This document shows, piece after piece, positions 1 to 64,000 of a stretch of DNA of 64,000 nt; the first letter of the stretch is position 1, and the number at the start of each line of letters is the position of its first letter. Position numbers and translations under genes: made by a program. The notes below the pieces were generated by a model. That model had not been told where the DNA came from. It did no database searches and saw nothing but the letters and a program-made list of their open reading frames with translations. Source of the DNA: Candidatus Woesebacteria bacterium (GTDB taxonomy: Bacteria; Patescibacteriota; Microgenomatia; Woykebacterales; 2-01-FULL-43-14); assembly GCA_020060105.1 (NCBI GenBank), contig JAGVAV010000002.1, positions 6,186 to 70,185 of the forward strand. The letters run 5' to 3'.

Positions 1-1652
1 AAGGCGTAAGCCTTTTGATTCCCTCTTCCAACTCTTCCTCTAAGTTGATGAAGATCCGCTAAGCCAAAATTCTGAGCGTTATTAACAATAATAGTATTAG
101 CGTTAACAATGTCTAGACCACTGCTAATAATATTTGTACAAATAAGTATATCAATCTGTTTACTAAGGAAATTATCTATAACTTTTTCTAACATCGTTTC
201 TTTCATTAGCCCGTGAGCAATTTCTACTCGTGCTGTGGGAAACAACTTTCGCACTAAGCTCAGCTCCTTTAAGATATCCTTAATGTAGTTACTGACATAA
301 AATACCTGCCCTCCCCGAGATAACTCTCTTAAAACAGCTTCTCTTAGAACATCTAAATCCTTTGGGCCAACACGCGTTTCAATCGGAAACCTTCCCAAGG
401 GAGAGGTATTTATTACTGAAACTTGGCGAATTTTAGTTAGAATCATTTGAAGTGTTCTGGGAATAGGAGTCGCGGATAAAGAAAGTACATCCACCTCCGG
501 GCGGATTTTCTTAAATCTTTCTTTTTGAACCACACCGAAGCGATGCTCCTCATCAATTATCAGTAAACCCAAATTTTTAAAACGAACACCGGAAGAAAGC
601 AAAGAATGAGTTCCAATCACGATATCTACCTGACCCTTAGCCAAACTTTCAACAACCGACCGTCTTTCATTAAGGTTTTGAAACCTAGATAAGACCGAAA
701 CCCGAACAGGAAAATCTCTTAACCTTTCTTTAAACACATGATATTCTTGTTTTGCCAAAAGAGTTGTTGGCGCCAGTACGGCCACCTGGTAATTATCTTG
801 AACTACCTTAAAGGCCGCCCGAACGGCTAATTCTGTTTTTCCAAAACCAACATCCCCAACTAAAATTCGATCCATCGGTACGATCCCATCCAAATCTTTT
901 TTTATCTCCACTAAAGACTTTTCTTGATCGAAGGTTAGTTGGAATGGAAAGCTATCTTCTAACTGCTTTTGCCATACGGTATCTGGAGAATAAGGCTTCC
1001 GCCTGGTATTTTCCCTAGTCGAGTAAATAAGTACCAAATCCCTAGCAATCTCATGCACAGAGTGCTTAACTCGGCTCTTTATTCTCTCCCATGATTCCGA
1101 ACCTAGATAACTCAACGAGGGAGGTTTATTTGAAATTCCCACATATCTGGTTACCCTATCTAACTGCGAAATCGGAACGTATAACTTATCTTCTTTTGCG
1201 TATTCAATTGCTAAATTACCTCCCCCTAAATCTTCTGAATCCACAACGCCCAAAAAACGACCCACCCCATAATCAACGTGGACAATAAAATCCCCAGGGT
1301 AAATATCAGATAAAATAACCCTATCATCCACGTTTCCTCTTTTCGTCCGATTTACCTTCTCGGATCTAATTGTTCTAAAGGGAATAACGTAAATCTCAGG
1401 GAGTTCCCGCGTCCCTTCAGGAGTATCCACCCCTAATAGCCATATTTTCTCTATCTTGTCCCCTAAAAAATCTAGTCGAGTTGGGCTGCGGTACCTCTCC
1501 AGCCACAAATCTATTACGCCACCTCTCACCGCAAAGTCACCCACCTCACAAACCTTTTCCTGGCGTTGGTAACCCAATCCCAAAAGCCGCTTTATAAGAG
1601 TGTTGTAATCAAAATTGTCCTCTTTCTTGATAATCAAACCATTATTTTCCAT
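1..1652 (-). CDS. mfd: Transcription-repair coupling factor Mfd. The N-terminus is in the window; the C-terminus runs off the window start. Short N-terminal region before helicase motif I.
   Basis: Minus-strand translation starts MENNGLIIKKED... at ATG 1652..1650. Helicase motif I (GDVGFGKTE) is only about 280 aa from the start. The gene lies directly downstream of pth, which is the conserved pth-mfd arrangement. Confidence 0.8.
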   Translation of the reverse strand, partial: MENNGLIIKKEDNFDYNTLIKRLLGLGYQRQEKVCEVGDFAVRGGVIDLWLERYRSPTRLDFLGDKIEKIWLLGVDTPEGTRELPEIYVIPFRTIRSEKVNRTKRGNVDDRVILSDIYPGDFIVHVDYGVGRFLGVVDSEDLGGGNLAIEYAKEDKLYVPISQLDRVTRYVGISNKPPSLSYLGSESWERIKSRVKHSVHEIARDLVLIYSTRENTRRKPYSPDTVWQKQLEDSFPFQLTFDQEKSLVEIKKDLDGIVPMDRILVGDVGFGKTELAVRAAFKVVQDNYQVAVLAPTTLLAKQEYHVFKERLRDFPVRVSVLSRFQNLNERRSVVESLAKGQVDIVIGTHSLLSSGVRFKNLGLLIIDEEHRFGVVQKERFKKIRPEVDVLSLSATPIPRTLQMILTKIRQVSVINTSPLGRFPIETRVGPKDLDVLREAVLRELSRGGQVFYVSNYIKDILKELSLVRKLFPTARVEIAHGLMKETMLEKVIDNFLSKQIDILICTNIISSGLDIVNANTIIVNNAQNFGLADLHQLRGRVGRGNQKAYA

Positions 1653-1717
1653 TTTAACCCCACACAAAAATTCCCCTAAGGATCTATAGGGGAGTCTAGG
1701 AAAAACTTCATATCTAG

Positions 1718-2191
1718 TTATTCATTTGCCCAAGTAACTGCTCTTTCAACTGCCTCTTTAATCGCTTTATCTAAAACTGGCCTTTCCTCATCGCTGAAAT
1801 TCTGTAAAACGTAGTTTTCGGCGGCCACGGACTTTTCTGGCCTACTAACACCAACCCTAAGTCGAAAAAAGGTTTTGTTATCAAGAGAATTAATGATAGA
1901 TTGCACTCCATTATGACCAGCGCTAGAACGGTTTTTTTGAAGTTTTACTTTTCCTAAAGGCAGATCCATATCGTCGTGAATCACCAACAAATCGTCTAGG
2001 GAAATTTTGTAAAAACTAACCGCTTTCAAAACATCCTTACCAGACTCATTCATAAAAGTTTCAGGTTTTAGTAACAAAGCATTAGACAAGAAAGAAACCT
2101 TTTTTAGCTCTTCCAGGACTAAATAACCGACATTATGTCTCGTTTTGGCGTATTGTGAACCAGGGTTACCTAGACCGACAATTATCTTCAT
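1718..2191 (-). CDS. pth: Peptidyl-tRNA hydrolase
   Basis: N-terminus MKIIVGLGNPG...TRHNVG is the Pth family signature. The gene sits upstream of mfd. Confidence 0.9.
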   Translation of the reverse strand: MKIIVGLGNPGSQYAKTRHNVGYLVLEELKKVSFLSNALLLKPETFMNESGKDVLKAVSFYKISLDDLLVIHDDMDLPLGKVKLQKNRSSAGHNGVQSIINSLDNKTFFRLRVGVSRPEKSVAAENYVLQNFSDEERPVLDKAIKEAVERAVTWANE

Positions 2192-2673
2192 TACCCCACT
2201 ACCTCAGGTAAATGCTCCTTAACCTTTTTCACTATTTCCCGTTGAACCTGCGCCATCACTACAGATTCTTGAGGTTTTTGATGATCGTGTCCCAATAAAT
2301 GTAAAACACCGTGAACTAGTAAATCAGCCAATCTTTCTTCTACCAAAACGTTATCTTCGGCAGCTTGAAGTAACGCTTGAGGATAAGAAATTACTACATC
2401 CCCCAGATTTAAAATTTTGAAATCTGGCGGGTTTACAAACTGCTTCTTACCCTCAGCCAAAGAAAACGAAAGAACATCCGTCGTGTTTTCCACCCCTCGA
2501 TACTGTTTATTAAGCTTTTTCATTTTTCGATCCCCAATCACGCTAACCGTAAGGGCAATTTTTCCTTGAGCACCAACCGACTCTAAAGCAATCGTTGCTA
2601 CGTTACGCAGCAGAGCTCTTTTAACAGGATAGTGGGGTTCGATAAAAACTTCAACTTGATACATTTTAGCCAC
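2191..2673 (-). CDS. ybeY: rRNA maturation endoribonuclease YbeY
   Basis: HGVLHLLGHDH zinc-binding motif; size about 160 aa. Confidence 0.88.
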   Translation of the reverse strand: MAKMYQVEVFIEPHYPVKRALLRNVATIALESVGAQGKIALTVSVIGDRKMKKLNKQYRGVENTTDVLSFSLAEGKKQFVNPPDFKILNLGDVVISYPQALLQAAEDNVLVEERLADLLVHGVLHLLGHDHQKPQESVVMAQVQREIVKKVKEHLPEVVG

Positions 2674-2854
2674 GCGAGGACTTTGAGAGCTTACGCCTTC
2701 TCGCTATCTGATCACGCTTGCGAACTACTGAAGGTTTCTCATAAAACTCTCTCTTCTTTAATTCTGTAAGAATACCGTCAGATTGAACCTTTTTATTGAA
2801 TTTTCTAATCAACACTTCTATCGATTCGCCTTCTTGCGCCCGAACTACAGTCAT
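2666..2854 (-). CDS. rpsU: 30S ribosomal protein S21
   Basis: MTVVRAQEGESIEVLIRKFNKKVQSDGILTELKKREFYEKPSV...RKR matches S21. The ATG at 2854 is chosen over the longer track ORF (2932) because the N-terminal extension has no homology. Confidence 0.8.
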   Translation of the reverse strand: MTVVRAQEGESIEVLIRKFNKKVQSDGILTELKKREFYEKPSVVRKRDQIARRRKLSKSSRG

Positions 2855-2873
2855 AAATAGTAAACACCCCCTC

Positions 2874-3191
2874 TCAACGATCCCCCAGTAAATGCCAATG
2901 TAAGTGGGGGACATGTTGGTATGATCCTCCATTAATTATCAAACGATAACCCGTTTTGTCAAGACCATTCTTTATAATAAACCGCTGCATTAATTTAATC
3001 ATCCCTTCTATAATAACCATATCAGCGTCTTGAATATCTAAAAAGGTAGGAATATGCTTCTTGGGAACGACTAGAAGGTGAATTGGAGCTTGAGGATGAA
3101 GGTCGTTCAAAGCAATAATCTTCTCATCCTCATAAAGAACATCCGCCGGCACTTCTCTTTTTGCAATTTGACAAAAAATGCAATTGCTCAT
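2874..3191 (-). CDS. HIT-family (histidine triad) nucleotide hydrolase
   Basis: CIFCQI N-terminus and HLHWHLL histidine triad. Confidence 0.85.
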   Translation of the reverse strand: MSNCIFCQIAKREVPADVLYEDEKIIALNDLHPQAPIHLLVVPKKHIPTFLDIQDADMVIIEGMIKLMQRFIIKNGLDKTGYRLIINGGSYQHVPHLHWHLLGDR

Positions 3192-4092
3192 TCCTTCTCC
3201 TTTTTAAACTTTCTAAGCAGCTATACGGTATCTTAAGATAAACATTTTCTAAACCCAGTTCTTTTCCAATGCCTCCGCAGCCATGATAATCAGAGCCTCC
3301 GGTAACTATTAAATCTAAGTTTCTCGCCTGATCAGTAAAATGCGTGACACAGGTTCTTGTTTGATCATCCGACACCCGGTAAGTCAAAACTTCTAAGCCA
3401 TCCAAGCCAAACCTTTTTAACTTTTTTAAGTAAAAATCTTGATTAAAAACTAAACTCTCGTTCTCCACTGTTACTAAATCCCAAGCAGGATGAGCCAAAA
3501 CAGCCACTCCTCCTAATGAATGGATTGTTTCTATCGCTTCCTTTACATCAAAACCTTCTTTGGTAACGTAAGCAACCCCATCCTTCGTAAGGTAACGACC
3601 AATAAAATTCCCTACACTCGGAACTAGCCCAAAATCTGCAACTAGCTTGACCTCGTTACTTTTGTTTCTGATAACCGCCTCGGCAATGTGAGGTAAAACA
3701 ATTGATCCAAAGGCTAAGCCTCGAACCTCCTCGTAATCTATCTGAAAACCGCAAGAATTTAAATTTTTAATTATTGCCTTCGCTCTTTCTTCCCTCTTCC
3801 ACTGGAAATATCTTAATTTTTTCTGAAAAGAAGCCTTATGATAATCCAAATAGTAACCTAAAATGTGAAATTCCTTTTCCTGGTCATAGCAAGAAAATTC
3901 ACATCCTGGAACCACCTCAAGACCAACCCTTTCTCCTTCTTTTAATCCCACGTCCAAACTATCTACGCTATCATGATCGGTTATTCCCAAAGCTTTTAAA
4001 TTAGCTTCTTTGGCTTTTTTTATCAGCTCAACAACACTCAAACCGCCATCAGAGGCAATCGTGTGTGTATGCAAATCAATATATTCTTCCAC
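3130..4092 (-). CDS. PHP-domain metal-dependent phosphoesterase (TrpH/YciV-like)
   Basis: DLHTHTIASDG N-terminal PHP motif and HPAWD... motifs. The 3' end overlaps the HIT gene by 62 nt. Confidence 0.8.
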   Translation of the reverse strand: MEEYIDLHTHTIASDGGLSVVELIKKAKEANLKALGITDHDSVDSLDVGLKEGERVGLEVVPGCEFSCYDQEKEFHILGYYLDYHKASFQKKLRYFQWKREERAKAIIKNLNSCGFQIDYEEVRGLAFGSIVLPHIAEAVIRNKSNEVKLVADFGLVPSVGNFIGRYLTKDGVAYVTKEGFDVKEAIETIHSLGGVAVLAHPAWDLVTVENESLVFNQDFYLKKLKRFGLDGLEVLTYRVSDDQTRTCVTHFTDQARNLDLIVTGGSDYHGCGGIGKELGLENVYLKIPYSCLESLKRRRNEQLHFLSNCKKRSAGGCSL

Positions 4093-4144
4093 AATCTAAT
4101 TATACACCAAAAACATATAATTTGATATATTAACTATTAATTTG

Positions 4145-5395
4145 TCACAATCGATTTTTTAAAAACTTAGTAACTTCGTCTAAAGTGTAGTAAGAAATTT
4201 CACTTTCATGGCGCTTCTTCAGCTCAATTTTTCCTTTTGCCATGGTTCTATCACTGACTGCCAATCGAACAGGAACACCAATCAGATCAGCATCAGCTAA
4301 TTTAACCCCGGCAGACTCATCCCGAGCGTCAAGTAAAACTTCCACCCCCGCCTTAGCTAAATGTCGGTAAATCTTTTCAGCCTCTTTAACTACGTCTGGT
4401 TTAACACTGAGAGTAACCAAATGTGCTTGGTAGGGAGCAATCGAGGGAGGCCAGATAATTCCTTTCTCGTCGTGGTGAATCTCAACTACCGTTCCCATCA
4501 AGCGAGTCGTGCCAATACCGTAACTTGCTAAAAGCACAGGTTTCCTTTGGCCATGGATGTCTATAAAAAACACCCCCATTTGATCCGCATACTTTGAACC
4601 AAACTTAAAAATATTTCCCACCTCAATACTTTTTGACACTTTTAAAAAGTCTCTACAGCTTGGACAAGGGTCACCTTCCTTAAGATTAGTTATCTCGACA
4701 TTTTGGGCAAAGCGGCAACCAGGGCAATAAATAGTTTTATCTTCCCCCGATTCAGAAAGCACTTGAAATTCATGGGAATAATTCTTGGTAAATGTTCCTC
4801 CACTAGCTTCCACCATTAAAGCCTCTAACCCAACCCGATTAAAGATCTTTAAATAAGCTGTTTGAACCTTTTCGTAATAACGGTCTAAGTCTTGGACACA
4901 AGAATGAAAGCTGTAAAGGTCTTTCATTATGAATTCACGTCCCCTAAGTAAACCCGACTTGGCCCTAGGCTCGTTTCGAAACTTTGTTTGAATCTGATAC
5001 AAAGCAAAAGGTAAATCTTTATAAGAATAAATCCTTCTTCTGGCCAAATCTGCAATAATTTCCTCATGAGTAGTTCCCAGAGCAATTTCCTTACCGGAAG
5101 CATCTTTAATAATATACATTATTTCCTTTAAGGCTTCCCACCGACCTGTTTCTTCCCAAAGGCTGCGGGGGTGCAAGGCAGGCATAAAAAGTTCCTGCCC
5201 CCCAACACCATCCATTTCTTCCCGGATAACTCCGTGAATTTTTTCTAAAACTTTCCAACCTAAGGGTAGCTGGGTGTAAACTCCAGACATTAACTTATCA
5301 ACAAACCCGCCCCTAATCAAGTACTGGGCGTTTATGCTGATTTCTTCTTTTGGGGATTCTTTCAACGTTTTACCAAACAAATTCTCGTAACGCAT
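4145..5395 (-). CDS. proS: Prolyl-tRNA synthetase, short form without the INS editing domain. A CxxC...CxxC zinc-ribbon-like insert is present.
   Basis: Class II ProRS motifs and an overall match to ProRS. CPGCRF...CPSCRD occurs between motifs 2 and 3. Confidence 0.85.
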   Translation of the reverse strand: MRYENLFGKTLKESPKEEISINAQYLIRGGFVDKLMSGVYTQLPLGWKVLEKIHGVIREEMDGVGGQELFMPALHPRSLWEETGRWEALKEIMYIIKDASGKEIALGTTHEEIIADLARRRIYSYKDLPFALYQIQTKFRNEPRAKSGLLRGREFIMKDLYSFHSCVQDLDRYYEKVQTAYLKIFNRVGLEALMVEASGGTFTKNYSHEFQVLSESGEDKTIYCPGCRFAQNVEITNLKEGDPCPSCRDFLKVSKSIEVGNIFKFGSKYADQMGVFFIDIHGQRKPVLLASYGIGTTRLMGTVVEIHHDEKGIIWPPSIAPYQAHLVTLSVKPDVVKEAEKIYRHLAKAGVEVLLDARDESAGVKLADADLIGVPVRLAVSDRTMAKGKIELKKRHESEISYYTLDEVTKFLKNRL

Positions 5396-5439
5396 ACTCC
5401 CTCTAATATTAATTTATCAGAACAGCGGGTAATAAACAA

Positions 5440-6546
5440 TCACTTAAAAGGGATAAGTTGGGTAACTTTTTCGCCCAATGAGGTATTTAACCATAACCAA
5501 ATTATGTCTTGGTAGGTAATGAGAATAATTAAAAAGAGTAAAAACACCATACCAAAGGTGTGAACCCATTTTTCAAGCTTTAAGGGGACTTTCCTTCGGG
5601 TAATAAGCTCTGCGGTAATAAAAAGCAAACGACCGCCATCTAACGCAGGTAGCGGTAAGATATTAATAATTGCCAAATTTAGGCTTAGTAGGCCTAACAA
5701 CATTAACACGTTAACAAAACCCGATTTTGTCGCTAAGTGGGTAAAGTAAGCAATTCTCCCCAACCCCCCAACCTCTTCGGGAACTTCCTTTTCCACGAAC
5801 AGATCCCTCAACATCGTTCTTAAAGAGTCAACCATCAAACCAGTCGCTCTTAAAGCCTGATTAAAACCTACTACCGGAGCTTCCCAGATAGGAAACGACT
5901 TAGTAGCCACGTATGGATAAATCTCAATCCCCATCGATCCTTGACCCTGAGGTGGGTTTTCTCGGGGAGTAACTTTCAGGACTTCAAGCCTCCCCTCGCG
6001 TTCTACACTAACGGCAATCTCACTCCCAGCAAGTTTATCTGTTTTGTCACGTAAGTCCTCTGGGCCCCCTAACTCAACGCCGTTAATAGCCGTTATCACA
6101 TCCCCTTCCTTCAAACCAGAACTAAGCGCCGGGGAATCCTTAGCTACTTTCCCAATCAAAACTTTATCCGTCGGTAAGGGGCCGCCGATCACGTAAACAA
6201 CGGTTAAAACAGCTACCGCTAAGATAAAGTTCATTAGCACTCCCGCCGTAACCATGACGGCTCTTTTCCAAGGAGCTTGGGAAATAAAATTTCGAGGGTC
6301 CTTTGACGGTTCCTCTGAATCCTCTCCCGTTAATCGCACAAAGCCGCCTATCGGCAAGGCATTAACTGTGTACTCCGTCTCGCCTTTCTTTTTTCCCCAT
6401 ATCTTCGGCGGCAACCCGAATCCAAATTCTTCAACTTTGACCCCGAAAAACTTAGCCGATAGAAAATGGCCCAACTCGTGGATAAAAATTAACACTCCTA
6501 AAATTAAGACGAAGTTTAATCCGGTGTAAAGATACTCTGGGTTCAT
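5440..6546 (-). CDS. rseP: RseP-type site-2 protease (M50, with PDZ domain)
   Basis: HELGHF HExxH motif in the first TM, a PDZ segment, and LDGG motif. Conserved position next to proS. Confidence 0.88.
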   Translation of the reverse strand: MNPEYLYTGLNFVLILGVLIFIHELGHFLSAKFFGVKVEEFGFGLPPKIWGKKKGETEYTVNALPIGGFVRLTGEDSEEPSKDPRNFISQAPWKRAVMVTAGVLMNFILAVAVLTVVYVIGGPLPTDKVLIGKVAKDSPALSSGLKEGDVITAINGVELGGPEDLRDKTDKLAGSEIAVSVEREGRLEVLKVTPRENPPQGQGSMGIEIYPYVATKSFPIWEAPVVGFNQALRATGLMVDSLRTMLRDLFVEKEVPEEVGGLGRIAYFTHLATKSGFVNVLMLLGLLSLNLAIINILPLPALDGGRLLFITAELITRRKVPLKLEKWVHTFGMVFLLFLIILITYQDIIWLWLNTSLGEKVTQLIPFK

Positions 6547-6594
6547 AAAATTCCTGCTTAACCCTTAAAAACCTGAGAAAAACACTTTTTACGC

Positions 6595-7152
6595 TTATAA
6601 TTCCGCTAACTCTTTTTCTTTACTCTTACTAATTTCTTCCATTTCTTTCACTACTTTGTCAGTTAACACTTGAACTTTTTCCTCACCACGCCTCTTCTCG
6701 TCCTCAGAGATATCGTCATTTTTCTCTAACTGGTTAATTTTTTCGACTGCCTCTCTCCTAATTTGCCTCGCTGCTATCCGATGTTCCTCAATTTTTCCTC
6801 TAACTAATTTCACCATCTCTTTCCGCCTTTCCTCAGTTAAAGGAGGAAGGGGTATTCTGATAAAGTCGCCTTCCTTGATTGGATTTAGTCCAAAACCTGC
6901 TTGTTGAATAGCCTTAAGAATTTGAGGGGTGTTGCCCGCGTCCCAAGGCTGAACTGTCAGTAACCTCGGTTCTGGCGCAGAAATTGTGGCTAAATCTCTT
7001 AAGTTCATTAGTGAACCGTAAGCTTCTACCGGGGTATCTTCAATTAATGAAGGAGCGGCTCTACCTGTTCTAACTCTGGCTAGATCTGCCTTAAGATCCT
7101 GCAATGTTTTATCCATTTTTTTCTCAGCTTCGTTAAGTACCTGATTTACCAT
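6595..7152 (-). CDS. frr: Ribosome recycling factor
   Basis: RRF family sequence. The start is taken at the MVNQVLNEAEKKM ATG (7152), immediately after the tsf stop, rather than the longer track ORF. Confidence 0.85.
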   Translation of the reverse strand: MVNQVLNEAEKKMDKTLQDLKADLARVRTGRAAPSLIEDTPVEAYGSLMNLRDLATISAPEPRLLTVQPWDAGNTPQILKAIQQAGFGLNPIKEGDFIRIPLPPLTEERRKEMVKLVRGKIEEHRIAARQIRREAVEKINQLEKNDDISEDEKRRGEEKVQVLTDKVVKEMEEISKSKEKELAEL

Positions 7153-7153
7153 C

Positions 7154-7615
7154 TTATTCGCCCAAAGAATAACGAGTAAACCGACCAACCCGAATATTTT
7201 CGCCTGTTTTGGCAATAACTTCCGTCACCAAGTCTTGGACTGTCTTGTTTGGATCGCGGATGTAGGGCTGAGCTAAAAGCTCTTCAACGGAAGCAGGATT
7301 CATCGCCGCTACTTGCATCGCTGCTTCATGAACTAAATTCTTAAACTCACTCGTTCTCGCAACGAAGTCCGTTTCGCAATTAACTTCAATCAAAACTCCA
7401 ACTTTACCCCCAGCATGAATATAGCAGTCGACTAAACCTTGATTGGTAGCACGCCCAGCTCTTTTTTCGGCTGATACTAAACCCTTCTCCCTAAGTATTT
7501 CTTTGGCCCTTTCAACATCACCCCCAGCGGAAGATAAAGCTTGATGGGCATCAATTACCCCGGCCCCCGTGGCCTCCCGAAGTTGCTTCACTTTTTCTGT
7601 CGTCACCTCACTCAT
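7154..7615 (-). CDS. tsf: Elongation factor Ts (very short form, about 153 aa)
   Basis: VTTEKVKQLREATGAGVIDAHQAL...TDFVARTSEF matches EF-Ts. The start is taken at MSEVTT (ATG 7615..7613). Confidence 0.85.
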   Translation of the reverse strand: MSEVTTEKVKQLREATGAGVIDAHQALSSAGGDVERAKEILREKGLVSAEKRAGRATNQGLVDCYIHAGGKVGVLIEVNCETDFVARTSEFKNLVHEAAMQVAAMNPASVEELLAQPYIRDPNKTVQDLVTEVIAKTGENIRVGRFTRYSLGE

Positions 7616-8336
7616 TTTTCCCCTCCATTTCCGGCTTTGTTGATTTCTTTTCGTAAATAGCCCTTCCTTCATTAAAAGATTCAGCAATTGCCTTAACTAG
7701 AGTGTTAATTGATTTCAATGCATCGTCGTTAGCAGGTATCGGATAAGTTACTACTGTCGGGTCACTATTTGTATCAACAACGGCGACTGTGGGAACACCT
7801 GTCTTATTCGCTTCTCTTACCGCATTCTCCTCCCTTTTTGCGTCCACGATAAACAAAGCGTCCGGTAATTTATTCAATTCTCTAATTCCACCCACGAAAT
7901 CATTCAACTTCTCAATTTCTTTATCAATTAAGAGTTGTTCCTTTTTAGTATACTTCCCAAGCTCGCCCGACTTTTTCTTCTCCTCCAACTCGTTTAGCCG
8001 TTTGATAGTTCTTTGGACAAACTCAAAATTAGTCAAAAGGCCACCGGGCCAACGCTTTATAATAAACATGGCCCCAACCCTTTCCGCTTCCTGTTTAACA
8101 ATATCTTGGGCTTGTTTTTTTGTTCCCACAAAAACAACAACCCCACCTTTAGACGCTAAACTTTTTACAAATTCGTAAGCCGCTTCTAACCGTTGAACCG
8201 TTTGAGCTAAGTCAACGACATGGACACCACCACGCTGGGTAAAAATAAACGGTTTCATCTTGGGATTCCATCTCTTTGCCTGATGGCCAAAATGAACACC
8301 GGCTTCTAAAAGCTCTCTCATCGTTGGTAAACTCAT
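7608..8336 (-). CDS. rpsB: 30S ribosomal protein S2
   Basis: MSLPTMRELLEAGVHFGHQAKRWNPKM is the S2 N-terminus. A GGGAGG Shine-Dalgarno precedes the ATG at 8336. Confidence 0.92.
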   Translation of the reverse strand: MSLPTMRELLEAGVHFGHQAKRWNPKMKPFIFTQRGGVHVVDLAQTVQRLEAAYEFVKSLASKGGVVVFVGTKKQAQDIVKQEAERVGAMFIIKRWPGGLLTNFEFVQRTIKRLNELEEKKKSGELGKYTKKEQLLIDKEIEKLNDFVGGIRELNKLPDALFIVDAKREENAVREANKTGVPTVAVVDTNSDPTVVTYPIPANDDALKSINTLVKAIAESFNEGRAIYEKKSTKPEMEGKNE

Positions 8337-8418
8337 AAATTTAACCTCCCTTAAACCGCCACTTAGCACTATCTCTTGAGACAGGGAGAAAGCCAAGTGT
8401 GTGAAATAGATCGTTTGA

Positions 8419-8447
8419 ACTATACCATATGGTTTTTAACTTTGCAA
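8419..8447 (-). promoter_or_regulatory. Sigma70-like promoter for rpsB-tsf-frr: TTGCAA, 17 nt, TATAGT
   Basis: Minus-strand hexamers with a 17-nt spacer, about 75 nt upstream of rpsB. Confidence 0.5.
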
Positions 8448-8547
8448 CAGCCTTCTATAAATTCTTCTCACTTACCCCTCAAACTTCAGAGGAGTACGCC
8501 TTTTACTTTCACCTCACCTTGAAAGAGAAAATTTTTCCATAAAACGC

Positions 8548-9192
8548 TTACATACTTCTTAAATTCTTTTTCAACTGCTTATACTTCGGACTTTTTTTAA
8601 GAATATCAATTATTTCTTCTTTAACAATCTCTTTACTTCTCTCTCCGTCAACCACCTTAATTGACCTGGGATATTTATTTGCTAGAGCTTCGTAAACCTG
8701 CCAAACCTTCACTAACTTTTTCTCTTCTTCATATAACTCCACATCAAACCTATCTCGTTTTATCCGATTCATACAAACAGTGGGACTAACTCGGATAAAA
8801 AAAGAAATATCTGGGTAAATAAAGTACTTGTTTAACTCTAAAGCCCAGTTCGTATCAACATCCACAGAACCAAAAGCCACGGTTGACCAAGCAAAACGAT
8901 CTGTTATCACAACACTCCCACTTTTCAACATCGGAATAATTTCTCTAGATAAGTGGTGCCCCCGATCGGCCGCAAAGAGAAGTTGCAGCGATGTGGGAGG
9001 AAGACTTAAGGTGTTAGTTAACACCCCCCTTATCAAGCCACCTACCACATTATTGGTCGGCTCTTTAGTCGTGTATGTTCGGATTCCTTCTCTTTTCAAA
9101 AATTCCGCGATTAAAGAACATTGTGTTGAGGAACCACTCCCATCCAGCCCTTCAACATCAATAAATAAACCAGGAAATTCGTTTTTAACCAT
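8548..9192 (-). CDS. tmk: Thymidylate kinase
   Basis: EGLDGSGSST P-loop region, DRY/R lid, dTMP kinase family. Confidence 0.88.
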   Translation of the reverse strand: MVKNEFPGLFIDVEGLDGSGSSTQCSLIAEFLKREGIRTYTTKEPTNNVVGGLIRGVLTNTLSLPPTSLQLLFAADRGHHLSREIIPMLKSGSVVITDRFAWSTVAFGSVDVDTNWALELNKYFIYPDISFFIRVSPTVCMNRIKRDRFDVELYEEEKKLVKVWQVYEALANKYPRSIKVVDGERSKEIVKEEIIDILKKSPKYKQLKKNLRSM

Positions 9193-11203
9193 TATTTAAA
9201 CCCTCCTCCTCTGATTTTTCTTCACTATTTGATTTTGTTATTATCTCCGGCTTTTTCCAACTCATCCAGTTACAGCCTGGATAATTACTACAACCAAAAA
9301 AATTCCTCCCGCGTCTAGTCCTCTTTATCACCACATCACCCCCGCAATTAGGACACAAAGCGTCGGCTTTTTTTTCATAATTTTTGGTATTCTTGCAATC
9401 CGGGTAACCCGAACACGCCAAGAACTTCCCAAATCTTCCATATTTTATTACCATCGGTCTTTTACATATGTCACAAATCTCTTCGGTTTCTTCTACGGGA
9501 ATTTCCACTCGTTGAGAAGACTCATAAACTTTTTCCAATTGTTCGCTGAAGGGTTCATAAAATTCCTTGATCACCGGTACCCAAGGTTTCTCCCCATTAG
9601 CGATGGCGTCCAACTGGTCCTCCATGCGGGCTGTGAATTCGGCATTGACAATATTTGAAAAATTATTAACCAAAAAGTCGTTTACTCCAACTCCTAAAGA
9701 AGTTGGCTGAAACTTTCCATCCAATCTTTCGACATAGTTTCTCTCTACAATTGTGGATAAGATTGGGGCATAAGTAGAAGGACGACCAACGCCTCTTTCT
9801 TCCAATGCTTTGATCAAACCCGCTTCGGTAAAACGCGGAGGAGGCTCAGTAAAATGTTGTTCTGGAAGAAGATTAATTAAATCTAGTTGCTCTCCGACTT
9901 TTAACTCTGGCAACTTTTGCGGCTCCTTTTCCTTCGAACCTTCCTCCTTTCTCTCTAAGATCAAGGCCCAACCTGAAAACTTTAACACAGAACCGTTAGC
10001 GCGAAAGATATAATCTTTCGCTTTAATATCCACGCTTGTTTGATCGTAAATCGCGTCAGCCATCTGACAAGCTAACGCATTTTGCCATATTAAATGGTAC
10101 AACTTGACATGATCTTTGGACAACTCATTTTGAAGAGAACTAGGCTCACTATGAATATAAGTGGGTCGGATGGCTTCATGGGCTTCTTGGGCTACCTTAG
10201 ACTTAGTTTTATACCGCCTCGGACCAACCGGCAGAAATTCTTTTCCAAACTTCTCGGTAATATACTCTCTGATCTGCCCAATCGCCAACTCAGAAAGGTT
10301 GAGAGAGTCCGTGCGATGATAAGAAATAAGCCCACGCTCATATAAATCCTGAGCTACTTTCATTGTTTTTTTGGAAGTAAACTTTAGTTTATTCGCCGCC
10401 GCCTGCTGTAAAGTAGAAGTTGTGAACGGAGGGTAGGGGCTCTTCTTCACTTCTCTTTTACCCACACGACTAACTTCATACGAGGCGTTCTTTAGATCTC
10501 CAACTACTTTTAACGCTTTTTCTTGTCCGCTTAATTTGATATTTTCATTTTTGTACTTAACTAATTCCGCTTTAAAAATACCCTCCTCACCTTTAGGCTG
10601 TTTCCTTAACAACGCCTCAACACTCCAATATTCCTCCGGCTGAAAAGCGTCTCGCTCTCTTTCCCTATCCACAATCAAACGTAAAGCAACTGATTGAACC
10701 CTTCCAGCCGAAAGTCCTTTTCTAACCTTATTCCATAAAAGTGGAGAGAGCTTGTATCCTACTAAGCGATCTAAAGCCCTCCTTGCTTGCTGGGCATCAA
10801 CTAGTCTTAAATTTATCATCCCTGGATGATCTAAAGCGTCTTTAACTGCTTTTTCCGTTATCTCGTGAAAAGTCACCCTCTTAATGGGGACTTTACTCTT
10901 TTCCTCTACCAATTGCGCAATATGCCAAGAAATTGACTCACCCTCTCGGTCAGGGTCCGTCGCTAAAAATATTTCTTTCGCTTTTCCTGATGCATTTATT
11001 ATTTCTTTTGTATGCTCTCTTTTATCTTTTGGCACTAAGTATTGAAGTTTGAAATCGCTCTCTACGTCTATACCTAACTTTGATTTAGGCAAATCTCTAA
11101 CGTGTCCATAAGAGGCAATAACCTGATAAGAACCACCTAAAAACTTAGAAAGAGTGGTCGCTTTAGTGGGAGATTCGACCACAATCAAATTTTTCTTTTG
11201 CAT
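9185..11203 (-). CDS. topA: DNA topoisomerase I
   Basis: TOPRIM N-terminus (LIVVESPTKA), a catalytic Tyr region, and C-terminal C4 zinc ribbons. Confidence 0.92.
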   Translation of the reverse strand: MQKKNLIVVESPTKATTLSKFLGGSYQVIASYGHVRDLPKSKLGIDVESDFKLQYLVPKDKREHTKEIINASGKAKEIFLATDPDREGESISWHIAQLVEEKSKVPIKRVTFHEITEKAVKDALDHPGMINLRLVDAQQARRALDRLVGYKLSPLLWNKVRKGLSAGRVQSVALRLIVDRERERDAFQPEEYWSVEALLRKQPKGEEGIFKAELVKYKNENIKLSGQEKALKVVGDLKNASYEVSRVGKREVKKSPYPPFTTSTLQQAAANKLKFTSKKTMKVAQDLYERGLISYHRTDSLNLSELAIGQIREYITEKFGKEFLPVGPRRYKTKSKVAQEAHEAIRPTYIHSEPSSLQNELSKDHVKLYHLIWQNALACQMADAIYDQTSVDIKAKDYIFRANGSVLKFSGWALILERKEEGSKEKEPQKLPELKVGEQLDLINLLPEQHFTEPPPRFTEAGLIKALEERGVGRPSTYAPILSTIVERNYVERLDGKFQPTSLGVGVNDFLVNNFSNIVNAEFTARMEDQLDAIANGEKPWVPVIKEFYEPFSEQLEKVYESSQRVEIPVEETEEICDICKRPMVIKYGRFGKFLACSGYPDCKNTKNYEKKADALCPNCGGDVVIKRTRRGRNFFGCSNYPGCNWMSWKKPEIITKSNSEEKSEEEGLNNG

Positions 11204-11218
11204 AAAAACCTCACGAGA

Positions 11219-12304
11219 TTATCTATTAATCACAAACATCATGTTACCTAAGTTTTTCACCTTACCTTTTATTTCCATCAAAGTCAAGGTCGAATTCACA
11301 ACATCCGTAGGTAATTTTGTCTCTTTAATCACCTGGTCTATCGTCTTAGCCCCGGAGGAAAGAATCTTTAAAATCGAGTCTTCCTCTGCGTTTTCTGGAA
11401 GAATAGAATCAGATTTGGAGTCTTTTACCGTTATATTCATTTCATCTATTATATCTTCTACACTAGTAACCAACTTCGCTCCGGCTTTAATCAAATCCGC
11501 TGGTCCTTTGGAAAGTTTGCTAAAGATAGGGCCTGGAACAGCGAAAACTTCCCGATTTTGATCAAGAGCTAAATTGGCTGTAATCAAAGAGCCGCTATCT
11601 TCCCCAGCTTCTGTTACCACCACCCCTCTTGATAAACCCGAAATGATCCTATTTCTCGCTGGAAAATTGCCAGCTAGTGGTTCAAAATTCGGAGGGAACT
11701 CTGATAGCAACACGCCGCCTCTAGCTATCTCTTCCGCTAGGGAATGGTTTTCTGGGGGATATATCCTGTTTAAACCACTGCCAAGGACGGCCAAGGTTCT
11801 TCCTCCACATTCGAGAGCTGTCTGGTGGGCTAACGAATCTACACCTCTTGCCAAGCCAGAAACTATAGTAAATCCATATCCCACTAACTCTTTTACTAAA
11901 TATCTGGTTACCTCTTTCCCATACACCGTGGCTTTCCTTGTGCCAACAACGGCTATTGCCAGATCATCTTCCGGTTTAATCTCACCTTTCAAAAAAATTA
12001 CAGGTGGAGGATCATAGATTTCCAGTAGTAAGCGGGGATAATCTTTATCCACGACTGTTATCACTTTAATACCCTGACTGATAATGCCTTCCAAATATCT
12101 ATCTGGTTCAATACTATTTCTATAGCGATCAAAGACCCAAGAAGCTTTTTCCCCAATCACTTTTGCCACATCCTCAATTCTAGCTTTCCAAACTAACTCC
12201 GGCGACTTGAAATAATCAATCAGTTCCTTAAAGCGAACTGGCCCAATTTGAGGCGCCCCGCTGAGGGCCACCCAAAAAGCAAGACTGTTAAAATTATTTG
12301 ACAT
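11219..12304 (-). CDS. dprA: DNA-processing protein DprA (Smf)
   Basis: Rossmann-like DprA core: GTRKATVYG...GLARGVDSLAHQ... Confidence 0.88.
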   Translation of the reverse strand: MSNNFNSLAFWVALSGAPQIGPVRFKELIDYFKSPELVWKARIEDVAKVIGEKASWVFDRYRNSIEPDRYLEGIISQGIKVITVVDKDYPRLLLEIYDPPPVIFLKGEIKPEDDLAIAVVGTRKATVYGKEVTRYLVKELVGYGFTIVSGLARGVDSLAHQTALECGGRTLAVLGSGLNRIYPPENHSLAEEIARGGVLLSEFPPNFEPLAGNFPARNRIISGLSRGVVVTEAGEDSGSLITANLALDQNREVFAVPGPIFSKLSKGPADLIKAGAKLVTSVEDIIDEMNITVKDSKSDSILPENAEEDSILKILSSGAKTIDQVIKETKLPTDVVNSTLTLMEIKGKVKNLGNMMFVINR

Positions 12305-14228
12305 TGAAATAATACTCCAAGATTTTTCTCGCTACAGGCGCGGCTACGCTTGAGCCTTCCCCACCGTTCTCAATAAAAACTGTAACCACAATTTCAGGCT
12401 CTTCATAGGGAGCAAAAACCGTAAACCACGCGTGAGGATCACTGCTCTCTCCTGTTTCCGCCGTTCCCGTCTTTCCGGCCACAGGAACTTTAAAATCAAA
12501 AAAGGGCCAAGCTGTTCCTCCAGAGACAACCGCTTCCCTCAACCCTTCCTTTAGAGTAGTCAAAGAATTGACGCTAACAAAATTCTCTCTGATTACTTCT
12601 GACCTAATTTTTTTAATCAAAGTCGGCTTTATAAGCTTGCCGCCATTAGCAACCACGCCCATCATTGCATTAACCTGCAGTGGAGTCGCCGTTAGGTCAC
12701 CTTGTCCAATTGACATGTTAATAGTGTTTCCCGGATACCACGGCTCCTTCAGTGTTTTTAACTTCCACTCCTCGTTGGGCACTAACCCTGAAGATTCCCC
12801 CAGCAAATCAACCCCCAGCTTCTCACCAAAACCAAAGAGACGAGCGAAATTTTCCAATGCCTTCTCCCCTATCCTTTCTCCAAGATGATAAAAAAAAGTA
12901 TCGTTTGAACGAGCGAGAGCCCTTACCACATCAATAAAGCCCTCCTTTTTCCCGTATTGAGTGTAGTACCAGTTTGTAAACCGATACTCTCCTAAAAAGA
13001 ATTCGCCGGTATCTTCTATCTTTGTCTCTTTAGATATTTTACCATTTTCTAATCCAGCCGCCGCCGTAACAACCTTAAAAGTGGAGCCAGGAGGATACGC
13101 GGCAGATACGGCTCTGTTTAGCATCGGTTTGTTTTTGTCATTCATTAATAAGTCATAGTCATCCCAGGAAATACCTTTTGCGAAGAGGTTATTATCATAA
13201 CTAGGTAAACTTATCATGCCTAATATCTCGCCAGTTTTAGGATTCTGAGCTACAACCACTCCCGCGCTAGACTTTACCTCTAACAGCTTATCCCGAAGAG
13301 CTTTTTCCATTTCCTTCTGCAGATCCAAATCTAAACTAAGTATCAGGTCCTCACCCGGAATTGGAGACACACTGGCTAAGACACCCGTTTTTTTCCCGTT
13401 TGCATCCACTTTAATTATTTCCTGGCCAGAAACTCCTCTAAGTATTTGCTCAAATGTCTTTTCAATTCCACTTACCCCCACCTTATCACCCGGACGGTAA
13501 TTAAAATGTTTGCTATTTGATAATTCCTCCTTGGAAATTTCACCAGTAAAACCAATAACGTGGGAAAGCAAGCTACCAAAGTTGTATTGGCGAACAGGAT
13601 CCACTTCTAAAGATACTCCCTTTAGCTCTCCTTCCATAGCTTCTATCTTTAACGCCACATCCCTGTTCACGCCGTCTTTAATAGTAAAGACTTCGTTACC
13701 AACGCTTTCAACCTTTTCTTTGACTTCCTCCTCACTTAATTCGAGTAATAAAGAAAGTTTGTTTGACAACGAAATTTTTTCTTCCATTGTTAGTGCAGAG
13801 CCGTCTAGGACAACGCGAAAAGCAGGAATATTACTGGCAAGCACATTGCCGTTACGATCGTAAACAACACCCCGAGGGGCATGGATTACCCGTGTTAGGG
13901 AGCGATTACCTTCCGAGGCACTAAGAAAGTTATGACCTTCAATAACTTGAAGCTGAACTAACCTGCTTGTTAAGAAAAAAATCGCGGTGAAGGTAAACAG
14001 ATATAAAGGTAGAATTCGCCAAACAGAGACTTTAAATTCCGGTTTAGAACCCCTAAGGTTACCCACAATAAAAACTTCTTGCCAAGAAGTAGAAAACCGA
14101 TCTTTCTCAGAGAAAAAACGGCGTCTAGACCGGTCAAATCGAACAACCATGTCAAAAAAAGCCTTGCCTAAAAAGGCTGGTTTTCTTCTAGCGTCTTTTC
14201 TAAAAATCCCCAGGTTTTTTTTCTCCAT
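12294..14228 (-). CDS. mrdA: Penicillin-binding protein 2 (elongasome transpeptidase)
   Basis: N-terminal TM and PBP dimerisation domain, STFK active-site motif, and position immediately downstream of mreBCD. Confidence 0.9.
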   Translation of the reverse strand: MEKKNLGIFRKDARRKPAFLGKAFFDMVVRFDRSRRRFFSEKDRFSTSWQEVFIVGNLRGSKPEFKVSVWRILPLYLFTFTAIFFLTSRLVQLQVIEGHNFLSASEGNRSLTRVIHAPRGVVYDRNGNVLASNIPAFRVVLDGSALTMEEKISLSNKLSLLLELSEEEVKEKVESVGNEVFTIKDGVNRDVALKIEAMEGELKGVSLEVDPVRQYNFGSLLSHVIGFTGEISKEELSNSKHFNYRPGDKVGVSGIEKTFEQILRGVSGQEIIKVDANGKKTGVLASVSPIPGEDLILSLDLDLQKEMEKALRDKLLEVKSSAGVVVAQNPKTGEILGMISLPSYDNNLFAKGISWDDYDLLMNDKNKPMLNRAVSAAYPPGSTFKVVTAAAGLENGKISKETKIEDTGEFFLGEYRFTNWYYTQYGKKEGFIDVVRALARSNDTFFYHLGERIGEKALENFARLFGFGEKLGVDLLGESSGLVPNEEWKLKTLKEPWYPGNTINMSIGQGDLTATPLQVNAMMGVVANGGKLIKPTLIKKIRSEVIRENFVSVNSLTTLKEGLREAVVSGGTAWPFFDFKVPVAGKTGTAETGESSDPHAWFTVFAPYEEPEIVVTVFIENGGEGSSVAAPVARKILEYYFNVK

Positions 14229-14229
14229 A

Positions 14230-14574
14230 TTATCGCCAAGCCATCAAAATCGTTAATTCTATCACCTTACTAGAAATAAACAAGCAAGCGATTAACAAAA
14301 TTAAAATAAAGGCTCTTCTCTTATTTAACCCAGTTTTGTTAAAAAAATAAAACACACTAAAGGCCACTAAATAACCCAGCAAGGATGTCCCTAGGGGAAA
14401 ATTAGTTAACAAATCCGTTATAAGACTTCCCACCACACCGAAATACACAGCGTCTTTAACTTGGCTTAGACTAAACCAGTATAATGAAATAATCACTATT
14501 AAATTAAGCGGAGCAATTGAAAGCTGTATCAGAGTAACGACAAACGCTGTGGTAAAAATCAACAAGTATTTCAT
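14230..14574 (-). CDS. mreD: Rod shape-determining protein MreD (small polytopic membrane protein)
   Basis: 114-aa hydrophobic protein between mreC and mrdA. Assigned by position and membrane topology only. Confidence 0.65.
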   Translation of the reverse strand: MKYLLIFTTAFVVTLIQLSIAPLNLIVIISLYWFSLSQVKDAVYFGVVGSLITDLLTNFPLGTSLLGYLVAFSVFYFFNKTGLNKRRAFILILLIACLFISSKVIELTILMAWR

Positions 14575-15365
14575 TTGAAAATAAAAACGTGGCTAAGGCG
14601 ACTATAATTAACCAAGGGTCTGACTACGGCTTCTTGAAAAATAGCCTTATCATCTTTCTTAACTTTCTCCACGGTTCCAACAACCAAACCACGAGGATAA
14701 CCACCCTCACCAGAAGTGATTACACTATCGCCTTCGGTTAAAGGTTCTTCCGGAAGAACCTTAGATAAAGACATCTCAGCTTGAAAACGCCCAGTTAGAA
14801 TTCCTCTAGCCTTTTGAACAGTAGTCACAGGAACTTTAGAATTTGGATCGATTAATAGCTCTATACTAGCCGATCTCGGTGAGGTACTAATTACCTTCCC
14901 TATCAAAATATCTCTTAATATCACAAAAGAGTCTCTTCTCACCCCTTCGTTTTCCCCCTTATCTACCAATAAATACCTCTCTTGTCCTATGGGGCCAAAA
15001 CCAATTACAGACGCCAGAATCATCTCCTTACTCGCGTTTTCTAGATTACCTATCCCTAATTGTTCTTTCAAAACTTTGTTTTCTTCAGTCAGCAACTTCA
15101 ACCGAGTAACTTCTGATACCAAATCCACATTCTCTTTCTTTAATTTAGAATTTTCCTCATGTAAGTTAACCGCGTCAAAAACAACTCCAAGCTTTGATGT
15201 TACCCCTTGGCTAAAACTGTAAAAACCATACTGCACTGGAACTAATACCGCTTGTAGAGGGTTCTTAATAAAACCTAAACCGTTCTGCCGGTCAAGAAAA
15301 ACTAGCAGAAGGACAAACAAAAAACCGACAACAAAATAGAACCTCCTCACCGTGCCCCTCCGCAA
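14571..15365 (-). CDS. mreC: Rod shape-determining protein MreC
   Basis: N-terminal TM, coiled coil (ENSKLKKENVDLVSEVTRLKLL), and a beta-rich C-terminal domain. Confidence 0.85.
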   Translation of the reverse strand: MRRGTVRRFYFVVGFLFVLLLVFLDRQNGLGFIKNPLQAVLVPVQYGFYSFSQGVTSKLGVVFDAVNLHEENSKLKKENVDLVSEVTRLKLLTEENKVLKEQLGIGNLENASKEMILASVIGFGPIGQERYLLVDKGENEGVRRDSFVILRDILIGKVISTSPRSASIELLIDPNSKVPVTTVQKARGILTGRFQAEMSLSKVLPEEPLTEGDSVITSGEGGYPRGLVVGTVEKVKKDDKAIFQEAVVRPLVNYSRLSHVFIFK

Positions 15366-16399
15366 ATCTTGATTCTTCTCAACAGAGATGCATTCTCCAA
15401 AACCTTACCCGCACCTCTCACAACGCAAGTTAAAGCATCCTCCGCCACTATCACAGGCATCTTGGTTTCTTTAGCCGTTAACTCTGCTACCCCTGGTAAA
15501 AGAGACCCACCGCCGGCCAAAGTAATCCCATTTTCCATAATATCCGAAACCAACTCGGGAGGAGTCTCTTCCAGAGTATCTTTTATTGCTTCGATAACTA
15601 CTCTCACTGTGTTAGACAAAGCCTCTCTTATTTCACCACTCGTCACTACAACGCTTGAAGGCAAACCAGAAGCCAAGTCTCGGCCTCGAATAGCAATTTT
15701 ACTTTCTTTATCCACTGGATAGGCAGAACCAATGCTTATTTTTATTTCTTCCGCTGTCCTCTCCCCCAGCAAAAGATTGTACCTGCTTCTCGCATAATTA
15801 ATAATGTCTTGATCCATTTCATCTCCCGCAACCCTAACCGAACGATTAATAACTATTCCCCCTAATGAGATTACGGCAATCTCTGTCGTCCCCCCACCAA
15901 TATCGACAATCATACTTCCTTTAGCCTCTTCAGTTGGAAGTCCGGCGCCAATGGCCGCGGCCATTGGCTCCTCAACTAAATACGCCTCTCGAGCCCCCGC
16001 TCTTATGGTGGCATCTTGTACTGCCCTTCTTTCAACTTCGGTTACTCCTGAGGGAATCCCAACCACTACTCTTGGACGAGGAATTTTAGGAATAATTGAA
16101 CGGCTCTCGTGGATTTTACTAACAAAATATTTAAGTAAAGATTCTGTTGCGTCAAAATCAGAAATTACCCCGTCTCTTAAAGGCCTTATCACGCTAATCA
16201 TGCTCGGTGTTTTCCCAATCATCCTTTTAGCCTCAGCACCCACCGCTAAAACCTGTCTCGTTTTTTTGTGTTGGGCAATTATCGTCGGTTCGCGTATTAG
16301 AATCCCCTTCCCTTTGACTAAAACTAAAGTATTCGCTGTTCCGAGATCAATCCCAACATCGTGAGACAAAGAAGATAAGAAACTATTAATAAAAAACAT
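15347..16399 (-). CDS. mreB: Rod shape-determining actin homolog MreB
   Basis: [11 protein letters not shown] phosphate-1 motif and the actin/HSP70 fold motifs throughout. Confidence 0.92.
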   Translation of the reverse strand: MFFINSFLSSLSHDVGIDLGTANTLVLVKGKGILIREPTIIAQHKKTRQVLAVGAEAKRMIGKTPSMISVIRPLRDGVISDFDATESLLKYFVSKIHESRSIIPKIPRPRVVVGIPSGVTEVERRAVQDATIRAGAREAYLVEEPMAAAIGAGLPTEEAKGSMIVDIGGGTTEIAVISLGGIVINRSVRVAGDEMDQDIINYARSRYNLLLGERTAEEIKISIGSAYPVDKESKIAIRGRDLASGLPSSVVVTSGEIREALSNTVRVVIEAIKDTLEETPPELVSDIMENGITLAGGGSLLPGVAELTAKETKMPVIVAEDALTCVVRGAGKVLENASLLRRIKICGGAR

Positions 16400-16478
16400 A
16401 AACCACCTTCTACGCTAAAAGTTTAACATTACCAATCTTCTTTCCGCAAGCACGGCTTTTGTGTTAAGATAAGTATTA

Positions 16479-18722
16479 ATGACAAGTTTAGTTTTTTTGT
16501 GTAACAAAATTATTGAATACAGTTTCTACGCCCTTTTCTTCCTCGTTCCTTTAATTTTTTCTCATCTAACCTATGAATTATTTGAATTCAATAAGATGCT
16601 TCTTGTCTACTTCATTTCTATCATCATAGCCGGCGCGTGGTTAATTAAGTCACTCGAAACGGAAACATTTTATTTAAAAAGAACTTTTCTAGATATTCCA
16701 ATTCTTTTGTTTCTAATAGCTAACATTCTTTCTACTATATTTTCGATTGACCCTTACACCAGCCTTTGGGGTTACTACACTCGGTTCAACGGAGGTCTAA
16801 TTTCAACAATTTTCTATATTTTCCTCTATTACGCCTTTGTAAGTAACATTAAACCTAGTAAAGTATTAAAGATGATCTATGTTTCCGTGATCTCAGCGGC
16901 TGTAGTGTCGTTTTGGGGAGCACTAGCCTTTTTTGGGCGCGACCCGTCTTGTCTGTTAATTAACGGCGATTTTGGAACAAGTTGCTGGAATAAGCTTTTC
17001 AATCCCACGGTAAGAGCCTTTTCAACTATTGGACAATTCAATTGGTTAGCCGCATTTATCGCAATGATTCTACCTATTAGCGTATCTTTGATGATAATTT
17101 CTCAACCATTTTACAAAAAGATCCGTTATCTATCAGTTAGTTCTCTTATGTACCTTACCTTCACCCTGGCATACTCGAGAGGAGCAACGATCGGCCTAGC
17201 GGCAGGATTGCTTGTCTTTTTCTTACTTGCCGGCCTAGATAAAGTAAGAAAATATTGGAAAGGATTAATTGCTTCAGGAACAGTTGGATCAGCAGCAAGT
17301 TATTTTATCTTTACCTCTGTTTTCCTTAAGAACTCTTTTGATTGGGTATGGTTATCTGCTTTACTGATTATTGGGGCAGTGGGTGGTTTGTTTATCTTTG
17401 TTTTCTTCAACGCTTTATCCGTCCTAAAAGGAAATCGAAAGTGGCTTATCGTTTTGGCAATCGCCTTCCTTATCATCAATGTCCTTGCCAGCAACGCCTT
17501 CTCTCATAGACCCGTAAAAGTCAGTAATGTGACAACCGAAAGTGTTGGAACTGGTGGGGAGACAGACTCTGGACAAAATAGATTGGTTGTTTGGAAAGGA
17601 GCCTTAGACATTGCTAAAAACTTCCCTATCCTGGGCTCAGGGGTAGAGACTTTCGCCTACTCTTATTACCAATTTAGACCAGAAGAACATAACTTAGCTG
17701 GATCAGAATGGGATGTTTTATTTAATAAAGCCCACAACGAATACTTGAACTACCTTTCCACAACGGGGATCGTTGGGGTAATTACGTATTTAGCCCTTAT
17801 AATAATGTTTTATATCGCCACAATAAAACTATTCCTTAAAGAAAGTTCTGGAAGTAACAAGTTGATAATCGCAGCTTTTTTATCGGGCTATACTAGCTAC
17901 TTAGTTCAGAACACATTTAGCTTCTCTGTTGTACCAATCGCTTTGTTGTTTTATCTTTTTCCTGCCTTAATCATTAACCTGAGTGGAAATAAAAAAGACC
18001 AGAATAACCCACAACTTCAAATAAACATTAAACTTTTACCGGGTTCAATCCGCGCTCTTTATAGAAGAAGGGTGTTTCAGGTTACTATAGCTGTTATTAT
18101 TGTGTACGCCCTCCTTAAGATTGTTAACATTTGGCAAGCAGACGTTTCTTATGCAAAAGGTGTTCGACAGGGAGATTACCTCTCATTAGAAAGAGCGGTA
18201 AATTTAAACCCAGCAGAGCCAACTTATCGAATCGGATTAAGTTATCTACTGGCAGTAATGGCCAACAAAGAAGAAGACCCCCAGAAAAAGAAAGAGTTAG
18301 TTTTACGGACTGTAAATGAGGGAGAAAACGCCGTAAAAGCCAGCCCTCATAACGTAAGTCTCTGGAGAAATTTGGTAAGAACTTATTACGAGCTCTCCCA
18401 AATCGACAGCAGCTTTCTAAATAACGCTCTTGAAGCAGCGCTAAAAGCCGTCTCCCTGGCCCCAACTGATGCCAGAACACACCTCACCTTAGGCTTAGCT
18501 TATAAAGAAGCGAATTTATTAAACGAAGCTGCCCAAACTTTTCAAAAGACTATTGAGCTTAAGGCCGATTTCGCGGAAGCTTATTACCATCTTGCCTTAA
18601 CCTATCAACAACAAGAAGAAAAAGAAAAGGCAGTTAAGGTTCTGGAAAAATTTCTTAATTTATTCCCAGGTCAAAAAGAAAGCGTAAACAAGTTAATAGA
18701 AGAAATAAAAGGATCTAAATAA
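16479..18722 (+). CDS. O-antigen ligase-like (Wzy_C) polytopic membrane protein with a C-terminal TPR repeat domain
   Basis: More than 10 TM helices with a periplasmic loop carrying the KAHNEYLNYL Wzy_C motif. The C-terminal roughly 200 aa are TPR-like (YYHLALTYQQQEE...). Confidence 0.75.
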   Translation: MTSLVFLCNKIIEYSFYALFFLVPLIFSHLTYELFEFNKMLLVYFISIIIAGAWLIKSLETETFYLKRTFLDIPILLFLIANILSTIFSIDPYTSLWGYYTRFNGGLISTIFYIFLYYAFVSNIKPSKVLKMIYVSVISAAVVSFWGALAFFGRDPSCLLINGDFGTSCWNKLFNPTVRAFSTIGQFNWLAAFIAMILPISVSLMIISQPFYKKIRYLSVSSLMYLTFTLAYSRGATIGLAAGLLVFFLLAGLDKVRKYWKGLIASGTVGSAASYFIFTSVFLKNSFDWVWLSALLIIGAVGGLFIFVFFNALSVLKGNRKWLIVLAIAFLIINVLASNAFSHRPVKVSNVTTESVGTGGETDSGQNRLVVWKGALDIAKNFPILGSGVETFAYSYYQFRPEEHNLAGSEWDVLFNKAHNEYLNYLSTTGIVGVITYLALIIMFYIATIKLFLKESSGSNKLIIAAFLSGYTSYLVQNTFSFSVVPIALLFYLFPALIINLSGNKKDQNNPQLQINIKLLPGSIRALYRRRVFQVTIAVIIVYALLKIVNIWQADVSYAKGVRQGDYLSLERAVNLNPAEPTYRIGLSYLLAVMANKEEDPQKKKELVLRTVNEGENAVKASPHNVSLWRNLVRTYYELSQIDSSFLNNALEAALKAVSLAPTDARTHLTLGLAYKEANLLNEAAQTFQKTIELKADFAEAYYHLALTYQQQEEKEKAVKVLEKFLNLFPGQKESVNKLIEEIKGSK

Positions 18723-18728
18723 TAAACT

Positions 18729-20354
18729 ATGTATGCGGACGTGGTGGTTGAAAACCAAGGCTCCTTAGATAAACCAACGTTTACTTATCGTGTCGCTAAA
18801 AGGCTTGAGAAAACCATTAAAGAAGGCTGCTGTGTAAAAGTTCCTTTTCGAAATAATGTTTTACTCGGTTATGTTACCGAATTATCGAAGATATCTAAAG
18901 ATCAGGAAATAGCAAAGATTAAGGAATTAATCGACCTGGTATATCCGTTTCCCCTTCTTTACCCATATCAACTAAACTTAGCCAAGTGGATATCCTGGTA
19001 TTATTTTGTTCCGTTATCCCGCTCGATAAAACTAATGACCCCACCAATGGTAAAAAAACAGTTAAACCTCGCGCCTAACCCAAATCCTCAGACGAAACAA
19101 ACACTCATCCTAAACCCTAATTTGCAAAAAGCAGAAAAAGTATTTTATCAGTTGCCGGAAAAAGAGACGATATTCCTCAAGAAAGAGACCCCAAAATCGG
19201 AACTTTTTAGAAATTGGCTAACGATCTATGATGGAAAAGCTCGTTACATCGTCGGAGTTAGGTCTGCTGTGTTTGCCCCATTAATAAATTGCCGTAAAAT
19301 TATCGTTCTTGATGAAGAAAGTTCAAGCTATAAAGATGAAAGAAAACCCAATTATCACTCAAAACTAATCGCTGCTAAAATTTCCGAGTTGACTGGGGCT
19401 TCTCTCGAACTAAGGAGTCAGGCTCCGGAAATAGAAACTTTCTATTTTTCTACAAATAAAATAAACTCCGCCAACCCTCTTTCGTATGTACCTTACAGCT
19501 TAAAAATGAAAAATAGCGACCCTCCCAAAACAATTAAAGTAGTGGATTTAAAGTTTACTCCACTCAAGAAAGGCCTTTCGGAAAGTCTAACCCAAGCCGT
19601 AAAGATTACCGTACAATCTAGCGGGAAAGTTTTGTTGTTTTTAAATAAAACCAATTCCGGCGGTAATCTGAACTGCGAAAATTGTGGTTACAAGGAATAT
19701 GTTCAAGCTAAACCAGCGGTTTGCCCTAGATGTACAAGCTTAAAGATTCAGTTTAGAAGTTTAAACGTAAAAACCCTACTAGCAGAAACCGAAAGATTGT
19801 TTCCTCAAGCGCAAGAATCAATTTTAGTCGCGTCTCAAGCCGTCCTACACTCTAATTTGCAAAATAGCTTTGATTTAGTTGGCGTTATTTCGGCAGATAC
19901 CCTTCTTAATCTACCAGGCTATAAATCGAGTGAAAGAACCTTTCAAATTCTTCGTCAAGTAGAAGCTTTGTGCAAACCTAACGGCACCATCTTAATTCAA
20001 ACCTACAACCCAAATAGCAACTCAATAAAAAGTTTTGTCAATAATAATTACGATCAGTTTTATAGAAAAGAGTTAGAAGAAAGAAAAATTCTAAATTATC
20101 CTCCCTTCACAGAATTATTGAAATTAAGCCCAGGAATAAACAACATAAAGAAGTTAGAAACAGACCTGAAAGAATTTGAAAAAATTGCCAATCTTAACCA
20201 AACACAACTATTAAAAATAAATCAGGAAAGCGTTGTTTCAACAAAACCCCAAGTTCTAAAGCCGCAGTTGATACTAAAGGGCCCGCACCTACATAATTTC
20301 TTTCAATCTCAAGTCAAAAACTGGCGTTTTGAGGTTGATCCAGACATCGTTTAG
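18729..20354 (+). CDS. priA: PriA-like primosomal protein lacking helicase ATPase motifs
   Basis: N-terminal 3' DNA-binding domain (VDKPFTYRV...VKVPF), the PriA motif IVGVRSAVFAPL...LDEE, and a CxxC...CxxC zinc region. There is no Walker A (GxxGxGKT), Walker B reads DEES, and the arginine finger is absent. Confidence 0.7.
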   Translation: MYADVVVENQGSLDKPTFTYRVAKRLEKTIKEGCCVKVPFRNNVLLGYVTELSKISKDQEIAKIKELIDLVYPFPLLYPYQLNLAKWISWYYFVPLSRSIKLMTPPMVKKQLNLAPNPNPQTKQTLILNPNLQKAEKVFYQLPEKETIFLKKETPKSELFRNWLTIYDGKARYIVGVRSAVFAPLINCRKIIVLDEESSSYKDERKPNYHSKLIAAKISELTGASLELRSQAPEIETFYFSTNKINSANPLSYVPYSLKMKNSDPPKTIKVVDLKFTPLKKGLSESLTQAVKITVQSSGKVLLFLNKTNSGGNLNCENCGYKEYVQAKPAVCPRCTSLKIQFRSLNVKTLLAETERLFPQAQESILVASQAVLHSNLQNSFDLVGVISADTLLNLPGYKSSERTFQILRQVEALCKPNGTILIQTYNPNSNSIKSFVNNNYDQFYRKELEERKILNYPPFTELLKLSPGINNIKKLETDLKEFEKIANLNQTQLLKINQESVVSTKPQVLKPQLILKGPHLHNFFQSQVKNWRFEVDPDIV

Positions 20355-20398
20355 TTTTTGCTTCCAAAAACTAGCAAAATCAAACGTTAAGTGATAGA

Positions 20399-20941
20399 AT
20401 GTGTTCCAATATGATTTTACCAATCATCACGTATCCAAAACCCGTGCTTAAACAAAAAGCGACACCTATAAGTAAGGTGGACAAAAACGTGAAAGAAACG
20501 GTCAAAAATATGATTGAGACTCTCAAAAGCCGCGAAACTCCTGAGGTTTCAGGAGCAGGATTGGCGGCCCCTCAAGTGGGAGTCTCTAAAAGAGTTTTCA
20601 TAGTTAAGATTAACAAAGATTTTATCCCATTTATAAACCCCGAAGTGAAAGCAATCGGAGGAGAAACCTCAGATTCCTTTGAGGGTTGTTTTTCTGTTCC
20701 CGGTTATTTTGGTACGGTAAAAAGGTTCTCTCAGGTAGAAGTCAAATCTTTAACCTTAGGGGGGAAGACGGCTTATAGAAGATACAGTAACTTTTACGCT
20801 CACGTGATTCAACATGAGATGGACCACATCAATGGCGTACTTTTTATTGACAGGCTCAAAGAACAAGGAGGAAAACTTTTTAAGTATCTTGGGAAAGATC
20901 CAGAGGGAAAAGACAAATTCTTGGAGACATTTTTAAAATGA
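20399..20941 (+). CDS. def: Peptide deformylase
   Basis: GLAAPQVG, EGCFSVPG and HEMDH motifs. The true start may be M5 (MILPI, position 20411). Confidence 0.92.
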   Translation: MCSNMILPIITYPKPVLKQKATPISKVDKNVKETVKNMIETLKSRETPEVSGAGLAAPQVGVSKRVFIVKINKDFIPFINPEVKAIGGETSDSFEGCFSVPGYFGTVKRFSQVEVKSLTLGGKTAYRRYSNFYAHVIQHEMDHINGVLFIDRLKEQGGKLFKYLGKDPEGKDKFLETFLK

Positions 20942-21756
20942 AGATCGCCTTTTTCGGAACGGGAAGCTTTGCTTTGCCAATATTAAAGTGCCTGATAAGT
21001 AATTTTGAAGTTGTTCAAGTTTTCACCGCTCCCGTTGAGACCGACCCAAAAAAAGATTCGTTGCCTGGGAAAGTTAAAGCAGTAGCCCTAGAACACGACA
21101 TCCCGTTAATGGAGTTAAAAACACCCCTAGGGACCGAAGTCGTTGCTCAATTAGTCAACCAAGAAGTGGAGCTGACTGTCTTGGCGTCTTTTGGTCTAAT
21201 CCTACCTAGCCTTATACTAAAAACTCCCGCTTATGGTTCTATTAATGTCCATCCTTCCTTACTCCCTAAATACCGAGGCCCTTCTCCTATTCAGTCTTCA
21301 ATAATGTCAGGAGACAAAGAAACAGGGGTAACCGTCATTCTTATGGAAGAAAAAGTTGATGCTGGTAAAATAATTGCTCAGATTAAAACCAAAATCTCAG
21401 AAAGTGATACTAGCGAATCACTGACTAATAAGTTATCCCAAAACATCTCCAAACACCTTCCAGAAGTCTTATCAGATTGGCTTATTGGTAAAGTTAAACC
21501 AAGAAAACAAGATAATCGAAAAGCAACTTACACAAAGAAACTTCTTAAGAAAAGTGGGTTTATCGATTGGCAAAAACCTCCTGACAATCTAAACCGAAGA
21601 ATTAGAGCTTACTACCCCTGGCCAACCGTCTGGACTCTATATCGAGGAAAGATCTTAAAAATTTTGCCAAATTCAACAGTGCAACTAGAGGGAAAGAGGC
21701 CAATTAGCTTAAAATCGTTTTATCAAGGGCACCCTGATTTTAAGCTATCTTGGTAA
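20938..21756 (+). CDS. fmt: Methionyl-tRNA formyltransferase
   Basis: Formyltransferase N-domain with the SLLPKYRG motif. ATGA overlap with def. Confidence 0.9.
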   Translation: MKIAFFGTGSFALPILKCLISNFEVVQVFTAPVETDPKKDSLPGKVKAVALEHDIPLMELKTPLGTEVVAQLVNQEVELTVLASFGLILPSLILKTPAYGSINVHPSLLPKYRGPSPIQSSIMSGDKETGVTVILMEEKVDAGKIIAQIKTKISESDTSESLTNKLSQNISKHLPEVLSDWLIGKVKPRKQDNRKATYTKKLLKKSGFIDWQKPPDNLNRRIRAYYPWPTVWTLYRGKILKILPNSTVQLEGKRPISLKSFYQGHPDFKLSW

Positions 21757-21918
21757 CTCTCAAACACTTAGTACAAAGCCTTAATCGCCGAACACCACCA
21801 CCTACCAAAACCCTTACTTGATGAAGATTAGGAAAAGACTTTTTATTTGTCCGACGCTTCGAATGACTTACGTTCCGGCCACTCAAAACACCCTTATCGC
21901 AAACATCACAACGATACA
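21740..21918 (-). CDS. rpmB: 50S ribosomal protein L28
   Basis: Minus-strand ORF MYRCDVCDKGVLSGRNVSHSKRRTNKKSFPNLHQ... (59 aa) carries the L28 signature. GGAG Shine-Dalgarno. Not in the ORF track because it is under 60 aa. The 3' end is convergent with fmt. Confidence 0.8.
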
Positions 21919-21986
21919 TAATATCTCCTTATATAACAATAACTATCTTTTTGAATCACACCAACATAGTTGACAGTTATTTAATG

Positions 21987-21995
21987 TGTTATAAT
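21987..21995 (+). promoter_or_regulatory. Extended -10 promoter element (TGTTATAAT) upstream of the M50 peptidase gene
   Basis: TGnTATAAT match about 30 nt upstream of the ATG at 22024. Confidence 0.45.
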
Positions 21996-22023
21996 ATACC
22001 AAGATAAGAGGTTAAATGCAAGT

Positions 22024-22680
22024 ATGTTAGTGGATTTCTTTTCTGGTGACATAAATATAATAACTTTGTTGTCTTGGTTCATCGCGTTAGCCATAGCGGT
22101 TACCGTTCATGAGTTCAGCCACGCCCTAACAGCAGATAAATTAGGTGACCCAACGGCGCGCTACCAAGGAAGAGTAACCTTAAACCCCCTTGCTCATCTG
22201 GACCCTCTTGGAACAGTTATGATCCTCCTTACCAGGTTTGGTTGGGGCAGACCCGTCCCGTTTAATCCGTGGAACCTTAAAAATCCAAAGCAAGATGCGT
22301 TGTTAATCTCGTTAGCAGGCCCCGCGGCAAACTTAATCACCGCCTTTATTCTTTCTTTTCTGCTTAAAATGATACTACTCACATCTTTACTTACATTACC
22401 GCTGGTAGTAAAAAGCATTTTAGTTAGTGTTGTTACCTTAAGCATCGTTTTAAACGTGTTCTTAGCGGTCTTTAACTTAATACCAGTGGCCCCACTAGAC
22501 GGATTCAAAGTTGTTGGGGGTCTTTTACCTAGGGAACTTGCTCAAAAATGGGAGGGTTTAGAAAGGTACGGTCTTGTTTTTCTTATTATCTTAATCATCC
22601 CTCTAGGAGGGACCTCTCTTGCGGGAACAATTATTTCTCCCGTCTTAAACAACATCCTCCAAATTTTAATTGGGGCTTGA
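22024..22680 (+). CDS. M50-family (site-2 protease / SpoIVFB-like) membrane metalloprotease
   Basis: HEFSHAL HExxH motif inside a TM helix, and a polytopic membrane profile. Confidence 0.8.
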   Translation: MLVDFFSGDINIITLLSWFIALAIAVTVHEFSHALTADKLGDPTARYQGRVTLNPLAHLDPLGTVMILLTRFGWGRPVPFNPWNLKNPKQDALLISLAGPAANLITAFILSFLLKMILLTSLLTLPLVVKSILVSVVTLSIVLNVFLAVFNLIPVAPLDGFKVVGGLLPRELAQKWEGLERYGLVFLIILIIPLGGTSLAGTIISPVLNNILQILIGA

Positions 22681-22699
22681 ATTTATTTTCGATTTATGT

Positions 22700-22962
22700 T
22701 ATAAGTTAATTAGTCTTTTGACTAACCCTACCTTGATCGGAAAGGCGAAAGGAAATTTTCTTCCACTGTTGCTGTTTCCTTGGGCTGATCCGGAGTTCTC
22801 TTGTCTTTTGGGATAAGAGACAGGATTCCCACCTATTTTATAGGGAGGAAAGACCAAAGTCCCGACTTGGTGGGGAGGAATAATTTAATCTAATAATCAG
22901 TTACTGGATTAATGCTAGCTTAAAAAAGTACCACGGTTGGTTGCCGTGGTATTTCGTTTTAA
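22700..22962 (+). ncRNA. Candidate structured RNA or long 3' UTR ending in an intrinsic terminator. Identity unknown; weak SRP-RNA-like GGAA motifs.
   Basis: Nested stems (CCCACC...GGTGGG, GGGA...TCCC, TTAATC...GATTAA). A terminator hairpin TACCACGG-TTGGTTG-CCGTGGTA followed by TTTCGTTTT at 22929..22961. Confidence 0.25.
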
Positions 22963-22999
22963 TTTGCAAATTCTGGGCACGGGTTTTTCCTGGATAACC

Positions 23000-23028
23000 T
23001 TGAAATTATATCAATTGAAAGGTATAAT
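23000..23028 (+). promoter_or_regulatory. Strong sigma70-like promoter for the tRNA operon: TTGAAA, 17 nt, TATAAT
   Basis: Near-consensus hexamers with a 17-nt spacer. The -10 element ends about 14 nt before tRNA-Thr. Confidence 0.6.
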
Positions 23029-23042
23029 TACCTATGCTCAGT

Positions 23043-23117
23043 GCCGACGTAGCTCAATGGTAGAGCAAGTGTTTTGTAAACACTAGGCTGGGGGTTCGAT
23101 TCCTCTCGTCGGCTCCA
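23043..23117 (+). tRNA. tRNA-Thr (anticodon TGT), CCA encoded
   Basis: Cloverleaf folded by hand: acceptor GCCGACG/CGTCGGC, anticodon loop TTTGTAA. Confidence 0.85.
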
Positions 23118-23203
23118 GCCGGGATGGTAGAGTGGACAATTACACCAGTCTGTAAAACTGGCGCCTTTAGGCTTCGGAGGTTCGAATCCTTCTCCCGGCA
23201 CCA
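23118..23203 (+). tRNA. tRNA-Tyr (anticodon GTA), class II with long variable arm, CCA encoded
   Basis: Acceptor GCCGGGA/TCCCGGC, anticodon loop CTGTAAA, long variable arm. Confidence 0.85.
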
Positions 23204-23280
23204 GGCTGAAGTAGCTCAGTTGGAAGAGCACGCCCTTGGTAAGGGCGAGGTCACGGGTTCGATCCCCGTCTTCAGCTCCA
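23204..23280 (+). tRNA. tRNA-Thr (anticodon GGT), CCA encoded
   Basis: Acceptor GGCTGAA/TTCAGCT, anticodon loop TTGGTAA. Confidence 0.85.
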
Positions 23281-23305
23281 TAAATTATCTAAAGGAGGAC
23301 TAGTA

Positions 23306-23470
23306 ATGGCAAAAAAAGGCTCGCGAATTATTATTAAGCTTTCATGCTCACAGTGCAAAGAAATTAACTACACAACTGAAAAGTCTAAGAAAAACGACCC
23401 AGAAAAAATAGCCTTAGCAAAGTTCTGCGCCCGTTGTCGAAAAACGACAGAACATAAAGAAATTAAGTAA
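23306..23470 (+). CDS. rpmG: 50S ribosomal protein L33
   Basis: MAKKGSRIIIKLSCSQCKEINYTTEKSKKNDPEKIALAKFCARCRKTTEHKEIK (54 aa) with CxxC...CxxC. AGGAGG Shine-Dalgarno. Canonical position before tRNA-Trp and secE. Confidence 0.88.
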   Translation: MAKKGSRIIIKLSCSQCKEINYTTEKSKKNDPEKIALAKFCARCRKTTEHKEIK

Positions 23471-23480
23471 GGGTTTCTTT

Positions 23481-23554
23481 AGGCCCGTAGTTAAATGGCA
23501 TAACAGAGGTCTCCAAAACCTCTATTGGGGGTTCGAATCCCTCCGGGCCTGCCA
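23481..23554 (+). tRNA. tRNA-Trp (anticodon CCA), CCA encoded
   Basis: Acceptor AGGCCCG/CGGGCCT, anticodon loop CTCCAAA. Confidence 0.85.
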
Positions 23555-23644
23555 TACTTACTGTTAAACACAAAAGTCTAGTTCGCTAACTAACCTTGCC
23601 AGAAACGGCACAAAAGATTAAAATAAACATAAAAGTCCAAATTG

Positions 23645-23673
23645 TTGACAATGCAAAATAGGTAAAGTAAAAT
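23645..23673 (+). promoter_or_regulatory. Sigma70-like promoter for secE-nusG-rplKA: TTGACA, 17 nt, TAAAAT
   Basis: Consensus -35 hexamer, 17-nt spacer, A/T-rich -10. Confidence 0.55.
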
Positions 23674-23760
23674 CAGTCAGTAAAATAGAATTCAATGGTC
23701 AACGCCCAACGAGTCAAGCTAACTTTACATTCACAACAATATTTGTTATGATGTAAACTT

Positions 23761-23955
23761 ATGGAAATTTTGAGTAGACCAATCAGTTTTCTTGAGGAAG
23801 TAAAACAAGAACTAGTAAAAGTAACCTGGCCAAGTAAAAACCAGACCATTAATATGACATTAATTGTTTTGGCAGTTAGTGTTTTGGTCGGAGTTTTTGT
23901 GGGTGGCTTAGATTACGTTTTCACTAAGGTGATGGAAGTCGCCCTAAAGAGGTAA
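23761..23955 (+). CDS. secE: Preprotein translocase subunit SecE
   Basis: 64-aa single-TM protein. Canonical position before nusG. Confidence 0.85.
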
Positions 23956-23962
23956 ACTAATA

Positions 23963-24541
23963 ATGACTAAGCAAAAAGAAACCGCTAAAGAAAATAGGCC
24001 AAACGAAAACGCAGAGGAAAAGGCAAGATGGTATGTAGTGCATACTTATTCAGGGCACGAAAATAAGGTAGCAACTACTCTCAAGCAGAGAGTGGAATCC
24101 ATGGCATTACAGAATAAAATACTAGATATCTTGGTTCCCACACAAGAAAAAATTGAAATTAAGGAAGGTAAGAAACAAACAATAAAGGAAAAAATCTTTC
24201 CAGGCTACATATTGGTTAAGTTGGTTTTAGACGACGAGAGTTGGCACACTATCAGATCTACTGCGGGAGTAACTAGTTTTGTAGGAATTGGAAATAAACC
24301 GACACCTTTGGCGGAAAAAGAAGTCAATGTGATAATGAAGTTTATGAAAATGGAGGCCCCCAAGTACAAGTCTGCTTTTTCGGTAGGAGAAGCGGTAAAG
24401 ATTACTGACGGACCGTTCGTTGAAATGCTTGGAACAGTGGACGAAATAAATGAGGAAAAAGGTAAAGTAAAAGTGCTTGTTTCAATTTTCGGTCGGGAAA
24501 CCCCAGTAGAATTAGATTTCTTACAGGTAAGTAGAATTTAA
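23963..24541 (+). CDS. nusG: Transcription antitermination factor NusG
   Basis: NGN domain ([14 protein letters not shown]) and a C-terminal KOW domain. Confidence 0.92.
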
Positions 24542-24612
24542 CAGAGGTCTGTAGCGCTCATTTAAGGAATTGATCGGTTCCTTTCCAATAAAAAGCTACA
24601 CTCAAAAGAAAT

Positions 24613-25038
24613 ATGGCAAAAAAAATTAAAACAGTTATTAAATTAAATGTTCCCGCGGGTGAAGCCACCCCAGCTCCTCCTGTTGGCCCTGCTTTGGGAC
24701 AACATGGACTAAATATCATGGAGTTTGTCAAAACGTATAACGAAAAGACGGCAGATAAAAAAGGAACAATCGTTCCTGTTGTCATTACCGTTTACGAAGA
24801 CAGAACATTTTCGTTTGTAACAAAAACTCCCCCAGCAGCTACCCTTCTAAAAAAGGCTTTGGGAATTCAAACAGCCTCAGGGACGCCGAATAAAAAAAAG
24901 GTTGGTAAGGTTAGCAAGGAACAATTAAAACAAATCGCCGAAGTTAAAATGCAAGATCTAAACGCTAAAGATCCTGAATCCGCGGCCAAAATAATTGCGG
25001 GAACGGCTAGAAGTATGGGCATTGAAGTTGAAAAATAA
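24613..25038 (+). CDS. rplK: 50S ribosomal protein L11
   Basis: [11 protein letters not shown]...[11 protein letters not shown] is the L11 signature. Confidence 0.95.
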
Positions 25039-25061
25039 CCTTTATTAGAAGGTAGAAGAAT

Positions 25062-25862
25062 ATGGGAAAGCCAAAGATTAAAGAAATAAATAACAGCCTA
25101 GAAGAAACTAAAGTACAGCCTGAGGTCCTTTCAGAGACAAAGACAATAGATGAGAGGAAAAAGCCTGTCAAAACTAAGCAAGTCGGTAAACGTCTTAAAA
25201 GTCTTTATCACAAAATTGACCGCAGAAAAAAGTACAACTTGGCAGAAGCTCTGGGCCTAGTTAAGGAAACCTCTAACCTTAATTTTGATTCTACAGTTGA
25301 GGTTCACATAAATTTGGCGACGGGCCCAAACCAAAAAAATCAACCGGTAAGAGGAACCGTAGCGCTACCCCACGGTACTGGGAAAAAGGCGCCAAGAATC
25401 CTCGTTTTCGCTAACAATTGCCCAGAAGAACTAAAGAAAGAGAATGTAATAGTTGGGGATGCCAAAGATATTGAAAAGATCCAAAAGGGCTGGCTTGACT
25501 TTGATAAAGTAGTCGCCAGTCCGGAAATGATGTCGCTAATCGGAAAAGTCGCAAAGCAGCTGGGACCAAAAGGGCTAATGCCCAACCCCAAGTCAGGAAC
25601 GGTCACAAGTGATGTGGCCAAAACAGTTAAGGAGATCGTTACCGGCTTAGTGGAATTTAAAAGCGAATCCTCTCCGATCATTCACACTGTAATTGGAAAA
25701 GTCTCCATGGAAAATAATATGTTAACAGAAAACTTCATTGCCTTAATGGAATCTGTTAATAAAGCCAAACCAAACACGATAAAAACCGATTTTATTAAAT
25801 CTGTCTTTCTCTCTGGTACAATGGGACCATCAATAGAGATTGACTTGACAAACAGTGAGTAA
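25062..25862 (+). CDS. rplA: 50S ribosomal protein L1, with an N-terminal extension of about 37 aa
   Basis: The L1 core begins near GKRLKSLY. The preceding lysine-rich region has no counterpart in canonical L1. Confidence 0.9.
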   Translation: MGKPKIKEINNSLEETKVQPEVLSETKTIDERKKPVKTKQVGKRLKSLYHKIDRRKKYNLAEALGLVKETSNLNFDSTVEVHINLATGPNQKNQPVRGTVALPHGTGKKAPRILVFANNCPEELKKENVIVGDAKDIEKIQKGWLDFDKVVASPEMMSLIGKVAKQLGPKGLMPNPKSGTVTSDVAKTVKEIVTGLVEFKSESSPIIHTVIGKVSMENNMLTENFIALMESVNKAKPNTIKTDFIKSVFLSGTMGPSIEIDLTNSE

Positions 25863-25879
25863 ACTAGATATAATGACAA

Positions 25880-26034
25880 CTTAATTGAATATAACCAAAG
25901 ACAGTAGGTGCTTTTGTAATTGCTTAAGCTTAATATTTTCCTACCGAGGTTTTATCCAACGCTTGCAACATGTGAGTACCTCGGGTCTTCCCGAGGTTTT
26001 TCATTTAAATGGCCGTCTTAGGAGGTAACAAAAC
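25880..26034 (+). promoter_or_regulatory. rplJ (L10) leader: structured 5' UTR with an attenuator-like hairpin, the likely L10(L12)4 autoregulatory site
   Basis: A 170-nt gap between rplA and rplJ. Hairpins TACCGAGG...CCTCGGGT and CTCGGG-TCTT-CCCGAG followed by TTTTTC. AGGAGG Shine-Dalgarno. Confidence 0.5.
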
Positions 26035-26553
26035 ATGCCATCACTCAAAAAAGTCGAAGTCGTTAATAGAATTAAAGAAAAATTGGAGAATTCTAAAGTC
26101 GTAATCATGACTGATTATCGTGGTTTAGACGTTAATAAAATTCAGGATCTCAAAAATAAACTAAACGAAACTAAAGCTGATTACCAAGTTACCAAAAATA
26201 CCTTGTTAGAAAGGGCGCTCCACGACTTAAAAGTAGAAGGACTTCCAGAAGAGGCCTTAAAAGGTCCAACAGCCGTTTTATTTGCCTATGGGGATGAAGC
26301 AGCGCCTGTAAAAGTACTAGCCAATTTTGTTAAAAGTACGGATTTACTCAAAATAAAAGCAGGGCTCCTTGGTAAAGAAGTTCTTAGTTCGGATAAAATA
26401 AATGTTTTAGCAAAACTTCCAAATAGAGATGTCTTACTCCAACAAGTTGTCGGGGGAATATCCTCGCCTATTTTCGGCTTAATCAACGCGCTCCAGTGGA
26501 ACCTAAGTAAACTAGTCTTCACACTAAACGCGATTAAACAAAGCAAGAGTTAG
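26035..26553 (+). CDS. rplJ: 50S ribosomal protein L10
   Basis: L10 family sequence. Position before rplL. Confidence 0.92.
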   Translation: MPSLKKVEVVNRIKEKLENSKVVIMTDYRGLDVNKIQDLKNKLNETKADYQVTKNTLLERALHDLKVEGLPEEALKGPTAVLFAYGDEAAPVKVLANFVKSTDLLKIKAGLLGKEVLSSDKINVLAKLPNRDVLLQQVVGGISSPIFGLINALQWNLSKLVFTLNAIKQSKS

Positions 26554-26588
26554 CAATAAGTCAGAAAGTTTGAAAGGTGGTGAATTTT

Positions 26589-26987
26589 ATGGCTGAAAAA
26601 GTTACTAAAGAACAACTTCTCAAAGCAATAGAAGATATGAGCGTTCTTGAATTATCTGAATTAGTTAAAGCATTGGAAGAAAAATTTGGTGTTTCTGCAG
26701 CAGCACCTGTGTCAGTAGTTGCTCCTTCCACCCAAGCTACCCCAGCTGAAACAGCAGAAGCAGCGGAAGAACAAACGACCTTTAATGTTATTTTAGCTAA
26801 TGCTGGAGCTAACAAAATTTCCGTGATTAAAGCAGTTAGAGAAATTGTCCCAACCTTAGGTCTCAAGGAAGCCAAAGATTTAGTTGACACGGCTCCAAAA
26901 CCAGTAATCGAGGGGGTTAATAAACAAACTGCTGAAGAGGCGAAAAAGAAACTTGAAGCAGCAGGGGCTTCAGCAGAACTTAAATAG
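26589..26987 (+). CDS. rplL: 50S ribosomal protein L7/L12
   Basis: N-terminal dimerisation domain, an Ala/Pro hinge, and a C-terminal domain ending KEAKDLVD...[19 protein letters not shown]. The start is taken at MAEK, after the AAAGGTGG Shine-Dalgarno. Confidence 0.93.
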
Positions 26988-27060
26988 CTTCTAATATCTC
27001 AAAATACGTCAATACATAACACGACCGTAATAACAGTATGCGTTTTGACGAACCGCTTAA

Positions 27061-27093
27061 CGAAAACCCCAAGTGGGGTTTTCGTTTTTATTC
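27061..27093 (+). terminator. Rho-independent terminator after rplL
   Basis: CGAAAACCCC-AAGT-GGGGTTTTCG followed by TTTTTATT. Confidence 0.8.
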
Positions 27094-27168
27094 TTGAACT
27101 ATTGACAAGTATGATATGTTATGATAGCGTAAATCATATAGAGAGTGACTGCCTGTTTAGGAGGGCTT

Positions 27169-27366
27169 ATGGCAATCGGTGAAGAACTCCCAGAGTTAAT
27201 GACTGTCAAAGAAGTAGCATCATTTTTAAGAGTTTCCCCTCTCACAATCAAACGTTGGGGTAAACGAGGAAAATTACCAGCCATTAGAATTAATGCAAGA
27301 GGTGACAGACGTTACAAGAAAGAAGCGGTACTCTGGCTTCTAGGGGAAATTAAAAAAGAAACGTAA
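27169..27366 (+). CDS. Small excisionase/MerR-type HTH DNA-binding protein (HTH_17 family)
   Basis: LMTVKEVASFLRVSPLTIKRWGKRGKLPAIRI is an excisionase-family HTH. AGGAGG Shine-Dalgarno before the ATG at 27169. Confidence 0.65.
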   Translation: MAIGEELPELMTVKEVASFLRVSPLTIKRWGKRGKLPAIRINARGDRRYKKEAVLWLLGEIKKET

Positions 27367-27477
27367 CCGGTAAAGGTAAAACACTTCAAAATGTTTTGTT
27401 TAAAATTACCCCGATTATATAGTTGCTTAGCCTCAAAAAATCTAGCAGTTGTATCAAATGATTGCTAAAAGTTTCGC

Positions 27478-28545
27478 TTATTCCCATATTTCCGTAATGG
27501 ACAGATAGGCCAGTAAATAGCAAATAATTGATTCTGCGCCTTGATTTAAATTTACCCCCTCAGAAGTAAGACCGTCAAAACAGCCCCCTGTCACTTCATC
27601 GTGTAAGGGTATTTCTTTTAGGTTATTTCCATGAAACCAAGAAAACCAAAAAATAGCTTTCTCCTTAAAAATTTTATCCTTGGTGATCTTATAGGCAATA
27701 GAGCTTGCTAACACTAAATAAGCAGGGTCTATGGCTTGCTGGTCATACAAAGCTCTGCTCTTTCCTTTACAGTACCAGCCATTTTGACCGACTGGAGAAG
27801 GCTTTCCGTTCACAGTGCAAACCTCGAATAAAAAGTCCAAACTTTCAGTCGCCACCTTCAAATACTCTTCGTCTTTAGTTGCCAAATAAGAAAGAAGTAG
27901 GGCGTAGGGAAAAACCGCGTTTCCGTAAGTAACTCCTTTTTCAAACCAACGCCACTTGCTGAAGCTGTTTTTCTTAAATAAGGATATCAAATCATTACTT
28001 AAACTAATCAATGACTTTCTAAACTGTTCATTTTGAGGTTCCTTTTGAGACAAAAAGGCTAATCCTAGTAAGGTATATGCTTTAGCTCTAGGGTATGTTA
28101 AATACCTAATGTTTGGTAAAACCTCCGCGGCTAAGTAACTTGACTGGAGAGTGATATCTCTTCTAACCCCGGCAAAGGCCGCAAAACCGAGAGACCAAAA
28201 AGCCCTCCCAAAACAGTCCTGAGATCTGGCTTCATCTAAAAAACGATGGTCAAAGCTGAGAAAATTAAAAAAATCGCCTTCCTCGGTCTTGGCGTGAGAA
28301 ATAAAGGACAGATAAATTAAAGCTAGATCTAAAGTCGTCTGGTTTTTAAACAGTAAATTTAGCCAAACACTCACGACAAATGCGCGAGAATTATCGTCTA
28401 AAGTATAACCAAGTTTACGGTCTGGTACCGCGTATTTTGCATGTTGGATTATTCCGGTGGGAGTTGTAAGTCGCTCCAAGTATCGAATATCGGGGGGTAA
28501 CTTAAAGTTAATGTTTTTGAGATAGTCTTGATATTTAGCTTCCAT
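27478..28545 (-). CDS. Hypothetical protein co-transcribed with a GT4 glycosyltransferase. Possibly a glycosidase-like alpha/alpha-toroid protein, but the family is not recognised.
   Basis: The 355-aa ORF overlaps the upstream GT4 gene by 11 nt. Motifs GYTLDDNSRAF and NQGAES are suggestive only. Confidence 0.5.
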   Translation of the reverse strand: MEAKYQDYLKNINFKLPPDIRYLERLTTPTGIIQHAKYAVPDRKLGYTLDDNSRAFVVSVWLNLLFKNQTTLDLALIYLSFISHAKTEEGDFFNFLSFDHRFLDEARSQDCFGRAFWSLGFAAFAGVRRDITLQSSYLAAEVLPNIRYLTYPRAKAYTLLGLAFLSQKEPQNEQFRKSLISLSNDLISLFKKNSFSKWRWFEKGVTYGNAVFPYALLLSYLATKDEEYLKVATESLDFLFEVCTVNGKPSPVGQNGWYCKGKSRALYDQQAIDPAYLVLASSIAYKITKDKIFKEKAIFWFSWFHGNNLKEIPLHDEVTGGCFDGLTSEGVNLNQGAESIICYLLAYLSITEIWE

Positions 28546-29725
28546 TTTCTTTTGCTACCAAACAAAACAAATCAAGGTGCTTCAAGGCCACGTTAGACCA
28601 AGTCATGTGCCGACCATAACCGTAGGCTTTCCTTTCCATATTTTCTTTAACCGCCAACTCCTCCAAAAGGTTCCTCACAGCCTCTGAAACCGCACCAGAA
28701 TCCCTAAACGGAACTAAGTAACCTCGTCCGTTAGCCAAAGCCTCTTTAGCGTAAACATAGGGAGTGGAAACGCAAGTTTTCCCTGCCCCTATCGCGTAAG
28801 CGAGAGCCCCACTAGTAATTTGTTGAGGATCTAAGTAAGGGGTAATATAAATATCTGTGGCTCTTAAATAAGAAATTAACTCTCCAAGTGGTAGATAACG
28901 ATTAATAAATCTAACGTTTTCTTCAACCTTCAATTCCTTTACCAATTTTTCCAGGTAAAGCCGATACCTCTCACCTTCACTCTTTTGAACTACAGGATGA
29001 GTTTTACCTATAACTAAATACAACACCTTTGGGTGCTTGGCTAGAATTTCTGGCATCGCCTTAATAACGTACTCTACTCCTTTGTTTGAAGATAGTAAAT
29101 TTATTGTTGCTAAAATTGAATAATCCTGCAGATTAAGTGCTACTTTATGAGGCAACGACGGGCCTAAAGGTATATCCGGGACGCCGTGATAAATAGTCAC
29201 AATCTTCCTTTTACTTACTCCGTATATTTTATTTAATCTTTCCGCGGCACAGTGAACCATGACAATAATTGCTTTAGACATACGTGCAACCCTCTCCACA
29301 ACCGCCACCTGTTGAGGATCAGGCTTATCTAAGACAGTATGAAACGTGGTTACAACCGGTCGACGAATTTTTTCCAAAAAAGAAACGATATGTTCACCGT
29401 ACTGCCCGCCGAATAAACCAAATTCGTGCTGAATGCTAACTAACTCTGCTCCCGACTGATTAATATAGTTAGCGGCATCAGAATAACTCTGATTATCGTT
29501 TTGGGCTATTCGAAACTTCACTTCCCAAGGGTAGTCATACTCTGCGTTCAAGTCATTAACAGCCATAATTTCTGCCAAAGCATCTGGGTTCAATTCGTTT
29601 ATTGCCGTAGTCAAATCCTTTGTATAAGTAGCTATCCCACACTGCCTAGGAATGTAACTTGACACATAAATTACTTTTACCTTGCGTTCTTTCTTGTCAA
29701 GCTTTTTTCGATAATATTTAACCAT
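28535..29725 (-). CDS. GT4-family glycosyltransferase
   Basis: Glycos_transf_1 C-domain. The start is taken at the ATG (MVKYYRKK...) positioned right after a strong promoter, which makes the mRNA leaderless or nearly so. Confidence 0.8.
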   Translation of the reverse strand: MVKYYRKKLDKKERKVKVIYVSSYIPRQCGIATYTKDLTTAINELNPDALAEIMAVNDLNAEYDYPWEVKFRIAQNDNQSYSDAANYINQSGAELVSIQHEFGLFGGQYGEHIVSFLEKIRRPVVTTFHTVLDKPDPQQVAVVERVARMSKAIIVMVHCAAERLNKIYGVSKRKIVTIYHGVPDIPLGPSLPHKVALNLQDYSILATINLLSSNKGVEYVIKAMPEILAKHPKVLYLVIGKTHPVVQKSEGERYRLYLEKLVKELKVEENVRFINRYLPLGELISYLRATDIYITPYLDPQQITSGALAYAIGAGKTCVSTPYVYAKEALANGRGYLVPFRDSGAVSEAVRNLLEELAVKENMERKAYGYGRHMTWSNVALKHLDLFCLVAKENGS

Positions 29726-29732
29726 GATATGT

Positions 29733-29761
29733 ATAATACTACTTTGTAGCAAATCTTTCAA
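29733..29761 (-). promoter_or_regulatory. Sigma70-like promoter for the GT4-hypothetical operon: TTGAAA, 17 nt, TATTAT. The TSS falls at or next to the start codon.
   Basis: Minus-strand hexamers with a 17-nt spacer. The -10 element ends 7 nt before the ATG. Confidence 0.5.
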
Positions 29762-29854
29762 GATAAGTCCTGTCTAGTCGTGGGTCCGAAAAAATGTACT
29801 AAACCCCCCGTTAAACCTCTTGACAGGGTCAAAAATTTATGAGATTATAAATAG

Positions 29855-30045
29855 GTAAGGTATTGGCTGAAAGGTCGATAGCTTGAGGAACCCAACGGGG
29901 AGTACGTTAACAATTTGCCCCACTCTCCAAGTCCATAAACCTCTACTTGCTAGAGTTAGTTGGGCTTCCTTTAAGAAACTTTGAAATAAAAACAACCGTA
30001 ACATATTTGAACCCCTAGTCCGAGGACTAGGGGTTCTTTAATTAT
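29855..30045 (+). ncRNA. Candidate small non-coding RNA of about 190 nt, with its own promoter and intrinsic terminator, lying between two minus-strand GT4 genes
   Basis: Plus-strand promoter TTGACA(29820), 17 nt, GATTAT. No ATG anywhere in the transcribed stretch. Perfect 13-bp hairpin GAACCCCTAGTCC-GA-GGACTAGGGGTTC followed by TTTAATTAT at 30009..30045. Confidence 0.35.
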
Positions 30046-30097
30046 CGAGACTAAGACAAGGTTACTTTGTGTTGATTGTCTGCGTGTCAGCAGTCTT

Positions 30098-31240
30098 TTA
30101 TCTTTTCGCGTAAACCTTCTCAAAAACACTTAGCGTTTCTGCCGCACACTTATCCCAAGAGAATGTTTTCACTCGTTTAAGTCCCTTTGACCTCAAAACG
30201 TTTCTCAGGTTATTGTCCGTTACAACTCGATAAAGAGCGGCGGCAATATCGTCAACGTCGTAGGGGTTCACTAAAATCACCGCCTCCCCTCCAACTTCCG
30301 GGAGGCTGGAAACATTCGAAGTAACCACAGGACACTCACACGCCATCGCTTCCAACACAGGCAACCCGAAACCCTCAAATAAGCTAGGTAGAACAAGCGC
30401 TTCTGCTGATGAATATAGTATTGGTAGATCTTCGTCCGTCACGTAATTAACAAACTTAACCTTATCCGCCAAGTTGAGCTTCTCAGGAAGTTTATATATC
30501 TCCTCGTTTAACCACCCTGACTTACCAACTAGTACCAAATCAATACCAGCTTTCTTTCCCGCCAACAAAGAGTAAGCCTTAATTAAACGTACTAAATTTT
30601 TCCGCGGTTGGATTGTTCCCACAAAAAGGAGGTACTTCTCACCTAATCCGTACTTTAACTTAACCTCCTTTTTCTTACCTGGATCTTTAACCGGTTTAAA
30701 CAAGCTATCATCAAAACCCTCGTGTATCACCGTCACCCTCTCCGGATCGATAGAAAACCGACTCAGTAAATTCTTCTTTGTGAACTCTGAAACAGCAATT
30801 ATATGCGTAGCAAAACGAGTCGCGTAACCAGTCGACCAGTTTAAATAAAATTTACTGGTAAAATTACGCCTATCCTCGTTACCTAAATCATGAATAGTAA
30901 CAATCGTCTTTAACGCGGGCTTACGAATCACTGGTAACGCATGTGCGGGGACAAATAGAACGTCTGGAGGATAAACTAAACATTCCGCCGCCAACCCTAA
31001 TTGTGTCCATAATCTTGGCAACTTAATTAATCGAGTGCTAACATTGCTCAGCTTGTTAGAAACTTCACTCACAACCTGTAACTTCTCTAGGAAGGGGTCG
31101 TCACAATAAGGGCTTAAATAGAGAATGAAATGATTCCTTTTGTCTATCTTAATCAAAGACTTGACTAAATTGTAACTGTAGTTTTCTGTACCCGTCCGTT
31201 CTCGAGTAAACGCACGGCTTGCATCAATCCCAACACGCAT
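30098..31240 (-). CDS. GT4-family glycosyltransferase
   Basis: Classic GT-B fold and EX7E region (LPSLFEGFGLPVLEAMACECPVV). Confidence 0.85.
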   Translation of the reverse strand: MRVGIDASRAFTRERTGTENYSYNLVKSLIKIDKRNHFILYLSPYCDDPFLEKLQVVSEVSNKLSNVSTRLIKLPRLWTQLGLAAECLVYPPDVLFVPAHALPVIRKPALKTIVTIHDLGNEDRRNFTSKFYLNWSTGYATRFATHIIAVSEFTKKNLLSRFSIDPERVTVIHEGFDDSLFKPVKDPGKKKEVKLKYGLGEKYLLFVGTIQPRKNLVRLIKAYSLLAGKKAGIDLVLVGKSGWLNEEIYKLPEKLNLADKVKFVNYVTDEDLPILYSSAEALVLPSLFEGFGLPVLEAMACECPVVTSNVSSLPEVGGEAVILVNPYDVDDIAAALYRVVTDNNLRNVLRSKGLKRVKTFSWDKCAAETLSVFEKVYAKR

Positions 31241-31255
31241 ATAAGCATAGATTAA

Positions 31256-32260
31256 CTATTTCTTACTAATACTTCTTTTATACAAACTGATATTTTCTAG
31301 AGCAACCCCTGTACCATAAACGACGCACAAAAGCGGGTTCTCAGCGACATAACAAGATACACCGGTAACATTAGTAAATAATTTATCCAAATTTCTCAAC
31401 AGCGAAGTTCCTCCGCTCATCACAATACCTTTATCAATTATGTCTGAGGCTAACTCTGGAGGAGTTTGTTCTAATACTCCCCTCACGGCATCAACAATAG
31501 CGTTCAAGGGGGTACTAATTGCCTGAGTTACTTCTGTTGAGGATAACTCAATCACTCGAGGTAAGCCGGCGATACTGTCTCTCCCGCGAACATCCATTTT
31601 TACTTCTTCTGGTAGCAGCACGGCACTGCCAATGTTAATTTTGATTTCTTCGGCCATTCTTTCCCCAATGATTAAGTTATACTTTCTCCTGACGTAAGCC
31701 GTAATGGCCTCATCAATTTTATTACCGCCAACGCGAACTGAATTATGAACCACTACCCCACCTAAAGAAATGACAGCCGTTTCCGTAGAACCACCACCGA
31801 TATCAACAATCATGTTACCTGAAGGAGCGGCGATAGGAATCCCCGCCCCGATCGCTGCTGCTAAAGGTTCGTCTATTAGGTAAGCCGTTTTGGCTCCTGC
31901 CGAAAGAGTGGCGTCAAGAACAGCTCGGCGCTCCACTGAAGTAACACCAGCGGGCACGCAAATCATCACCTCAGGTTTAAACAGTCGTGAATGGCCACAC
32001 ACTTTATCAATAAAATAATGCAGCATCGCTTCCGTCACGACGTAGTCCGCAATCACTCCGTCCCTCATAGGACGAGATGCAGTTATCCCTTCGGGAGTCC
32101 TCCCTAACATTTCCTTCGCTTCATTGCCAACTGCCATCACCTTTCCATCCTCAGTATTTATTGCCACAACAGTCGGCTCATTAAGCACAACACCTTTGTT
32201 TTCTAGAAAAACAAGCGAATTAGCTGTTCCTAAATCAATGCCCAAACGTTTACCAAACAT
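31256..32260 (-). CDS. Second MreB-family actin homolog, a paralog of the mreBCD-linked copy
   Basis: [11 protein letters not shown] and all actin-fold motifs. About 50% identical to the MreB at 15347..16399. Confidence 0.88.
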
Positions 32261-32358
32261 AACTTAATTATAACAATCATTAAAACACTCGTAAATTGTT
32301 TTTTCACTAAAAACATCAGTAAGAATCAAAGTTTCACAAACCCAACCACCAGTGTCGC

Positions 32359-33498
32359 TTGCTTAAAACTGAAATTTCTGATAAAATGGCTAACTATATG
32401 GACCAAAAGTTCCTCTTTTTCGTAATCGTATTTTCAATTATCAGCATCACTGCAACAATCCTAATATTTTTCGCCAAAGGCTATAAAATTGATTTAGTCA
32501 ATAAGACTTTAGAACAAACGGGAATGATTGCCGTCATCTCAAATCCTCAGGGAGCCTCAATATACTTAAACAACCATCTTATCAGTGCCACAAACTACAC
32601 AATTTCTAACCTTAGTCCGGGTGAATACGTAGTGAAAGTTGTGAAAGAAGGCTATGCAAGTTGGGAAAAAAGAGTTGAAGTAAAACCGCAAGTGGTGACC
32701 CCTTTAGAAATCACTCTCTTCCCTGCAGTTCCTGAATTAAGACCCCTAACTTACACTGGAGTAGGTGACCCAAAGATTTCCTTTGATGGAACTAAAGTTG
32801 CCTACAAAGTCAAAAACGGGGAAAAGTCTGGGCTCTGGGTACTCGATCTGGCGGATAAACCATTGATTTTTTCTCGTGATCCTAAGCAAATTGCTAGGGA
32901 TACTAAGACTCTAGCTTTTTCGGAAAGTACTTTTGAATGGGCGCCTGATAACAAAACGATTCTTTCTACTCTACAAGAAGAAGGGAAAAAAGAGGAAGCG
33001 TTTACTCGAAACTACTTACTTAATATTGATCAATTAAATAACGACCGACTCTATGATGTAACGCCAACAATCGAGAGCACGAAAAGGAATTGGGAAGAAG
33101 ATAGAGAATTAAAAAACAAAGATCGATTAAGCCGCGTTAACGAAGAGGGAATCAGTCTAGCAGAAGGTTGCGACATAAAATGGTCCCCAGACGAAACTAA
33201 ATTTATTGCTGTAAATGAGGAAAAGAGAACTATATTTGACACTAAAAATAATAAGTCTTATTCTTTACCTGCAGCTAATAACTACACCTGGTTTCCGGAT
33301 AGTAAGCATATTATCCTAGTTAAACAAGATGTTATTAGCATTATCGAATCAGACGGAACCAATGAAATGGTAATATACAACGGCAATTTCGACCAACAAG
33401 TCGTTTTTCCCTGGCCAAATGGGAGTAAGCTAATTATTGCGGCCAACTTTAATACTACGGCAAGCCTAAACCTCTACACAATCAACCTAAAACCTTAA
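32359..33498 (+). CDS. Membrane-anchored PEGA-domain protein with a C-terminal TolB/WD40-like beta-propeller region
   Basis: N-terminal TM. PEGA-like segment (ISNPQGASIYLNN...GEYVVKVVKEGY). Repeated beta-strand motifs (GTKVAYKVKNG...DGTNEMV). Confidence 0.6.
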   Translation: MLKTEISDKMANYMDQKFLFFVIVFSIISITATILIFFAKGYKIDLVNKTLEQTGMIAVISNPQGASIYLNNHLISATNYTISNLSPGEYVVKVVKEGYASWEKRVEVKPQVVTPLEITLFPAVPELRPLTYTGVGDPKISFDGTKVAYKVKNGEKSGLWVLDLADKPLIFSRDPKQIARDTKTLAFSESTFEWAPDNKTILSTLQEEGKKEEAFTRNYLLNIDQLNNDRLYDVTPTIESTKRNWEEDRELKNKDRLSRVNEEGISLAEGCDIKWSPDETKFIAVNEEKRTIFDTKNNKSYSLPAANNYTWFPDSKHIILVKQDVISIIESDGTNEMVIYNGNFDQQVVFPWPNGSKLIIAANFNTTASLNLYTINLKP

Positions 33499-34184
33499 TT
33501 AGCCAGTTTAGCTGTTACTATCAACCTCCTAAAATTAGTTCCAGGCGGGTCACAAGTCTGCAAGGTTAATATTGGCTCCGAAGAAGGTTCTGTTAGGTAC
33601 TTCGTATCCGTAGCTTCAACTATCTTTTTCTCGGTAACAAGATAATCATACCGCTGCCCTTGGTAAAAGGTCACTACTCGGTCCCCCTTTTCCAATTTGT
33701 TAAGTAACGTAAACAAAGTCGCATAAGGGCCCATTTGCCAAAAATTTAGGGTGGAGTGCGCAAAAATAAAAACATTATTATTTTGATTTTCTTTAGAACC
33801 TGGAAGGGCTGTGCCTTTAGCGTGAGCGGCCCCACTTCTTAGCGCTTGCATGTACTCAGTGTAGTTAGCACTGTCCACATTCTTCACCACCGGAGCGTTA
33901 ACGTTAATCTTCTCAACGACCAAACCAAAATCTCTAGAAACAGGAACTATTGAAATAGGCCTCGGTTGAGAAAGTAAGTTCCCAAAACCTCTACCCACAT
34001 TTGTTTCATCTCCACTCTCTTCAGAAATAACATACTGCTGGCCTCTTAACTTATCCCAGTAGAAACGAAACTCCATTCCCACCAACGGCCAAAAGGTAAG
34101 AAAAGTAAATATAATCCCAAGCATTATTAAAGTATTTGCAATAGTTCTAACTAATACAAAGGTTATGTAGCGTCTTCTCGCCAT
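33495..34184 (-). CDS. Sortase-family transpeptidase
   Basis: N-terminal TM, catalytic His (IFAHST), TLxTC Cys motif (LTLQTCDP), and a conserved Arg (FRRLIV). Confidence 0.78.
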   Translation of the reverse strand: MARRRYITFVLVRTIANTLIMLGIIFTFLTFWPLVGMEFRFYWDKLRGQQYVISEESGDETNVGRGFGNLLSQPRPISIVPVSRDFGLVVEKINVNAPVVKNVDSANYTEYMQALRSGAAHAKGTALPGSKENQNNNVFIFAHSTLNFWQMGPYATLFTLLNKLEKGDRVVTFYQGQRYDYLVTEKKIVEATDTKYLTEPSSEPILTLQTCDPPGTNFRRLIVTAKLAN

Positions 34185-34194
34185 AAAGCCTCCG

Positions 34195-34273
34195 TGGCGC
34201 CCCTGGAGGGAATCGAACCCCCGACAAACATCCCTTAGGACGGGACTGCTCTAATCCGCTGAGCTACAGGGGC
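34195..34273 (-). tRNA. tRNA-Arg (anticodon CCT), CCA encoded
   Basis: Acceptor GCCCCTG/CAGGGGC, anticodon loop GTCCTAA, T-loop GGTTCGATTCC. The variable-loop alignment is slightly ambiguous. Confidence 0.7.
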
Positions 34274-34404
34274 GAACATAGTAAGTTTTTCGACAAGACC
34301 TGTTCACAAAAGCGATTAAGGATTATACTAAAATTTAGTTAAAATTGCAAAGGACAGCTTTAAATGCTAAAATTAACTTTTATTGACTATGGTAACTTGT
34401 AATC

Positions 34405-34479
34405 CGGGGACTAGCTCAGGGGTAGAGCGCTCGGTTCGGGACCGAGAGGCCCGCGGTTCAAATCCGCGGTCCCCGACCA
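34405..34479 (+). tRNA. tRNA-Pro (anticodon CGG), CCA encoded
   Basis: Acceptor CGGGGAC/GTCCCCG, anticodon stem-loop CTCGG-TTCGGGA-CCGAG. Confidence 0.85.
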
Positions 34480-34484
34480 AGAAG

Positions 34485-35066
34485 TTATTCGAACATAACG
34501 CCTTCTTCGGCCCTAGTATAAGAATGTATCTCTTCTTTCTTAAACCAGTGGTTAATTTCCCTTTCCGCTTCTGAAACATCCCCCGAAGCATGGATAAGGT
34601 TTTTCACCGCTCTTTTTCGAGAATTGGCTAAAGCCGGCGAGTCCAAACTAAAGTCACCTCTGATCGTCCCTGGCGCAGCAAAGGTAGGAATAGTATTACC
34701 CGTTAGCATTCTCACGTTATCAATCGCATGATTTCCCTCAAGAACAATTGCCAACACCGGACCGGAGGAAATAAAGTCTGCGTTCCACTGTCTTATCATT
34801 TTCCCTATCTCCAGGGGATCTTTAGTTCCAACGTATTTTATCGGATCCAAACCATATTCTGCATAAGTCTTTAAACTTTTCTCCCCCATCATCCGCATGT
34901 GCTCGTCGGTGGTTGGGTAATGCTTCATAGCGTGATCTCGGTCAGACCAAACCATTTTCATGCCGACTATTTTTAAGCCAGCACGTTCGTAGCGGTGTAA
35001 AATCTCTCCGATAAGACCCCTTTTAATCCCGTCGGGCTTAATTAGAACTAATGTTCTTTCAACCAT
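34485..35066 (-). CDS. ndk: Nucleoside diphosphate kinase with an internal insertion of about 40 aa
   Basis: LIKPDG, the catalytic His in NLIHASGD, and a C-terminal WF motif. The insertion follows the Kpn-loop region. Confidence 0.82.
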   Translation of the reverse strand: MVERTLVLIKPDGIKRGLIGEILHRYERAGLKIVGMKMVWSDRDHAMKHYPTTDEHMRMMGEKSLKTYAEYGLDPIKYVGTKDPLEIGKMIRQWNADFISSGPVLAIVLEGNHAIDNVRMLTGNTIPTFAAPGTIRGDFSLDSPALANSRKRAVKNLIHASGDVSEAEREINHWFKKEEIHSYTRAEEGVMFE

Positions 35067-35076
35067 TCTTTCTCCT

Positions 35077-36342
35077 TTAAAATTTCAACAATCTTAAATA
35101 GCTATCTTCGTTTTTATAAGGCCCAATGATTGCCAGATTTAACATCTCCTGTTTAAAGATGTCCTTTCCTACTTTCAAAACGTCGCTAGCCGTAACCTTA
35201 TTAATACCTGTGATTATTTCCTCTGGGGTTCTGACTTTTTTTTCTAAAAGCTCGTGTAAGGAGTAAATTAAAGAAACTTCCTTTGAATCCTCCAATTCTA
35301 AAATCAGTTTCCCTTTTAGGTTCTCCTTTGCTTTACTTAATTCTAACTCAGGAACAGCCTCGCTGGCAATCCTTACAAACTCTGCAATAATTAACTTAAT
35401 TGCTTCTTCCACCTTGCTTAATTCCACACCTGCTTGAACCATCAAATTACCTGTATCTAAATACTCATCGACACTTGAACGAACATAGTAAGCCAGCCCG
35501 CGTCTTTCTCTTAAGGAAATAAATAGTCGGGAACTCATTACCCCTCCTAAAATGTTATTAAGCACCATTAAAGAGTAATGATTTGGGTGATCTATCGGAT
35601 ATGCGGGCACTCCCAAAGCCAAATGGGCTTGTTCCGTTTCTTTAAAGTGTACCTTTATCCTTGGTTGGGATTGACTTAAACTCACTTTTTCAAACATTGG
35701 AACGTCGCCGCGATCTAAAGAACCAAAGTGTCCGTCTATCAAAAGTTTAATTTCCTCTTCCTTAATGTCTCCCGCCACACCGACAACAATGTTATTAGGC
35801 ACATAAAAGGATTTAAAATAATTAATAAAGCTGCCTCTATCAATACCGCGAACAGAGCCTTCATTTCCCGCAATATCCCAACCCAAAGGATTGCCATCAT
35901 AAAGTAGAGATTCAAAAATCGTCCCAACGTAACGCATAGGAGTATCCTTATACATTCTAATTTCTTCTAGAATCACTCCTCTTTCTCGATTTATTTCTTC
36001 GGTGTCAAATTTTGAATTCAAAACCATATCTGATAATACTTCAAGCGCTAACGGAAGGTGGTTGCTAGCCACTTTTATGTAAAAACCGGTATACTCTTTC
36101 GAAGTAAACGCGTTAAAGTCTCCTCCGATGCCGTCCACCGTACTTGAAATATCGAAAGTCGTTGGCCTTTTAGTCGTCCCCTTAAAAAACATATGTTCCG
36201 CAAAATGGGAAATACCGCTAGTTTCCTTACTCTCATACCTCGAACCCGCCCCTGCTAAAATCAGAATATTTGCGGACTTTACCTCCGGCATAGGGAACGT
36301 AATAACCCTAAGACCATTAACCAAAATGTCTTTTTGATGCAT
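35077..36342 (-). CDS. M16-family (insulinase-like) zinc peptidase
   Basis: Inverted zinc motif HFAEHMFFKGT (HxxEH). Confidence 0.85.
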   Translation of the reverse strand: MHQKDILVNGLRVITFPMPEVKSANILILAGAGSRYESKETSGISHFAEHMFFKGTTKRPTTFDISSTVDGIGGDFNAFTSKEYTGFYIKVASNHLPLALEVLSDMVLNSKFDTEEINRERGVILEEIRMYKDTPMRYVGTIFESLLYDGNPLGWDIAGNEGSVRGIDRGSFINYFKSFYVPNNIVVGVAGDIKEEEIKLLIDGHFGSLDRGDVPMFEKVSLSQSQPRIKVHFKETEQAHLALGVPAYPIDHPNHYSLMVLNNILGGVMSSRLFISLRERRGLAYYVRSSVDEYLDTGNLMVQAGVELSKVEEAIKLIIAEFVRIASEAVPELELSKAKENLKGKLILELEDSKEVSLIYSLHELLEKKVRTPEEIITGINKVTASDVLKVGKDIFKQEMLNLAIIGPYKNEDSYLRLLKF

Positions 36343-36347
36343 AAATT

Positions 36348-37247
36348 TTATTCCTCTATTACAATTTCCTCAACCTTGTAATCCCCACCTTTATAAACAG
36401 TAACTAAGTTAAAACGAGGGACCTGGAGATTACGACTGCTAGTAACGGCCCCGACTATATACATCTTAACACCACTCACAGGCTCCGTAAAGTTAGAAGA
36501 AAAATGGTGATCGCCTGCAAAAACCCCTTTAACCTTATATTTACTAAATAATTCCAACACTAGATCCACTTCTTTCTTCACTTCTGAATTCATTCCCCCC
36601 TTTTCCCAAATAGTTCTATTATTAGTTGGATGATAAAGAGGTAGGTGCATAAAGGCAAATATCATTTTTCCTTCGTTTCCAATCAAATCTTTTCTTAACC
36701 AATTTAGTTGAGCTTCTCCAAGACCTAGTTTAGTATCAGACGTGTTTAATAGAACGACATGAACCCCACGCTCATCGAACGATCCGTAAGGCGCGCCAAA
36801 AATCTTTTCAAAATTGGCTACTCCACTCGAGGCCCATAAGTCGTGATCTCCAGGCACAGTTTGATATACAACACCACTTTTATCGATAATTTCCTTTGAT
36901 TCCTCCAGTTCTTTTTGCGTACCTACTTGGGTCCAGTCCCCTAAGTGTATTACAAAGTCAGATTCTACTTCTTTAACCTTCTCAAGAGCTTTACTAAGAT
37001 AGTTTAAGTCATTGTGGGAGTCAGTCAGAACACTAAACTTCGCCAAAACCTCTTTGCTAGGTTCCACGCTTTCACCACTTCCCAAAGGTATCACTTTATC
37101 CCCAACAGCAAATTGAAGGTTTTTAAGAAAAAACGGTAGGCTAAATCCTTTTGGGTCAACGCCAGTAAAATAGCTTAAAGCATAGTATAAACCGCCTAAT
37201 AATAAAAAAACTATTATTAAAAATAAAACTTTCTTGATAAATCTCAT
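36348..37247 (-). CDS. Secreted or membrane calcineurin-like metallophosphoesterase
   Basis: N-terminal TM. GDHDLW and GDHHF metallophosphoesterase motifs. Confidence 0.75.
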   Translation of the reverse strand: MRFIKKVLFLIIVFLLLGGLYYALSYFTGVDPKGFSLPFFLKNLQFAVGDKVIPLGSGESVEPSKEVLAKFSVLTDSHNDLNYLSKALEKVKEVESDFVIHLGDWTQVGTQKELEESKEIIDKSGVVYQTVPGDHDLWASSGVANFEKIFGAPYGSFDERGVHVVLLNTSDTKLGLGEAQLNWLRKDLIGNEGKMIFAFMHLPLYHPTNNRTIWEKGGMNSEVKKEVDLVLELFSKYKVKGVFAGDHHFSSNFTEPVSGVKMYIVGAVTSSRNLQVPRFNLVTVYKGGDYKVEEIVIEE

Positions 37248-38863
37248 TACATCTTTTCCGGCGCGCTGATCCCCATTAGTTTTAAGACATCCGCGATAAC
37301 GATCTGAGTTGCTTTAACTAGTCCTAACCTAGCTTCGCTTAGTGATTTATTTTTAGTAAGAACCCGACATTCGCTGTAAAACTTGTGAAATAAGTCAGCT
37401 AGTTCGATTGTATAGTAGGGTAGTCGATAAACAGAATAGTTCTTCGCTACTTCCTCAATTAACGAAGGATAGTATGTTAACTTTTTTATTAGTCTTAGTT
37501 CACACGGTTGGGTTAAATAACTAAAGTCAAATTCGCCAAAACTTTTATTTGCTAGATCACTTTTCTTTAAAATACTCGAGATCCTTGCGTGGGCGTACTG
37601 AACATAGTAAACAGGATTTTTCTGAGACTTTTCTTTAGCTAAATTAAGATCAAAGTCAAGATGTGTATTCGCCGCGTGCATGATGAAAAAGAACCTTGCT
37701 ACGTCAAGATTCACTTCCTCAAGTAAGTCTTCCATTGTAACGTAAAGACCGGCTCTTTTCGACATTTTTACTTCAATTCCGTTTTTTATTAATCTCACCA
37801 GTTGAATAATAATAATAGTTAGTCTTTCATCATAACCTAGAGCCTTAACAGCGGCTCTCATTCGACCCACATAACCGTGATGATCGGCGCCCCAAATATC
37901 AATTACTTTATCAAAACCCCGCTCAAACTTATTGGCGTGGTAAGCAACATCGGAGAGAAAATATGTAGGCTCTCCATTAGACTTGATCAAAACCCGGTCT
38001 TTATCATCACCCAACTTGGCGGTTTTAAACCAAAGGGAATTATCTCTCTGATAAACCAGTTTCTTTTTCTCTAACTTCTGCTTTACCTTTTCTACCTGAG
38101 AAGATTCATATAAAGAACTTTCGGCAAACCAAACATCAAATTTTATTTTCAGTTTATTTTCTACTAGCTCTTTTATCCCGGTAACTAAACGATTTAAGGC
38201 AACAACTTTTATCTCGTCAACACGCTGTAAAGGATCTTCAAAATCTTCCTTAAAATCTTTCGCCAATTCTAATATGTAGTCTCCTTTATATAAGTAGTCG
38301 GGGGTTTTTACTCTCTGCCCCCGAAGCTTAGCAATTGCATAAGCGACTGATTCCCCCAGAATGTCAACCTGAACCCCCCGATCATTTAAATAATACTCTC
38401 TTTCAACTGTATAATTTAACTTAGCCAAAACATTTGCCAAACAATCCCCAGTAAAACCGCCTCTTCCATTCCCTAGTGTTAGAGGTCCTGTTGGATTAGC
38501 TGAAATAAATTCGACCTGCACCTTTTTCCTTCGCCCAATTTTGTTTGAACCAAAAGAAGAACCCAACCTTAAAATTTCCGCCACTTTTGCTTGCCAGTAA
38601 ATATTACTCAAGTAAAAGTTGACAAAACCCGGCTGAACCACAACCAACTGATCTAGATAAGGCCTTCTTGGGAAATTGGATTCAATTTTTTTAGCAATCT
38701 CAAGTGGAGACTGATTAACCTCCCTTGAAATCTTTAAAGCTATTGTCGTAGTAAAATCTCCAAATTTTTCCTCTGAAGGAATTTCTAGTGATAACCCTTG
38801 AATTGGAAAACCCAAACTTTTCAAGGTCTTTTTTAGATCATTTAATATAATATTTGAATCCAT
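37247..38863 (-). CDS. argS: Arginyl-tRNA synthetase
   Basis: Class I HIGH-like region (SANPTGPLTLGNGR), KMSK region, and DALR anticodon-binding C-terminus. Confidence 0.92.
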   Translation of the reverse strand: MDSNIILNDLKKTLKSLGFPIQGLSLEIPSEEKFGDFTTTIALKISREVNQSPLEIAKKIESNFPRRPYLDQLVVVQPGFVNFYLSNIYWQAKVAEILRLGSSFGSNKIGRRKKVQVEFISANPTGPLTLGNGRGGFTGDCLANVLAKLNYTVEREYYLNDRGVQVDILGESVAYAIAKLRGQRVKTPDYLYKGDYILELAKDFKEDFEDPLQRVDEIKVVALNRLVTGIKELVENKLKIKFDVWFAESSLYESSQVEKVKQKLEKKKLVYQRDNSLWFKTAKLGDDKDRVLIKSNGEPTYFLSDVAYHANKFERGFDKVIDIWGADHHGYVGRMRAAVKALGYDERLTIIIIQLVRLIKNGIEVKMSKRAGLYVTMEDLLEEVNLDVARFFFIMHAANTHLDFDLNLAKEKSQKNPVYYVQYAHARISSILKKSDLANKSFGEFDFSYLTQPCELRLIKKLTYYPSLIEEVAKNYSVYRLPYYTIELADLFHKFYSECRVLTKNKSLSEARLGLVKATQIVIADVLKLMGISAPEKM

Positions 38864-38867
38864 AAGT

Positions 38868-39824
38868 TTACCTACCCGTTTTAGTATACCAAGTTGTTCC
38901 GTCTGTCACAACTTCAACCGTGCCATGTTCGTCTGTTCGATAAACTACCGAGCCTACCGATTTCAATAAAGCGGCGATTCTTTCTGACGGGTGGTTGTAA
39001 ACGTTTTTCTCTCCTAAGGAAATTATGGAAACTTGCGGCACTATCACTCTTAAAAAGTCTTCTTTTAGAGCCGTATCCGCACCCTGATGAGGGACCTTTA
39101 AAACAGTAACGGAATCATTATAATAAGGTTGAACTTCTCCACCCGCATCTCCAGTTAGCAAACTGGAAAACCTTCCGTAAGTTAACAGGACTACTATTGA
39201 ATAATCGTTCGGGTCTTCCCCTCCTTCACCTAAACCACTCGGGTGAAGCACTTCTATCACTACCCCATCGCCAAAATCCATAGAGCTACCTTTCTTCGGG
39301 TAATCTACTTTAGAACCCTCTTTCCCTAAAGTCTCTACCCATGAATCGTAAAGAGAGGTTGAACTAGAAGCACCGTTTGTCCACACCTGCTTAACTTGAT
39401 ATCTCCTAAGCACTTCGATCAAACCAGCTAAATGATCGGCGTGGGGATGTGTAAGAATCACTAAATCCAAACCACGATCATAAAAGGGTAAATCCTTTCC
39501 TAAATGCTGCACCACCCGATTGTCCGGACCTCCATCGATCAAAACTTTATAACCAGCGGGGGTTCGGATAAGAATGCTTTCCCCTTCTCCAACGTCATAA
39601 AACTTTATTTGTAAGTTGGAACTTGGAGAAGTAAAAAAGATACTAAAGTTTAAAACAATTACGAACAAAAGAGTGGCGAGCGTAGTCCCTAAATGCTTGT
39701 TAAGTAAGATGTCAAAAAGTAAAAATCCCTGGTGTTTACCCTTCCACTTTCGCCAAAACTTTAATAGGCGGGCTAAACCAATCTTCCGGTATGTTAATTT
39801 CAGTACTGTGTTATTCCTAACCAT
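38868..39824 (-). CDS. comEC: ComEC C-terminal module: one TM helix plus a metallo-beta-lactamase domain, encoded as a separate gene
   Basis: HPHADH motif and MBL fold. An ATG at 39824 overlaps the stop of the upstream comEC channel gene (TAATG). Confidence 0.75.
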   Translation of the reverse strand: MVRNNTVLKLTYRKIGLARLLKFWRKWKGKHQGFLLFDILLNKHLGTTLATLLFVIVLNFSIFFTSPSSNLQIKFYDVGEGESILIRTPAGYKVLIDGGPDNRVVQHLGKDLPFYDRGLDLVILTHPHADHLAGLIEVLRRYQVKQVWTNGASSSTSLYDSWVETLGKEGSKVDYPKKGSSMDFGDGVVIEVLHPSGLGEGGEDPNDYSIVVLLTYGRFSSLLTGDAGGEVQPYYNDSVTVLKVPHQGADTALKEDFLRVIVPQVSIISLGEKNVYNHPSERIAALLKSVGSVVYRTDEHGTVEVVTDGTTWYTKTGR

Positions 39825-41047
39825 TAATTTTTTCTTAAACCCCTTGACTTCATCCATAGTAGCAACGATAACAACATCAGATAATATCCTCCCACCAACC
39901 ACCAGGACCTTTGAGGAACACCGACAGAAGAAAAAACTAGGCTCCCTCCATAGTTAACCACCCAAATAAAAACTGTTAAAGGAAGCCAAAGTAACGTAGC
40001 GATAATTTTCGCTAGAGGAAATATTAAAATCCCCAAGCCAAGCAACACAAACCCACCTAATGTTATCAAAGGTATTAACCAAAGTATCAAAGTATTTATA
40101 AGGGGGGCAATTAACGAAATCTGACCGAAGTGGTAAAATACCACCGGAGTTACCAACAACTGGGCGGATAAAGTGGTTGTTAAGTTTTCTCGAAAAGGAC
40201 TGGGTAACCAACGAATAAAAGTTTTATCCAAGGCTTTTGTCAGGGTAATTATTCCCAAAGTAGCCATAAAAGAAAGTTGAAAACTTATGTTCCAGACTAA
40301 CTTCGGATCCCAAAGTAACATTATAGATCCCGTAAGAAACAAGACGTAGACGGAAACGTTGAAACGGCCGAGAAGTAGTGCTAAATAAGCAATAGAACCC
40401 ATTATCGCTGCTCGAACGGTTGGCGGCTCCGCACCAGTTAAGAAAGTGTAAAGAAGAATCACTGTAAATGTAAGTAGTATTGCGTAACGGCGTCTAATAA
40501 AACCGGCCAGATTCATTACAAAACCCGCGACTACGGCGATGTTGTAGCCAGAGACAACGACAACATGAATCGTCCCGCTTCGGCGTAGGTTATCTAGGAA
40601 ACCCTCGGGTAGTTCTTCCTGACCTCCTAGAACTATCCCAGAAACTAGTGCTGAATGAGGTTCCGGTAAAAGATTATTAAATATCACTAATAGGTGCCTT
40701 CGAAGGTTTAAAATCGACTCGTAAAAAGGGTTGCCGTAATTTTCCCCGACCTTTTCAATCTTCGGATACCTAAGTATCTTGTCTGAATCTGCCTGGCCGT
40801 AAATTCTTAAAACGTCACCGTAATGAAAATCAGTGTAAACATGCGTCTGAACGAGAGAATCCCCTAAATGAAAATAGGTAAACCCATTTTTTCTCTTAGG
40901 CTCTTCTAAAAGAACCGATTCGAATGAACTGTTTGAAACAGTATTTTGTGTTAAGAAACTGGTTTGGTAGCGAAAAAACCATACCCCTAAAGTTAAAGCT
41001 ATTACACTAACAGCTAGTATCAGCCTGTAATTAGTTAGAAGTGACAT
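39824..41047 (-). CDS. comEC: ComEC/Rec2 DNA-uptake channel module (DUF4131 plus competence domain)
   Basis: Polytopic membrane protein with competence-domain motifs. Located downstream of comEA. Confidence 0.8.
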   Translation of the reverse strand: MSLLTNYRLILAVSVIALTLGVWFFRYQTSFLTQNTVSNSSFESVLLEEPKRKNGFTYFHLGDSLVQTHVYTDFHYGDVLRIYGQADSDKILRYPKIEKVGENYGNPFYESILNLRRHLLVIFNNLLPEPHSALVSGIVLGGQEELPEGFLDNLRRSGTIHVVVVSGYNIAVVAGFVMNLAGFIRRRYAILLTFTVILLYTFLTGAEPPTVRAAIMGSIAYLALLLGRFNVSVYVLFLTGSIMLLWDPKLVWNISFQLSFMATLGIITLTKALDKTFIRWLPSPFRENLTTTLSAQLLVTPVVFYHFGQISLIAPLINTLILWLIPLITLGGFVLLGLGILIFPLAKIIATLLWLPLTVFIWVVNYGGSLVFSSVGVPQRSWWLVGGYYLMLLSLLLWMKSRGLRKN

Positions 41048-41054
41048 GGTCTAT

Positions 41055-41681
41055 TTAGTGTGTTCTTACTAAGTCTTTTAGTTTTTCAAACACACTTTTA
41101 TTTACAACTTTTTTTGTCGTGAGATCTTCCACCTTCTGATAAGGCCTGTTTGAAATTATTTTCTTTGCGGTAACAGGACCAATCCCAGGCAAGGAATCTA
41201 ACTCGGAAGTGCTTGCAGAATTAATATTTATTTTCTCTTTAATGCCTTCCACTAACCCTAAACCTTCAAAATCAAGGTCTGCTAAGGAAGGAATATAAAC
41301 TTTCTCACCATCTTCTAGCCCCCGAGCGAGATTTAAGTTCTTAGATAGCCACTTCTTGTCAGCATCCTCCGTGAAACCACCCGCAAGCTTCAGCACGTCT
41401 TCGACCCTGGAGCCGATCGACAACTCATAAACGCCCGGCTTGGAGACTGACCCCCCAACGTCTACTTTAATACTTGATTTATCTTCTTTAAGAGAACTCG
41501 GAGAAAGCAGTTTGAGATCTGGTTTAGCTTTTTGAAAAACTATAGGAAAAATTAAACCGAAACTGAAAAGGGCCAAACCTGTCAAAAATAGCACAAGCGG
41601 AATCTTGTACGGTTTAATCAACTGCCAAAAATTTGGCAAGGGTTTCTTTAAAGTTTCAGAGGCCATTTTCCCTCCTAGCAT
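41055..41681 (-). CDS. comEA: ComEA: DNA receptor with SLBB domain and C-terminal helix-hairpin-helix
   Basis: N-terminal TM. The HhH motif INSASTSELDSLPGIGPVTAKKI. Confidence 0.88.
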   Translation of the reverse strand: MLGGKMASETLKKPLPNFWQLIKPYKIPLVLFLTGLALFSFGLIFPIVFQKAKPDLKLLSPSSLKEDKSSIKVDVGGSVSKPGVYELSIGSRVEDVLKLAGGFTEDADKKWLSKNLNLARGLEDGEKVYIPSLADLDFEGLGLVEGIKEKININSASTSELDSLPGIGPVTAKKIISNRPYQKVEDLTTKKVVNKSVFEKLKDLVRTH

Positions 41682-41713
41682 TATACTAACTTGACAACTT
41701 CACTCTTACAGCG

Positions 41714-42163
41714 TCATCCATTGCCAACTAAATACGAGGGAAAGAAAAGAATAAACAAAGATAAGTTACTTATATACTCCTTAACCCATTTATTATAAAA
41801 ATCAACAAGACCCCCCAAACCTCTTCTATAAAGCTCCCTATCCACAACACCCCCCTTATGCGGATAATGGTGCATTTTGGGGTGCGGTGAAGAAAATCCG
41901 TGAGCATAGTGAACTAGCTCGTGAGCAATGGTATGATCAACAATTTCTGTAGGAATATTAAAACGCTTGAATAACCCGTTAATTCTAATGTGAGTACTGT
42001 TATCTGTGTAACAAAGGCGGATGGAACCAAAACGATACCTCGCTTGGCGACCAAACTTAATATAAATTCGATTAGTTTGAGGAACGTCTGAAAAATAGTT
42101 TCGCCAGAGGTAGTCAAGGCGATAAAGCAACCAATTTTCGTCGCGAAATCCACCCTCAGTCAA
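41714..42163 (-). CDS. YgjP/DUF45-family zinc-dependent hydrolase (HExxH)
   Basis: HTIAHELVHYAH motif with the flanking conserved Arg/Tyr pattern of DUF45. TTG start. My coordinates differ by 1 nt from the track. Confidence 0.65.
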   Translation of the reverse strand: MTEGGFRDENWLLYRLDYLWRNYFSDVPQTNRIYIKFGRQARYRFGSIRLCYTDNSTHIRINGLFKRFNIPTEIVDHTIAHELVHYAHGFSSPHPKMHHYPHKGGVVDRELYRRGLGGLVDFYNKWVKEYISNLSLFILFFPSYLVGNG

Positions 42164-42364
42164 GGCAGTACCCTCCAGGAATTGATTAACTATTGTATGG
42201 GAATTTATAACCCTCTAATGTTAAAACTGTTTAAATACTAATACCTTTTCCGAGGTAAATCAAGTCACTACCAACCCAACGCAAGAAGGACCAATCTTAA
42301 TTAACATTAATTTTATTAAACATACTAAATAATAGCAAGCACTTAGCCAGCGCTTGGTTAAAGG

Positions 42365-44797
42365 CTAATGCGTCACGAAGTTTATCAAACGATTAGACCG
42401 AAAGACAACTTTTTCCACGCTTTTCCCCTCGATAAATTTCCGCACTTTTGGTAATTCTTCGGCCATTGTTTTTACTTTTTCTTCCGAAGCTCCGTAAGGA
42501 ACTTTTAGCCTATCTCTAACCTTACCATCAACTTCAACAACTAGCCAAACATACTCTTCTGTTAAATAACTTTTATCAATCTTATACCAAGACTGATTAT
42601 GAATAGACCGTTCCGCTTCAAATTTATTACTACCTTCAACAACAGACTGCCATAACTCTTCTGTTAAATGAGGGGCAAACGGGGCTAGAAGCAATAGTAA
42701 AACCTTTATTTCTTCTAAACTAAGTTCTTTTCGAGACGAAAAAGTATTAAACCAGGTCATAATTGCCGCCACAGCAGTGTTAAACTTAAGATTCGAAATA
42801 TCATCAGTCACCTTCTGTAGCGTTTTAGCCATCAATCTCTTATCTTCTAGGGTAGTATTATTAGCAACTGAAATGTTTGTTTGATAAACTCGTGCCCAAA
42901 CACGGTTTAAAAATCGATATATCCCTTCTATACCGCGAGGATTCCAAGGCCCGCCCTGATCGTAAGGACCCATAAAGCAAAGATAAGCCCGAACCGTATC
43001 CGCTCCGTACGTCGAAACAAGTTCGTCGGGATTAATTACGTTTCCTTTTGACTTTGACATCTTCTGACCATCAGGGCCTAAGATTATCCCTTGATGCCTA
43101 AGAGCGCTAAAAGGCTCGTCAAACTCCAAATAACCTAAGTCTCTCAAAGCCTTAGTGAAAAATCTTGAATATAGTAGGTGCAATACCGTATGTTCAGCCC
43201 CACCTACATACATATCCACCGGCAGCCAATACTTTAGAGTATCGGTATCAAAAGGTTTACTTTCTAGATCAGAATTTGGATATCTCAAATAATACCAAGA
43301 GGAACAAACAAAGGTGTCCATAGTGTCTGTTTCTCGCCGTGCCGAACCCTGGCAGGATGGGCATTTTACATTTACAAACGCCTTGTTAACAGCCAATGGA
43401 GACCTCCCCTTAGGGGTAAAATCTACGTCGTAAGGCAACAAAACCGGCAAGTCTTTTTCAGGCACCGGAACAGTCCCACACTTTTCACAGTAAACCACAG
43501 GAATTGGTGCTCCCCAATAACGTTGCCGAGAAACCACCCAATCCCTTAAGTGATAGTTAACCTTTCGCTGACCTAACCCTTGTTTTTCAATATAATCCGT
43601 GATCTTTTTTTTAGCCTCGTAAGAACTTAAACCACTAAACTCTCTACTATTCACAAGCGGCCCGCCTTCAACGTAAGGCCCTTTCGTAACGTCACCACCA
43701 CGAATTACCTCAACTATATCCAAATTATACTTTCTAGCAAAATCCCAATCACGTTGGTCGTGACCAGGAACACCCATCACCGCCCCACTACCGTAAGACA
43801 TTAAAACATAATCAGCAACATAAACTGGAATCTTGGCCCCGGAAAGGACATTTTCACAGTAACTCCCCGTAAATACCCCAGTCTTCTCTTTTTCCAAAGC
43901 TACTCTTTCCAATTCTGACTTCTTTTTTACTTTTTCGATATATTCTGATACGGATCTTTTACTTTCTGGGGTAACAAGTTTCTTCAACATAGGGTGCTCT
44001 GGAGAAATCGCCATAAAGGTTGCCCCAAAGACTGTGTCGGGCCTTGTGGTAAAAAAGGTTAACACTTCTTTAGATTTTTCTCCATTAGTGTAGATAACCG
44101 GAAAAGCTATCTCTACCCCTTCACTACGGCCAATCCAATTACGTTGCATAATTTTGGTCTTTTCTGGCCAATCTAGCTTTTCGACATCTTCCAACAATTC
44201 ATCTGCATATCGAGTGATTTTAAATAACCACTGCGCAATCTCCCTTTGAACAACTAAGCTTTCACAACGCCAACACCGACCCTCGATTACCTGCTCGTTA
44301 GCTAAGACAGTTTGGCAATCTGGGCACCAGTTTGCTGGAACTTTCGCCTTATAAGCTAATCCTGCTTTATACAGCTGTAGAAACATCCACTGGGTCCACT
44401 TGTAGTAATCAGGCCGAGAAGCGATTATCTCCCGACGCCAATCATAAATTGCCCCAATGGTTCTAAGCTGCTTTTCCATGTTAGCAATGTTTGACTCTGT
44501 CCAATCAGCCGGATGAACTCCCCGCTTAATCGCGGCTCCTTCGGCTGGCAAGCCAAAAGAATCAAAACCAATTGGTTCCATAACGTTAAAACCACTCATT
44601 CTTTTAAAACGAGCAAAAACATCAGTCGGAGCAAAATTATACCAGTGGCCGATGTGAAGGTCTCCAGAAGAGTAGGGAAACATTACCAAACAGTAGTACT
44701 TGGGCTTATCCGAAATGTTGGGAGTTTCGTAAAGCTTACTCTCTTCCCAAATTTTTTGCCACTTTTTCTCTATCTTTTGAGGATGGTAATTTTTCAT
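42365..44797 (-). CDS. leuS: Leucyl-tRNA synthetase
   Basis: HIGH (HIGHWYNF) and KMSKS motifs, plus a CP1 editing domain. The start is taken at MKNYHPQKIEKKWQ. Confidence 0.95.
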   Translation of the reverse strand: MKNYHPQKIEKKWQKIWEESKLYETPNISDKPKYYCLVMFPYSSGDLHIGHWYNFAPTDVFARFKRMSGFNVMEPIGFDSFGLPAEGAAIKRGVHPADWTESNIANMEKQLRTIGAIYDWRREIIASRPDYYKWTQWMFLQLYKAGLAYKAKVPANWCPDCQTVLANEQVIEGRCWRCESLVVQREIAQWLFKITRYADELLEDVEKLDWPEKTKIMQRNWIGRSEGVEIAFPVIYTNGEKSKEVLTFFTTRPDTVFGATFMAISPEHPMLKKLVTPESKRSVSEYIEKVKKKSELERVALEKEKTGVFTGSYCENVLSGAKIPVYVADYVLMSYGSGAVMGVPGHDQRDWDFARKYNLDIVEVIRGGDVTKGPYVEGGPLVNSREFSGLSSYEAKKKITDYIEKQGLGQRKVNYHLRDWVVSRQRYWGAPIPVVYCEKCGTVPVPEKDLPVLLPYDVDFTPKGRSPLAVNKAFVNVKCPSCQGSARRETDTMDTFVCSSWYYLRYPNSDLESKPFDTDTLKYWLPVDMYVGGAEHTVLHLLYSRFFTKALRDLGYLEFDEPFSALRHQGIILGPDGQKMSKSKGNVINPDELVSTYGADTVRAYLCFMGPYDQGGPWNPRGIEGIYRFLNRVWARVYQTNISVANNTTLEDKRLMAKTLQKVTDDISNLKFNTAVAAIMTWFNTFSSRKELSLEEIKVLLLLLAPFAPHLTEELWQSVVEGSNKFEAERSIHNQSWYKIDKSYLTEEYVWLVVEVDGKVRDRLKVPYGASEEKVKTMAEELPKVRKFIEGKSVEKVVFRSNRLINFVTH

Positions 44798-44896
44798 GGT
44801 TATTATTTTATACCGTATCGCACCAAACTGCAACTTGATCCAAATCTTTAGTCACTTTATAATTAGGAAGGTGGTCAAAGAGGCCCCTCTCCCTAT

Positions 44897-45910
44897 ATGA
44901 CTAAGTTTAGACAAAGCATTTTCGACCGGCTATTTATCCGTGACTTGAACGCAGACAGCTTTTTAGATAATTTCTTTATTTCTGCCGTCAGCGCAGTTTT
45001 ACTAATTCGGTTTTTCCTTCATCTCACCAACTATCCAAGAATCGGTGGAGAAAGTCTTCACGTTGCCCACGTCCTTTGGGGCGGCTTAATTATGCTTATT
45101 GCCTTAATTATGCTGCTTTTATTCATCAACCGTTCAATCAAATACACTGCTTCAATCATCGGAGGATTTGGATTCGGAACTTTCATTGATGAGCTCGGAA
45201 AATTTATTACTAGTGATAACAACTACCTCTATGAACCAACAGTTGCCTTAATTTATGTCGTCTTCATTCTTCTCTACCTTTCATTTGAAGCTTTAGCAAA
45301 ACTTCAAAATGTAACTCAAAAGGAATACTTGATTAATGCTCTAGAAATGATCAAAGAGGCAGTCGAAAAAAATATGGATGAGGAAGAAAAGAAGCAGGTT
45401 CAAAGCTTTTTAGAAAAAAGCGATAAAAAAGATTTAACTACTCAAACCCTCCTTAAAATCCTAGAAAAAACACCTAGCGTACCCGTCTCGACTAGTTGGC
45501 TTAGTCGTACCCGGCACTTCGTTAATGAAACGTATCAAGTCTTCTTGAGGACACGCTGGTTCCTAAGAGCCGTTTTGGCAATTTTTATCATTAAATCTCT
45601 AATCTCGTTTTTTTCCTCGGGGGGCGTTATTGTTAACAAATCAACCTTAAGTTTCACTGATCAAATCGAAATGTTTTCAGTTCTGACCTCTGGCGTCCTT
45701 GTCCTAATCGGAGTTATCACAATCTACCGTTCTCGCTTAAGCTCCTACCGCTATTTCAAATATTCGTTACTAATTTCGATTTTCCTGACTCAGTTTTTCA
45801 CTTTCTATAGAGATCAATTTTCTGCTCTCTCAGACCTTATAGTTAATCTATCCATTTTAACTATCATTAATTATCTCATCAGTCAGGAAAAACCTCGTAA
45901 CCAAGAGTAG
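44897..45910 (+). CDS. Hypothetical polytopic membrane protein: 4 + 4 TM helices with a central charged coiled loop
   Basis: Hydrophobicity pattern only. No recognisable family motif. Confidence 0.5.
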   Translation: MTKFRQSIFDRLFIRDLNADSFLDNFFISAVSAVLLIRFFLHLTNYPRIGGESLHVAHVLWGGLIMLIALIMLLLFINRSIKYTASIIGGFGFGTFIDELGKFITSDNNYLYEPTVALIYVVFILLYLSFEALAKLQNVTQKEYLINALEMIKEAVEKNMDEEEKKQVQSFLEKSDKKDLTTQTLLKILEKTPSVPVSTSWLSRTRHFVNETYQVFLRTRWFLRAVLAIFIIKSLISFFSSGGVIVNKSTLSFTDQIEMFSVLTSGVLVLIGVITIYRSRLSSYRYFKYSLLISIFLTQFFTFYRDQFSALSDLIVNLSILTIINYLISQEKPRNQE

Positions 45911-45939
45911 TATTAGTATCTAACACTCAAATATTTGTT

Positions 45940-46015
45940 TGGTGGAGCTAGCCGGATTCGAACCGGCGACCTTCTCCATGCCATGGAGACGCGCTACCAA
46001 CTACGCCATAGCCCC
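45940..46015 (-). tRNA. tRNA-Ala (anticodon GGC), CCA encoded
   Basis: G3:U70 in the acceptor stem, anticodon loop ATGGCAT. Confidence 0.8.
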
Positions 46016-46042
46016 AAAATTTAAAACTAAATTGAATTGGTC

Positions 46043-46118
46043 TGGTGGACCTGGGGAGATTCGAACTCCCGATCTCTACAATGCGAATGTAGCGCTCTAC
46101 CAACTGAGCTACAGGCCC
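46043..46118 (-). tRNA. tRNA-Ala (anticodon CGC), CCA encoded
   Basis: G3:U70 in the acceptor stem, anticodon loop TTCGCAT. Confidence 0.8.
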
Positions 46119-46147
46119 AAGATAATTTGAGATCATTTTAACATAAC

Positions 46148-47170
46148 TCAACTCAGAAATTCAACTTTGGACCGACGTATCGCCTTTAACAACTCTTTTT
46201 CCAACTCATCCATACCCCTCCCAGTAACCGCAGAAATTGCTAGCGGTTTAACCTTATATCTGCTAAAAGAGTTAATAATACTTGCTATGCCAACATCATT
46301 TACTAAGTCTATCTTACTAACTAACACAATTTCTGGCTTTTTTAAAAGATCTTTGTTATACTCTCGAAGCTCCTTCTTAACTGTTAAGTAGTCACTAACT
46401 GGATCAGCGGACTCGGAAGACACTAAGTGAAGAAGAATTTTTGTTCTTTCAATATGACGTAAAAAACGATCACCTAAACCCTTACCTCGCGAAGCCCCAG
46501 CGATCAAACCGGGAATATCCGCAAAAGTCAACTCATTTCCTTTGAGGGTTCCTACTCCTAAGTTCGGTTCTAACGTGGTAAAAGGGTAACTCGCTATTTT
46601 CGGCTGGGCTTTTGTTAAACGCGAGAGTAAAGTTGACTTGCCGGCGTTAGGTAAACCAATCAGGCCTACATCTGCTAGTAGTTTTAATTCCAAGACTAAC
46701 AACTTCTTCTCACCCTCTTCCCCCTCTTCAAAACGTCGATACATTTCCCAATCAACAGAAGGCCCAGCTCTTCTTGGTTTAAGACGGGCATTTCCTCGAC
46801 CGCCTCTTCCTCCGCGAGCCGCTAAGATTTCCATATTCTTATTCAGAATATCTAGCACTAACTTGCGCTTATCGCCAACCTTCTCCCAAACTACCGTTCC
46901 AACAGGTACTTTCAAAATCAAATCATCTCCAGAGCGGCCAGTTTTGTTTGCCGTACCGCCTGGCAGACCATCATCAGCTTGAAAATCCTTTTTGAACCGA
47001 TAATCAAGTAAGGTACCCTGGTCTTCCGTTCCTTTAAGTATCACATTACCACCAGCCCCACCGTCCCCTCCCTCTGAAGGACCGTAAGGCTTCCCTTTTA
47101 TTTTCCTAAAAGCCACGGCTCCCCGACCACCTTTTCCACCCCGAACGTAAATTTCGACATAATCAATCAT
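46148..47170 (-). CDS. obg: GTPase Obg
   Basis: Glycine-rich Obg fold (GGKGGRG...GGDGGAGG) and a G-domain (GLPNAGKSTLL). Confidence 0.92.
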   Translation of the reverse strand: MIDYVEIYVRGGKGGRGAVAFRKIKGKPYGPSEGGDGGAGGNVILKGTEDQGTLLDYRFKKDFQADDGLPGGTANKTGRSGDDLILKVPVGTVVWEKVGDKRKLVLDILNKNMEILAARGGRGGRGNARLKPRRAGPSVDWEMYRRFEEGEEGEKKLLVLELKLLADVGLIGLPNAGKSTLLSRLTKAQPKIASYPFTTLEPNLGVGTLKGNELTFADIPGLIAGASRGKGLGDRFLRHIERTKILLHLVSSESADPVSDYLTVKKELREYNKDLLKKPEIVLVSKIDLVNDVGIASIINSFSRYKVKPLAISAVTGRGMDELEKELLKAIRRSKVEFLS

Positions 47171-47218
47171 TTAAGTAACCTTCTTTAAATAAATACAATT
47201 TTATTAATGATAACAACT

Positions 47219-48355
47219 TTAGGGAAGAACCGAAAGAGGGTTAACCGGAGCGCCGTTTTTCCTAACCTCAAAATGAAGATGCGGGCCAGTTGAACGTCCG
47301 GTAGATCCCATCGCGCCAACTGATTGTCCTTTGGACACATTCTGCCCCGCGTTAACGTATATTGCAGACAGGTGCGCATAAAGGGTTGTATAACCGTTTC
47401 CATGATCAACAATAACATGCCAACCGTACCCATACCAAAGCTTCTGCACACTAATTACCCGCCCGCTGTCTGCAGCCACGATAGCCGTCCCAGTATCGTT
47501 GGGAATATCAATGGCTCCCGGATGCCACCAAGACGCGTACTGACTAATCCCTTTGGATGTGGAAGTAGGCCAGCCAAAAATCCCGCTCCCACCTTTTGCT
47601 GGAGCAGATGGAACATTTCTAGAGGCATATTCAACAGGAACTGACTTTGGTTTTGGCGGGGCGGGAACCTCACCGTTGGGAATAACGACTTCCTGACCTA
47701 CTTTTAAGGAAAGGTCATCGCTAATATCATTAAAAGGAAAGTCTAAAACCGTTTGAGCATCAGCTGAATACTTTTTCGCAATCGAATCCAAAGTCTCACC
47801 AGACTTCACTTTATGGACCACACCCGTAACCGGGGGAATTTTTAGCTTATCGCCTGGAGAAATACTATCCACATCGCTTAAATCGTTTGCCCAATTAATA
47901 GTATCTATCGAAACGCTAAATTTTTCAGCAATCGCGCTTAAAGTATCTCCTGCCGCCACTTCGTATTCAATAATTTCTGCCCTTGGGCGATTAGTGGGAA
48001 TTTTTGTTTCAGAAGTTATCGAAGCGAAAAGAATATTACCAGAGTCAGCAACTAGATTCTCAGCAGTTACCTGTGAACGCCCAAAAACACTTCCGGTAAT
48101 AATGGCGAACAAAGATAAAATCACCACACCCCCGTGAGTAACTGGTCGATAAAGTTTACCTCTTCGCCACATTAATTTTTTTACCAACCAATCTTTCCCT
48201 TTTTCCAGCAAAAAAACTCCCCGAATCAACTTATTCCGAGAGTAAAAAAGTAAGCCAATATTTAAACTAACAAAGTCAATGATTAAATCTTTTAAATTAT
48301 TGAACCAAGAAGATTTATGATGTTCGCCAGCATCAAGAGGCGATACAGCGTCCAT
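47219..48355 (-). CDS. M23 peptidoglycan endopeptidase with two LysM domains
   Basis: Two LysM repeats (YEVAAGDTLSAIA, HKVKSGETLDSIA) and the M23 catalytic HxxxD...HLH motifs. Confidence 0.88.
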   Translation of the reverse strand: MDAVSPLDAGEHHKSSWFNNLKDLIIDFVSLNIGLLFYSRNKLIRGVFLLEKGKDWLVKKLMWRRGKLYRPVTHGGVVILSLFAIITGSVFGRSQVTAENLVADSGNILFASITSETKIPTNRPRAEIIEYEVAAGDTLSAIAEKFSVSIDTINWANDLSDVDSISPGDKLKIPPVTGVVHKVKSGETLDSIAKKYSADAQTVLDFPFNDISDDLSLKVGQEVVIPNGEVPAPPKPKSVPVEYASRNVPSAPAKGGSGIFGWPTSTSKGISQYASWWHPGAIDIPNDTGTAIVAADSGRVISVQKLWYGYGWHVIVDHGNGYTTLYAHLSAIYVNAGQNVSKGQSVGAMGSTGRSTGPHLHFEVRKNGAPVNPLSVLP

Positions 48356-48425
48356 TAGCCCTCCAAGTTTATCTCTCTTGTTGGCAATTCCTTAACTTAT
48401 TATAACATACGTAAACTAGGCGAGT

Positions 48426-49691
48426 TTAGGAGATTTCTTTGTGTAGAGTTTCGAGGAATTCCTTATTATTGCTCGTTCTTGATAAGCGATCAATTAATAA
48501 TTCTGTTCTTTCTAGTTCGTTTAGCGCTTCCAGCATCCGACGTAAGCGCCAGATTCGTTTAAGCTCGTCCTCATTAAATAGCAACTCTTCATTTCGAGTG
48601 CTTGATCTGCTGATATCGATAGAAGGAAATATCCGTCTCTCCGCAAGCGATCGGTCAAGGTGGAGCTCCATATTACCAGTCCCCTTAAACTCTTCGTAAA
48701 CCAAGTCATCCATTCTCGATCCGGTATCAACAAGAGCCGTTGCCAAAATAGTTAAAGAACCCCCTTCTTCAAAATTACGGGCGGCCCCAAAAAACCGCTT
48801 TGGAGGGTAAAGAGCTACCGGATCAAAACCCCCACTTAAAGTTCTTCCTGATGGGGGTAAGGATAAGTTATATGCTCTAGCCAAACGGGTAATAGAGTCA
48901 AGTAAAATAACCACGTCCCGCCCGGTTTCCACCAGCCTTTTCGCCCTTTCTAGGCCAACCTCCGCCACTCTAGTTTGACTTTCCGCCGGTTCATCAAAAT
49001 TAGAAGCTAGCACTTCTCCTTTAACATTCCTAGAGATATCCGTCACCTCTTCCGGACGTTCCCCAATCAGTATAGCCATTAAATGAACTTCTGGGTAATT
49101 ACTACTAATCCCACTGGCAATTTCTTTTAGTATCGTTGTTTTGCCTGCCTTAGGAGGAGAAACAATCATCCCCCGTTGCCCTAAACCCACGGGAGAAATA
49201 AGATCAATTATTCTGGTTGAAATGGGATTTTTAACAGTCTCTAATCTTAACTGTTTATTCGGGTAAACAGCAGTCAAATATTCAAATCTCGGCCTTTTCA
49301 TAGCCTTTTCGGGATCTAAACCATTCACCGCCTCAACCTTTAGCATGCCGTAATACCGCTCAGTCTCCTTAGGCGGACGAACTTGACCCGAAACCTGATC
49401 TCCCGGCCGAATGTCAAAACGCTTAATTTGGGATTGAGAAATATAGATATCGTTTGGACCTGGTGTAACCCCGCCAGCTCGCAGAAAACCGTAACCTTCC
49501 GCCATTACCTCTAAAACACCCGAACCTCGAGTAGCGGAAGTGTTTGTAGTCAACCCCCCTTCTAAGGAAGAGTTTTCCGACACGTTCATTGAACTTTTAG
49601 ATTCCTCTGCGGTGGAAGTTGGAACTGGCCTACTCTCCGGGGAACTACTTTCAGATTTTGTATTTTTTACCATAGATTTCCTAAGAAACAA
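48426..49691 (-). CDS. rho: Transcription termination factor Rho, with an N-terminal low-complexity extension of about 60 aa
   Basis: OB-fold RNA-binding domain and a RecA-like ATPase domain ([10 protein letters not shown]). Confidence 0.92.
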
Positions 49692-49758
49692 ACTAATAGG
49701 GAAAAAGAAAGGATGGAACCTTTTATATTAGAACATAAAAGCCATAACCTTGTCAAGA

Positions 49759-49825
49759 GATAATTGTCTCAAGACAGGGATTTTGAAAATCCCTGTCTTG
49801 AGACCCGATTCGCCTCAAGTGAATC
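49759..49825 (-). terminator. Tandem hairpins between the DUF11 surface-protein gene and the rho promoter: a 39-bp perfect palindrome plus an 8-bp-stem hairpin
   Basis: GTCTCAAGACAGGGATTTT-GAAA-ATCCCTGTCTTGAGAC, and CCCGATTC...GAATCGGG. They sit immediately upstream of a TTGACA -35 element for rho. Confidence 0.5.
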
Positions 49826-49838
49826 GGGTTACTCAAGC

Positions 49839-50984
49839 TTAGCCGAGAAACCTTCTTAAAGCCCAACCAAGGGGCGCTAAACCTGTTAATAAAAGCGTTG
49901 GAATACTTTCCGGACCGGCTTTTGGCAATTCTTTCACGACAACTTTTTCTACTTCCACTGGTTTTACGACAACTTTCTCTACAGGTTTTTCGACGACTTT
50001 CTCGACTACTTTTTCCACAGGCTTCTCAATTACTTTTTCGACTACTTTCACCCCCTGCGGCACTACGGCAACTACCTGAACTGCACTAATCTTCCACTCA
50101 GGGTGTTCGTCAGCCTTCATCCAAGCAACATTTTCTAGTATCTCACCATTCTTAACGTCGTCTTTAATCCTAACCCTAAACCTAATAACCCAATCTTTAT
50201 CCTGAAGAAGGTTCCCTAGATTCACCCCGTCTCTAAGCCAATCATCGGTAATGTTAATTGTTTCACCGTCACGAGTAGCCGTTGTCGAGCCGGAAATATA
50301 ATCTACTCTAAGAGGCTCACTACTATTTGAACGATCAAGATTTGGAAGGTAGTTGGCAACGTAGACGTGGTTTAAAGGAACATTACTCATGTTGCTAATC
50401 TTGATCGTATATTCCAACTCCTCTCCAGGTCTAACCGAACTCCTGTCGGCATAGGTAAATAGAGCCACAACTACTTTAGGAACTCTTACTTTAGTCGCCG
50501 CTACAGAACGCTCCCAATTAGGTAATTCATCAGTCTTCGCGTTTATAATCACCTGAACAAACTCCCCATCGGTCATATCGTTGTTCACTGTCGCCTCAAA
50601 AGTAATCGTTAAGGTCATCCCCGCAGCAAAAATTCCAAAGTTGTTTTCTTCACCCACCCAAGCTTCTGGTAAGGAATGAGTTACGTTATCAGTACTTCGA
50701 ACATATTGCCCCGAACCAGCAACATAAGTCGCACCTACCCACTGAGGAGAAACCTTCAAACTATTCATGGCAACTCCTCCCGTATTAGTAATTCTTGCGG
50801 TGTAGGTCAGTGTCTCACCCAAGTTGGCCCAACCTTTGTCAACCGTGTTTTCAACTGTAAAGGCAGGAGATGATTCAGCTTCAGTCAGGGACGAGGAAAC
50901 AAGGTTACTTCCGATAAACAGACTGCTAAAAGCCAAAACTACACTTAGAGATTTTGCAATTAATTTGTTAATCTTTTCTAACAT
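49839..50984 (-). CDS. Secreted cell-surface protein with DUF11-like repeat domains, a (VEKx)n stalk, and a C-terminal sorting signal (LPKAG, hydrophobic segment, RRFLG)
   Basis: Signal peptide, repeated ...TYT.RITNTGG... modules, and a tripartite C-terminal signal typical of sortase or exosortase substrates. Confidence 0.6.
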   Translation of the reverse strand: MLEKINKLIAKSLSVVLAFSSLFIGSNLVSSSLTEAESSPAFTVENTVDKGWANLGETLTYTARITNTGGVAMNSLKVSPQWVGATYVAGSGQYVRSTDNVTHSLPEAWVGEENNFGIFAAGMTLTITFEATVNNDMTDGEFVQVIINAKTDELPNWERSVAATKVRVPKVVVALFTYADRSSVRPGEELEYTIKISNMSNVPLNHVYVANYLPNLDRSNSSEPLRVDYISGSTTATRDGETINITDDWLRDGVNLGNLLQDKDWVIRFRVRIKDDVKNGEILENVAWMKADEHPEWKISAVQVVAVVPQGVKVVEKVIEKPVEKVVEKVVEKPVEKVVVKPVEVEKVVVKELPKAGPESIPTLLLTGLAPLGWALRRFLG

Positions 50985-51117
50985 TTTTCACCTCCTTTCA
51001 GGCTCAGTTTAATAAAACACTGGTCGCTTTAGAGTCAAGCAAAATGGTTAAATAAACAAATTATGCAATAAGTTATTTACTTAACTATTTTAGTAACAAG
51101 TTGACAAGAAAGGAGGG

Positions 51118-51143
51118 AGAATGCTTACATTCAGCAAGCATTC
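51118..51143 (-). terminator. Hairpin terminator downstream of the Pro-rich protein gene
   Basis: GAATGCTT...AAGCATTC stem, followed on the minus strand by a U/C-rich tract. Confidence 0.4.
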
Positions 51144-51173
51144 CCCTCTATTGACATCTCTCCTGTAACTTTA

Positions 51174-52745
51174 CTAAGGCAGAGGTGTGTTAGTTGGCCC
51201 GGGCACCGCTGTAGGCGGTGGTGGTGGCGGTACTCCAGGTGTAGGCGGAGGAACCGTCGGTTGGGCTGTTGCTACCTCTGTCGGCGACGGATTAGGAACC
51301 ACAGGCGTTTTCACCACCTTCGTCGGAGTGCGATTATCGCCTGGATTTCTCGGCGTTGGCGACGGTGGTGCAGTAGGGGTGTTTGTTGGCGCCGCCGGTA
51401 TTGGAGTGTGTGTTGGCGTCGGCACTCCCGGAGGCACCGGCGTCGGTGTAGCCGTTGGCCCCACTGGAGGCACCGGTGTCGGTGTTGGCCCCACTGGCGG
51501 CACCGGCGTGGAAGTTGGCGCGGCCGGAGGCGGCGGGGGCGGAGGTGGAGCAGTAGTTACATTGAAAAACTCCAACTGCTCGACCAATCCGGGTTTTAGG
51601 ACCGCCAGTTGGCGGGTTCCTTTAAGAACCGCCCGAAATCGCCCGGCGCCTAATTGGTTAACATCCTCGCTAACTTCGACCACAACCGAGGAACGGCCCT
51701 CGGCAAACCACTCCCGAGGAGCTTCAAAGATTACTTCCCCAGCGTCGCCCGTGACAACGAAGCGATCAAACCCAAGATCGGGGTCCACCGTCCTGATCCT
51801 AAATTGCCAACCGCTTCGTTGGACAAATTTTTGAACTCCATCCGGCGTTTCGTCAATGAACTTAGTCACTTTCAGAAACGCTTTCTCGACGGGGATGAGT
51901 AGGTTAACGCAATTCCCGTCCAGAAAAAACACTTGTCCGTTCTTGAGAGTCACCTTTACGCCGGACACCCCAATGAACGGTCTGCTTCCCGAAGCAACAC
52001 TTCCGTCACTTCGAACGAAGTTTGTCTGGAAGGAACCGCTAAGGGAAACGTCATCAACCTGAAGGATGTCCGTCGGGCTGACGAGGATCCCTTGACGACC
52101 TAAGCCACTCGCCACGGCCAAACTTCGATTGGCATAAGTCCGACTGTCGACCCCACCCTGGACGATGTCATCACCCCTCCTCTGAGGAGGCGGAGCCTCC
52201 AACGCCGCTAACTTTTGGTCAATGACGTAAGGTTCGCCTAAGACGAACCGGGTCCCCGGAGAATAGTCGGGATGGTAACCCTTGGCTGTAAACTCCACAA
52301 AACCCATCCCCGGGGGAACCTCAATCTCGTAGCGACCCCCAAGGATAGTTGTGGTGTACTGTTTCGGCGGTTGGACTGTCCCAACCGGGGCAATCCGGAC
52401 AGTTACTTCCCCATAAGGAATCCGGATTCCCTCCTCATCCACCACCTCCCCCCGAATCCTCACCTTGTCAGGGATTTTAGTTGGGGTCAGGGTCGGGGTC
52501 GGGGTAGTGGTACTCGTTGCGGTGAGGGTAGGAGTTGGAGGAACAACCGCTGTCGCGGTTGCCTCCGCCGGTCCCGTTCTCGTAAAGGGGTTGGCCCAAA
52601 ACCACCCCGCTAAAAAAAGGACGATCACTGCGACGGACAATAAGATGTTTCGACCACCTCGCCAGGTTCGCACGGCTCTCTCCTTTCTCTTTAAACTGTT
52701 AGGTACTTTCTCTCCCCTTTCCGAGGAAACCTTGTATCGGAACAA
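51174..52745 (-). CDS. Hypothetical membrane-anchored secreted protein with Pro/Thr-rich linkers and a carboxypeptidase-regulatory-like beta-sandwich. Markedly GC-rich.
   Basis: TTG start and an N-terminal TM. PTPTPVPPVG repeats. GC content is well above the roughly 40% background across the whole ORF. Confidence 0.6.
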   Translation of the reverse strand: MFRYKVSSERGEKVPNSLKRKERAVRTWRGGRNILLSVAVIVLFLAGWFWANPFTRTGPAEATATAVVPPTPTLTATSTTTPTPTLTPTKIPDKVRIRGEVVDEEGIRIPYGEVTVRIAPVGTVQPPKQYTTTILGGRYEIEVPPGMGFVEFTAKGYHPDYSPGTRFVLGEPYVIDQKLAALEAPPPQRRGDDIVQGGVDSRTYANRSLAVASGLGRQGILVSPTDILQVDDVSLSGSFQTNFVRSDGSVASGSRPFIGVSGVKVTLKNGQVFFLDGNCVNLLIPVEKAFLKVTKFIDETPDGVQKFVQRSGWQFRIRTVDPDLGFDRFVVTGDAGEVIFEAPREWFAEGRSSVVVEVSEDVNQLGAGRFRAVLKGTRQLAVLKPGLVEQLEFFNVTTAPPPPPPPPAAPTSTPVPPVGPTPTPVPPVGPTATPTPVPPGVPTPTHTPIPAAPTNTPTAPPSPTPRNPGDNRTPTKVVKTPVVPNPSPTEVATAQPTVPPPTPGVPPPPPPTAVPGPTNTPLP

Positions 52746-52825
52746 ACTTTAACCCAAGTCAGACTCAAACTGCCTTAGGTTGAAGTTTTTTCTTCTACAC
52801 CTTCATCCATGAATACCGACTAATT

Positions 52826-52859
52826 ACAAAAACAAAAAAAGGCGGTTCATACCCGCCTT
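52826..52859 (-). terminator. Strong rho-independent terminator on the minus strand
   Basis: AAGGCGG-GTATGAA-CCGCCTT followed by UUUUUUUGUUUUUG in minus-strand orientation. Confidence 0.75.
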
Positions 52860-53007
52860 CTTATTTAGATCGAAACGTGCCAGTTCGAAAGTGATTTAAA
52901 CATCTATTTCTTAGCACCCAGTAAGAGTGTTACCCCAAACCAGATGCTAGGAAATAGACACTTTGCTTCCCTTTCTAGCACGAACTGTAAGCAATATATC
53001 ATACTTT

Positions 53008-53170
53008 TGTTATAATGTCAACTAGATGTAATGTTATACTAATACATCCGTCTTGATTTTTTATTAGTTTTCTGCTTATATAAACACAATAGGTACACCT
53101 GCTGTCCAGATGTACTTACAGCACCGCCATCGGCGTCCTTCTTCACTGGCCATGGTGGTGCTTCTTTTTA
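53008..53170 (+). ncRNA. Candidate small plus-strand transcript of about 150 nt (extended -10 promoter to intrinsic terminator). It may encode a 20-aa hydrophobic-tailed peptide.
   Basis: TGTTATAAT at 53008..53016. Terminator GCACCGCCAT...ATGGTGGTGC followed by TTCTTTTTA at 53121..53170. Small ORF MYLQHRHRRPSSLAMVVLLFI. Confidence 0.3.
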
Positions 53171-53385
53171 TCTAAATCCATTTATCCCAAGCGTCAACTA
53201 AATTTCGACTATCTTAGCATAAGGTCAATCGTTTGTCAAGTTTGTAAATCCTATAGCCATTGTCGACCCAAAAAATGTAGAAACCTATAATTATTTTAGC
53301 TTCAATTTTCGCCCTTTTATTAATTGTGGATAACTTGGGGAAATGTTTAACGGGAATAAAAACTTTCTTACAAGATGGGAAAAAA

Positions 53386-54276
53386 CTACCTAATTTGGAC
53401 AAAAATCATTCGTCCAGCAACTGTTTGCAGAACACGAGAGACTACTGTTTCGACCGTTTGACCAACGTACTTTGAACCGTTTTCCACGACAATCATCGTC
53501 CCGTCTGGCAAATAACCTACCCCCTGATCTTTTTCCTTACCCTCTTGAATAACCTTAACCGTCATCGTCTCCCCGGGTAAAACAACTGTCTTGACGGCAT
53601 TAGCCAGTTCGTTAACATTCAAGATTTTTACCCCGGAAATGGTCGCCACTTTATTTAGGTTGTAGTCTGTCGTAATAATCTTACCCTTTAAGCTTTTCGC
53701 AAGCCTTAAAAGTTTATCATCCGTGTCCTTAGTTTTTTGAATATCTTGATTAATGATCTCCACCTTTACGTTTTCTGACTTCTTCAAGACCTCCAGAACC
53801 TCAAAACCTCTTCGCCCCCGACCTCTTTTTAACTCGTCGCTCGAGTCAGCAATGTGCTGAAGTTCTGATAGAACAAACCGCGGGACAATTAAGGTCCCAC
53901 CTAGAAAACCCGTTGAGACAATGTCTGAAAGGCGACCATCGATAATTGCGCTGGTATCTAAAATCATAGGGTTATGGTACTTTCCGTTATTTCTTTTCGG
54001 AAGCATGACTCTTTTTCCTACATTAGGCAGATGAACCTGAGTAATCACTTCCGTGGCAACCTTCTTCGCTAGGTTTGTAGACCAATTCGCCACAGCCATT
54101 GAAACAATAGGAACCAAAAATACCCCAGCCACGCCAAAGATAATCGTCAACAAAATGTAAACCACGTAAGGCGTATCGAAAAGGTTTACTTGCGGAAGAA
54201 CTTGAGTTGAAAGTAAGTAACCTAAAAAGGCAAAAACCACACCCAAAACAGTTCGAACAACAACTTGAACAAGCAT
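53386..54276 (-). CDS. Membrane-anchored PIN/TRAM-domain protein (YacL-like)
   Basis: Two N-terminal TMs, a PIN domain (ILDTSAIIDGR), and a C-terminal TRAM domain. It follows radA, as in the Firmicute clpC-radA-(disA)-yacL arrangement. Confidence 0.8.
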   Translation of the reverse strand: MLVQVVVRTVLGVVFAFLGYLLSTQVLPQVNLFDTPYVVYILLTIIFGVAGVFLVPIVSMAVANWSTNLAKKVATEVITQVHLPNVGKRVMLPKRNNGKYHNPMILDTSAIIDGRLSDIVSTGFLGGTLIVPRFVLSELQHIADSSDELKRGRGRRGFEVLEVLKKSENVKVEIINQDIQKTKDTDDKLLRLAKSLKGKIITTDYNLNKVATISGVKILNVNELANAVKTVVLPGETMTVKVIQEGKEKDQGVGYLPDGTMIVVENGSKYVGQTVETVVSRVLQTVAGRMIFVQIR

Positions 54277-54345
54277 ATTGATAAGTCCTTCTAATATCCG
54301 CTAATTTCATTAAGCGGAATAAATCCAGTCTAAGATAAATCCGAT

Positions 54346-55689
54346 TTACTCACAAGCAATTTTAACGGCCTCGCTAATGGTTTTTACCTTATCGGGAGTA
54401 ATAAATCTTGTAAAGCCCAGCTTTTTCGACTCAGCAACTCGCTTTTCCATGTTTGCTACTCTTCTTATCTCCCCCAGCAAACCCACTTCCCCAATGGCTA
54501 CAGTTTTTGAGTCGATAACCTTTCCTAAAAAACTTGAGGCTATTGCCAGGCAAACCGCTAAATCTGCTGCAGGTTCAAATATTTTTAATCCCCCTGCTAC
54601 ATTAACAAATATGTCTTGGCTCTGCAAGTTCAGATTTGCTCGACGAGTTAAAACAGCAACAAGCAGTTGTAAACGATTATGATCTATTCCGGACCCTGTT
54701 CTTCGAGGCAAACCGAAATTAACTAAACTAGTTAAGGCTTGTATTTCCGTTAAAACGGATCTCGTCCCCTCCATGGTTGGGACGACCACAGAACCCGCGC
54801 CAACTTGACGCTCTTCTAGAAACAAGGCTGAAGGGTTATCCACCTCAAACAACCCTTTATCTGTCATTTCGAAAACACCGATTTCCGCGGTAGGGCCAAA
54901 CCTATTTTTTATCGACCTTAGTATCCGAAAAGAATGATATCTTTCTCCTTCCAAATACAGTACCGCATCAACCAAGTGCTCTAATACTTTTGGTCCAGCA
55001 ACCGATCCTTCCTTAGTCACGTGTCCAATTATAAAGATAGGCACTTGACAATCCTTTGCCAAACGATGCAGTCGACTAGAAGACTCTCTTACTTGCCCAA
55101 CACTCCCTGCCGCCCCTTCTAAGTCCGAAGTGATCATTGTTTGTATAGAATCCACCACCACAAGGTTATACTTTCCTCTTCTTACTAACTCGACAACTAA
55201 ATCAACGTTTGTCTCGGGAAGGATAAACACCCCTTCTAATGAATTTTTGACTCTTTCCGCCCTTACTTTCACTTGTTCGGCAGACTCTTCCCCCGACACG
55301 TAGAGCCCACCTATCTTGGCTACTGCCTGTAAAAGCAGAGTTGACTTGCCAATCCCAGGATCTCCCGCCACTAAAACTATTGATCCTGGAACAATCCCGA
55401 AACGGGAAGTCTCACCACCTAAAACACGATCAAACTCAGCCAAACCAGTTGAAATCCTCTCAATCGATATCTTTTTTACCTCACTTAGAAGTATCGGGGT
55501 GGAGTCAGACTTCCTTAATTCTTTATTACCCAAACTGTTAGGTAAACCCACCGTTTCAACCAAACTGCTCCAACTTTGGCAGTCTGGACATTTCCCCATC
55601 CAATTGGGTGATTGATAAGAACATTGCTGACAAATGTAGACAGATCTAGTTTTACCCATCTTTAGAAAATAACCTTTAGGTGAAATCAA
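54346..55689 (-). CDS. radA: DNA repair protein RadA/Sms
   Basis: N-terminal C4 zinc finger, RecA-like Walker A (GDPGIGKSTLL), KNRFG motif, and a Lon-like C-terminus. Confidence 0.93.
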   Translation of the reverse strand: MISPKGYFLKMGKTRSVYICQQCSYQSPNWMGKCPDCQSWSSLVETVGLPNSLGNKELRKSDSTPILLSEVKKISIERISTGLAEFDRVLGGETSRFGIVPGSIVLVAGDPGIGKSTLLLQAVAKIGGLYVSGEESAEQVKVRAERVKNSLEGVFILPETNVDLVVELVRRGKYNLVVVDSIQTMITSDLEGAAGSVGQVRESSSRLHRLAKDCQVPIFIIGHVTKEGSVAGPKVLEHLVDAVLYLEGERYHSFRILRSIKNRFGPTAEIGVFEMTDKGLFEVDNPSALFLEERQVGAGSVVVPTMEGTRSVLTEIQALTSLVNFGLPRRTGSGIDHNRLQLLVAVLTRRANLNLQSQDIFVNVAGGLKIFEPAADLAVCLAIASSFLGKVIDSKTVAIGEVGLLGEIRRVANMEKRVAESKKLGFTRFITPDKVKTISEAVKIACE

Positions 55690-55695
55690 GCGCGT

Positions 55696-58113
55696 TTAAG
55701 ACACTATTAATTTATTGTGCTTAACTAAAACCCTTACTTTAGACCCGTTAGTTAGTTTCCCTTTAATTATCATCTCGGATAAAGGGTCTTCAATCAGCTC
55801 CTGAACCAATCTTCTCATTGGTCGAGCGCCATACTCTTCATTAAAACCATTATCTTCCAGAAACTTCCAAGCCTCGGGAGAAACTTTAAGGAAAATATCT
55901 CTTTTTTTAAGTCTCCCTTGAAGCTCGCCAACAACTAACTTCGCCACCTTCTGAACTTCTTCTTTCTCTAACATTTTAAATACAACTACATTATCAATTC
56001 TATTTAAAAACTCCGGGCGAAAACTTTTTCTAAGTTGTTCTAACAACCTCTCCTTCACCACTTGTTGCCGATCGTTCGCTTTTGTTCCAAAACCCAAGTT
56101 GTAACCTTTTTTAATCAAATCCACCCCAACGTTAGAAGTCATCACAATAATCGTATTTTTAAAATTAATTTCGCGCCCCTTCCCGTCTACTAGACGGCCT
56201 TCCTCAAGAACCTGAAGAAGAGTATTAAATACTTCTGGGTGAGCCTTCTCAATCTCATCTAGCAAAACCACTGAGTAAGGTTGATAGCGAAGCTTCTCAG
56301 CTAGTTCACTCCCCTCCTCATAACCAACGTAACCTGGAGGGGCCCCTAGTAATCGAGAAACTGTATGCCTTTCAGAAAATTCGCCCATATCTAGACGAAT
56401 CAAAGAACTAGCGTTCCCAAAAACTGTTTCGGCTAAAATCTTAGCCAGCAAAGTTTTGCCTACCCCGGTAGGACCAAGAAAAATGAAAGACCCTATTGGC
56501 CGGTTAGGATCAGCAATTCCGGCACGAGAACGACGGACCGTCTTTGCCACCGTTTCGATCGCCTCTTCCTGACCAATCACCTTTTTTTTCATTTCCTTTT
56601 CCAAGTTAAGCAACTTAATGGCTTCTGCTTGACTTACTTCCTCCAGAGGCGCCTTGATTATATCTGAGACCAACTCGGCAATATCCTTCCCAGTTACCAA
56701 GAGAGGTTTTTTACCCAGCTTCTCTTTTGACATTAACCTGTTTATCCTAGCCTGTAATTGACTTTCTTGTTTTCTTAACTTAACCGCCTCCTCATAAAAT
56801 TCTTTTCTAACCATTTCCTCTTTTTGCAGTTGAACCTTCTCCAAAGCCACTTGTAACTCAACTAACTTTGGGGGGAGAGTTGCGGCTGAAATCGCTTTTT
56901 TTGACGAGGCTTCATCAAGTAAATCGATTGCACTATCTGGCAAGCGTCGTTCCACAAAATATTTCTTTGCTAAATTAACCGCCATTCTCAAAGCCTCTTT
57001 CTCAATTCTAAGGCTGTGGTGAGATTCATAACGCGCTTTCAACCCCTCTAATATTCTCATCGTAGTTTCCTCAGTTGGTTCTTCGACAACAACTGGCTGA
57101 AACCTTCTTTCTAAAGCGCTATCTTCTTCAATAAAATGGGTATACTCCTCCGTAGTTGTGGCGCCTATACAACGGATTTCCCCCCTAGCAAGAGCCGGTT
57201 TTAGAACATTAGCCGCATCCATTGCCCCACCAGCACTTCCCGCCCCAACAAGATTGTGTAATTCGTCTATGAATAAAACAATGTTTTTTGCCGCACGAAT
57301 CTCTTCCAAAACCCCAACGAGCCTTTCTTCAAAATCGCCTCTAAACCTGGTCCCAGCTACCAAAGCATTCAAATCTAAACTTACCAGTCTTACTTGGTGA
57401 AATTTTTGGGGTACTTCTTTTGACGCAATCCTTTGAGCCAATCCTTCCACTATCGCCGTTTTTCCTACCCCCGCCTCACCTAATAAAACTGGATTGTTTT
57501 TTGTTCGTCTGGCTAAAATTTGTAAGCAACGGTTAATTTCTAAATCACGGCTAATTACTGGATCCAGGTTTCCTTCGCGCGCTAAAACAGTTAAATCTCG
57601 ACTATATTTGTTTAGAAGAGGGGTTTCTGGTTCAACACTTTTGCGTCCTTTAACAAGTGACTCTGGATAGCTTGCCATTGAGGAGACTTTTTCTAGAATA
57701 GATTTGTAATCTAAGCCGTAAGAACGTAAAATATGGCAAGCTAGTCCTGAAGAGGTCTTCGCTAAACCGCAGAGAATATGTTCAGTTCCCACGTAGGGAT
57801 GCTTCCACAGATAGGCCTGTAAGGTCGCGTTGGCTAAAGCCTCTTGAGCTGAATCAGAGAAACCTCGTTGTTCAAAGCTAAAACCCACAAAATCATCCGT
57901 CGAAGAAAGAATCATCTCCTTAACCTTTACGGGGTCAACCTTAAAACTACTCAGGATTTTATAGGCTATTCCGCCATCATCATTCAGAATTCCGATTAGC
58001 AAATGTTCGGTGTCTACATAAGCGGAACCCATGGCCTTAGCTTCTTCCGCAGCAATACCGATCGTCTTTTTCGCCCGTTCAGTAAACTTTTCGATTAGCT
58101 TACTTCCAGACAT
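55696..58113 (-). CDS. clpC: ClpC-type AAA+ chaperone (Clp_N repeats plus two AAA modules)
   Basis: Two Clp_N repeats and two Walker A sites (GEAGVGKT, GPTGVGKT). Position upstream of radA. Confidence 0.93.
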   Translation of the reverse strand: MSGSKLIEKFTERAKKTIGIAAEEAKAMGSAYVDTEHLLIGILNDDGGIAYKILSSFKVDPVKVKEMILSSTDDFVGFSFEQRGFSDSAQEALANATLQAYLWKHPYVGTEHILCGLAKTSSGLACHILRSYGLDYKSILEKVSSMASYPESLVKGRKSVEPETPLLNKYSRDLTVLAREGNLDPVISRDLEINRCLQILARRTKNNPVLLGEAGVGKTAIVEGLAQRIASKEVPQKFHQVRLVSLDLNALVAGTRFRGDFEERLVGVLEEIRAAKNIVLFIDELHNLVGAGSAGGAMDAANVLKPALARGEIRCIGATTTEEYTHFIEEDSALERRFQPVVVEEPTEETTMRILEGLKARYESHHSLRIEKEALRMAVNLAKKYFVERRLPDSAIDLLDEASSKKAISAATLPPKLVELQVALEKVQLQKEEMVRKEFYEEAVKLRKQESQLQARINRLMSKEKLGKKPLLVTGKDIAELVSDIIKAPLEEVSQAEAIKLLNLEKEMKKKVIGQEEAIETVAKTVRRSRAGIADPNRPIGSFIFLGPTGVGKTLLAKILAETVFGNASSLIRLDMGEFSERHTVSRLLGAPPGYVGYEEGSELAEKLRYQPYSVVLLDEIEKAHPEVFNTLLQVLEEGRLVDGKGREINFKNTIIVMTSNVGVDLIKKGYNLGFGTKANDRQQVVKERLLEQLRKSFRPEFLNRIDNVVVFKMLEKEEVQKVAKLVVGELQGRLKKRDIFLKVSPEAWKFLEDNGFNEEYGARPMRRLVQELIEDPLSEMIIKGKLTNGSKVRVLVKHNKLIVS

Positions 58114-58145
58114 AAATCCTCCGGGAAATTTGAGTAATGGCCTAA

Positions 58146-59201
58146 CTATTCATCCGACAATTTTAGACCCAGTCTCCTCGCTTCAGCAGAAATCGACTCA
58201 ACAATGCAGTTAACCTCTTGGCCAACTTCAAGAGTCGTGTTATGAGGAATTTTAGAGGCGTGAACTAACCCGTCAATACCTTGCTCTAGTCTGACAAAAA
58301 CGCCGTAAGGTGTCGCTTTAGCTATCTTACCCTTAACTTCCTTTCCAGGAAGATATTTCTCGCCGGCTTTTTGCCAGGGATCCTGTGTCAGTTGTTTAAT
58401 TGAAAGATTAATTTTCTTCTCTTCTGGATCTACATCTAAAACTAAAACGTTTACCTGATCGCCAACTTTATAAAGATCAGATGGCGCATAAACCCTTTCC
58501 CAAGCCAACTCGGATATGTGAACTAACCCTTCTACACCACCTGGTAATTCAACAAACACTCCAAAAGGCATTGCTCCTGTCACCTTCCCAGGTAAAACCT
58601 GCCCCTCTTTTAGAGTCGAAATCATTTGTTCTTTCTTCCTCTTCATTTCCGCATTAGTCACTTCCTTCTCAGAAAGAACAAAACGGTTAGCCTTCTGGTC
58701 TAACTCAATAATTTTAGTTTTTATTTTTTTACCAAAAGCGCAGCTGGGTGAAAAACTAAGGTGAGAGGAAGGAACAAATCCCCGTATGCCGAGATAATCA
58801 ACGATCAAACCCCCTCGATTTTGCTCAATTGGCTGAACTTCGATAATTGTTCCTTTTTCAAACTTTTCTTGTAGTTCCCGCCAACGCCGTTCCCCGGAAG
58901 CTCTTTTTAGCGAAAGGCTTGCCTGGCCATTCTCATTCTCTGGTTGAATTATGTAAACTAAAACTGTATCACCTGCTTGAAGATTGTCTGCCAAACCTTC
59001 TTCTGTTTCCATCTCCTTACCCGCAATGACTCCTTCCGCTTTCGAGCCAATATCAACTAAGATCTCACTACGGGAAACGGAAATAACCCTTCCTTCCACC
59101 ACTTGACCCCGAACCAAGGGTTTTGGGCTGTAGGTCTCTTGTTCTAATAATTCCGCCATTGTTACTTGCTCTTTAGACTCTTCCACCTTCAATTTCGCCA
59201 T
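58146..59201 (-). CDS. rpsA: 30S ribosomal protein S1 (short form with four S1 domains)
   Basis: Four repeated S1 OB-fold motifs (GxV.G.V..i...G.FV). Confidence 0.88.
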   Translation of the reverse strand: MAKLKVEESKEQVTMAELLEQETYSPKPLVRGQVVEGRVISVSRSEILVDIGSKAEGVIAGKEMETEEGLADNLQAGDTVLVYIIQPENENGQASLSLKRASGERRWRELQEKFEKGTIIEVQPIEQNRGGLIVDYLGIRGFVPSSHLSFSPSCAFGKKIKTKIIELDQKANRFVLSEKEVTNAEMKRKKEQMISTLKEGQVLPGKVTGAMPFGVFVELPGGVEGLVHISELAWERVYAPSDLYKVGDQVNVLVLDVDPEEKKINLSIKQLTQDPWQKAGEKYLPGKEVKGKIAKATPYGVFVRLEQGIDGLVHASKIPHNTTLEVGQEVNCIVESISAEARRLGLKLSDE

Positions 59202-59279
59202 TTAGATAGTCCACCTTTCTAAAAAAGATTAAACTTTAGTATAGCAACTTTCGAATCTAAAATCAACCCAAAAAAAATT

Positions 59280-59390
59280 CTGGCCGTGAGGTATTTTCCC
59301 AACCCAAAGGTTAGTATCGTCCCCGCTGGAGCGTTTGACTACTCTGTTCGAGATGGGAAGAGGTCGTTCCACTCCGCTCTAACGGCCAGA
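59280..59390 (-). rRNA. rrf: 5S rRNA
   Basis: The minus-strand sequence carries the CCCAUCUCGAACAGAG...GUCAAACGCUCCAGCG 5S core, with helix I UGGCCG/CGGCCA. A T-run follows its 3' end. Confidence 0.85.
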
Positions 59391-59464
59391 AAAGTAATTT
59401 AACACTTAAGAAACTGAACAGAAGGAACAAGGAGGCAAATTATACTAAAAATAGTTAATTTGCC

Positions 59465-63010
<3,546 letters not shown>

Positions 63011-63096
63011 GCTATATTTGGCCTTCACCTTCTATTCAGTTTCTAGAGTGTTAATGAAACTAAATAAGATATTAAATTTTCAAAGAGCGAAAACTT

Positions 63097-63173
63097 TGGT
63101 GGAGCTAGTGGGAATCGAACCCACGATCTCCTCATTGCAAATGAGGTGCGTTAGCCAACTACGCTATAGCCCC
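63097..63173 (-). tRNA. tRNA-Ala (anticodon TGC) in the 16S-23S spacer, CCA encoded
   Basis: G3:U70 in the acceptor stem, anticodon loop TTTGCAA. Confidence 0.85.
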
Positions 63174-63423
63174 TCATTCCAAAAACTAGGCTAACACTTC
63201 GTCAACAAGAAAGTCTCGCCACTAAGGTTATTAACTTATTTTGCAATAAATTTAGAGGAAATCTGATTTGGGTGAGAAAGAATGAGTAAAGTAACTATTT
63301 TGAGTAACAAAGATATATTTAGTTATCGTCTTCCCTCTAAATTGTCTAACTGTTTTTATCACCGTTAAGTTTATACCACGCTAAACGAATCTAGTCAAGT
63401 AGTAATCATAATTACTTAATTTA

Positions 63424-63498
63424 TGGTGGGCGCATTTGGGATCGAACCAAAGGCCTCGTCTTTATCAGAGACGCGCTCTACCACTGAGCTATGCGCCC
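63424..63498 (-). tRNA. tRNA-Ile (anticodon GAT) in the 16S-23S spacer, CCA encoded
   Basis: Acceptor GGGCGCA/TGCGCCC, anticodon loop CTGATAA. Confidence 0.85.
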
Positions 63499-63727
63499 CA
63501 AAACTTTATTCCCCAGCTAACCTTAATTCATTTTAACACACCACAAAAATCCCCACAATTTCTACGATAATAAATTGTGGGGGTTTTAAATTTAACAATC
63601 CAAAAGGCGGTAGAAATCTTAAAGTAAAGAAACTAAGAACGGGAACAACTGCACAAAATATGCAGTGCTGACCTAGAACCACTGTGAGAAGTGGTTCCTC
63701 CTTGTATCAAGTACAAGTAATACTCCT

Positions 63728-64000
63728 TAGAAAGGAGGTGATCCATCCCCAGATTCCCCTAGGGATACCTTGTTACGACTTAGTCCCCATCGCTGAGTTC
63801 ACCTTCTACAGCCGCCCCTCTTGCGAGTTAGCAAACTGTCTTCGGGTGCCCCCAACTTTGTTGGCTTGACGGGCGGTGTGTACAAGACCCGAGAACGTAT
63901 TCACCGCGGCCTGCTGATCCGCGATTACTAGCAAGTCCGACTTCATGTGGGCGAGTTGCAGCCCACAATCTGAACTGAGGATGCTTTTAGGGATTAGCTT
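63728..64000 (-). rRNA. rrs: 16S rRNA, 3' portion only. The gene continues beyond the window end.
   Basis: The minus strand shows ...AAGTCGTAACAAGGTATCCCTAGGGGAATCTGGGGATGGATCACCTCCTTTCT, ending in the anti-Shine-Dalgarno sequence. Confidence 0.9.

Follow-up and report, generated by a model that had tools for sequence, protein, structure and literature searches.

The question raised by this locus is whether a PriA without the usual signatures of a helicase motor is still a working protein, and what such a protein could do for its host. PriA is the central replication-restart factor of bacteria. In the window, by which we mean the whole 64-kb stretch of DNA that was analysed, the gene occupies 18729..20354 on the forward strand as one unbroken reading frame of 541 residues plus stop. 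It starts 6 nt past the stop of a Wzy_C/TPR membrane protein gene (16479..18722, +), with which it is probably co-transcribed and which likewise lies upstream of priA at L001, L002 and many Curtissbacteria loci. Downstream are def (20399-20941, +) and fmt (20938-21756, +), assigned, like the Wzy_C/TPR gene, by Pfam. The priA-def-fmt order is common to the intact PriA of Halothermothrix orenii, the catalytically dead Parcubacteria-type PriA with four CxxC pairs and all of the reduced orthologues described below, and this shared position bears out the claim of the initial annotation that the gene is no stray fragment. It is the chromosomal priA orthologue of a Microgenomates-like Patescibacteria bacterium.

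That the product is a PriA homologue, as had been proposed, is confirmed by a Pfam match to the PriA 3'-DNA-binding domain (PriA_3primeBD, PF17764; residues 5-105, E 5.8e-18, 65 bits with the cut-off at 22.7) and by matches of the 541-residue protein to the structures of K. pneumoniae and E. coli PriA (E 2e-28). The overall PriA fold is retained, including the C-terminal domain. AF2 predicts a confident fold, using an alignment that consists mostly of intact PriAs, and the model matches PDB 6DCR, a winged-helix-deleted PriA, at E 5.7e-31. The loss of the P-loop strand and helix from the core of lobe 1 may nevertheless disturb folding more than AF2 suggests.

Compared with the 732 residues of canonical PriA, about 190 residues are missing. 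This deficit had been put down to the loss of helicase lobe 1, which does not hold, since roughly three quarters of that lobe are kept (residues 122-262). Gone are the whole winged-helix domain, ~45 residues at the start of lobe 1 (its P-loop strand and helix), the inner of the two zinc fingers in the Cys-rich region, and from lobe 2 ~27 residues. In the 3'-DNA-binding domain (residues 1-108; 18729..19052, +; PF17764), Y20, W87 and Y92 (E. coli Y18, W83 and Y88) are 100% conserved in reduced and intact PriAs alike. The pocket carries two substitutions, D17 to T19 and G37 to R41, and a T at the D17 position is frequent in intact PriAs too. A 13-residue linker (109-121; 19053..19091, +), placed by the alignments and a coil in AF2, replaces approximately residues 104-245 of E. 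coli PriA, which comprise the winged-helix domain, a lobe-1 strand, Walker A and the next helix. The lobe 1 remnant that follows (122-262; 19092..19514, +; alignments and AF2 secondary structure) has degenerate motifs Ia (LILNPNLQKA) and III (RSQAPE versus GSATP), an intact GVRSAVFAP, the motif II strand and the aromatic-rich loop YKDERKPNYH, and it ends in a loop at residues 245-262 with an AF2 pLDDT below 50. Positions G176, R178, F182, P184, E196, Y201, K202 and P207 are conserved in both the reduced and the intact group. The segment IVGVRSAVFAPL...LDEE, described earlier as PriA-specific, belongs to lobe 1 itself.

The first part of lobe 2 (263-313; 19515..19667, +) is marked by motif IV, which reads LFLNKT where the canonical form is LFLNRRG. 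Its L, F, L and N are 100% conserved, and K takes the place of R427 in 96% of cases; R427 and R428 of E. coli PriA touch the lagging-strand ssDNA (PMC13594977). Next comes a single zinc-ribbon remnant (314-340; 19668..19748, +) with C316, C319, C332 and C335, the equivalents of E. coli C436, C439, C476 and C479, 100% conserved in reduced and intact groups. CxxC pairs occur only at 316 and 332, the first and fourth of the four PriA pairs, and one zinc site is predicted versus the usual two; E. coli C445, C448, C463 and C466 are deleted together with the segment between them. By its position, the deleted inner finger should contain the beta-hairpin that has been described as the strand-separation wedge. 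Pfam gives no match to PF18319 (the PriA Cys-rich region, with four CxxC pairs and two Zn) in the 541-residue protein, and weak HypA and rubredoxin-like matches over 266-343. From the second part of lobe 2 (341-430; 19749..20018, +) about 27 residues are deleted (E. coli ~506-532), and residues 431-541 (20019..20351, +) are taken as the C-terminal domain. W82, Y86, K370, R697 and Q701 are putative SSB-pocket residues of K. pneumoniae PriA. The alignment of the C-terminal domain to E. coli PriA is unreliable, so what can be said of this pocket is limited to the conservation of W87 and Y91/Y92.

All of the catalytic elements are affected. A motif scan of the 541-residue protein found none of the patterns G..G.GK[TS], [AG]....GK[TS] and GK[ST], nor the motif VI type G[RK].GR, and no Walker A occurs in the other reading frames between 16 and 21 kb. 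E. coli K230 and T231 fall within an alignment gap, and a divergent P-loop was found by neither profile, pairwise nor multiple alignment. The Walker B remnant is DEES (195-198; 19311..19322, +; motif scan and alignment). In the pairwise alignment this segment is one residue shorter than E. coli DEEHDSSYK (DEEH at 320-323) and has no His; in the ungapped alignment the column of E. coli D320, which is 100% D in intact PriAs, holds Y in 62% of the reduced family and L194 here. Motif V has changed from GTQMxAKG to ASQAVLHS. Motif VI has changed from QVAGRxGR to QVEALCKP (nt 19956-19979), E. coli QVAGRAGRAGK aligning to QVEALC--KP, and both of its arginines are replaced. The initial annotation had reported an absent Walker A, DEES as Walker B and a replaced arginine finger, all of which we recover by motif scan and by alignment to E. 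coli PriA. Its suggestion of a dead ATPase is also upheld, with the P-loop segment deleted and the motif II His, motifs III and V and both motif VI arginines replaced; by profile and structure alignment the motifs are absent and not merely divergent. Judged from these changes, the protein is almost certainly unable to bind or hydrolyse ATP, to translocate or to unwind. The loss is specific to PriA, because Mfd, RadA and ClpC encoded in the same window retain canonical P-loops. Homology, fold and synteny establish descent from a PriA helicase and motifs I and II are incompatible with ATP hydrolysis, as in a PriA pseudohelicase in the sense of Lopper 2015.

A second, intact priA was found neither in the 64-kb window nor in the sequence flanking 25 related loci. 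Within the window, tblastn with intact PriAs matched only the reduced priA and Mfd/TRCF. The match at 519-959 (-) was considered as a fragment of a second priA, or as a piece that could supply Walker A in trans, and turned out to be Mfd/TRCF with its SF2 motifs intact; this gene lies downstream of pth. Mfd and RecG are the nearest SF2 relatives outside PriA, and the Mfd of this window keeps GFGKT, DEEH and RGRVGRG and has no 3'-DNA-binding domain, zinc ribbon or PriA C-terminal domain.

Comparison with relatives, which the initial annotation had asked for, shows that the loss is lineage-wide. The exact sequence of the window protein, when looked up in public assemblies, had no record. The orthologue P0001, present in one Logan and one NCBI assembly, has 537 residues, 43% identity and identical deletions, and its locus shares the mreB / Wzy-TPR / priA / def / fmt / M50 synteny. 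Using contig-scan patterns that are specific to the reduced family and thus blind to intact paralogues, we found the reduced form at 23 loci of GTDB species, most of them Ca. Curtissbacteria, and about 20 Curtissbacteria species share the architecture. The reading frame is full length at 19 of the 23 (526-662 residues), in each case upstream of def-fmt, with no Walker A, two CxxC pairs only and no motif VI Arg. When homologues are clustered at 50% identity, the reduced form makes up 25 of the best 150 clusters, and 40 more combine dead motifs with a full Cys-rich region, their named members being Parcubacteria or Patescibacteria. A rough NJ tree (BLOSUM distances, long branches) places the Parcubacteria-type dead PriAs next to the reduced clade and gives a hint that the reduced form may have a single origin. 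The gene is under purifying selection, with dN/dS of 0.09-0.19 for pairs of Curtissbacteria and at most 0.24 for the window gene against L001. In 26 reduced PriAs, variation or replacement affects ATP-site columns whose conservation across 50 intact PriAs is ~100% (E254, T258, D320, G355-T358, G538, Q540, K544, G545, Q580, G583 and R584). By comparison GxRSAxFxP, YKxERxPY, LFLNK, the four Cys, D560, Q597, R625 and PP are still ~100% conserved in the reduced PriAs. In these alignments the ATP-site positions are selectively relaxed while the DNA-contact elements are conserved.

Since the catalytic motifs are lost yet the gene is under selection, a passive fork-recognition scaffold is the most likely function. 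We think it probable that the protein is a minimal pseudohelicase, which recognises forks and recruits the helicase without ATP. The scaffold would be made up of the 3'-end-binding domain, most of lobe 1 with its aromatic-rich fork-junction loop, a trimmed lobe 2 with motif IV, the zinc ribbon and the C-terminal domain. [quoted passage not shown] The protein would then serve as a passive platform to recruit the replicative helicase DnaB, directly or via an additional partner, and forks with a duplex lagging arm would need some other helicase. From the sequence we would expect the protein to bind DNA, recruit partners and take part in restart, and the conserved residues suggest that, as the initial annotation proposed, it could still recognise forks and SSB and load the primosome. 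Precedents for such a passive role may be seen in the ATPase-dead K230R mutant of E. coli PriA in the PriA-PriB pathway and in the proposal made for D. radiodurans PriA.

Other readings of the same gene have to be weighed against this one. A deletion, a frameshift or a chimeric contig could also have made an intact priA look truncated, and in a genome of uncultured type this has to be considered, given that metagenome assembly errors are real (for example at L016 and L023). However, the frame is unbroken and leaves no space upstream, a frameshift that hides Walker A in another frame is excluded by the scan from 16 to 21 kb, and the same deletion boundaries recur in independent assemblies and ~20 species, which leaves an artefact with next to no probability. 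Nor is it at all likely that we are looking at a functionless priA in the course of being lost. Patescibacteria genomes are reduced, some MAG copies of the gene are split across frames, and priA is just 43-44% identical to its orthologue where def, fmt, M50, mreC and mreB reach 53-83%. Decay of this kind is largely refuted by the conservation data, as intact frames of similar length persist in at least 25 clusters at no more than 50% identity, dN/dS stays within 0.09-0.24, dozens of positions including the four putative zinc-ligand Cys are 100% conserved, and the predicted AF2 fold is confident.

If the gene is real and maintained, it could still do something other than what we propose. Translocation driven from a non-canonical nucleotide site is an extremely improbable option; E196 (E. 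coli E322) is invariant, and E. coli PriA has been suggested to have a further, weaker nucleotide site, which was never located (review PMC5778457), but what has befallen the P-loop strand and helix is deletion and not divergence, and the motif VI arginines, motifs III and V and the inner Cys-rich finger (the wedge, by position) are all gone. A derivative that has taken up a new role is unlikely to a lesser degree. It might be a structure-specific DNA binder that acts elsewhere than in replisome reloading, for instance on D-loops or recombination intermediates, or the subunit that targets a separate, trans-acting ATPase to DNA. Loss of the winged helix, the inner Cys-rich finger and all catalytic motifs is indeed a more drastic change than that seen in D. 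radiodurans PriA, and the consensus of the reduced family departs at many conserved columns with newly fixed residues (such as Y for K544 and N for G490). On the other hand, the priA-def-fmt position is strictly conserved with no new partner gene adjoining, the elements kept are those that touch fork DNA in E. coli PriA, and a paralogous intact priA was seen at none of the loci examined.

The preferred reading, an ATP-independent scaffold, can be placed among PriAs that have been characterised. The canonical proteins of E. coli and K. pneumoniae (PDB 4NL4, 6DGD, 8FAK) have the winged helix, the P-loop, DEEH and motifs III, V and VI, together with two zinc sites and the inner Cys-rich finger, whereas here these are gone and a single zinc site is predicted. 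ATPase-dead PriA is already known from Deinococcus, a precedent of which the initial annotation was unaware. D. radiodurans PriA, also a natural PriA without the Walker A and B consensus, has no ATPase or helicase activity, yet binds forks and DnaB (Lopper et al. 2015, PMC4504706), and it is the direct functional precedent for a PriA that works independently of ATP. In Deinococcus-Thermus the motifs are substituted (GKT to GRT, for example) with Walker A and B still alignable (PMC4504706), whereas in the reduced PriA the P-loop, the winged helix and half of the Cys-rich region are deleted and motif VI is erased. That lineage is unrelated, and the PriA motor was therefore lost independently. 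An engineered counterpart is E. coli priA300 (PriA K230R), which supports restart (PMC5778457; PMC13594977) and shows that PriA-PriB restart can do without ATPase and helicase activity. PriA without the winged helix is known as a solved structure (PDB 6DCR). In each of these two cases one change was made to a PriA that is complete in other respects and acts together with PriB and DnaT, while the reduced PriA combines all of the losses. The Cys-rich region of E. coli PriA is required for the PriA-PriB pathway (PMC5778457); half of this region is absent here, and none of the partners PriB, DnaT, DnaD and DciA was identified, both of which count against a scaffold role. The dead PriAs of Parcubacteria type (for example P0163, P0175 and P0291; 610-720 residues) are also Patescibacteria proteins with no winged helix, in the same priA-def-fmt position and with Walker A, DExH and motif VI all degenerate. 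They keep a degenerate P-loop strand and helix (e.g. LLHYDNETEKLVF) and all four CxxC pairs, and the window protein is trimmed further.

We lean, by a modest degree, towards a broader interpretation in which PriA became, in successive steps and over much of the Patescibacteria, an adaptor that recognises forks independently of ATP. The motifs would have decayed with the fold kept, as in the Parcubacteria type, before the P-loop module, winged helix and inner zinc finger were excised to give the Microgenomates/Curtissbacteria type that includes the window protein. If this is true, nature offers a minimal PriA that shows which parts replisome reloading truly requires, and the scaffold function, not the helicase activity, would be the essential role of PriA in bacteria without PriB, PriC or DnaT. 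A 2017 review asks whether PriA works alone where these three are absent. A conserved PriA of 540 residues under selection amounts to a natural deletion series, with no P-loop, winged helix or inner Cys-rich finger and one predicted zinc site. The 3'-DNA-binding domain, aromatic-rich loop, motif IV, outer zinc ribbon and C-terminal domain make a testable proposal for the minimal core of fork recognition and helicase recruitment. Together with Deinococcus-Thermus, loss of the PriA motor would have occurred in at least two unrelated lineages, and it is widespread in Patescibacteria.

Our search of the literature, within the limited set covered, returned no relevant report on PriA in Patescibacteria, the candidate phyla radiation, Parcubacteria or Microgenomates. 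The reduced protein scores 187.8 bits against the TIGR00595 priA profile, below the cut-off of 230.35 and with a match that begins only at profile position 24, and its 251.8 bits against the PRK05580 equivalog are below the cut-off of 813. The orthologue P0001 carries the NCBI name 'hypothetical protein'. With scores below the NCBIfam cut-offs and annotations of this kind, surveys would miscount PriA, and such lineages may be wrongly scored as PriA-less.

The reduced priA gene (18729..20354, plus strand) is one unbroken ORF of 541 codons, whose ATG lies 6 nt beyond the double stop that ends the Wzy_C/TPR gene before it and which is followed by def (20399-20941) and fmt (20938-21756). Residues 5-105 of the product match the 3'-DNA-binding domain (3'BD) of PriA (Pfam PriA_3primeBD, E 5.8e-18), and phmmer against PDB sequences matched the protein to K. 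pneumoniae and E. coli PriA with E-values of 2e-28 to 3e-26. The K. pneumoniae match came in three pieces (query residues 17-109, 120-338 and 326-467 against 31-120, 258-466 and 511-655), and the gaps separating these pieces show two internal losses in our protein. The AlphaFold2 model (mean pLDDT 85.5, pTM 0.85) has low confidence only at residues 245-262 and 500-508; it was built from a 46-sequence alignment of mostly intact PriAs, which calls for caution about how residues pack where the P-loop strand is absent. The best PDB matches to this model in Foldseek are all PriA, with 8fak_H (E 1.2e-34, TM 0.81) ahead of 4nl4 and then 6dcr, a protein with the winged-helix (WH) domain deleted, and Mfd ranks far lower (E about 1e-6). 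The protein has the 3'BD, the fold and the synteny of a PriA helicase, and lacks its catalytic motifs, its two-zinc Cys-rich region (CRR) and a score at the curated level.

Alignment with E. coli PriA (from NC_000913) locates what is missing. In the 3'BD (residues 1-108), Y20, W87 and Y92 correspond to E. coli Y18, W83 and Y88, are 100% conserved across both the reduced and the intact PriAs, and are accompanied by two replacements, D17 by T19 and G37 by R41. A coil of 13 residues (109-121) stands for E. coli residues 104-245 or so, which hold the WH domain (109-181; PMC5778457) and the first lobe-1 strand, the P-loop and its helix, and E. coli K230/T231 lie opposite a gap. The rest of lobe 1 (122-262) has degenerate motifs Ia (LILNPNLQKA vs VPEIxLTPQ) and III (RSQAPE vs GSATPS), an intact GVRSAVFAP, a well kept aromatic-rich loop (YKDERKPNYH) and a motif II strand that leads into DEES, one residue shorter than DEEHD and without the His. 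Lobe 2 begins with residues 263-313, including motif IV (LFLNK), and continues after a zinc ribbon (314-340) that keeps the first and fourth CxxC of the CRR (E. coli C436, C439, C476 and C479), both inner CxxC and the intervening segment being deleted. Its second part (341-430) lacks about 27 residues (E. coli 506-532 approximately) and reads ASQAVLHS for GTQMxAKG in motif V and QVEALCKP for QVAGRxGR in motif VI; the C-terminal domain (CTD, 431-541) is present. By this alignment the length deficit is made up of the WH domain together with the P-loop module, the inner zinc finger and the lobe-2 segment. The initial annotation had equated a shortfall of about 200 aa with loss of lobe 1, which is wrong in detail, as about three quarters of that lobe is kept. 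The beta-hairpin described as the strand-separation wedge of PriA (PMC10175261) should, by position, fall within the deleted inner CRR segment.

The feature itself is real and had been read correctly. A regex scan of the entire protein found no G..G.GK[TS], [AG]....GK[TS] or GK[ST], in agreement with the Walker A loss first noted, and no Walker A was found in other reading frames of 16-21 kb. The scan also bore out DEES in place of the Walker B DEEH (residue 195), found CxxC at 316 and 332 only, and found no G[RK].GR, in agreement with the replacement of the arginine finger by QVEALCKP. Within the window this loss is specific to PriA. The only other match there to intact PriA queries in tblastn is a partial Mfd/TRCF (1 to about 1700, minus strand), which is cut by the window start, lies downstream of pth (1718-2191, minus strand) and keeps its SF2 motifs GFGKT, DEEH and RGRVGRG (in QLRGRVGRG). 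RadA (Sms) and ClpC likewise keep canonical P-loops.

The nearest relative, P0001 (537 aa, 43% identical), shares the deletions and occurs in two independent assemblies, both with the gene order of the window: mreC, mreB, Wzy/TPR, priA', def, fmt, M50. Its database name is 'hypothetical protein [Patescibacteria group bacterium]', and the reduced PriAs reach none of the NCBIfam priA cut-offs, so automated surveys would score PriA as absent in these lineages. A scan of GTDB species genomes gave 23 loci with reduced priA, mostly from Ca. Curtissbacteria. In 19 of the 23 the ORF is full-length (526-662 aa, exactly two CxxC), and all 19 proteins lack Walker A and the motif VI arginines and are encoded upstream of def-fmt(-M50). 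The proposed chromosomal priA position and a lineage-wide loss are both upheld by these loci. With the Walker A region of an intact CPR PriA as tblastn query, the match at all loci begins only after the P-loop. Among the closest Curtissbacteria pairs the dN/dS ratio is 0.09-0.19, and between the window and the syntenic locus L001 it is at most 0.24, with dS saturated in both comparisons. The reduced priA is neither an artefact nor a pseudogene: given its recurrence in independent assemblies we regard an assembly artefact as next to inconceivable, and given the dN/dS values a decaying relic as very unlikely. Among MAGs, the gene is split over two frames at L023 (6052-7727) and L016 (3298-4986), and L024 (6001-7398, labelled Saccharibacteria) has a still shorter reduced PriA of 465 aa with 27% identity; these copies could be assembly errors, true pseudogenes or further reduction.

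Column-by-column conservation was compared between 26 reduced and 50 intact PriAs. The ATP-site positions (E. coli E254, T258, D320, G355-T358, G538, Q540, K544, G545, Q580, G583 and R584) are about 100% conserved in intact PriAs and variable or replaced in reduced ones, which shows selective relaxation at these columns. A cryptic ATPase is highly improbable. DNA-contact and structural positions remain at about 100% in the reduced family, namely GxRSAxFxP, E322, Y327-K328 with the remaining aromatic-rich loop, LFLN(K), the four remaining Cys, D560, Q597, R625 and PP631-632. On a fork, E. coli PriA holds the nascent leading-strand end in its 3'BD, wedges a lobe-1 loop into the junction and lines the lagging-strand ssDNA path with lobe 1, lobe 2, CRR and CTD, while the sole contact of its WH domain is the parental duplex 10-20 bp off (PMC10175261); R427/R428 of motif IV also contact ssDNA (PMC13594977). 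The elements that the reduced family conserves are these DNA-contacting ones, and those it has lost belong to ATP hydrolysis and, judged by position, to unwinding. E. coli PriA K230R (priA300) is devoid of ATPase, helicase and translocase activity, yet it behaves nearly as wild type and sustains restart by the PriA-PriB pathway; only the PriA-PriC route and certain special reactions require the helicase (PMC5778457; PMC13594977). The PriA of D. radiodurans is a natural pseudohelicase that retains fork and DnaB binding (PMC4504706). Beyond the motif loss, fold, orthology, selection and distribution, which are established here, we think it likely that the reduced PriA is an ATP-independent, structure-specific binder of forks or D-loops, which would recruit the replicative helicase directly or through a partner and would act in replication restart. 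Neofunctionalisation, or an ATPase partner acting in trans, is a less probable, minority reading.

The protein fits the concept of the PriA pseudohelicase (Lopper 2015) and is a more extreme, lineage-wide form of it. What sets it apart is that its catalytic module has been excised and not mutated, that the WH domain and inner zinc finger are also gone, and that it arose in an unrelated lineage. We found no mention of PriA motif loss in Patescibacteria/CPR in a literature covered incompletely, which does not prove novelty.

A profile search over 1.84 billion cluster representatives places these proteins in a wider series, with motif classes assigned to the best 150 matches. Every motif is there in 65 clusters, some motifs are gone in about 18, and 25 are reduced (no Walker A, DExH or motif VI; two CxxC; full-length members 489-608 aa). 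Another 40 keep the fold and four CxxC (mostly 610-720 aa) with Walker A, DExH and motif VI degenerate, and their P-loop strand and helix persist as a non-consensus segment, e.g. LLHYDNETEKLVF. Where members of this dead-but-complete class are named, they come from 'Parcubacteria group', 'Candidatus Parcubacteria' or 'Patescibacteria group' bacteria and are still annotated as primosomal protein N'; the class includes P0163, P0175, P0283, P0291 and P0295, and one such gene (locus L028, 5001-6989) also lies upstream of def-fmt. Some CPR lineages retain intact short PriAs, e.g. P0297 and P0068 of Doudnabacteria. In a rough NJ tree, which is only indicative, the reduced forms make one clade, with our protein and P0001 sister to Curtissbacteria-like sequences, and the dead-but-complete PriAs adjoin it, which suggests a stepwise decay. 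P0230 (582 aa), a dead PriA with only two CxxC, is nested among the four-CxxC dead PriAs and may have lost its inner zinc finger independently.

The window has two M50-family metalloprotease genes (5440-6546, minus; 22024-22680, plus), one RseP-like with PDZ domains and the other small; the small M50 gene is conserved downstream of priA-def-fmt across all related loci. DNA-metabolism and housekeeping neighbours, RadA and ClpC among them, lie at 9185-14228 and 54346-58113 (both minus), and ORFs of 672, 361 and 644 aa are placed, purely by position, as TopA, DprA and PBP2 in the syntenic L001. The minus-strand rRNA operon consists of 16S (cut at the window end), tRNA-Ile, tRNA-Ala, 23S and 5S. 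Its 23S gene (59468-63011) exceeds the Rfam bacterial LSU model by about 620 nt, and a group I intron match (60498-60735, 58 bits) lies inside it. A stretch of higher G+C (50001-52000, 0.486 vs about 0.40) is overlapped by a 523-aa ORF (51174-52745, minus) whose sole match is a CarboxypepD_reg domain.

Follow-up and report, generated by a model that had tools for sequence, protein, structure and literature searches.

What stands between the end of the rplJL unit and a tRNA-Arg/tRNA-Pro pair, where rpoBC might be expected? In the 64-kb stretch of DNA analysed here, referred to as the window, this interval holds a cluster of about 7 kb (Table 1), which the initial annotation read as an inserted, accessory block of acquired origin. 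Comparing it with related loci revealed that the cluster is an inherited gene neighbourhood of ultra-small bacteria (CPR/Microgenomates), not a foreign insertion. With a probability of about 0.6, we consider it a vertically inherited cell-envelope neighbourhood in which an MreB paralog, MreB2, would organise a wall-glycopolymer module, a function that we infer from the gene neighbourhood.

Table 1. Positions of the features discussed, in window coordinates
Feature	Position	Strand	Remarks
Intrinsic terminator of the rplJL unit	27059–27093	+	12-bp stem, T-run
65-aa HTH_17/MerR-type ('excisionase-fold', BldC-like) DNA-binding protein	27169–27366	+	AGGAGG Shine-Dalgarno
355-aa cytoplasmic (alpha/alpha)6-barrel protein, second cassette gene	27478–28545	-	Profile search, model
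GT4a, predicted GT4 glycosyltransferase, first cassette gene	28535–29725	-	396 aa from ATG; Pfam
GT4a promoter, TTGAAA-17-TATTAT	29733–29761	-	7 nt before ATG, leaderless
Small RNA promoter, TTGACA-17-GATTAT preceded by TG	29820–29848	+	-35/-10 boxes kept in L084 and L087
Candidate structured small RNA, ~190 nt	29855–30045	+	Own promoter, terminator, covariation
GT4b, predicted GT4 glycosyltransferase, 380 aa	30098–31240	-	Follows mreB2 in one predicted operon, 15 nt apart
MreB2, predicted intact MreB-family actin-like ATPase	31256–32260	-	PF06723, 463 bits
mreB2 promoter, TTTACG-17-(TG)TATAAT	32267–32295	-	6 nt before ATG, leaderless; kept in L084
Promoter-like site of the PEGA gene, TTGCTT-17-TAAAAT	32359–32387	+	10 nt before ATG; kept in L084
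366-aa type-II membrane protein: TM, PEGA beta-sandwich, TolB/Lp49-like beta-propeller with helical insert	32398–33498	+	PF08308, model
Sortase, N-terminal TM, TLQTC active-site motif	33495–34184	-	Overlaps convergent PEGA gene by 4 nt
tRNA-Arg(CCT)	34195–34273	-	10 nt upstream of sortase start; position kept in relatives
tRNA-Pro(CGG)	34405–34479	+	Pairing with tRNA-Arg kept in relatives
Elongasome operon mreB1-mreC-mreD-PBP2-rodA, comparator outside the cluster	11219–16399	-	Canonical
Likely sortase substrate, DUF11-type secreted protein ending LPKAG, hydrophobic stretch, RRFLG	49839–50987	-	Outside the cluster

Gene order and inheritance of the locus

ORF, Pfam and NCBIfam analyses place every gene named in the initial annotation where it had been put: the HTH protein, the 355-aa hypothetical, two GT4 enzymes, MreB2, the PEGA protein, the sortase and both tRNAs. 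The PEGA gene is divergent from mreB2 and the sortase gene converges on it, as described. The start codons of GT4a, the PEGA gene and the HTH gene, however, lie downstream of the first in-frame start, and the gene list was incomplete, since an RNA gene at 29855–30045 (+) had been overlooked. The terminator after rplL is present (hairpin 27059–27086 and a T-run), rpoB and rpoC are absent from the ORF map of the window, and neither the region nor the window as a whole has an integrase ORF. We also notice a promoter-like site at 34322–34351 (-), by tRNA-Arg(CCT).

The initial annotation had named a synteny comparison with relatives as the test of the insertion reading. Of the related Microgenomates (CPR) loci, all 12 have this HTH gene next after rplL and the cluster behind it, in the order rplL-HTH-...-GT4b-mreB2-PEGA-sortase-tRNA-Arg/Pro-...-NDK-M16-ArgRS. 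The flanking order NDK-M16-metallophosphatase-ArgRS-ComEC-ComEA is kept as well, and so is the tRNA-Arg/Pro pair in eight of the nine relatives with this flank there, the ninth having tRNA-Arg alone. GC content is flat, with values inside the cluster (0.38–0.43) equal to those of most of the flanking sequence. A search for att-like direct repeats returned just imperfect repeats of 14–22 nt, at chance level and none of them at the borders. Only GT4a and its (alpha/alpha)6 partner vary in presence among relatives, the rest of the block being conserved. Together with the conservation of the HTH protein, these findings contradict the insertion reading.

The HTH protein always sits at the cluster edge, is 72–95% identical across relatives, and is more conserved than the adjacent ribosomal proteins. 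It passes the TIGR01764 excisionase-family domain (34.5 bits, cut-off 28.8), a match that reflects a fold-level domain and is no proof of an excisionase role. Its best NCBIfam match is BldC (E = 7e-12), and at 45 bits it falls below the cut-off of 77 for membership of that family (NF033787). Streptomyces BldC is a 68-aa MerR-like HTH protein whose multimers assemble head to tail on direct repeats (PMC5859096). Size and fold class are the same in BldC, in excisionase/RDF-type HTH proteins and in the cluster protein, which, unlike the excisionase/RDF type, has no partner integrase. Its extreme conservation and fixed chromosomal position speak for a housekeeping role, as a regulator or nucleoid protein, and against a recombination directionality factor.

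An acquired or mobile island displacing rpoBC, bounded by the excisionase-type HTH gene and the tRNA genes, is an extremely improbable account of the 7 kb. The TIGR01764 score, the tRNA genes flanking one side and the lack of rpoBC in the window would all fit such an island. Yet a dozen divergent relatives keep the same order, including the rplL-HTH junction and the tRNA pair, and the HTH protein far exceeds the 30–60% identity of neighbouring proteins. Flat GC and the lack of both an integrase and boundary repeats also speak against it. PADLOC, run on the cluster proteins, gave a generic HTH match (mad1, 42 bits) and nothing for the other six, with no defence system of the GT4-conflict or MADS kind.

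The mreB2-glycosyltransferase core

MreB2 scores well above the family cut-offs (PF06723, cut-off 27; NF010539, 482 bits against 293; TIGR00904, 465 against 366). Aligning it with MreB1 revealed intact nucleotide-binding motifs (DLGTAN, DEPxAAAIG, DIGGGxT, SGG) and 50% identity to this mreCD-linked protein (15347–16399), in agreement with the earlier estimate. Assignment to MreBH was rejected (NF010540, 402 bits, cut-off 515). In a neighbour-joining tree without support values, the PEGA-, WecG- and GT4-linked MreBs form one clade of 58 leaves that includes none linked to mreC; MreB1 falls among the canonical MreBs. By genetic linkage to mreC, mreD, PBP2 or rodA, MreB2 does not behave as an elongasome MreB: MreC or PBP2 lies within 4 kb of mreB2 in 0 of 37 non-redundant loci, whereas the MreB1 of the window is so linked. 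Judged by sequence, MreB2 is a CPR-wide and CPR-specific paralog clade of its own, uncoupled from mreCD/PBP2/rodA.

GT4b passes both glycosyltransferase domains (Glycos_transf_1, 132.9 bits; Glyco_transf_4, 57.7 bits), and neither it nor GT4a reaches any NCBIfam equivalog. We counted genes within 3.5 kb of mreB2 in the 37 non-redundant MreB2 loci that extend at least 2.5 kb downstream: WecG is encoded in 32, a GT4b-like enzyme in 20, and either of them in 35. The genes are tightly packed, with mreB2 and GT4b 5–15 nt apart and the GT4b and WecG reading frames overlapping by 4–20 nt. Relatives show at least two architectures, one divergent and one fully co-directional. The latter is exemplified by L097, whose compact array sortase-PEGA-mreB2-GT4b-wecG-PGI has gaps of 38, 58, 8, -4 and 15 nt. 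L169 keeps PEGA|mreB2-GT4b-wecG-GT4a-(a/a)6-GH94|HTH, and the ~2 kb past its HTH gene contain no rplL. The mreB2-GT4 adjacency recurs in the Moranbacteria-like L013 and two further Patescibacteria loci, L016 and L020. Rearrangements leave the mreB2-glycosyltransferase, PEGA-mreB2 and PEGA-sortase adjacencies intact, and the conserved core of the cluster is mreB2-GT4-wecG/tagA.

TagA, TarA and WecG are GT26 enzymes of the WecB/TagA/CpsF family, which act in linkage-unit synthesis for wall teichoic acid or ECA. The gene beside mreB2 and GT4b in relatives is similar in size (245–295 aa) and a clear PF03808 member (E = 6.5e-41). The window itself, in contrast, has no such gene anywhere in its 64 kb (best tblastn E = 0.36), and 133 bp (29978–30111) take the place of a 797-bp stretch with wecG in the closest relative, L084. 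The proposed pathway therefore lacks its central enzyme here, at least within 64 kb. No other Tag gene (TagO, TagB/F, TagGH) was seen in the cluster, nor TagO/WecA, TagB/F, TagGH or an LCP ligase among the 20 of ~55 window proteins scanned with Pfam. TagA is a peripheral membrane enzyme and carries out the first committed step in making wall teichoic acid (PMC6493773, PMC8784642).

Several MreB-family proteins per cell, as found here, are familiar from Bacillus subtilis (MreB, Mbl, MreBH), where the idea arose that actin-like filaments organise the synthesis and attachment of secondary wall polymers besides peptidoglycan. Compared with these paralogs, MreB2 belongs to a distinct clade never found beside mreCD. 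To our knowledge, Bacillus has no operon that joins mreB and tagA. The wall-glycopolymer ligases of the LCP family (TagTUV) were found as MreB interaction partners in B. subtilis (PMC7831098). The Bacillus link to wall-polymer enzymes is at the protein level, whereas here mreB2 shares an operon with GT4/GT26 genes.

Proposed extracytoplasmic partners and module

The remote-homology searches and structure prediction proposed in the initial annotation for the 355-aa and PEGA proteins both gave results, an (alpha/alpha)6 fold for the former and a TM-PEGA-propeller architecture for the latter. The PEGA domain is clear (57.7 bits, cut-off 20.8), and the model is confident (pLDDT 89.8). Foldseek matches the propeller to TolB, Lp49 and S9 proteins (E = 1e-8 to 1e-6), with a global TM-score of 0.22–0.28. 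PD40 Pfam matches occur in many family members, not in the window protein. The C-terminal domain of the PEGA protein would be a propeller of the type known from TolB and leptospiral Lp49. In contrast to TolB, the PEGA protein has an N-terminal TM anchor, a PEGA beta-sandwich in place of the TolB N-domain, and a helical insert; CPR cells, being of monoderm type, are not known to have a Tol-Pal system. With ~2 cytoplasmic residues before the TM helix in the model, it could hardly touch MreB2 directly. In the 36 loci collected by using PEGA as bait, the neighbours include mreB2 in 18 and the sortase in 23; the choice of bait inflates a PEGA-adjacency figure of 45/54.

The sortase is well supported (PF04203, 80 bits, cut-off 26.6; TIGR01076, 62.5 bits, cut-off 39.35), with LTLQTC in its sequence. 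A sortase-dependent pilus or other appendage locus, with MreB2 as cytoplasmic motor or scaffold, takes up an idea of the initial annotation and draws on the best NCBIfam match of this enzyme, the pilus-type class C (NF033745). At 72 bits, that match is far below the cut-off of 160, and class C was rejected. The cluster has no pilin-like gene with a sorting signal, the PEGA protein lacks a C-terminal one, and the only sorting-signal protein found lies 16 kb from the sortase. A lone sortase at each locus is what one expects of a housekeeping enzyme, and we regard an appendage locus as very unlikely.

We picture the preferred wall-glycopolymer module in layers. In the core operon mreB2-GT4b(-wecG/tagA), MreB2 would be co-transcribed with glycosyltransferases of the cytoplasmic face, among them, in relatives, an enzyme of the GT26 type, which synthesises the undecaprenyl-linked linkage unit found in wall glycopolymers. 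Beside it would stand the membrane-anchored, extracytoplasmic PEGA-propeller protein and the sortase, in some relatives in one compact array with mreB2. The highly conserved BldC-like HTH protein may form a third layer at the edge, and the variable GT4a-(alpha/alpha)6 cassette and the small structured RNA gene a fourth. We speculate that MreB2 filaments on the inner membrane face position GT4b/WecG enzymes building a lipid-linked secondary wall glycan, that MreB1 in parallel positions peptidoglycan synthesis, and that the PEGA-propeller protein and sortase contribute to wall decoration at the outer face. Of the dedicated surface-glycan module first proposed, the conserved mreB2-glycosyltransferase, PEGA-mreB2 and PEGA-sortase adjacencies hold, the first of them into other CPR classes; the GT4a pair turned out to be accessory.

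Inherited synteny without functional coupling would explain the same arrangement differently. MreB2 would then be a second elongation MreB, like Mbl or MreBH of Bacillus, working with the peptidoglycan machinery of MreB1, and the other genes would be unrelated neighbours. Since NDK, the M16 peptidase and ArgRS also keep their order, much of the adjacency could indeed be inherited synteny in small, slowly rearranging genomes; the metallophosphatase and ComEC/ComEA, equally unrelated, do so over the same loci. The nucleotide-binding motifs and family scores of MreB2 are those of an ordinary MreB, no mreB2 lies next to the PEGA gene in half of the PEGA loci, and the window lacks wecG. On the other hand, mreB2 and a glycosyltransferase gene stay together in 35 of 37 loci in overlapping or abutting frames, and do so through inversions, in L169 without rplL in the fetched flank, and in the other CPR classes (L013, L016, L020) where the remaining synteny is gone. 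MreB2 is also never next to mreC or PBP2. We therefore rate uncoupled synteny as unlikely, though it deserves serious weight. A stronger form of the wall-glycopolymer module is doubtful at present: an ancient second MreB system of CPR bacteria that works apart from the peptidoglycan elongasome, in which MreB2 filaments might organise TagA and GT4 enzymes into a machine making a secondary wall glycopolymer, with the PEGA-propeller protein and sortase as outer partners and the BldC-like HTH protein and a new class of ~190-nt structured RNA as regulators. If true, glycopolymer synthesis would here be actin-guided and encoded in an operon, an arrangement that we do not know from any bacterium.

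A variable cassette and a candidate small RNA

GT4a passes both of its Pfam domains (Glycos_transf_1, 59.9 bits; Glyco_transf_4, 32.6 bits), and the near-consensus leaderless promoter noted earlier stands, its geometry being kept in L084. The 355-aa ORF overlaps the GT4a stop by 11 nt. Its closest solved relative by sequence profile is Yersinia pestis YPO2471 (PDB 7tem, E = 1.3e-23), followed by AGE-type sugar epimerases/isomerases and GH76, the latter matched by profile-to-PDB only (E = 4.5e-5 over ~95 residues). No Pfam family reaches its cut-off, and GH88 was rejected (17.9 bits, cut-off 26.6). The model is a confident (alpha/alpha)6 fold (pLDDT 94.8; TM 0.7–0.8 to the YPO2471 and AGE/GH76 folds), common to YPO2471 and the superfamily of cellobiose 2-epimerase, mannose isomerase and alpha-1,6-mannanase. 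In contrast to these proteins, it is cytoplasmic, with no signal peptide, and always follows a GT4 gene. YPO2471 is uncharacterised, and we know of no activity for any close relative of the 355-aa protein.

The pair of a GT4 gene followed by an (alpha/alpha)6 gene occurs in unrelated contexts in Dictyoglomus, Bathyarchaeota and other phyla. GT4a is 44–47% identical to its counterparts in the two named groups, and both cassette partners show 41–47% identity to those of the pairs elsewhere. At the same site, the cassette is found only in L084, L109 and L169, and 16 of the 18 non-redundant relatives whose sequence spans HTH to mreB2 lack it. The pair alone behaves as an accessory cassette of laterally patchy distribution. 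Slightly better than even, in our estimate, is the chance that only these two genes (27478–29725) were acquired laterally, between HTH and wecG in one sub-lineage, with wecG later deleted in the genome of the window. This narrower proposal is compatible with the inherited wall-glycopolymer module and counted as part of it. It fits the scarcity of the pair at this site, its presence in other phyla, and the 133 bp left where L084 carries wecG. The GC content equal to that of the genome and the lack of mobility genes or repeats count against it, and ancestral presence with repeated loss is the alternative. The genome of the window probably differs from its relatives in glycan chemistry, since it has the GT4a cassette and no wecG at the locus.

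The overlooked gene between GT4a and GT4b is a candidate unannotated structured RNA with its own predicted promoter and terminator and without an Rfam family match; searching Rfam returned nothing at the gathering score (best E 0.05–0.5, unrelated families). Its 5' domain of ~118 nt has the core UCYRUAAACCU-hairpin-AGUUAGYYRGA and is followed by an A-rich linker, and the terminator consists of a hairpin (30009–30036) and a T-run. The RNA is found in six loci, the window and five relatives. It is convergent with GT4b in the window. In the five relatives, wecG lies on this side, and the orientation is convergent in four and co-directional in L087/L088.

Gene content and inheritance of the cluster

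ORF, tRNA, Pfam and NCBIfam analyses recovered all the genes that the initial annotation had named between rplL and the tRNA pair. The MreB of the canonical elongasome operon (MreB1) shares 50% identity with the second MreB (MreB2), in agreement with the earlier estimate. Based on the closest relative and on promoter geometry, three starts were revised, namely those of the HTH protein (27169, 65 aa), the glycosyltransferase GT4a (29725, 396 aa) and the PEGA protein (32398, 366 aa). The GT4a stop overlaps the start of the 355-aa ORF by 11 nt, and for the latter Pfam gives GH88 below threshold and nothing else. For every protein, the closest homologues come from Microgenomates-group Patescibacteria (Woykebacteria, Daviesbacteria, Amesbacteria). 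Neither rpoB/rpoC nor an integrase gene is found among the ORFs of the 64-kb window. The membrane protein encoded divergently from mreB1 at 16479-18722(+) has 747 aa, is of the Wzy_C (O-antigen-ligase-like) type and carries TPR repeats at its C-terminus, which makes a second adjacency of MreB and polysaccharide genes in the window.

Features of the cluster and related elements, with positions along the whole stretch
Feature	Position	Strand	Remarks
mreB-mreC-mreD-PBP2-rodA operon	11.2-16.4 kb		canonical
L10 leader	25877-26012		Rfam match, within the secE-nusG-rplKAJL block
rplL end	26987		last gene of the secE-nusG-rplKAJL block
Hairpin, 12 bp, with T-run	27059-27093		3' of rplL
HTH_17/MerR/'excise'-type protein	27169-27366	+	65 aa; AGGAGG Shine-Dalgarno
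355-aa protein	27478-28545	-	partner of GT4a
GT4a	28535-29725	-
GT4a promoter			TTGAAA-17-TATTAT
RNA promoter	29820-29848	+	TTGACA-17-(TG)GATTAT
Candidate structured RNA	29855-30045	+	~190 nt; between GT4a and GT4b, own promoter and terminator
RNA terminator hairpin, then T-run	30009-30036	+	3' of the ~150-nt body
GT4b (second GT4)	30098-31240	-
MreB2	31256-32260	-	PF06723, 463 bits
mreB2 promoter			TTTACG-17-TGT-TATAAT
PEGA gene promoter			TTGCTT-17-TAAAAT
TM + PEGA protein	32398-33498	+	divergent
Sortase	33495-34184	-	convergent
tRNA-Arg(CCT), tRNA-Pro(CGG)			beyond the sortase
Candidate sortase substrate, DUF11/DUF7507-type secreted protein	49839-50987	-	C-terminal LPKAG, hydrophobic stretch, RRFLG

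For comparison, 80 genome loci were fetched with MreB2 as bait and 80 metagenome loci with a PEGA-family alignment. Two further sequences were added, L084 as the nearest relative (proteins 64-69% identical) and the 938-kb CPR contig L169 (GCA_030704665.1). All fetched loci, which are MAGs and metagenome contigs, were mapped against the window's proteins. In 12 of 12 loci containing rplL, the HTH gene lies within 3 kb downstream of it, mostly at 130-300 bp, and the cluster follows. On the other flank, the order of sortase and tRNA-Arg/tRNA-Pro, then, further on, NDK, M16 peptidase, metallophosphatase, ArgRS, ComEC and ComEA recurs. The tRNA pair adjoins the sortase or PEGA genes in eight of nine tested relatives with that flank, and the ninth (L101) has tRNA-Arg alone. 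In L169 the HTH gene is kept with the cluster, and no rplL lies in the approximately 2 kb fetched beyond it.

The initial annotation had taken the excisionase-type HTH and the flanking tRNAs as signs of an acquired insertion in place of rpoBC, and had itself named a matching gene order in relatives as evidence against this reading. It is this order that we find. Direct (att) repeats are absent from the cluster borders, GC stays at 0.38-0.43 throughout the cluster, as in most of the window, and the integrase search is negative as well. The cluster is very probably ancestral, and its being an island as a whole is highly improbable. For annotation, an 'excisionase' HTH beside tRNAs is insufficient for calling an island. 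A defence system, an idea taken from Pfam GT4-conflict and MADS1 matches, yields only a generic HTH match in PADLOC, and we give it almost no credence.

The BldC-like HTH protein retains 72-95% identity where rplL shows 52-68% and the envelope proteins 30-60%, and it is better conserved than the neighboring rplL, rplK and nusG products. Its role may be that of a regulator, either global or of the cluster. In two relatives (L001, 2281-2868; L002, 8047-8634), we notice an ORF of approximately 195 aa, 54% identical between both and with no Pfam match, at differing insertion points within the cluster, as if it were mobile.

The mreB2-glycosyltransferase core and its outer partners

An MreB2-type gene is present in 57 non-redundant loci, 37 of which have at least 2.5 kb of downstream sequence. 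Within 3.5 kb of mreB2, a WecG/TagA/CpsF (GT26) gene (PF03808, E = 6.5e-41) occurs in 32 of these 37 loci, a GT4b-like gene in 20 and one or the other in 35, and MreC or PBP2 in none. The gap between mreB2 and GT4b is 15 nt in the window and 5 nt in L084, and the reading frames of GT4b and wecG share 4-20 nt in L084, L097 and L169. Two architectures are seen, one divergent, as in the window, and the other fully co-directional. In the co-directional relative L097, the order is sortase-PEGA-mreB2-GT4b-wecG-cupin-type PGI with gaps of 38, 58, 8, -4 and 15 nt, so that this array is very likely a single operon. The adjacency of mreB2 and GT4 extends to L016, L020 and the Moranbacteria-like locus L013, in which mreB1-mreC-PBP2 lies 6 kb further on.

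In a neighbour-joining tree of 121 MreBs, built without support values, every MreB linked to PEGA, WecG or GT4 genes falls into one clade of 58 leaves holding no mreC-linked member, and the window's MreB1 clusters with canonical MreBs. In a locus of uncultured Clostridia (L041, 4575-8300), outside CPR, a gene for an MreB that shares 56% identity with MreB2 is followed 3 kb further on by a WecG homologue. This locus hints that the MreB-GT26 linkage may not be CPR-specific.

The choice of bait biases some of the neighborhood statistics. In the PEGA-baited metagenome set, regarded as unbiased, 36 loci extend 1.5 kb or more to each side. The immediate neighbor of the PEGA gene is mreB2 in 18 and the sortase gene in 23 of them; both are adjacent in 12 and neither in seven. 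The AlphaFold model of the PEGA protein (32 sequences, pLDDT 89.8) consists of a TM helix (residues 3-26), a PEGA β-sandwich and an all-β domain with a helical insert. Foldseek relates the all-β domain to Lp49, TolB and S9-peptidase propellers (E = 2e-8 to 1e-6) with low global TM-scores, and Pfam PD40 matches occur in many family members. N-terminal of the TM helix the model has only about two residues, so the protein would have almost no cytoplasmic part. Lacking a C-terminal sorting signal, it is not a sortase substrate itself.

The sortase carries a TLQTC motif and passes the general sortase models and none of the class-specific cut-offs. A plausible substrate, the sole candidate found in the window, is encoded 16 kb away. 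Between tRNA-Arg(CCT) and the start of the sortase gene lie 10 nt, and a promoter-like site precedes the tRNA (region 34184-34351(-)), so the sortase gene may be co-transcribed with tRNA-Arg. This juxtaposition is kept in relatives.

TagA-type GT26 enzymes act at the cytoplasmic face of the membrane, where they form the lipid-linked linkage unit of wall glycopolymers (PMC6493773, PMC8784642). In B. subtilis, the LCP ligases responsible for attaching wall teichoic acid first came to light as partners of MreB (PMC7831098). On these grounds, we propose that MreB2 would position GT4b and WecG to make a secondary wall glycan, in a system that would run parallel to the peptidoglycan elongasome with its MreB1. 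The PEGA-propeller protein would, like the sortase, act outside the membrane. The initial annotation had suggested a surface-glycan or appendage module. The conserved linkage of mreB2, GT4/GT26, PEGA and sortase genes supports the glycan part by comparison of genomes, with the function predicted from gene neighborhood, and a pilus locus is effectively excluded as very improbable.

The main rival holds that the genes are kept together by synteny without function. It would account for the conservation of unrelated flanking genes, for the half of PEGA loci that are missing mreB2, and for the window having no wecG. Against it, reading frames abut or overlap, the linkage survives inversions and relocation and reaches other CPR classes, and linkage to mreCD is entirely absent. 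We consider synteny without function unlikely, though a serious contender, and functional coupling of the cluster genes, judged on its own, is a tentative proposal at slightly less than even odds. The explanation that combines an inherited cluster with functional coupling is preferred, with a probability of roughly 0.6.

CPR/Patescibacteria account for a large part of the diversity of bacteria and live attached to host cells, and to our knowledge their envelopes are almost unstudied. Multiple MreB paralogs, TagA, sortases, PEGA domains, TolB-like propellers and BldC-like HTH proteins are each already known separately. For a distinct MreB clade that is built into an operon together with GT4/GT26 genes, and has a PEGA-propeller protein and a sortase beside it, we could find no precedent in the searchable literature. 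The conserved mreB2-glycan operon provides a testable hypothesis for how tiny CPR cells build and pattern their surface, and would extend the concept of teichoic acid synthesis guided by MreB, which comes from Bacillus, to a genetically hard-wired form.

Variable glycan genes at the locus

The pair of GT4a and the 355-aa protein is missing from 16 of 18 non-redundant relatives spanning HTH to mreB2, and it occurs at the equivalent site only in L084, L109 and L169. The relatives examined carry wecG at the cassette position, some together with a cupin-type glucose-6-phosphate isomerase. Homologues of the 355-aa protein (393 detected) are distributed over CPR, DPANN, Bathyarchaeota, Dictyoglomus, Firmicutes, Deltaproteobacteria and Armatimonadota. 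The homologous gene lies directly 3' of a GT4 gene in every context examined (L081, L082/83, L167, L168, L169), and the partner GT4 shares 44-47% identity with GT4a in the two cases compared. One archaeal context has a mannose-1-phosphate guanylyltransferase gene upstream of the pair, and L169 a GH94 phosphorylase gene downstream.

The model of the 355-aa protein is a confident (alpha/alpha)6 barrel (pLDDT 94.8). Its sequence profile matches the uncharacterised Yersinia YPO2471 (7tem, E = 1.3e-23) and GH76 alpha-1,6-mannanases (E = 4.5e-5), and Foldseek adds AGE-type epimerases and isomerases. Assignment to GH76 through an invariant DD motif was rejected, because the GH76 profile alignment covers another part of the barrel. 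The protein has no signal peptide. We interpret the two genes as a cytoplasmic cassette that is self-contained and spread laterally, probably combining a glycosyltransferase with a sugar-modifying or sugar-trimming enzyme. A lateral origin of this cassette alone is somewhat favored, and it is compatible with inheritance of the cluster as a whole.

By DNA alignment, 133 bp of the window (29978-30111) replace 797 bp containing wecG in L084 (6183-6980). No wecG-like sequence is detected in the whole 64 kb (best tblastn E = 0.36), nor any wecG remnant in the 336-bp GT4a-GT4b spacer. The window's genome thus departs from the mreB2-wecG rule, at this locus at least. With a variable cassette and a lost wecG, strains are likely to differ in the chemistry of their surface glycans, which would bear on host or phage recognition.

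Transcription signals and a candidate structured RNA

Sigma-70-like promoters are located 6-10 nt before the ATGs of mreB2 (32260), GT4a (29725) and the PEGA gene (32398), none of which has a Shine-Dalgarno sequence. The region contains 18 promoter-like sites against 15.1 expected from shuffled sequence, which is not above expectation, so the case for these promoters lies in conservation and not in the scan. L084 keeps both hexamers and the spacing for all three. The conserved geometry supports leaderless or near-leaderless mRNAs, including the one predicted earlier for GT4a. The three genes, set against the HTH gene with its canonical AGGAGG, suggest mixed leaderless and Shine-Dalgarno-led initiation.

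The GT4a-GT4b spacer shares 73% identity with that of L084, versus 67-69% for the flanking coding DNA, and the RNA encoded there folds with z = -3.9 against shuffles. A first nhmmer pass detected the copy in L084 only, and a second pass over newly fetched loci added L087/L088. More distant copies needed a covariance model, for which three sequences of the 5' 118 nt were used. Besides the copies in L084 and L087/L088, the model finds those in L124 (E = 3e-4), L109 (E = 8e-3) and L169 (E = 1e-5), placing the RNA at the same position in six loci. All copies in relatives lie within the HTH-wecG interval beside the wecG 3' end, four of them convergent with wecG and the L087/L088 copy co-directional. 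Matches in L135/L136 were discarded, as they lie inside rplJ/rplL.

In a five-sequence alignment, which is itself fitted to the covariance model, 86.9% of paired cells are complementary versus 73.0% in shuffles (0/500), and 18 pairs are changed on both sides versus 9.7 expected (0/500). Pairing falls to 29-45% when the partners are slid. The invariant core, UCYRUAAACCU-hairpin-AGUUAGYYRGA, encloses a hairpin that co-varies as CUCU/AGAG, CUCC/GGAG, CUGU/ACAG and CUGC/GCAG. No Rfam family matches, SRP, 6S and RNase P included, and the predicted fold lacks the long rod with a central bubble that 6S should show. The RNA core resembles a stretch of the sortase gene over 15 nt (repeat D9), which is within chance. 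No description of the RNA was found in the searchable literature, and it represents a new candidate RNA family; from its position, we would guess that it regulates the cluster.

Elsewhere in the window, an ORF of 524 aa (51174-52748(-)), which combines a CarboxypepD_reg domain with a tail rich in Pro, Thr and Val, has a GC of 0.52-0.54 against a window mean of approximately 0.40, the sole compositional outlier apart from the rRNA operon. The 23S rRNA gene (59468-63011(-)) contains a group I intron (60498-60735; Rfam, 58 bits), and its length of 3544 nt, where the model has 2925 positions, suggests that it holds more than one insertion.

Follow-up and report, generated by a model that had tools for sequence, protein, structure and literature searches.

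A conserved intergenic locus in a cell-envelope gene cluster of Patescibacteria probably encodes a stand-alone structured non-coding RNA

We analyzed a 64-kb stretch of DNA (the window) from a Patescibacteria (CPR)-type genome, whose 23S rRNA gene (59468-63011, minus strand) spans 3.5 kb with large insertions and harbors a group I intron (60498-60735) scoring above the Rfam threshold. Patescibacteria have genomes of ~1 Mb with very little non-coding space and are almost all uncultured, and to our knowledge hardly any regulatory RNAs have been described from them. The region studied here lies between two glycosyltransferase genes, GT4-A and GT4-B, which both encode GT4 enzymes and, as the sequence-only reading of the window had stated, lie on the minus strand. 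The nearest named homologues of the flanking proteins are found in Woyke-, Woese- and Andersenbacteria and in Microgenomates. Gene calls for GT4-B differ, with NCBI predicting 408 residues from a TTG at 29761 and JGI 396 residues from an ATG at 29725. The latter is the conserved start, supported by the JGI call and by an N-terminus (MVKYYRKK) common to the homologue on Logan contig L008. The intergenic gap previously given as 335 bp is thus correct for the TTG start and becomes 372 bp for the conserved ATG. The following features were located in and around this gap:

28535-29725, minus strand: GT4-B, GT4 glycosyltransferase gene with conserved start ATG 29725
29733-29761, minus strand: divergent promoter of GT4-B, TTGAAA-17-TATTAT, conserved in L008 (4964-4992)
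29820-29825, plus strand: -35 hexamer TTGACA
29840-29848, plus strand: extended -10 element, TGA followed by GATTAT (29843-48), after a 17-nt spacer
29855-30045, plus strand: predicted transcript of ~190 nt, delimited by promoter and terminator
29861-29880, plus strand: P1 hairpin, UAUUGGCU-GAAA-GGUCGAUA, kept in L008
29885-29889, plus strand: 5' strand of helix P2, GAGGA, pairing with UUCCU 29967-29971 in a constrained fold
29897-29928, plus strand: hairpin A, with loop A (GUACGUUAACAAUUUG) at 29902-29917
29929-29967, plus strand: hairpin B, with outer stem, internal loop, inner stem CUCUA/UAGAG and apical loop
29967-29971, plus strand: 3' strand of helix P2, UUCCU, in the constrained fold
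29976-30008, plus strand: A-rich linker without predicted pairing, similar to one in L008
30009-30045, plus strand: intrinsic terminator with a 13-bp stem, a 2-nt loop and the tail UUUAAUUAU
30098-31240, minus strand: GT4-A, GT4 glycosyltransferase gene

We compared the locus to syntenic regions of related Patescibacteria. Among 5.8 billion proteins, GT4-B has a single homologue with more than 60% identity, the one encoded on L008, where the gene order is PEGA, MreB, GT4-A, WecG, a 293-bp gap and GT4-B, followed further on by L12/L10/L1/L11 genes. The L008 gap is 76% identical to that of the window, and the similarity spans the -35 hexamer, the TGAGATT block and the hairpin. A genome-contig search with GT4-B returned only distant relatives (at most 60% identity) and L001. 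In total, nine further distinct loci share the order MreB, GT4-A, WecG, gap, GT4-B. Besides L008 these are L001, L013, L014, L015, L016, L019, L020 and L021, in which GT4-B is 55-60% identical to the window protein (L017 duplicates L016), and the flanking proteins of relatives that keep the RNA region are 55-75% identical. All homologues were found through the neighboring GT4-B gene, and their distribution, copy number and linkage are biased accordingly. GT4-B homologues in another gene context (L009-L011, with an APH kinase gene upstream) lack the RNA. A search of metagenome contigs with a DNA pattern for loop A plus hairpin B, which was probably too strict, matched only L012, a short contig where the match lies between two convergent genes spaced 38 nt apart, without the other parts of the RNA; we rejected this match as due to chance.

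The gene cluster surrounding the RNA (MreB, GT4, WecG, RNA, GT4, GH88-like) is of the cell-envelope type. A wecG gene of the WecG/TagA family separates GT4-A from the RNA terminator in 9/9 relatives (3970-4707 in L008). The window has no wecG here: only 60 nt (30037-30097) lie between the terminator and the GT4-A stop codon, and wecG has apparently been lost here or relocated. We considered that the conserved intergenic block might be the remnant of a deleted wecG and discarded the idea, as the block coexists with an intact wecG in all nine relatives. The transcripts predicted from promoter and terminator positions differ in length between loci:

window: ~190 nt, the minimal form
L008: ~198 nt
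L013: ~290 nt
L021: ~300 nt
L001: ~310 nt
L019: ~330 nt
L016: ~430 nt
L015: ~470 nt
L020: ~470 nt
L014: ~710 nt

The plus-strand promoter proposed earlier (TTGACA, 17 nt, GATTAT) is present upstream of the predicted transcript, and the last three bases of its spacer read TGA. Its consensus match and its conservation mark it as a putative sigma-70-type promoter with an extended -10 element, for which we required TTGACA, a spacer of 17±1 nt, TGn and a -10 hexamer reading A and T at its second and sixth positions. All ten loci carry a perfect TTGACA in the corresponding place, antisense to the glycosyltransferase genes and followed after 17-18 nt by TGn and such a -10 hexamer (GATTAT, GATTCT, AATACT, AATAAT, CATATT or CATAGT). 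We counted four instances of TTGACA-N14-16-TGNNANNNT in the 64 kb versus 0.42 expected (~10-fold), a number reached by none of 100 shuffles, and the pattern marks the predicted RNA 5' end once in every syntenic locus. The three other matches, at 27102-27130 (plus strand), 52993-53021 (minus strand) and 53211-53239 (minus strand), are probably real promoters; the first of them lies just past a hairpin (27059-27086) downstream of a probable L7/L12 ORF. We placed the transcript start ~7 nt past the -10 hexamer and its end at the U-rich tail.

At the far end of the gap, the perfect 13-bp hairpin noted in the initial reading is present (GAACCCCTAGTCC-GA-GGACTAGGGGTTC, 30009-30036, followed by TTTAATTAT). 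It has the makeup of an intrinsic (Rho-independent) terminator, with 7 G-C among the 12 pairs counted by our scan, the tail TTTAATTAT and a hairpin ΔG of -22 kcal/mol. Perfect hairpins of at least 13 bp occur three times in the whole window, and one of the others, just downstream of the probable L7/L12 ORF (26577-26987), looks like the terminator of that ORF. Between the window and L008, the stem differs by two compensatory changes. In 10/10 loci the strongest hairpin with a T-tract is located on the RNA strand at the 3' end of the RNA, and the window U-tract (UUUAAUUAU) is the weakest of the family; the homologous hairpins are followed by stronger U-tracts, likewise on the RNA strand. According to the earlier reading, the hairpin cannot serve the upstream GT4 gene as a terminator. 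While its minus-strand side in the window is indeed not followed by a U-tract, this claim is too strong: the homologous hairpin abuts or overlaps the 3' end of wecG in the relatives and is flanked by U-tracts on both strands in L001, and the terminator hairpin thus probably works in both directions. In the window it may also act on GT4-A transcripts arriving from the other side. The arrangement resembles bidirectional intrinsic terminators between convergent units in that the RNA gene and GT4-A converge on hairpin 30009-30036; it differs in that the U-rich tail is present on the plus side only, and in that the hairpin is merely the 3' end of a larger conserved RNA.

We asked whether the transcribed stretch could encode a small protein. 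As noted before, it contains no ATG (3.3 expected from composition) and no GTG either between 29855 and 30045 on the plus strand. ORFs of 20-55 residues can be drawn on both strands, and a product could come from a minus-strand ORF of 55 amino acids (29837-30004) or from a TTG-initiated ORF on the plus strand, but an all-against-all comparison of stop-to-stop translations from the ten gaps revealed no peptide, in whatever frame, that the window shares with the other loci. Close pairs are equally similar in all frames, the window/L008 gap alignment contains frame-breaking indels, and the window ORFs, 55 residues at most, have neither a Pfam match nor a Shine-Dalgarno sequence. We therefore attach next to no probability to a protein-coding function.

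The plus-strand RNA is predicted to fold with a free energy of -61.6 kcal/mol (z = -4.2), and both the minimum-free-energy (MFE) and the comparative fold consist of P1, a multi-hairpin core, a linker and the terminator. P1 in L008 shows one compensatory change from A-U to G-C. The GGGG/CCCC pairing envisaged in the earlier reading is not the conserved structure. In the MFE fold of the window, an alternative helix (CCCAAC/GUUGGG) replaces the outer stem of hairpin B; this helix is not conserved, and we rejected it as the family structure. The comparative fold, with hairpin B enforced, lies only 3.9 kcal/mol above the minimum. All family members share a core of ~95 nt made up of loop A and hairpin B, and the peripheral parts vary. 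Loop A is recognizable in every member by a GCACNUUAAYAA-like motif, with closing stems that differ between members. The internal loop of hairpin B reads UAAAC (29936-40) opposite UUAGU (29956-60) in the window and UAAAC or UAGAC opposite UUAGY in 9/10 members; the exception, L013, has a divergent hairpin B (GAAAC/UGAGC) with a weak model score. Inspection by eye gave no convincing match between UAAAC/UUAGU and the K-turn, loop E/sarcin-ricin, 11-nt tetraloop receptor or UAA/GAN motifs. ACCUCY, which forms the 5' side of the inner stem, is similar to the anti-Shine-Dalgarno sequence of the 16S rRNA of this organism. A closing helix of the P2 type appears, with different sequences, in single-sequence folds of L008, L001, L013 and L016, and in the window it could be extended by CUU (29882-29884) and UAAG (29972-29975). 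It is likely, if less certain, that P2 closes hairpins A and B into a three-way junction; support for the helix is moderate because its alignment is ambiguous, with MAFFT misaligning the P2 strands between short and long forms. The hairpin A helix is likewise likely but less secure, and its support, like that of P2, comes mainly from single-sequence folds and from inspection by eye.

Hairpin B is the best supported element. In an eight-sequence alignment (A4), 90.8% of its cells are paired and 9 of 11 pairs show double compensatory changes, yielding a covariation score that 0 of 500 shuffles reached; the covariation is supported by only ten sequences from one clade, and for related sequences shuffle controls overstate significance. 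When the 3' partners are slid by 1-3 columns, only 13-45% of the cells pair. RNAalifold recovers the hairpin unprompted from a longer alignment. A covariance model of hairpin B only (R1) gave one strong match per syntenic locus in ~220 kb; it had no other strong match, be it in the rest of the window or in non-syntenic loci, and matched otherwise just twice, weakly within the L013 RNA and once in L006 (E about 3-4). L021 had been left out when R1 was built, and it is matched in the expected place and on the expected strand with 32.2 bits (E = 7e-7); this locus also carries the promoter, loop A and the terminator. A repeat or mobile element of the REP or MITE type was discarded, since the region is not repeated within the 64 kb and R1 finds a single strong match per syntenic locus; phage and plasmid matches to the region are absent as well. 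These results also bear on an alternative explanation for the locus, in which there is no functional RNA, the hairpin serves only as a (possibly bidirectional) GT4-A terminator, and the promoter hexamers are due to chance or to DNA-level regulation of GT4-B. The hairpin does lie 60 nt downstream of the GT4-A stop codon, and generic promoter and terminator scans of the 3-kb region show no enrichment (7 versus 5.8 expected and 2 versus 2.5 expected, respectively). We nevertheless consider this explanation very improbable, as the -35 and extended -10 elements are conserved in all ten loci, ~95 nt of covarying, strand-specific structure separate promoter and terminator, and the U-tracts consistently lie on the RNA strand.

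Several observations define the strand. Across the ten sequences, hairpin B contains eight G·U pairs and no A·C pairs. P1 has three G·U pairs in the window and two in L008; all of them would be mismatched on the opposite strand, where the P1 hairpin does not form. The plus strand folds better than the minus strand in the window (z = -4.2 versus -3.2) and in L008 (-3.8 versus -2.6). Judged by the G·U pairs of hairpin B and P1, which fit only the plus strand, and by the orientation of promoter and U-tract, the RNA is encoded on the plus strand of the window. This leaves little room for the alternative that the block represents a 5' leader or riboswitch of the GT4-B mRNA on the minus strand. Such a leader would explain why the conserved block directly precedes GT4-B in 8/10 loci and why the minus strand, too, has a more stable fold than shuffled sequence (z = -3.0 to -3.2). 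Two opposite-strand genes intervene between block and GT4-B in the two remaining loci, L014 and L016, however, and the G·U pairs would turn into A·C mismatches in a minus-strand transcript, which would also lack P1. Moreover, no conserved minus-strand promoter is found upstream of the block. GT4-B is instead served by TTGAAA-17-TATTAT, which ends 7 nt before the ATG in the window and 7-8 nt when L008 is included; a promoter next to the ATG argues against the conserved block being a GT4-B leader, and in keeping with its start lacking a Shine-Dalgarno sequence, the GT4-B mRNA is probably leaderless. The plus strand likewise offers no setting for a cis-regulatory leader or riboswitch, as only the antisense of GT4-A lies downstream of the RNA. 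Overall, a GT4-B leader appears extremely unlikely.

We searched for known RNA families in the region. With Rfam 15, no family matched 29600-30250 at the gathering threshold, and no match with an E-value below 0.07 was obtained in the region or, for that matter, any match in the homologous regions of the nine other loci; neither gathering nor permissive thresholds brought up anything relevant among 6S, SRP and the other models that the sequence-only reading had proposed to scan. The best sub-threshold matches, STnc630 (22.7 bits, cut-off 55) and CRISPR-DR66 (22.9 bits, cut-off 45), rest on the terminator hairpin. ARAGORN found no tmRNA or tRNA-like gene at the RNA and ten tRNAs elsewhere in the window. 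The candidate had been called an orphan small RNA, a term that is apt with respect to the databases and less so with respect to its relatives, as the RNA has a family of ten loci. One could argue that it is a highly divergent known RNA, such as 6S or SRP RNA, missed by Rfam models in CPR genomes. Its ~190-nt size, strong promoter and conservation, together with the absence of coding capacity, are indeed reminiscent of 6S RNA, and RNAs of CPR bacteria are often atypical, the insertions and intron in the 23S rRNA gene of the window being a case in point. We see only a very small chance of this: the RNA lacks the rod with a central bubble that defines 6S RNA, its 5' and 3' ends do not pair in either the MFE or the comparative fold, no 6S model matches, 190-710 nt is an unusual size range for 6S or SRP RNA, and ARAGORN finds no tmRNA.

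We next compared the RNA to other known classes. Trans-encoded bacterial sRNAs have their own sigma-70 promoter and Rho-independent terminator, and those of the RsaE/RoxS type contain C-rich loops. The window RNA shares with them a stand-alone intergenic gene of ~190 nt with promoter, terminator and no ORF, as well as C/U-rich, anti-Shine-Dalgarno-like segments (CCCCACUCUCC, AACCUCU). It differs in showing no sequence or covariance-model similarity, in a family length that varies nearly four-fold, and in its conserved part, which is no simple single-stranded seed but a covarying structured core whose internal loop is almost invariant; conserved unpaired stretches that a trans-acting base-pairing sRNA might use are loop A and the internal loop of hairpin B. 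Other orphan structured non-coding RNAs discovered by comparative genomics are the raiA motif RNA, OLE, ROOL and GOLLD (PMC12968392, PMC12286853). Like these, our RNA is lineage-restricted and apparently independently transcribed, with a conserved multi-helix core and a variable periphery. None of their Rfam models matches it, OLE, ROOL and GOLLD are much larger, and it is found in Patescibacteria at a fixed place in a cell-envelope cluster. Our literature search retrieved no relevant description of sRNAs or structured RNAs from Patescibacteria.

These findings together suggest that 29820-30045 on the plus strand is probably a gene for a stand-alone structured non-coding RNA, representing an undescribed family in a group of Patescibacteria (CPR). 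The view that the locus is an independent non-coding plus-strand transcription unit, conserved in related genomes, gains support from promoter, terminator orientation and covarying core in ten distinct syntenic loci, from the strand specificity of the G·U pairs and from the lack of a conserved ORF. The RNA would be released as a discrete transcript of ~190 nt and would act in trans through its own fold; loop A and the internal loop of hairpin B would offer their invariant unpaired nucleotides as a contact surface for a partner, most likely a protein, or possibly another RNA or a second copy of the same RNA. Invariant unpaired nucleotides combined with covarying helices typify RNAs that have a specific partner and a defined three-dimensional fold, more than they do fast-evolving sRNAs that pair by a seed. 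We favor a trans-acting structured RNA because its invariant unpaired nucleotides are framed by covarying helices and its periphery varies freely. The conserved position inside a cell-envelope gene cluster hints at a role tied to envelope glycopolymer synthesis.

A more specific version of this proposal concerns loop A, which contains a 6-nt self-complementary stretch in 7/10 members (GUUAAC, GUUAAU, UUUAAA or ACUAGU). A sequence that changes while self-complementarity is kept would fit kissing-loop homodimers or oligomers, as recently observed for ornate bacterial RNAs and also for some RNAs of less than 200 nt (PMC12286853; bioRxiv 10.64898/2026.07.01.735769). A Patescibacteria-specific RNA working through its three-dimensional fold and through self-association via loop A, perhaps in connection with envelope glycopolymers, is a speculative and rather unlikely scenario at present; if true, ultra-small bacteria would possess an assembly, RNA-only or RNP, of a new class.

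We give similarly little credence to a cis-antisense regulator, whose fold would be unimportant and which would act by complementarity to read-through transcripts from GT4-A or wecG into GT4-B, or by collision in convergent transcription. In its favor, the RNA runs antisense to the co-directional genes on either side of it within a single conserved cluster, no U-tract follows the window hairpin on the minus strand, making GT4-A read-through plausible, and the 3' end of the RNA overlaps that of wecG in L008 and L021. This overlap is not conserved (there is none in L015 and L019), GT4-B has its own promoter, and two genes separate the RNA from GT4-B in L014 and L016. Covarying stems around invariant loops reveal selection on the RNA's own fold. 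A non-coding region of 190-710 nt that is kept despite genome reduction points to an important function. Hairpin B, loop A and the fixed genomic position define a testable RNA family, which can be searched for across CPR genomes and metatranscriptomes and studied in vitro. The window RNA, as the minimal version, should be the most convenient member for structural and biochemical work.

The longer family members carry additional elements. At the start of the long forms, two hairpins exclude each other (CCUGCC.../GGCUGG, or GCUGGY...RCCAGC followed by U6), an arrangement that looks like an attenuator or a riboswitch expression platform; it is absent from the short form of the window and has no Rfam match. 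Farther inside, the long forms contain a perfect Shine-Dalgarno sequence, (U)AAGGAGGU, and after it AUG, only one or two more codons and a stop (MK*, MR*, MTE*):

L014 ~2800-2730, L016 ~1960-1915, L015 ~3770-3725, L020 ~2780-2735, all minus strand: mutually exclusive 5' hairpins
L014 ~2470-2445, L016 ~1742-1720, L015 ~3553-3530, L020 ~2555-2533, all minus strand: Shine-Dalgarno sequence and mini-ORF

Purine-rich, Shine-Dalgarno-like sequences are found downstream of the core in L001, L013, L019 and L021. The longest member, L014, contains ~3.5 identical tandem copies of a ~36-nt unit (CGCTTCGCGCTCTGCGTCTCGGACGACTAATGTT) at ~2270-2395 (minus strand).

Finally, we noted other elements in the window. 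A ribosomal protein L10 leader (RF00557) is located at 25877-26012 on the plus strand, and at 8597-8718 on the minus strand of L008. The longest hairpin in the window, at 49766-49804, is an inverted repeat of 19 perfectly matched bp around a loop of 1 nt (GTCTCAAGACAGGGATTTT / AAAATCCCTGTCTTGAGAC), and short tandem repeats lie next to it (49932-50048). At 51410-51550, probably within a coding region, the window contains degenerate repeats (GGCACCGGCGTCGGTGT-like) arranged in tandem with a period of 30-36 nt.

Follow-up and report, generated by a model that had tools for sequence, protein, structure and literature searches.

The window analysed here, a stretch of 64,000 nucleotides, contains a locus with a fixed order of genes and features: radA, yacL, two structured small RNAs (E1 and E2), a gene for a surface protein, which we call the slot gene, a gene for a DUF11/CLIPPER-type surface protein, rho, and a LysM-M23 gene. 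The slot lies at this fixed place in Woykebacteria-like Patescibacteria, which are tiny uncultured bacteria. The genes around the slot gene are housekeeping genes. The features of the locus are listed in Table 1.

Table 1. Features of the slot locus in the window, in descending order of coordinates
Feature	Position	Strand	Description
yacL	53386..54276	(-)	TM + PIN + TRAM (Pfam PIN/TRAM); upstream anchor
E1 promoter-like site	53211-53239
E1, second structured small RNA	53082..53169	(-)	covarying stem and near-invariant hairpin GUACAUCUGGACAGCAGGUGUAC with U-rich tail
E2 promoter-like site	52993..53021	(-)	TTGACA-17-TATATT, 11/12, TG-extended; conserved in L001
E2, structured small RNA	52892..52969	(-)	long hairpin with invariant apical part ...CUGGUUUGGGGUAACACUCUUACUGG...
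Intrinsic terminator after E2	52836..52862	(-)	equivalent terminator in L001
Shine-Dalgarno AAGGAG	52680..52685	(-)	6 nt upstream of the GTG start; read from the sequence
Slot gene (GC-rich surface-protein CDS)	51174..52673	(-)	GTG start, 499 aa; stop codon 51174-51176
N-terminal signal-anchor/transmembrane helix	52593..52646	(-)	residues ~10-27, ILLSVAVIVLFLAGWFWA; hydrophobic stretch in the translation
N-terminal Pro/Thr/Ala-rich linker	52476..52583	(-)	residues ~31-66; from the translation
CarboxypepD_reg (transthyretin-like) beta-sandwich	52209..52457	(-)	residues 73-155; Pfam PF13620
Central slot-family domain, ~85 aa	51888..52142	(-)	residues 178-262; ends in C-x-N-x2-3-[IV]-P
C-terminal beta-sandwich domain	51558..51887	(-)	residues ~263-372; predicted CnaB/SpaA-like by fold
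C-terminal Pro/Thr-rich tail	51177..51554	(-)	residues ~374-499
Intrinsic terminator of the slot gene	51116..51146	(-)	13-bp stem, then T-rich tail
DUF11/CLIPPER-type surface protein gene	49839..50984	(-)	downstream anchor; native GC3 0.385

The longest open reading frame (ORF) of the slot gene spans 51174..52745 (-) and begins with a TTG at 52745, which the preliminary description took as the start codon. The GTG at 52673 is the likelier start, and the TTG is probably not used. A Shine-Dalgarno motif precedes the GTG, and the 499-aa product is that of the NCBI record (P0001).

The slot product is an N-terminally anchored, Pro/Thr-rich, adhesin-like predicted cell-surface protein with beta-sandwich domains. 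The N-terminal membrane anchor noted earlier is supported by the hydrophobic stretch and by an AF2 helix at residues 6-27, and this is the sole hydrophobic helix of the protein. The slot protein, which ends in ...AVPGPTNTPLP, lacks a C-terminal LPXTG-type sorting signal with its ensuing hydrophobic segment and basic tail. The terminal motif ...PNPSPT...GPTNTPLP is kept between the window protein and that of L001, the closest relative. The neighbouring DUF11 protein ends in LPKAGPE followed by a hydrophobic segment and RR. The carboxypeptidase-regulatory-like beta-sandwich of the preliminary description is recovered as PF13620 with 32.8 bits (gathering cut-off 32.3; E 9.3e-8), covering positions 2-81 of the 82-position profile. 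This family is also precomputed for P0001, and the region is all-beta in the AF2 model with a pLDDT of about 80. Outside this first domain, the single-sequence AF2 model is poor (pLDDT 45).

The remainder had been described as one large domain of unknown fold. This holds for its central part, which has no Pfam family and no known relative in Pfam or in a profile search of PDB sequences; the latter returned nothing significant with the slot protein. An iterated HMM finds the central domain in eight slot proteins (window, L001, L092, L093, L094, L095, L098, and L099), with E-values of 1e-13 to 1e-35 within the set, and its C-x-N-x2-3-[IV]-P motif is visible by eye in the remaining slot proteins. 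The C-terminal part may be CnaB/SpaA-like by fold. It was modelled by AF2 from a 3-sequence alignment with a pLDDT of 75-90, and its best Foldseek matches in the PDB are GBS52, UafA, PitA, and SpaC, which are weak (E 4e-4 to 1e-2) and come from a medium-confidence model. Pfam SpaA and SdrD_B do not match the window slot protein; the slot proteins of L094 and L097 have SdrD_B/SpaA matches. Together, the anchor, the beta-sandwich domains, and the pilin and adhesin matches agree with the surface or adhesin-like character proposed earlier. PTPTPVPPVG repeats had been reported at both ends of the protein. The PVPPVG-type repeat occurs at the C-terminal end only, where the tail includes a 30-bp tandem repeat of 2.2 copies at 51454-51519. 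The N-terminal end has a different short PT stretch, and a 6-bp repeat lies at 52483-52505 inside the linker.

The slot ORF has a GC content of 0.573, with 0.62, 0.54, and 0.557 at the three codon positions. As first described, it is GC-rich along the whole ORF and not only in the Pro repeats, since each of its segments has a GC3 of 0.51-0.60. For the other 47 long ORFs of the window, GC content is 0.34-0.45 and GC3 0.23-0.455; apart from the slot ORF, GC-rich ORFs occur only within the rRNA operon. When the expected count is calculated from the gene's own amino-acid composition and the codon usage of the window, 284 codons ending in G or C are observed versus 186 expected (z = 9.0). The same amino-acid-corrected z ranges from -3.9 to +3.4 in the background genes. 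The discordance survives masking of Pro and Gly codons (z = 8.5), the point on which the preliminary description had staked its compositional claim, and masking of Pro, Gly, Thr, and Ala codons (z = 8.3). With nusG+rplKAJL as the reference set, the CAI of the slot gene is 0.547 versus 0.667 +/- 0.025 for other genes (z -4.7); no gene of the window has a lower value. This, and the low GC3 of the ribosomal-protein genes themselves, led us to reject codon bias linked to expression as an explanation.

A maximum-likelihood change-point analysis places the limits of the GC-rich tract 10 nt upstream of the GTG start and, at the other end, 4 nt short of the last base of the stop codon, and the regions flanking the gene are not GC-rich. 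Amino-acid usage is shifted in the same direction: R/(R+K) is 0.65 in the slot protein versus 0.37 in other proteins, and it is 0.63 in the L001 homologue despite native GC3. At third positions, G is the most enriched base and T the most depleted. Single-strand deamination and an adenine-specific (DGR-type) process were both considered as the origin of the GC3 and discarded, as the base spectra match neither simple pattern. In the 3:1 dinucleotide signature, slot genes give r of 0.66-0.69 versus 0.93-0.95 for native subsets, a departure similar to that of genes from unrelated phyla, although the native DUF11 control also departs (0.75), so this signature does not discriminate foreign genes from native but unusual ones.

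Syntenic loci in other genomes were located through yacL; the YacL nearest to that of the window genome is 77% identical. A surface-protein gene occupies the slot in all 16 lineages examined, that is, those with sequence at that position. In L001, whose neighbouring proteins are 62-82% identical to those of the window, the same slot holds a protein with 35% identity to the window protein over 327 aa (E 1e-41). Homology to the window protein is detected in L001 and six others via the central domain and in L081 via the C-terminal domain only. An exhaustive phmmer search of 1.84 billion representatives found no relative of the slot protein outside the slot; apart from slot proteins, it matched only a CarboxypepD_reg repeat protein. 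Word-indexed searches for homologues, run with the protein core and again with a profile of three sequences, recovered nothing but the query, and viral contigs contained no relatives of the slot protein.

The slot gene is shifted in GC3 versus its own neighbours in 14 of the 16 lineages, with z between 5 and 21 (window 9.0, L002 19.7, L085 5.4, L087 12.6, L090 5.3, L091 8.8, L092 7.7, L093 15.7, L094 20.9, L095 11.7, L096 8.2, L097 7.0, L098 10.6, and L099 6.4). The two lineages without a shift are L001 (1.9) and L081 (-2.0). The size of the shift is +0.15 to +0.39, and slot GC3 reaches 0.72-0.77 in L002 and L094, above every clade background seen; the higher-GC members have a background GC3 of 0.50 (L099) and about 0.59 (yacL fragment of L090). 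The DUF11/CLIPPER gene is fast-evolving yet has native GC3, so evolutionary speed alone does not explain the shift. Since the excess is common to 14 of 16 lineages, it cannot date an event in this genome. Instead, the GC-rich composition is a long-lived property of the locus's allele pool. What the unusual composition flags is the locus itself rather than a recent arrival of foreign DNA.

Two structured small RNAs lie between yacL and the slot gene. E2 invariably precedes the slot gene and shares its strand, and its covariance model has a match at each of the 17 syntenic loci in which this interval is included (54-96 bits). In the alignment fitted to the model, 95.9% of cells are paired and 16 of 26 pairs have compensatory changes, which is reached in none of 500 shuffles; an independent MAFFT/RNAalifold analysis gave compensatory changes in 14 of 26 pairs. 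E1 is found in seven lineages, with compensatory changes in 6 of 21 pairs, and is about 93% identical to its L001 counterpart over 95 nt (blastn). For the window and for eight loci, neither RNA has a gathering-score match in Rfam 15, with nothing meaningful at E <= 10 / 5. ARAGORN found no tmRNA. RNase P, SRP, tmRNA, and 6S were considered by eye and dropped with no model match. The RNA motif was not found in viral contigs.

Both terminator-like hairpins that had been noted on either side of the slot gene are present. The transcriptional insulation drawn from them is not upheld, however, since the upstream one terminates E2, a conserved small RNA with its own promoter-like site, and the downstream one is the slot gene's own terminator. 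In L094 and L096, a strong predicted promoter lies between E2 and the slot gene, with a 5' UTR of 125-175 nt; this position led us to abandon E2 as a general riboswitch-like leader of the gene. In the window, no consensus promoter was found between the E2 terminator and the slot gene, so read-through from E2 into the gene is possible.

Exchange of the slot gene is seen in a pair of close relatives, L087 and L095. Their YacL, Rho, M23, and DUF11 proteins are 90.6-92.1% identical, and their slot proteins have only the last 51 aa in common. At the DNA level, collinear identity of 82-87% ends about 70 nt before the start codon and resumes about 270 nt before the stop, and the intervening 1.3-1.4 kb or so of the gene body is unalignable. 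Unalignable bodies between conserved flanks mean that the slot gene was exchanged as a cassette in this pair. Such replacement is probably general, and it may also have occurred in the window genome, which has no close relative. No two genomes carry closely similar slot alleles. Furthermore, the C-terminal domain is common only to the slot proteins of the window, L001, and L081 (HMM), among which it is 47-50% identical; L081 is the most distant lineage, and the domain is absent from intermediate ones.

The replacement would proceed by homologous recombination in the conserved flanks, which would be the RNA/5' region on the upstream side and, downstream, the DUF11 gene together with the 3' Pro/Thr tail. 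Its outcome would be deeply divergent, partly mosaic alleles between lineages, as is to be expected when diversifying selection acts on a surface or attachment protein. In the best reading, the locus is hypervariable and recombining, its entire pool of surface-protein alleles is GC-rich, and the window gene is one of these alleles. We give this full explanation, comprising the surface protein, the variable slot, cassette exchange, and the GC-rich pool, a probability of about 0.62. There is thus a real horizontal element, as noticed at first, but it consists of exchange among the alleles of a clade-specific pool, not of the gain of a gene from a foreign source.

As to why the allele pool is GC-rich, our tentative first choice is recombination-associated GC enrichment at a recombination hot spot. 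A positive relation between recombination and GC is reported for most bacterial species, and GC-biased gene conversion (gBGC) versus selection is still debated as its basis (PMC11879095, citing Lassalle 2015). At the slot, enrichment could come from gBGC between related alleles or from selection for G/C that works more effectively there, in both cases counteracting the AT-biased mutation that shapes these genomes elsewhere. On this view, the alleles of L001 and L081, with their native GC, would be copies that left this regime and decayed at synonymous sites. As in the bacterial cases (Lassalle et al. 2015, PMC4450053; Bobay and Ochman 2017; both cited in PMC11879095), the G/C content of the recombining locus, above all at third positions, exceeds that of the rest of its AT-biased genome. 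However, the effects reported there, as summarised in PMC11879095, are modest genome-wide correlations, whereas the slot is a single gene with sharp ORF edges and a GC3 shift of a size far beyond the recombination-GC effects described in bacteria. GC-biased conversion also needs heteroduplex of similar alleles and should spill into the flanks, yet these are not GC-rich. The GC-type amino acids fit GC pressure of any kind that acted over a long time, among them residence in a GC-rich donor.

In a rather unlikely alternative, alleles are repeatedly drawn from GC-richer donors, either unsampled GC-rich clade members or another lineage, and are replaced before they ameliorate; the window allele would be a fairly recent homologous replacement. 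Replacement does occur (L087/L095), domain mosaicism is discordant with phylogeny, and higher-GC clade members exist. The dinucleotide signature of slot genes is non-native, with the departure of the DUF11 control as a caution. One-off GC-rich imports are also found in these genomes, such as deoC in L097, and the slot interval of L002 contains five extra GC3-rich small ORFs with no Pfam match. Nevertheless, the slot GC3 of L002 and L094 exceeds any clade background seen, and in L099 and L090, the members richest in GC, the slot gene is still above its neighbours. No donor is visible, as there are neither closely similar alleles nor homologues outside the slot among the 1.84 billion representatives, and a recent arrival would be needed separately in 14 of 16 lineages.

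Selection on codons or mRNA specific to this gene is quite unlikely. It would favour rare G/C-ending codons or a GC-rich, stable mRNA, perhaps to prolong the life of the mRNA encoding a major surface protein or to slow translation in aid of export and folding. The tract bounded by the ORF to within about 10 nt in the window, the lowest CAI, the recurrence of the shift in nearly all lineages whatever the allele, and the strong promoter with its 5' UTR in L094 and L096 are all in its favour. Against it, the non-synonymous composition is shifted too, and L001 and L081 lack the shift. Symbionts of this sort are assumed to have small, drift-prone populations, with which a GC3 move of 0.2-0.4 is hard to square, and we know of no precedent of this size.

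A dedicated diversification process confined to the slot, such as targeted gene conversion or hypermutation with a G/C-biased outcome and possibly involving E1/E2, is very unlikely. If it existed, it would keep the main attachment protein hypervariable and GC-rich against AT-biased mutation. A diversity-generating element of the DGR type would leave a repeat of the slot-gene sequence and a reverse transcriptase; the former was not found in 44-60 kb of the window, and the latter was not found among the ORFs inspected around the locus.

The preliminary description had read the gene as a recently imported surface or adhesin-like gene, which would amount to a single, recent arrival of a novel adhesin gene in this genome from a GC-rich foreign donor. 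The strong discordance in composition and codon usage and the organisation as a single transcription unit with its own terminator fit this reading, which is nonetheless highly improbable. The slot is filled in 16 of 16 lineages, the nearest relative has a homologue with native GC3 at the same place, and the compositional anomaly is clade-wide. The family is absent outside the clade and no viral relatives were found. No mobility genes, adjacent tRNA, or flanking direct or inverted repeats were found at the slot gene. A chimeric metagenome assembly, with a fragment of a GC-rich organism spliced into the contig, is barely credible: the source is a metagenome-derived contig (71.7 kb) and the composition changes abruptly, but the boundaries are the start and stop of one ORF with a native-looking RBS and terminator, the 3' end of the gene and the upstream RNAs align with L001, and the pattern recurs in 14 independently assembled lineages, of which L096 is a complete chromosome of 915 kb, so MAG chimerism is not the cause of the shift.

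The recombining slot resembles variable antigen cassettes, such as the enterobacterial O-antigen rfb/wb* genes between galF and gnd, pneumococcal cps, and the central domains of flagellins. These loci are exchanged through conserved flanks, and an atypical composition, classically AT-rich, is common to all alleles. Similarly, the slot is a fixed chromosomal site with conserved flanking genes and alleles that are unalignable between close relatives, and the anomaly is common to alleles and so does not date a transfer. However, the slot anomaly is towards high GC in AT-rich genomes, the cassette consists of a single protein gene rather than a biosynthetic cluster, the gene's own 3' tail would serve as one recombination flank, and the lineage is an uncultured episymbiont-type clade.

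At the protein level, a string of beta-sandwiches with Pro/Thr-rich spacers is also seen in Gram-positive pilins and MSCRAMM adhesins (GBS52, SpaA/SpaC, PitA, UafA, and SdrD), which include the best, though weak, fold matches of the slot protein's medium-confidence model (E 4e-4 at best). Unlike these, the slot protein has an N-terminal helix anchor, no LPXTG or C-terminal membrane segment, and a central domain without a known relative. A hypervariable PTD-repeat surface protein with a proposed role in attachment was described in Gracilibacteria (BD1-5) by Sieber et al. 2019 (PMC6851277). It likewise belongs to a CPR bacterium and has a single N-terminal transmembrane helix, a beta/coil extracellular part, Pro/Thr-rich repeats, and exceptional local variation. 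That variation is within-population nucleotide variation in one repeat array with the peptide conserved (PMC6851277), whereas whole slot-gene bodies differ between lineages; the GC3 shift is distinctive of the slot, and the two proteins have no sequence relationship.

Compositional discordance is routinely read as proof of recent horizontal transfer. This inference fails at the slot, because 14 of 16 lineages show a GC3 excess, bounded by the ORF, at the same syntenic gene, and a locus-level explanation is needed, namely a recombining allele pool with its own compositional equilibrium. If the GC excess is driven by recombination, the slot would offer the debate on gBGC versus selection in bacteria a natural experiment of unusual clarity, limited to a single gene. 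The slot gene is also a good candidate for a host- or substrate-contact protein of Woykebacteria-like Patescibacteria, and a hypervariable, cassette-exchanged adhesin is an obvious place to seek specificity determinants. The locus further adds two conserved structured small RNAs without an Rfam family and one clade-specific protein domain. Avd-like (23S_rRNA_IVP) genes also occur in the slot interval, in L081 and L085 only.

The slot gene, which lies between yacL with its small RNAs and the DUF11/CLIPPER gene, is best read in the window as an allele of a surface-protein locus that spans the clade, is hypervariable, undergoes exchange as a cassette and stays persistently GC-rich. The ORF 51174..52745 on the minus strand was confirmed, although the start is probably a GTG (Table) and not the TTG of the preliminary description. 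The ORF has a GC content of 0.573 (GC1/GC2/GC3 = 0.62/0.54/0.557), versus GC 0.34-0.45 and GC3 0.23-0.455 in the 47 other long ORFs, which bears out its reported compositional contrast. The remaining GC-rich ORFs of the window are only spurious ones within the rRNA operon. Given its amino-acid composition and the codon usage of the window, the gene should have 186 G/C-ending codons but has 284 (z = 9.0; background genes, -3.9 to +3.4). Masking of proline and glycine codons, proposed as a way to refute the deviation, leaves it standing at z = 8.5, and additional masking of threonine and alanine at 8.3. GC3 is 0.51-0.60 in each segment of the gene. The codon-adaptation check gave a CAI (reference nusG+rplKAJL) of 0.547 vs 0.667 +/- 0.025 in other window genes. 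By likelihood change-point, the GC-rich tract starts 10 nt upstream of the GTG and stops 4 nt short of the stop codon's end, and ORF extent matches the GC-rich tract in all loci tested in this way. At third positions, T is most depleted and G most enriched. In the 3:1 dinucleotide signature, the slot genes depart from native subsets (r 0.66-0.69 versus 0.93-0.95), but so does the DUF11 control (0.75). The GC excess also reaches amino-acid usage: R/(R+K) is 0.65 in the window protein versus 0.37 in the other proteins, and 0.63 in the homologue of the nearest relative, L001, despite its native GC3.

The 499-aa product begins with a hydrophobic helix (residues 6-27, AF2) and a Pro/Thr/Ala linker. 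These are followed by a CarboxypepD_reg beta-sandwich scoring barely over the Pfam cut-off, a central region without a relative in Pfam or PDB searches, a C-terminal beta-sandwich (AF2, 3-sequence alignment, pLDDT 75-90) and a Pro/Thr tail of the last ~125 aa. The best PDB fold matches of the C-terminal domain are the Gram-positive pilins and adhesins GBS52, UafA, PitA and SpaC, all weak (E 4e-4 to 1e-2). In structure the protein may resemble Gram-positive pilin/MSCRAMM modules, but an LPXTG-type C-terminal signal is absent, so it does not qualify as a classical sortase substrate. The N-terminal anchor, beta-sandwiches and Pro/Thr spacers support the earlier surface-protein reading, and an adhesin-like role at the surface can reasonably be inferred. 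Of the tandem repeats described at both ends, the C-terminal array was found and the N-terminal one was not.

A word-indexed homologue search recovered the query alone. Exhaustive phmmer against 1.84 billion representatives added three proteins: a 599-aa protein with 36% identity, which is the slot protein of L001; a 482-aa protein from the slot of the most distant lineage, L081, with the C-terminal domain alone in common (53% identity); and an unrelated CarboxypepD_reg repeat protein. The genes of the first two occupy the identical genomic position, after yacL and before DUF11, rho and the LysM-M23 peptidase gene. Between the window and L001, identity is 62-82% for housekeeping neighbours, 43% for the DUF11 neighbour and 35% for the slot protein. 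The 640-bp spacer upstream of the window gene contains two blocks near-identical to L001, one of them a hairpin whose apical part is invariant. Scanning a metagenome collection for its 22-nt core gave nine contigs, all nine being the same syntenic locus. A YacL search identified the clade as Candidatus Woykebacteria and relatives and supplied long contigs. Seven further loci with the slot gene were fetched, one on a complete 915-kb chromosome; L100 ends before the gene.

Full-length BLAST found little similarity between most slot proteins. An HMM iterated from the window central region revealed a ~85-aa domain with the terminal motif C-x-N-x2-3-[IV]-P in the window, L001, L092, L093, L094, L095, L098 and L099, and the motif was recognised by eye in the remaining slot proteins. 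All have an N-terminal anchor, beta-sandwich modules and Pro/Thr spacers, with CarboxypepD_reg, SdrD_B or SpaA matches in several. The slot genes are a clade-restricted family at a fixed position and not assorted unrelated foreign genes. Their extreme C-termini fall into few conserved classes although the alleles otherwise differ: ...GPTNTPLP (window, L001; similarly ...GPTPLP in L096), ...DPDDGYGGP(V/A) (L093, L094; similarly ...NSGYGGPG in L099) and ...PTQV..W (L087, L095; L092 ends ...PTPIW). These may serve as a signal for processing or sorting, or may represent the 3' recombination flank.

The close relatives L087 and L095 offer an example of exchange. Identity between them is 90.6-92.1% for YacL, Rho, M23 and DUF11 (90.6% for DUF11), whereas their slot proteins have only the last 51 residues in common. 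Collinear DNA, 82-87% identical, breaks off ~70 nt upstream of the start codon and restarts ~270 nt before the stop, leaving 1.3-1.4 kb unalignable. The common 3' 270 nt encodes the conserved tail ...PPPCCPD...PQPTQDRPDPP.PTQV..W. With DUF11 still at 90.6%, point substitution cannot account for this, so the gene body was exchanged by way of the conserved flanks, in a clean allele replacement; both alleles are GC-rich. Mosaicism of the window C-terminal domain, common to L001 and L081 (47-50% identity) and missing from intermediate lineages, also points toward exchange.

In the nine hairpin-bearing contigs, wherever downstream DNA sufficed, the gene ~300 nt past the hairpin has GC 0.50-0.66 vs 0.37-0.45 in the flanks, and composition is native again from the DUF11 gene onward. 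GC3 is shifted in 14/16 lineages, with z against own neighbours of 20.9 (L094), 19.7 (L002), 15.7 (L093), 12.6 (L087), 11.7 (L095), 10.6 (L098), 9.0 (window), 8.8 (L091), 8.2 (L096), 7.7 (L092), 7.0 (L097), 6.4 (L099), 5.4 (L085) and 5.3 (L090); it is native in L001 (1.9) and L081 (-2.0). The leading explanation, to which we tentatively give a probability of about 0.4, is that the slot is a recombination hot spot where recombination-associated GC enrichment would raise slot-gene GC. A relation between recombination and GC is documented in most bacterial species, its cause being debated (PMC11879095). Supply of alleles by GC-richer donors is unlikely, as slot GC3 is higher than every background seen and the excess is present even in the GC-richest members. 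Selection at the codon or mRNA level is less probable still. Expression-linked codon bias was rejected, because ribosomal-protein genes are low in GC3 and no gene of the window has a lower CAI than the slot gene, and so was fast evolution alone, because the DUF11 neighbour evolves fast yet is native in GC3. An excess that is clade-wide cannot date an import into the window genome; with the slot filled in all 16 lineages, the single recent foreign import proposed earlier is essentially excluded, as is, even more firmly, assembly chimerism.

O-antigen and capsule clusters are variable surface-antigen loci swapped via conserved flanks, with alleles alike in atypical composition. They are the closest analogues in behaviour, but their compositional anomaly is of opposite sign, and the slot cassette is a single protein gene instead of a cluster. 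Among the CPR, a Gracilibacterium surface protein with PTD repeats and an N-terminal anchor is described as hypervariable; it is a different protein with a different kind of variation (PMC6851277).

Two putative novel, conserved structured small RNAs, E1 and E2, occupy the interval from yacL to the slot gene, also in L001, L002 and L084-L100; Rfam contains no family for either. The E2 covariance model matches 17/17 syntenic loci containing the interval, always on the same strand and upstream of the slot gene, with no match in L081, L003 or L030. In its model-fitted alignment, 95.9% of cells pair and 16/26 pairs have compensatory changes (0/500 shuffles equal), versus 14/26 pairs by independent MAFFT/RNAalifold. 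The supposed transcriptional insulation of the slot gene is misleading upstream, where the terminator follows E2, which has its own near-consensus promoter-like site. E2 is not the slot-gene leader in general, since L094 and L096 have a strong promoter between the two; no consensus promoter was found between the E2 terminator and the slot gene in the window.

Features of the slot locus and its surroundings (window coordinates unless a locus is named)
Feature	Locus	Position	Strand	Remark
DUF11/CLIPPER-type surface protein gene	window	49839-50984	-	downstream neighbour of slot gene
(V/P)EKVVEKP-type repeat array	window	49923-50048		36-nt units, in DUF11/CLIPPER gene
PVPPVG-type repeat	window			30-bp x 2.2, C-terminal end of slot gene only
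Probable slot gene start, GTG	window	52673	-	AAGGAG 6 nt upstream; yields 499-aa product on record
Terminator after E2	window	52836-52862		upstream terminator of preliminary description
E2 putative structured RNA	window	52892-52969	-	long covarying hairpin, invariant apical loop
E2 promoter	window	52993-53021		near-consensus
E1 putative structured RNA	window	53082-53169	-	6/21 pairs compensatory
E1 promoter-like site	window	53211-53239
DnaA-box nonamer TTATCCACA	window	53325-53333	-	perfect; directly downstream of yacL
Group I intron	window	60498-60735	-	in 23S rRNA gene 59468-63011; Rfam RF00028, 58 bits
Replaced allele pair, slot gene	L087 (oriented); L095	2030-3331; 6051-7472
Second E2-like hairpin	L092	8184-8257	-	weaker, 25.6 bits
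Five small ORFs, and 371-aa coiled-coil/TM protein gene	L002	11798-14772 and 15717-16832		small ORFs: GC3 0.55-0.68, no Pfam match
deoC (DeoC/LacD aldolase)	L097	5651-6607		GC 0.536, GC3 0.59
23S_rRNA_IVP / bAvd-like genes	L081	8207-8572 and 1881-2234
23S_rRNA_IVP / bAvd-like gene	L085 (= L086)	3356-3718 (= 777-1139)

The second hairpin of L092 follows the main E2 at a distance of ~435 nt and immediately precedes the GC-rich portion of the slot ORF. A further conserved element ~150-250 nt upstream of E1 is present in L084, L087, L088 and L090 and absent in the window and L001; its parts are, in order, ...AAUGGGCAGGG(A/C)..GUGGC, a CCCCGCC/GGCGGGG hairpin and GGAAUUAU. The spacer between yacL and the slot could harbour a more extensive, modular RNA region. 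The DnaA box is within a 23-nt block conserved in L001 and is one of two perfect boxes in 64 kb (0.42 expected by chance), with no GC-skew switch at its position.

The small ORFs of L002 lie upstream of the RNAs in the yacL-slot interval, and a GC-rich 371-aa coiled-coil/TM protein gene directly precedes its 840-aa slot gene; L085 and L091 have coiled-coil/TM genes of a similar kind. In two lineages, genes for bAvd-like four-helix-bundle proteins sit in the yacL-slot interval. Diversity-generating retroelements use Avd as their accessory protein, but neither a reverse transcriptase nor a template repeat was seen near these genes. L097 alone has deoC inserted between clpC and radA; unlike the slot gene, this deoC looks like a genuine, one-time import of GC-rich DNA. 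The DUF11/CLIPPER protein ends in LPKAGPE, a hydrophobic segment and RRFLG, which resembles a non-canonical sortase-type sorting signal. The window 23S rRNA gene contains a group I intron, a feature typical of bacteria in the Candidate Phyla Radiation.
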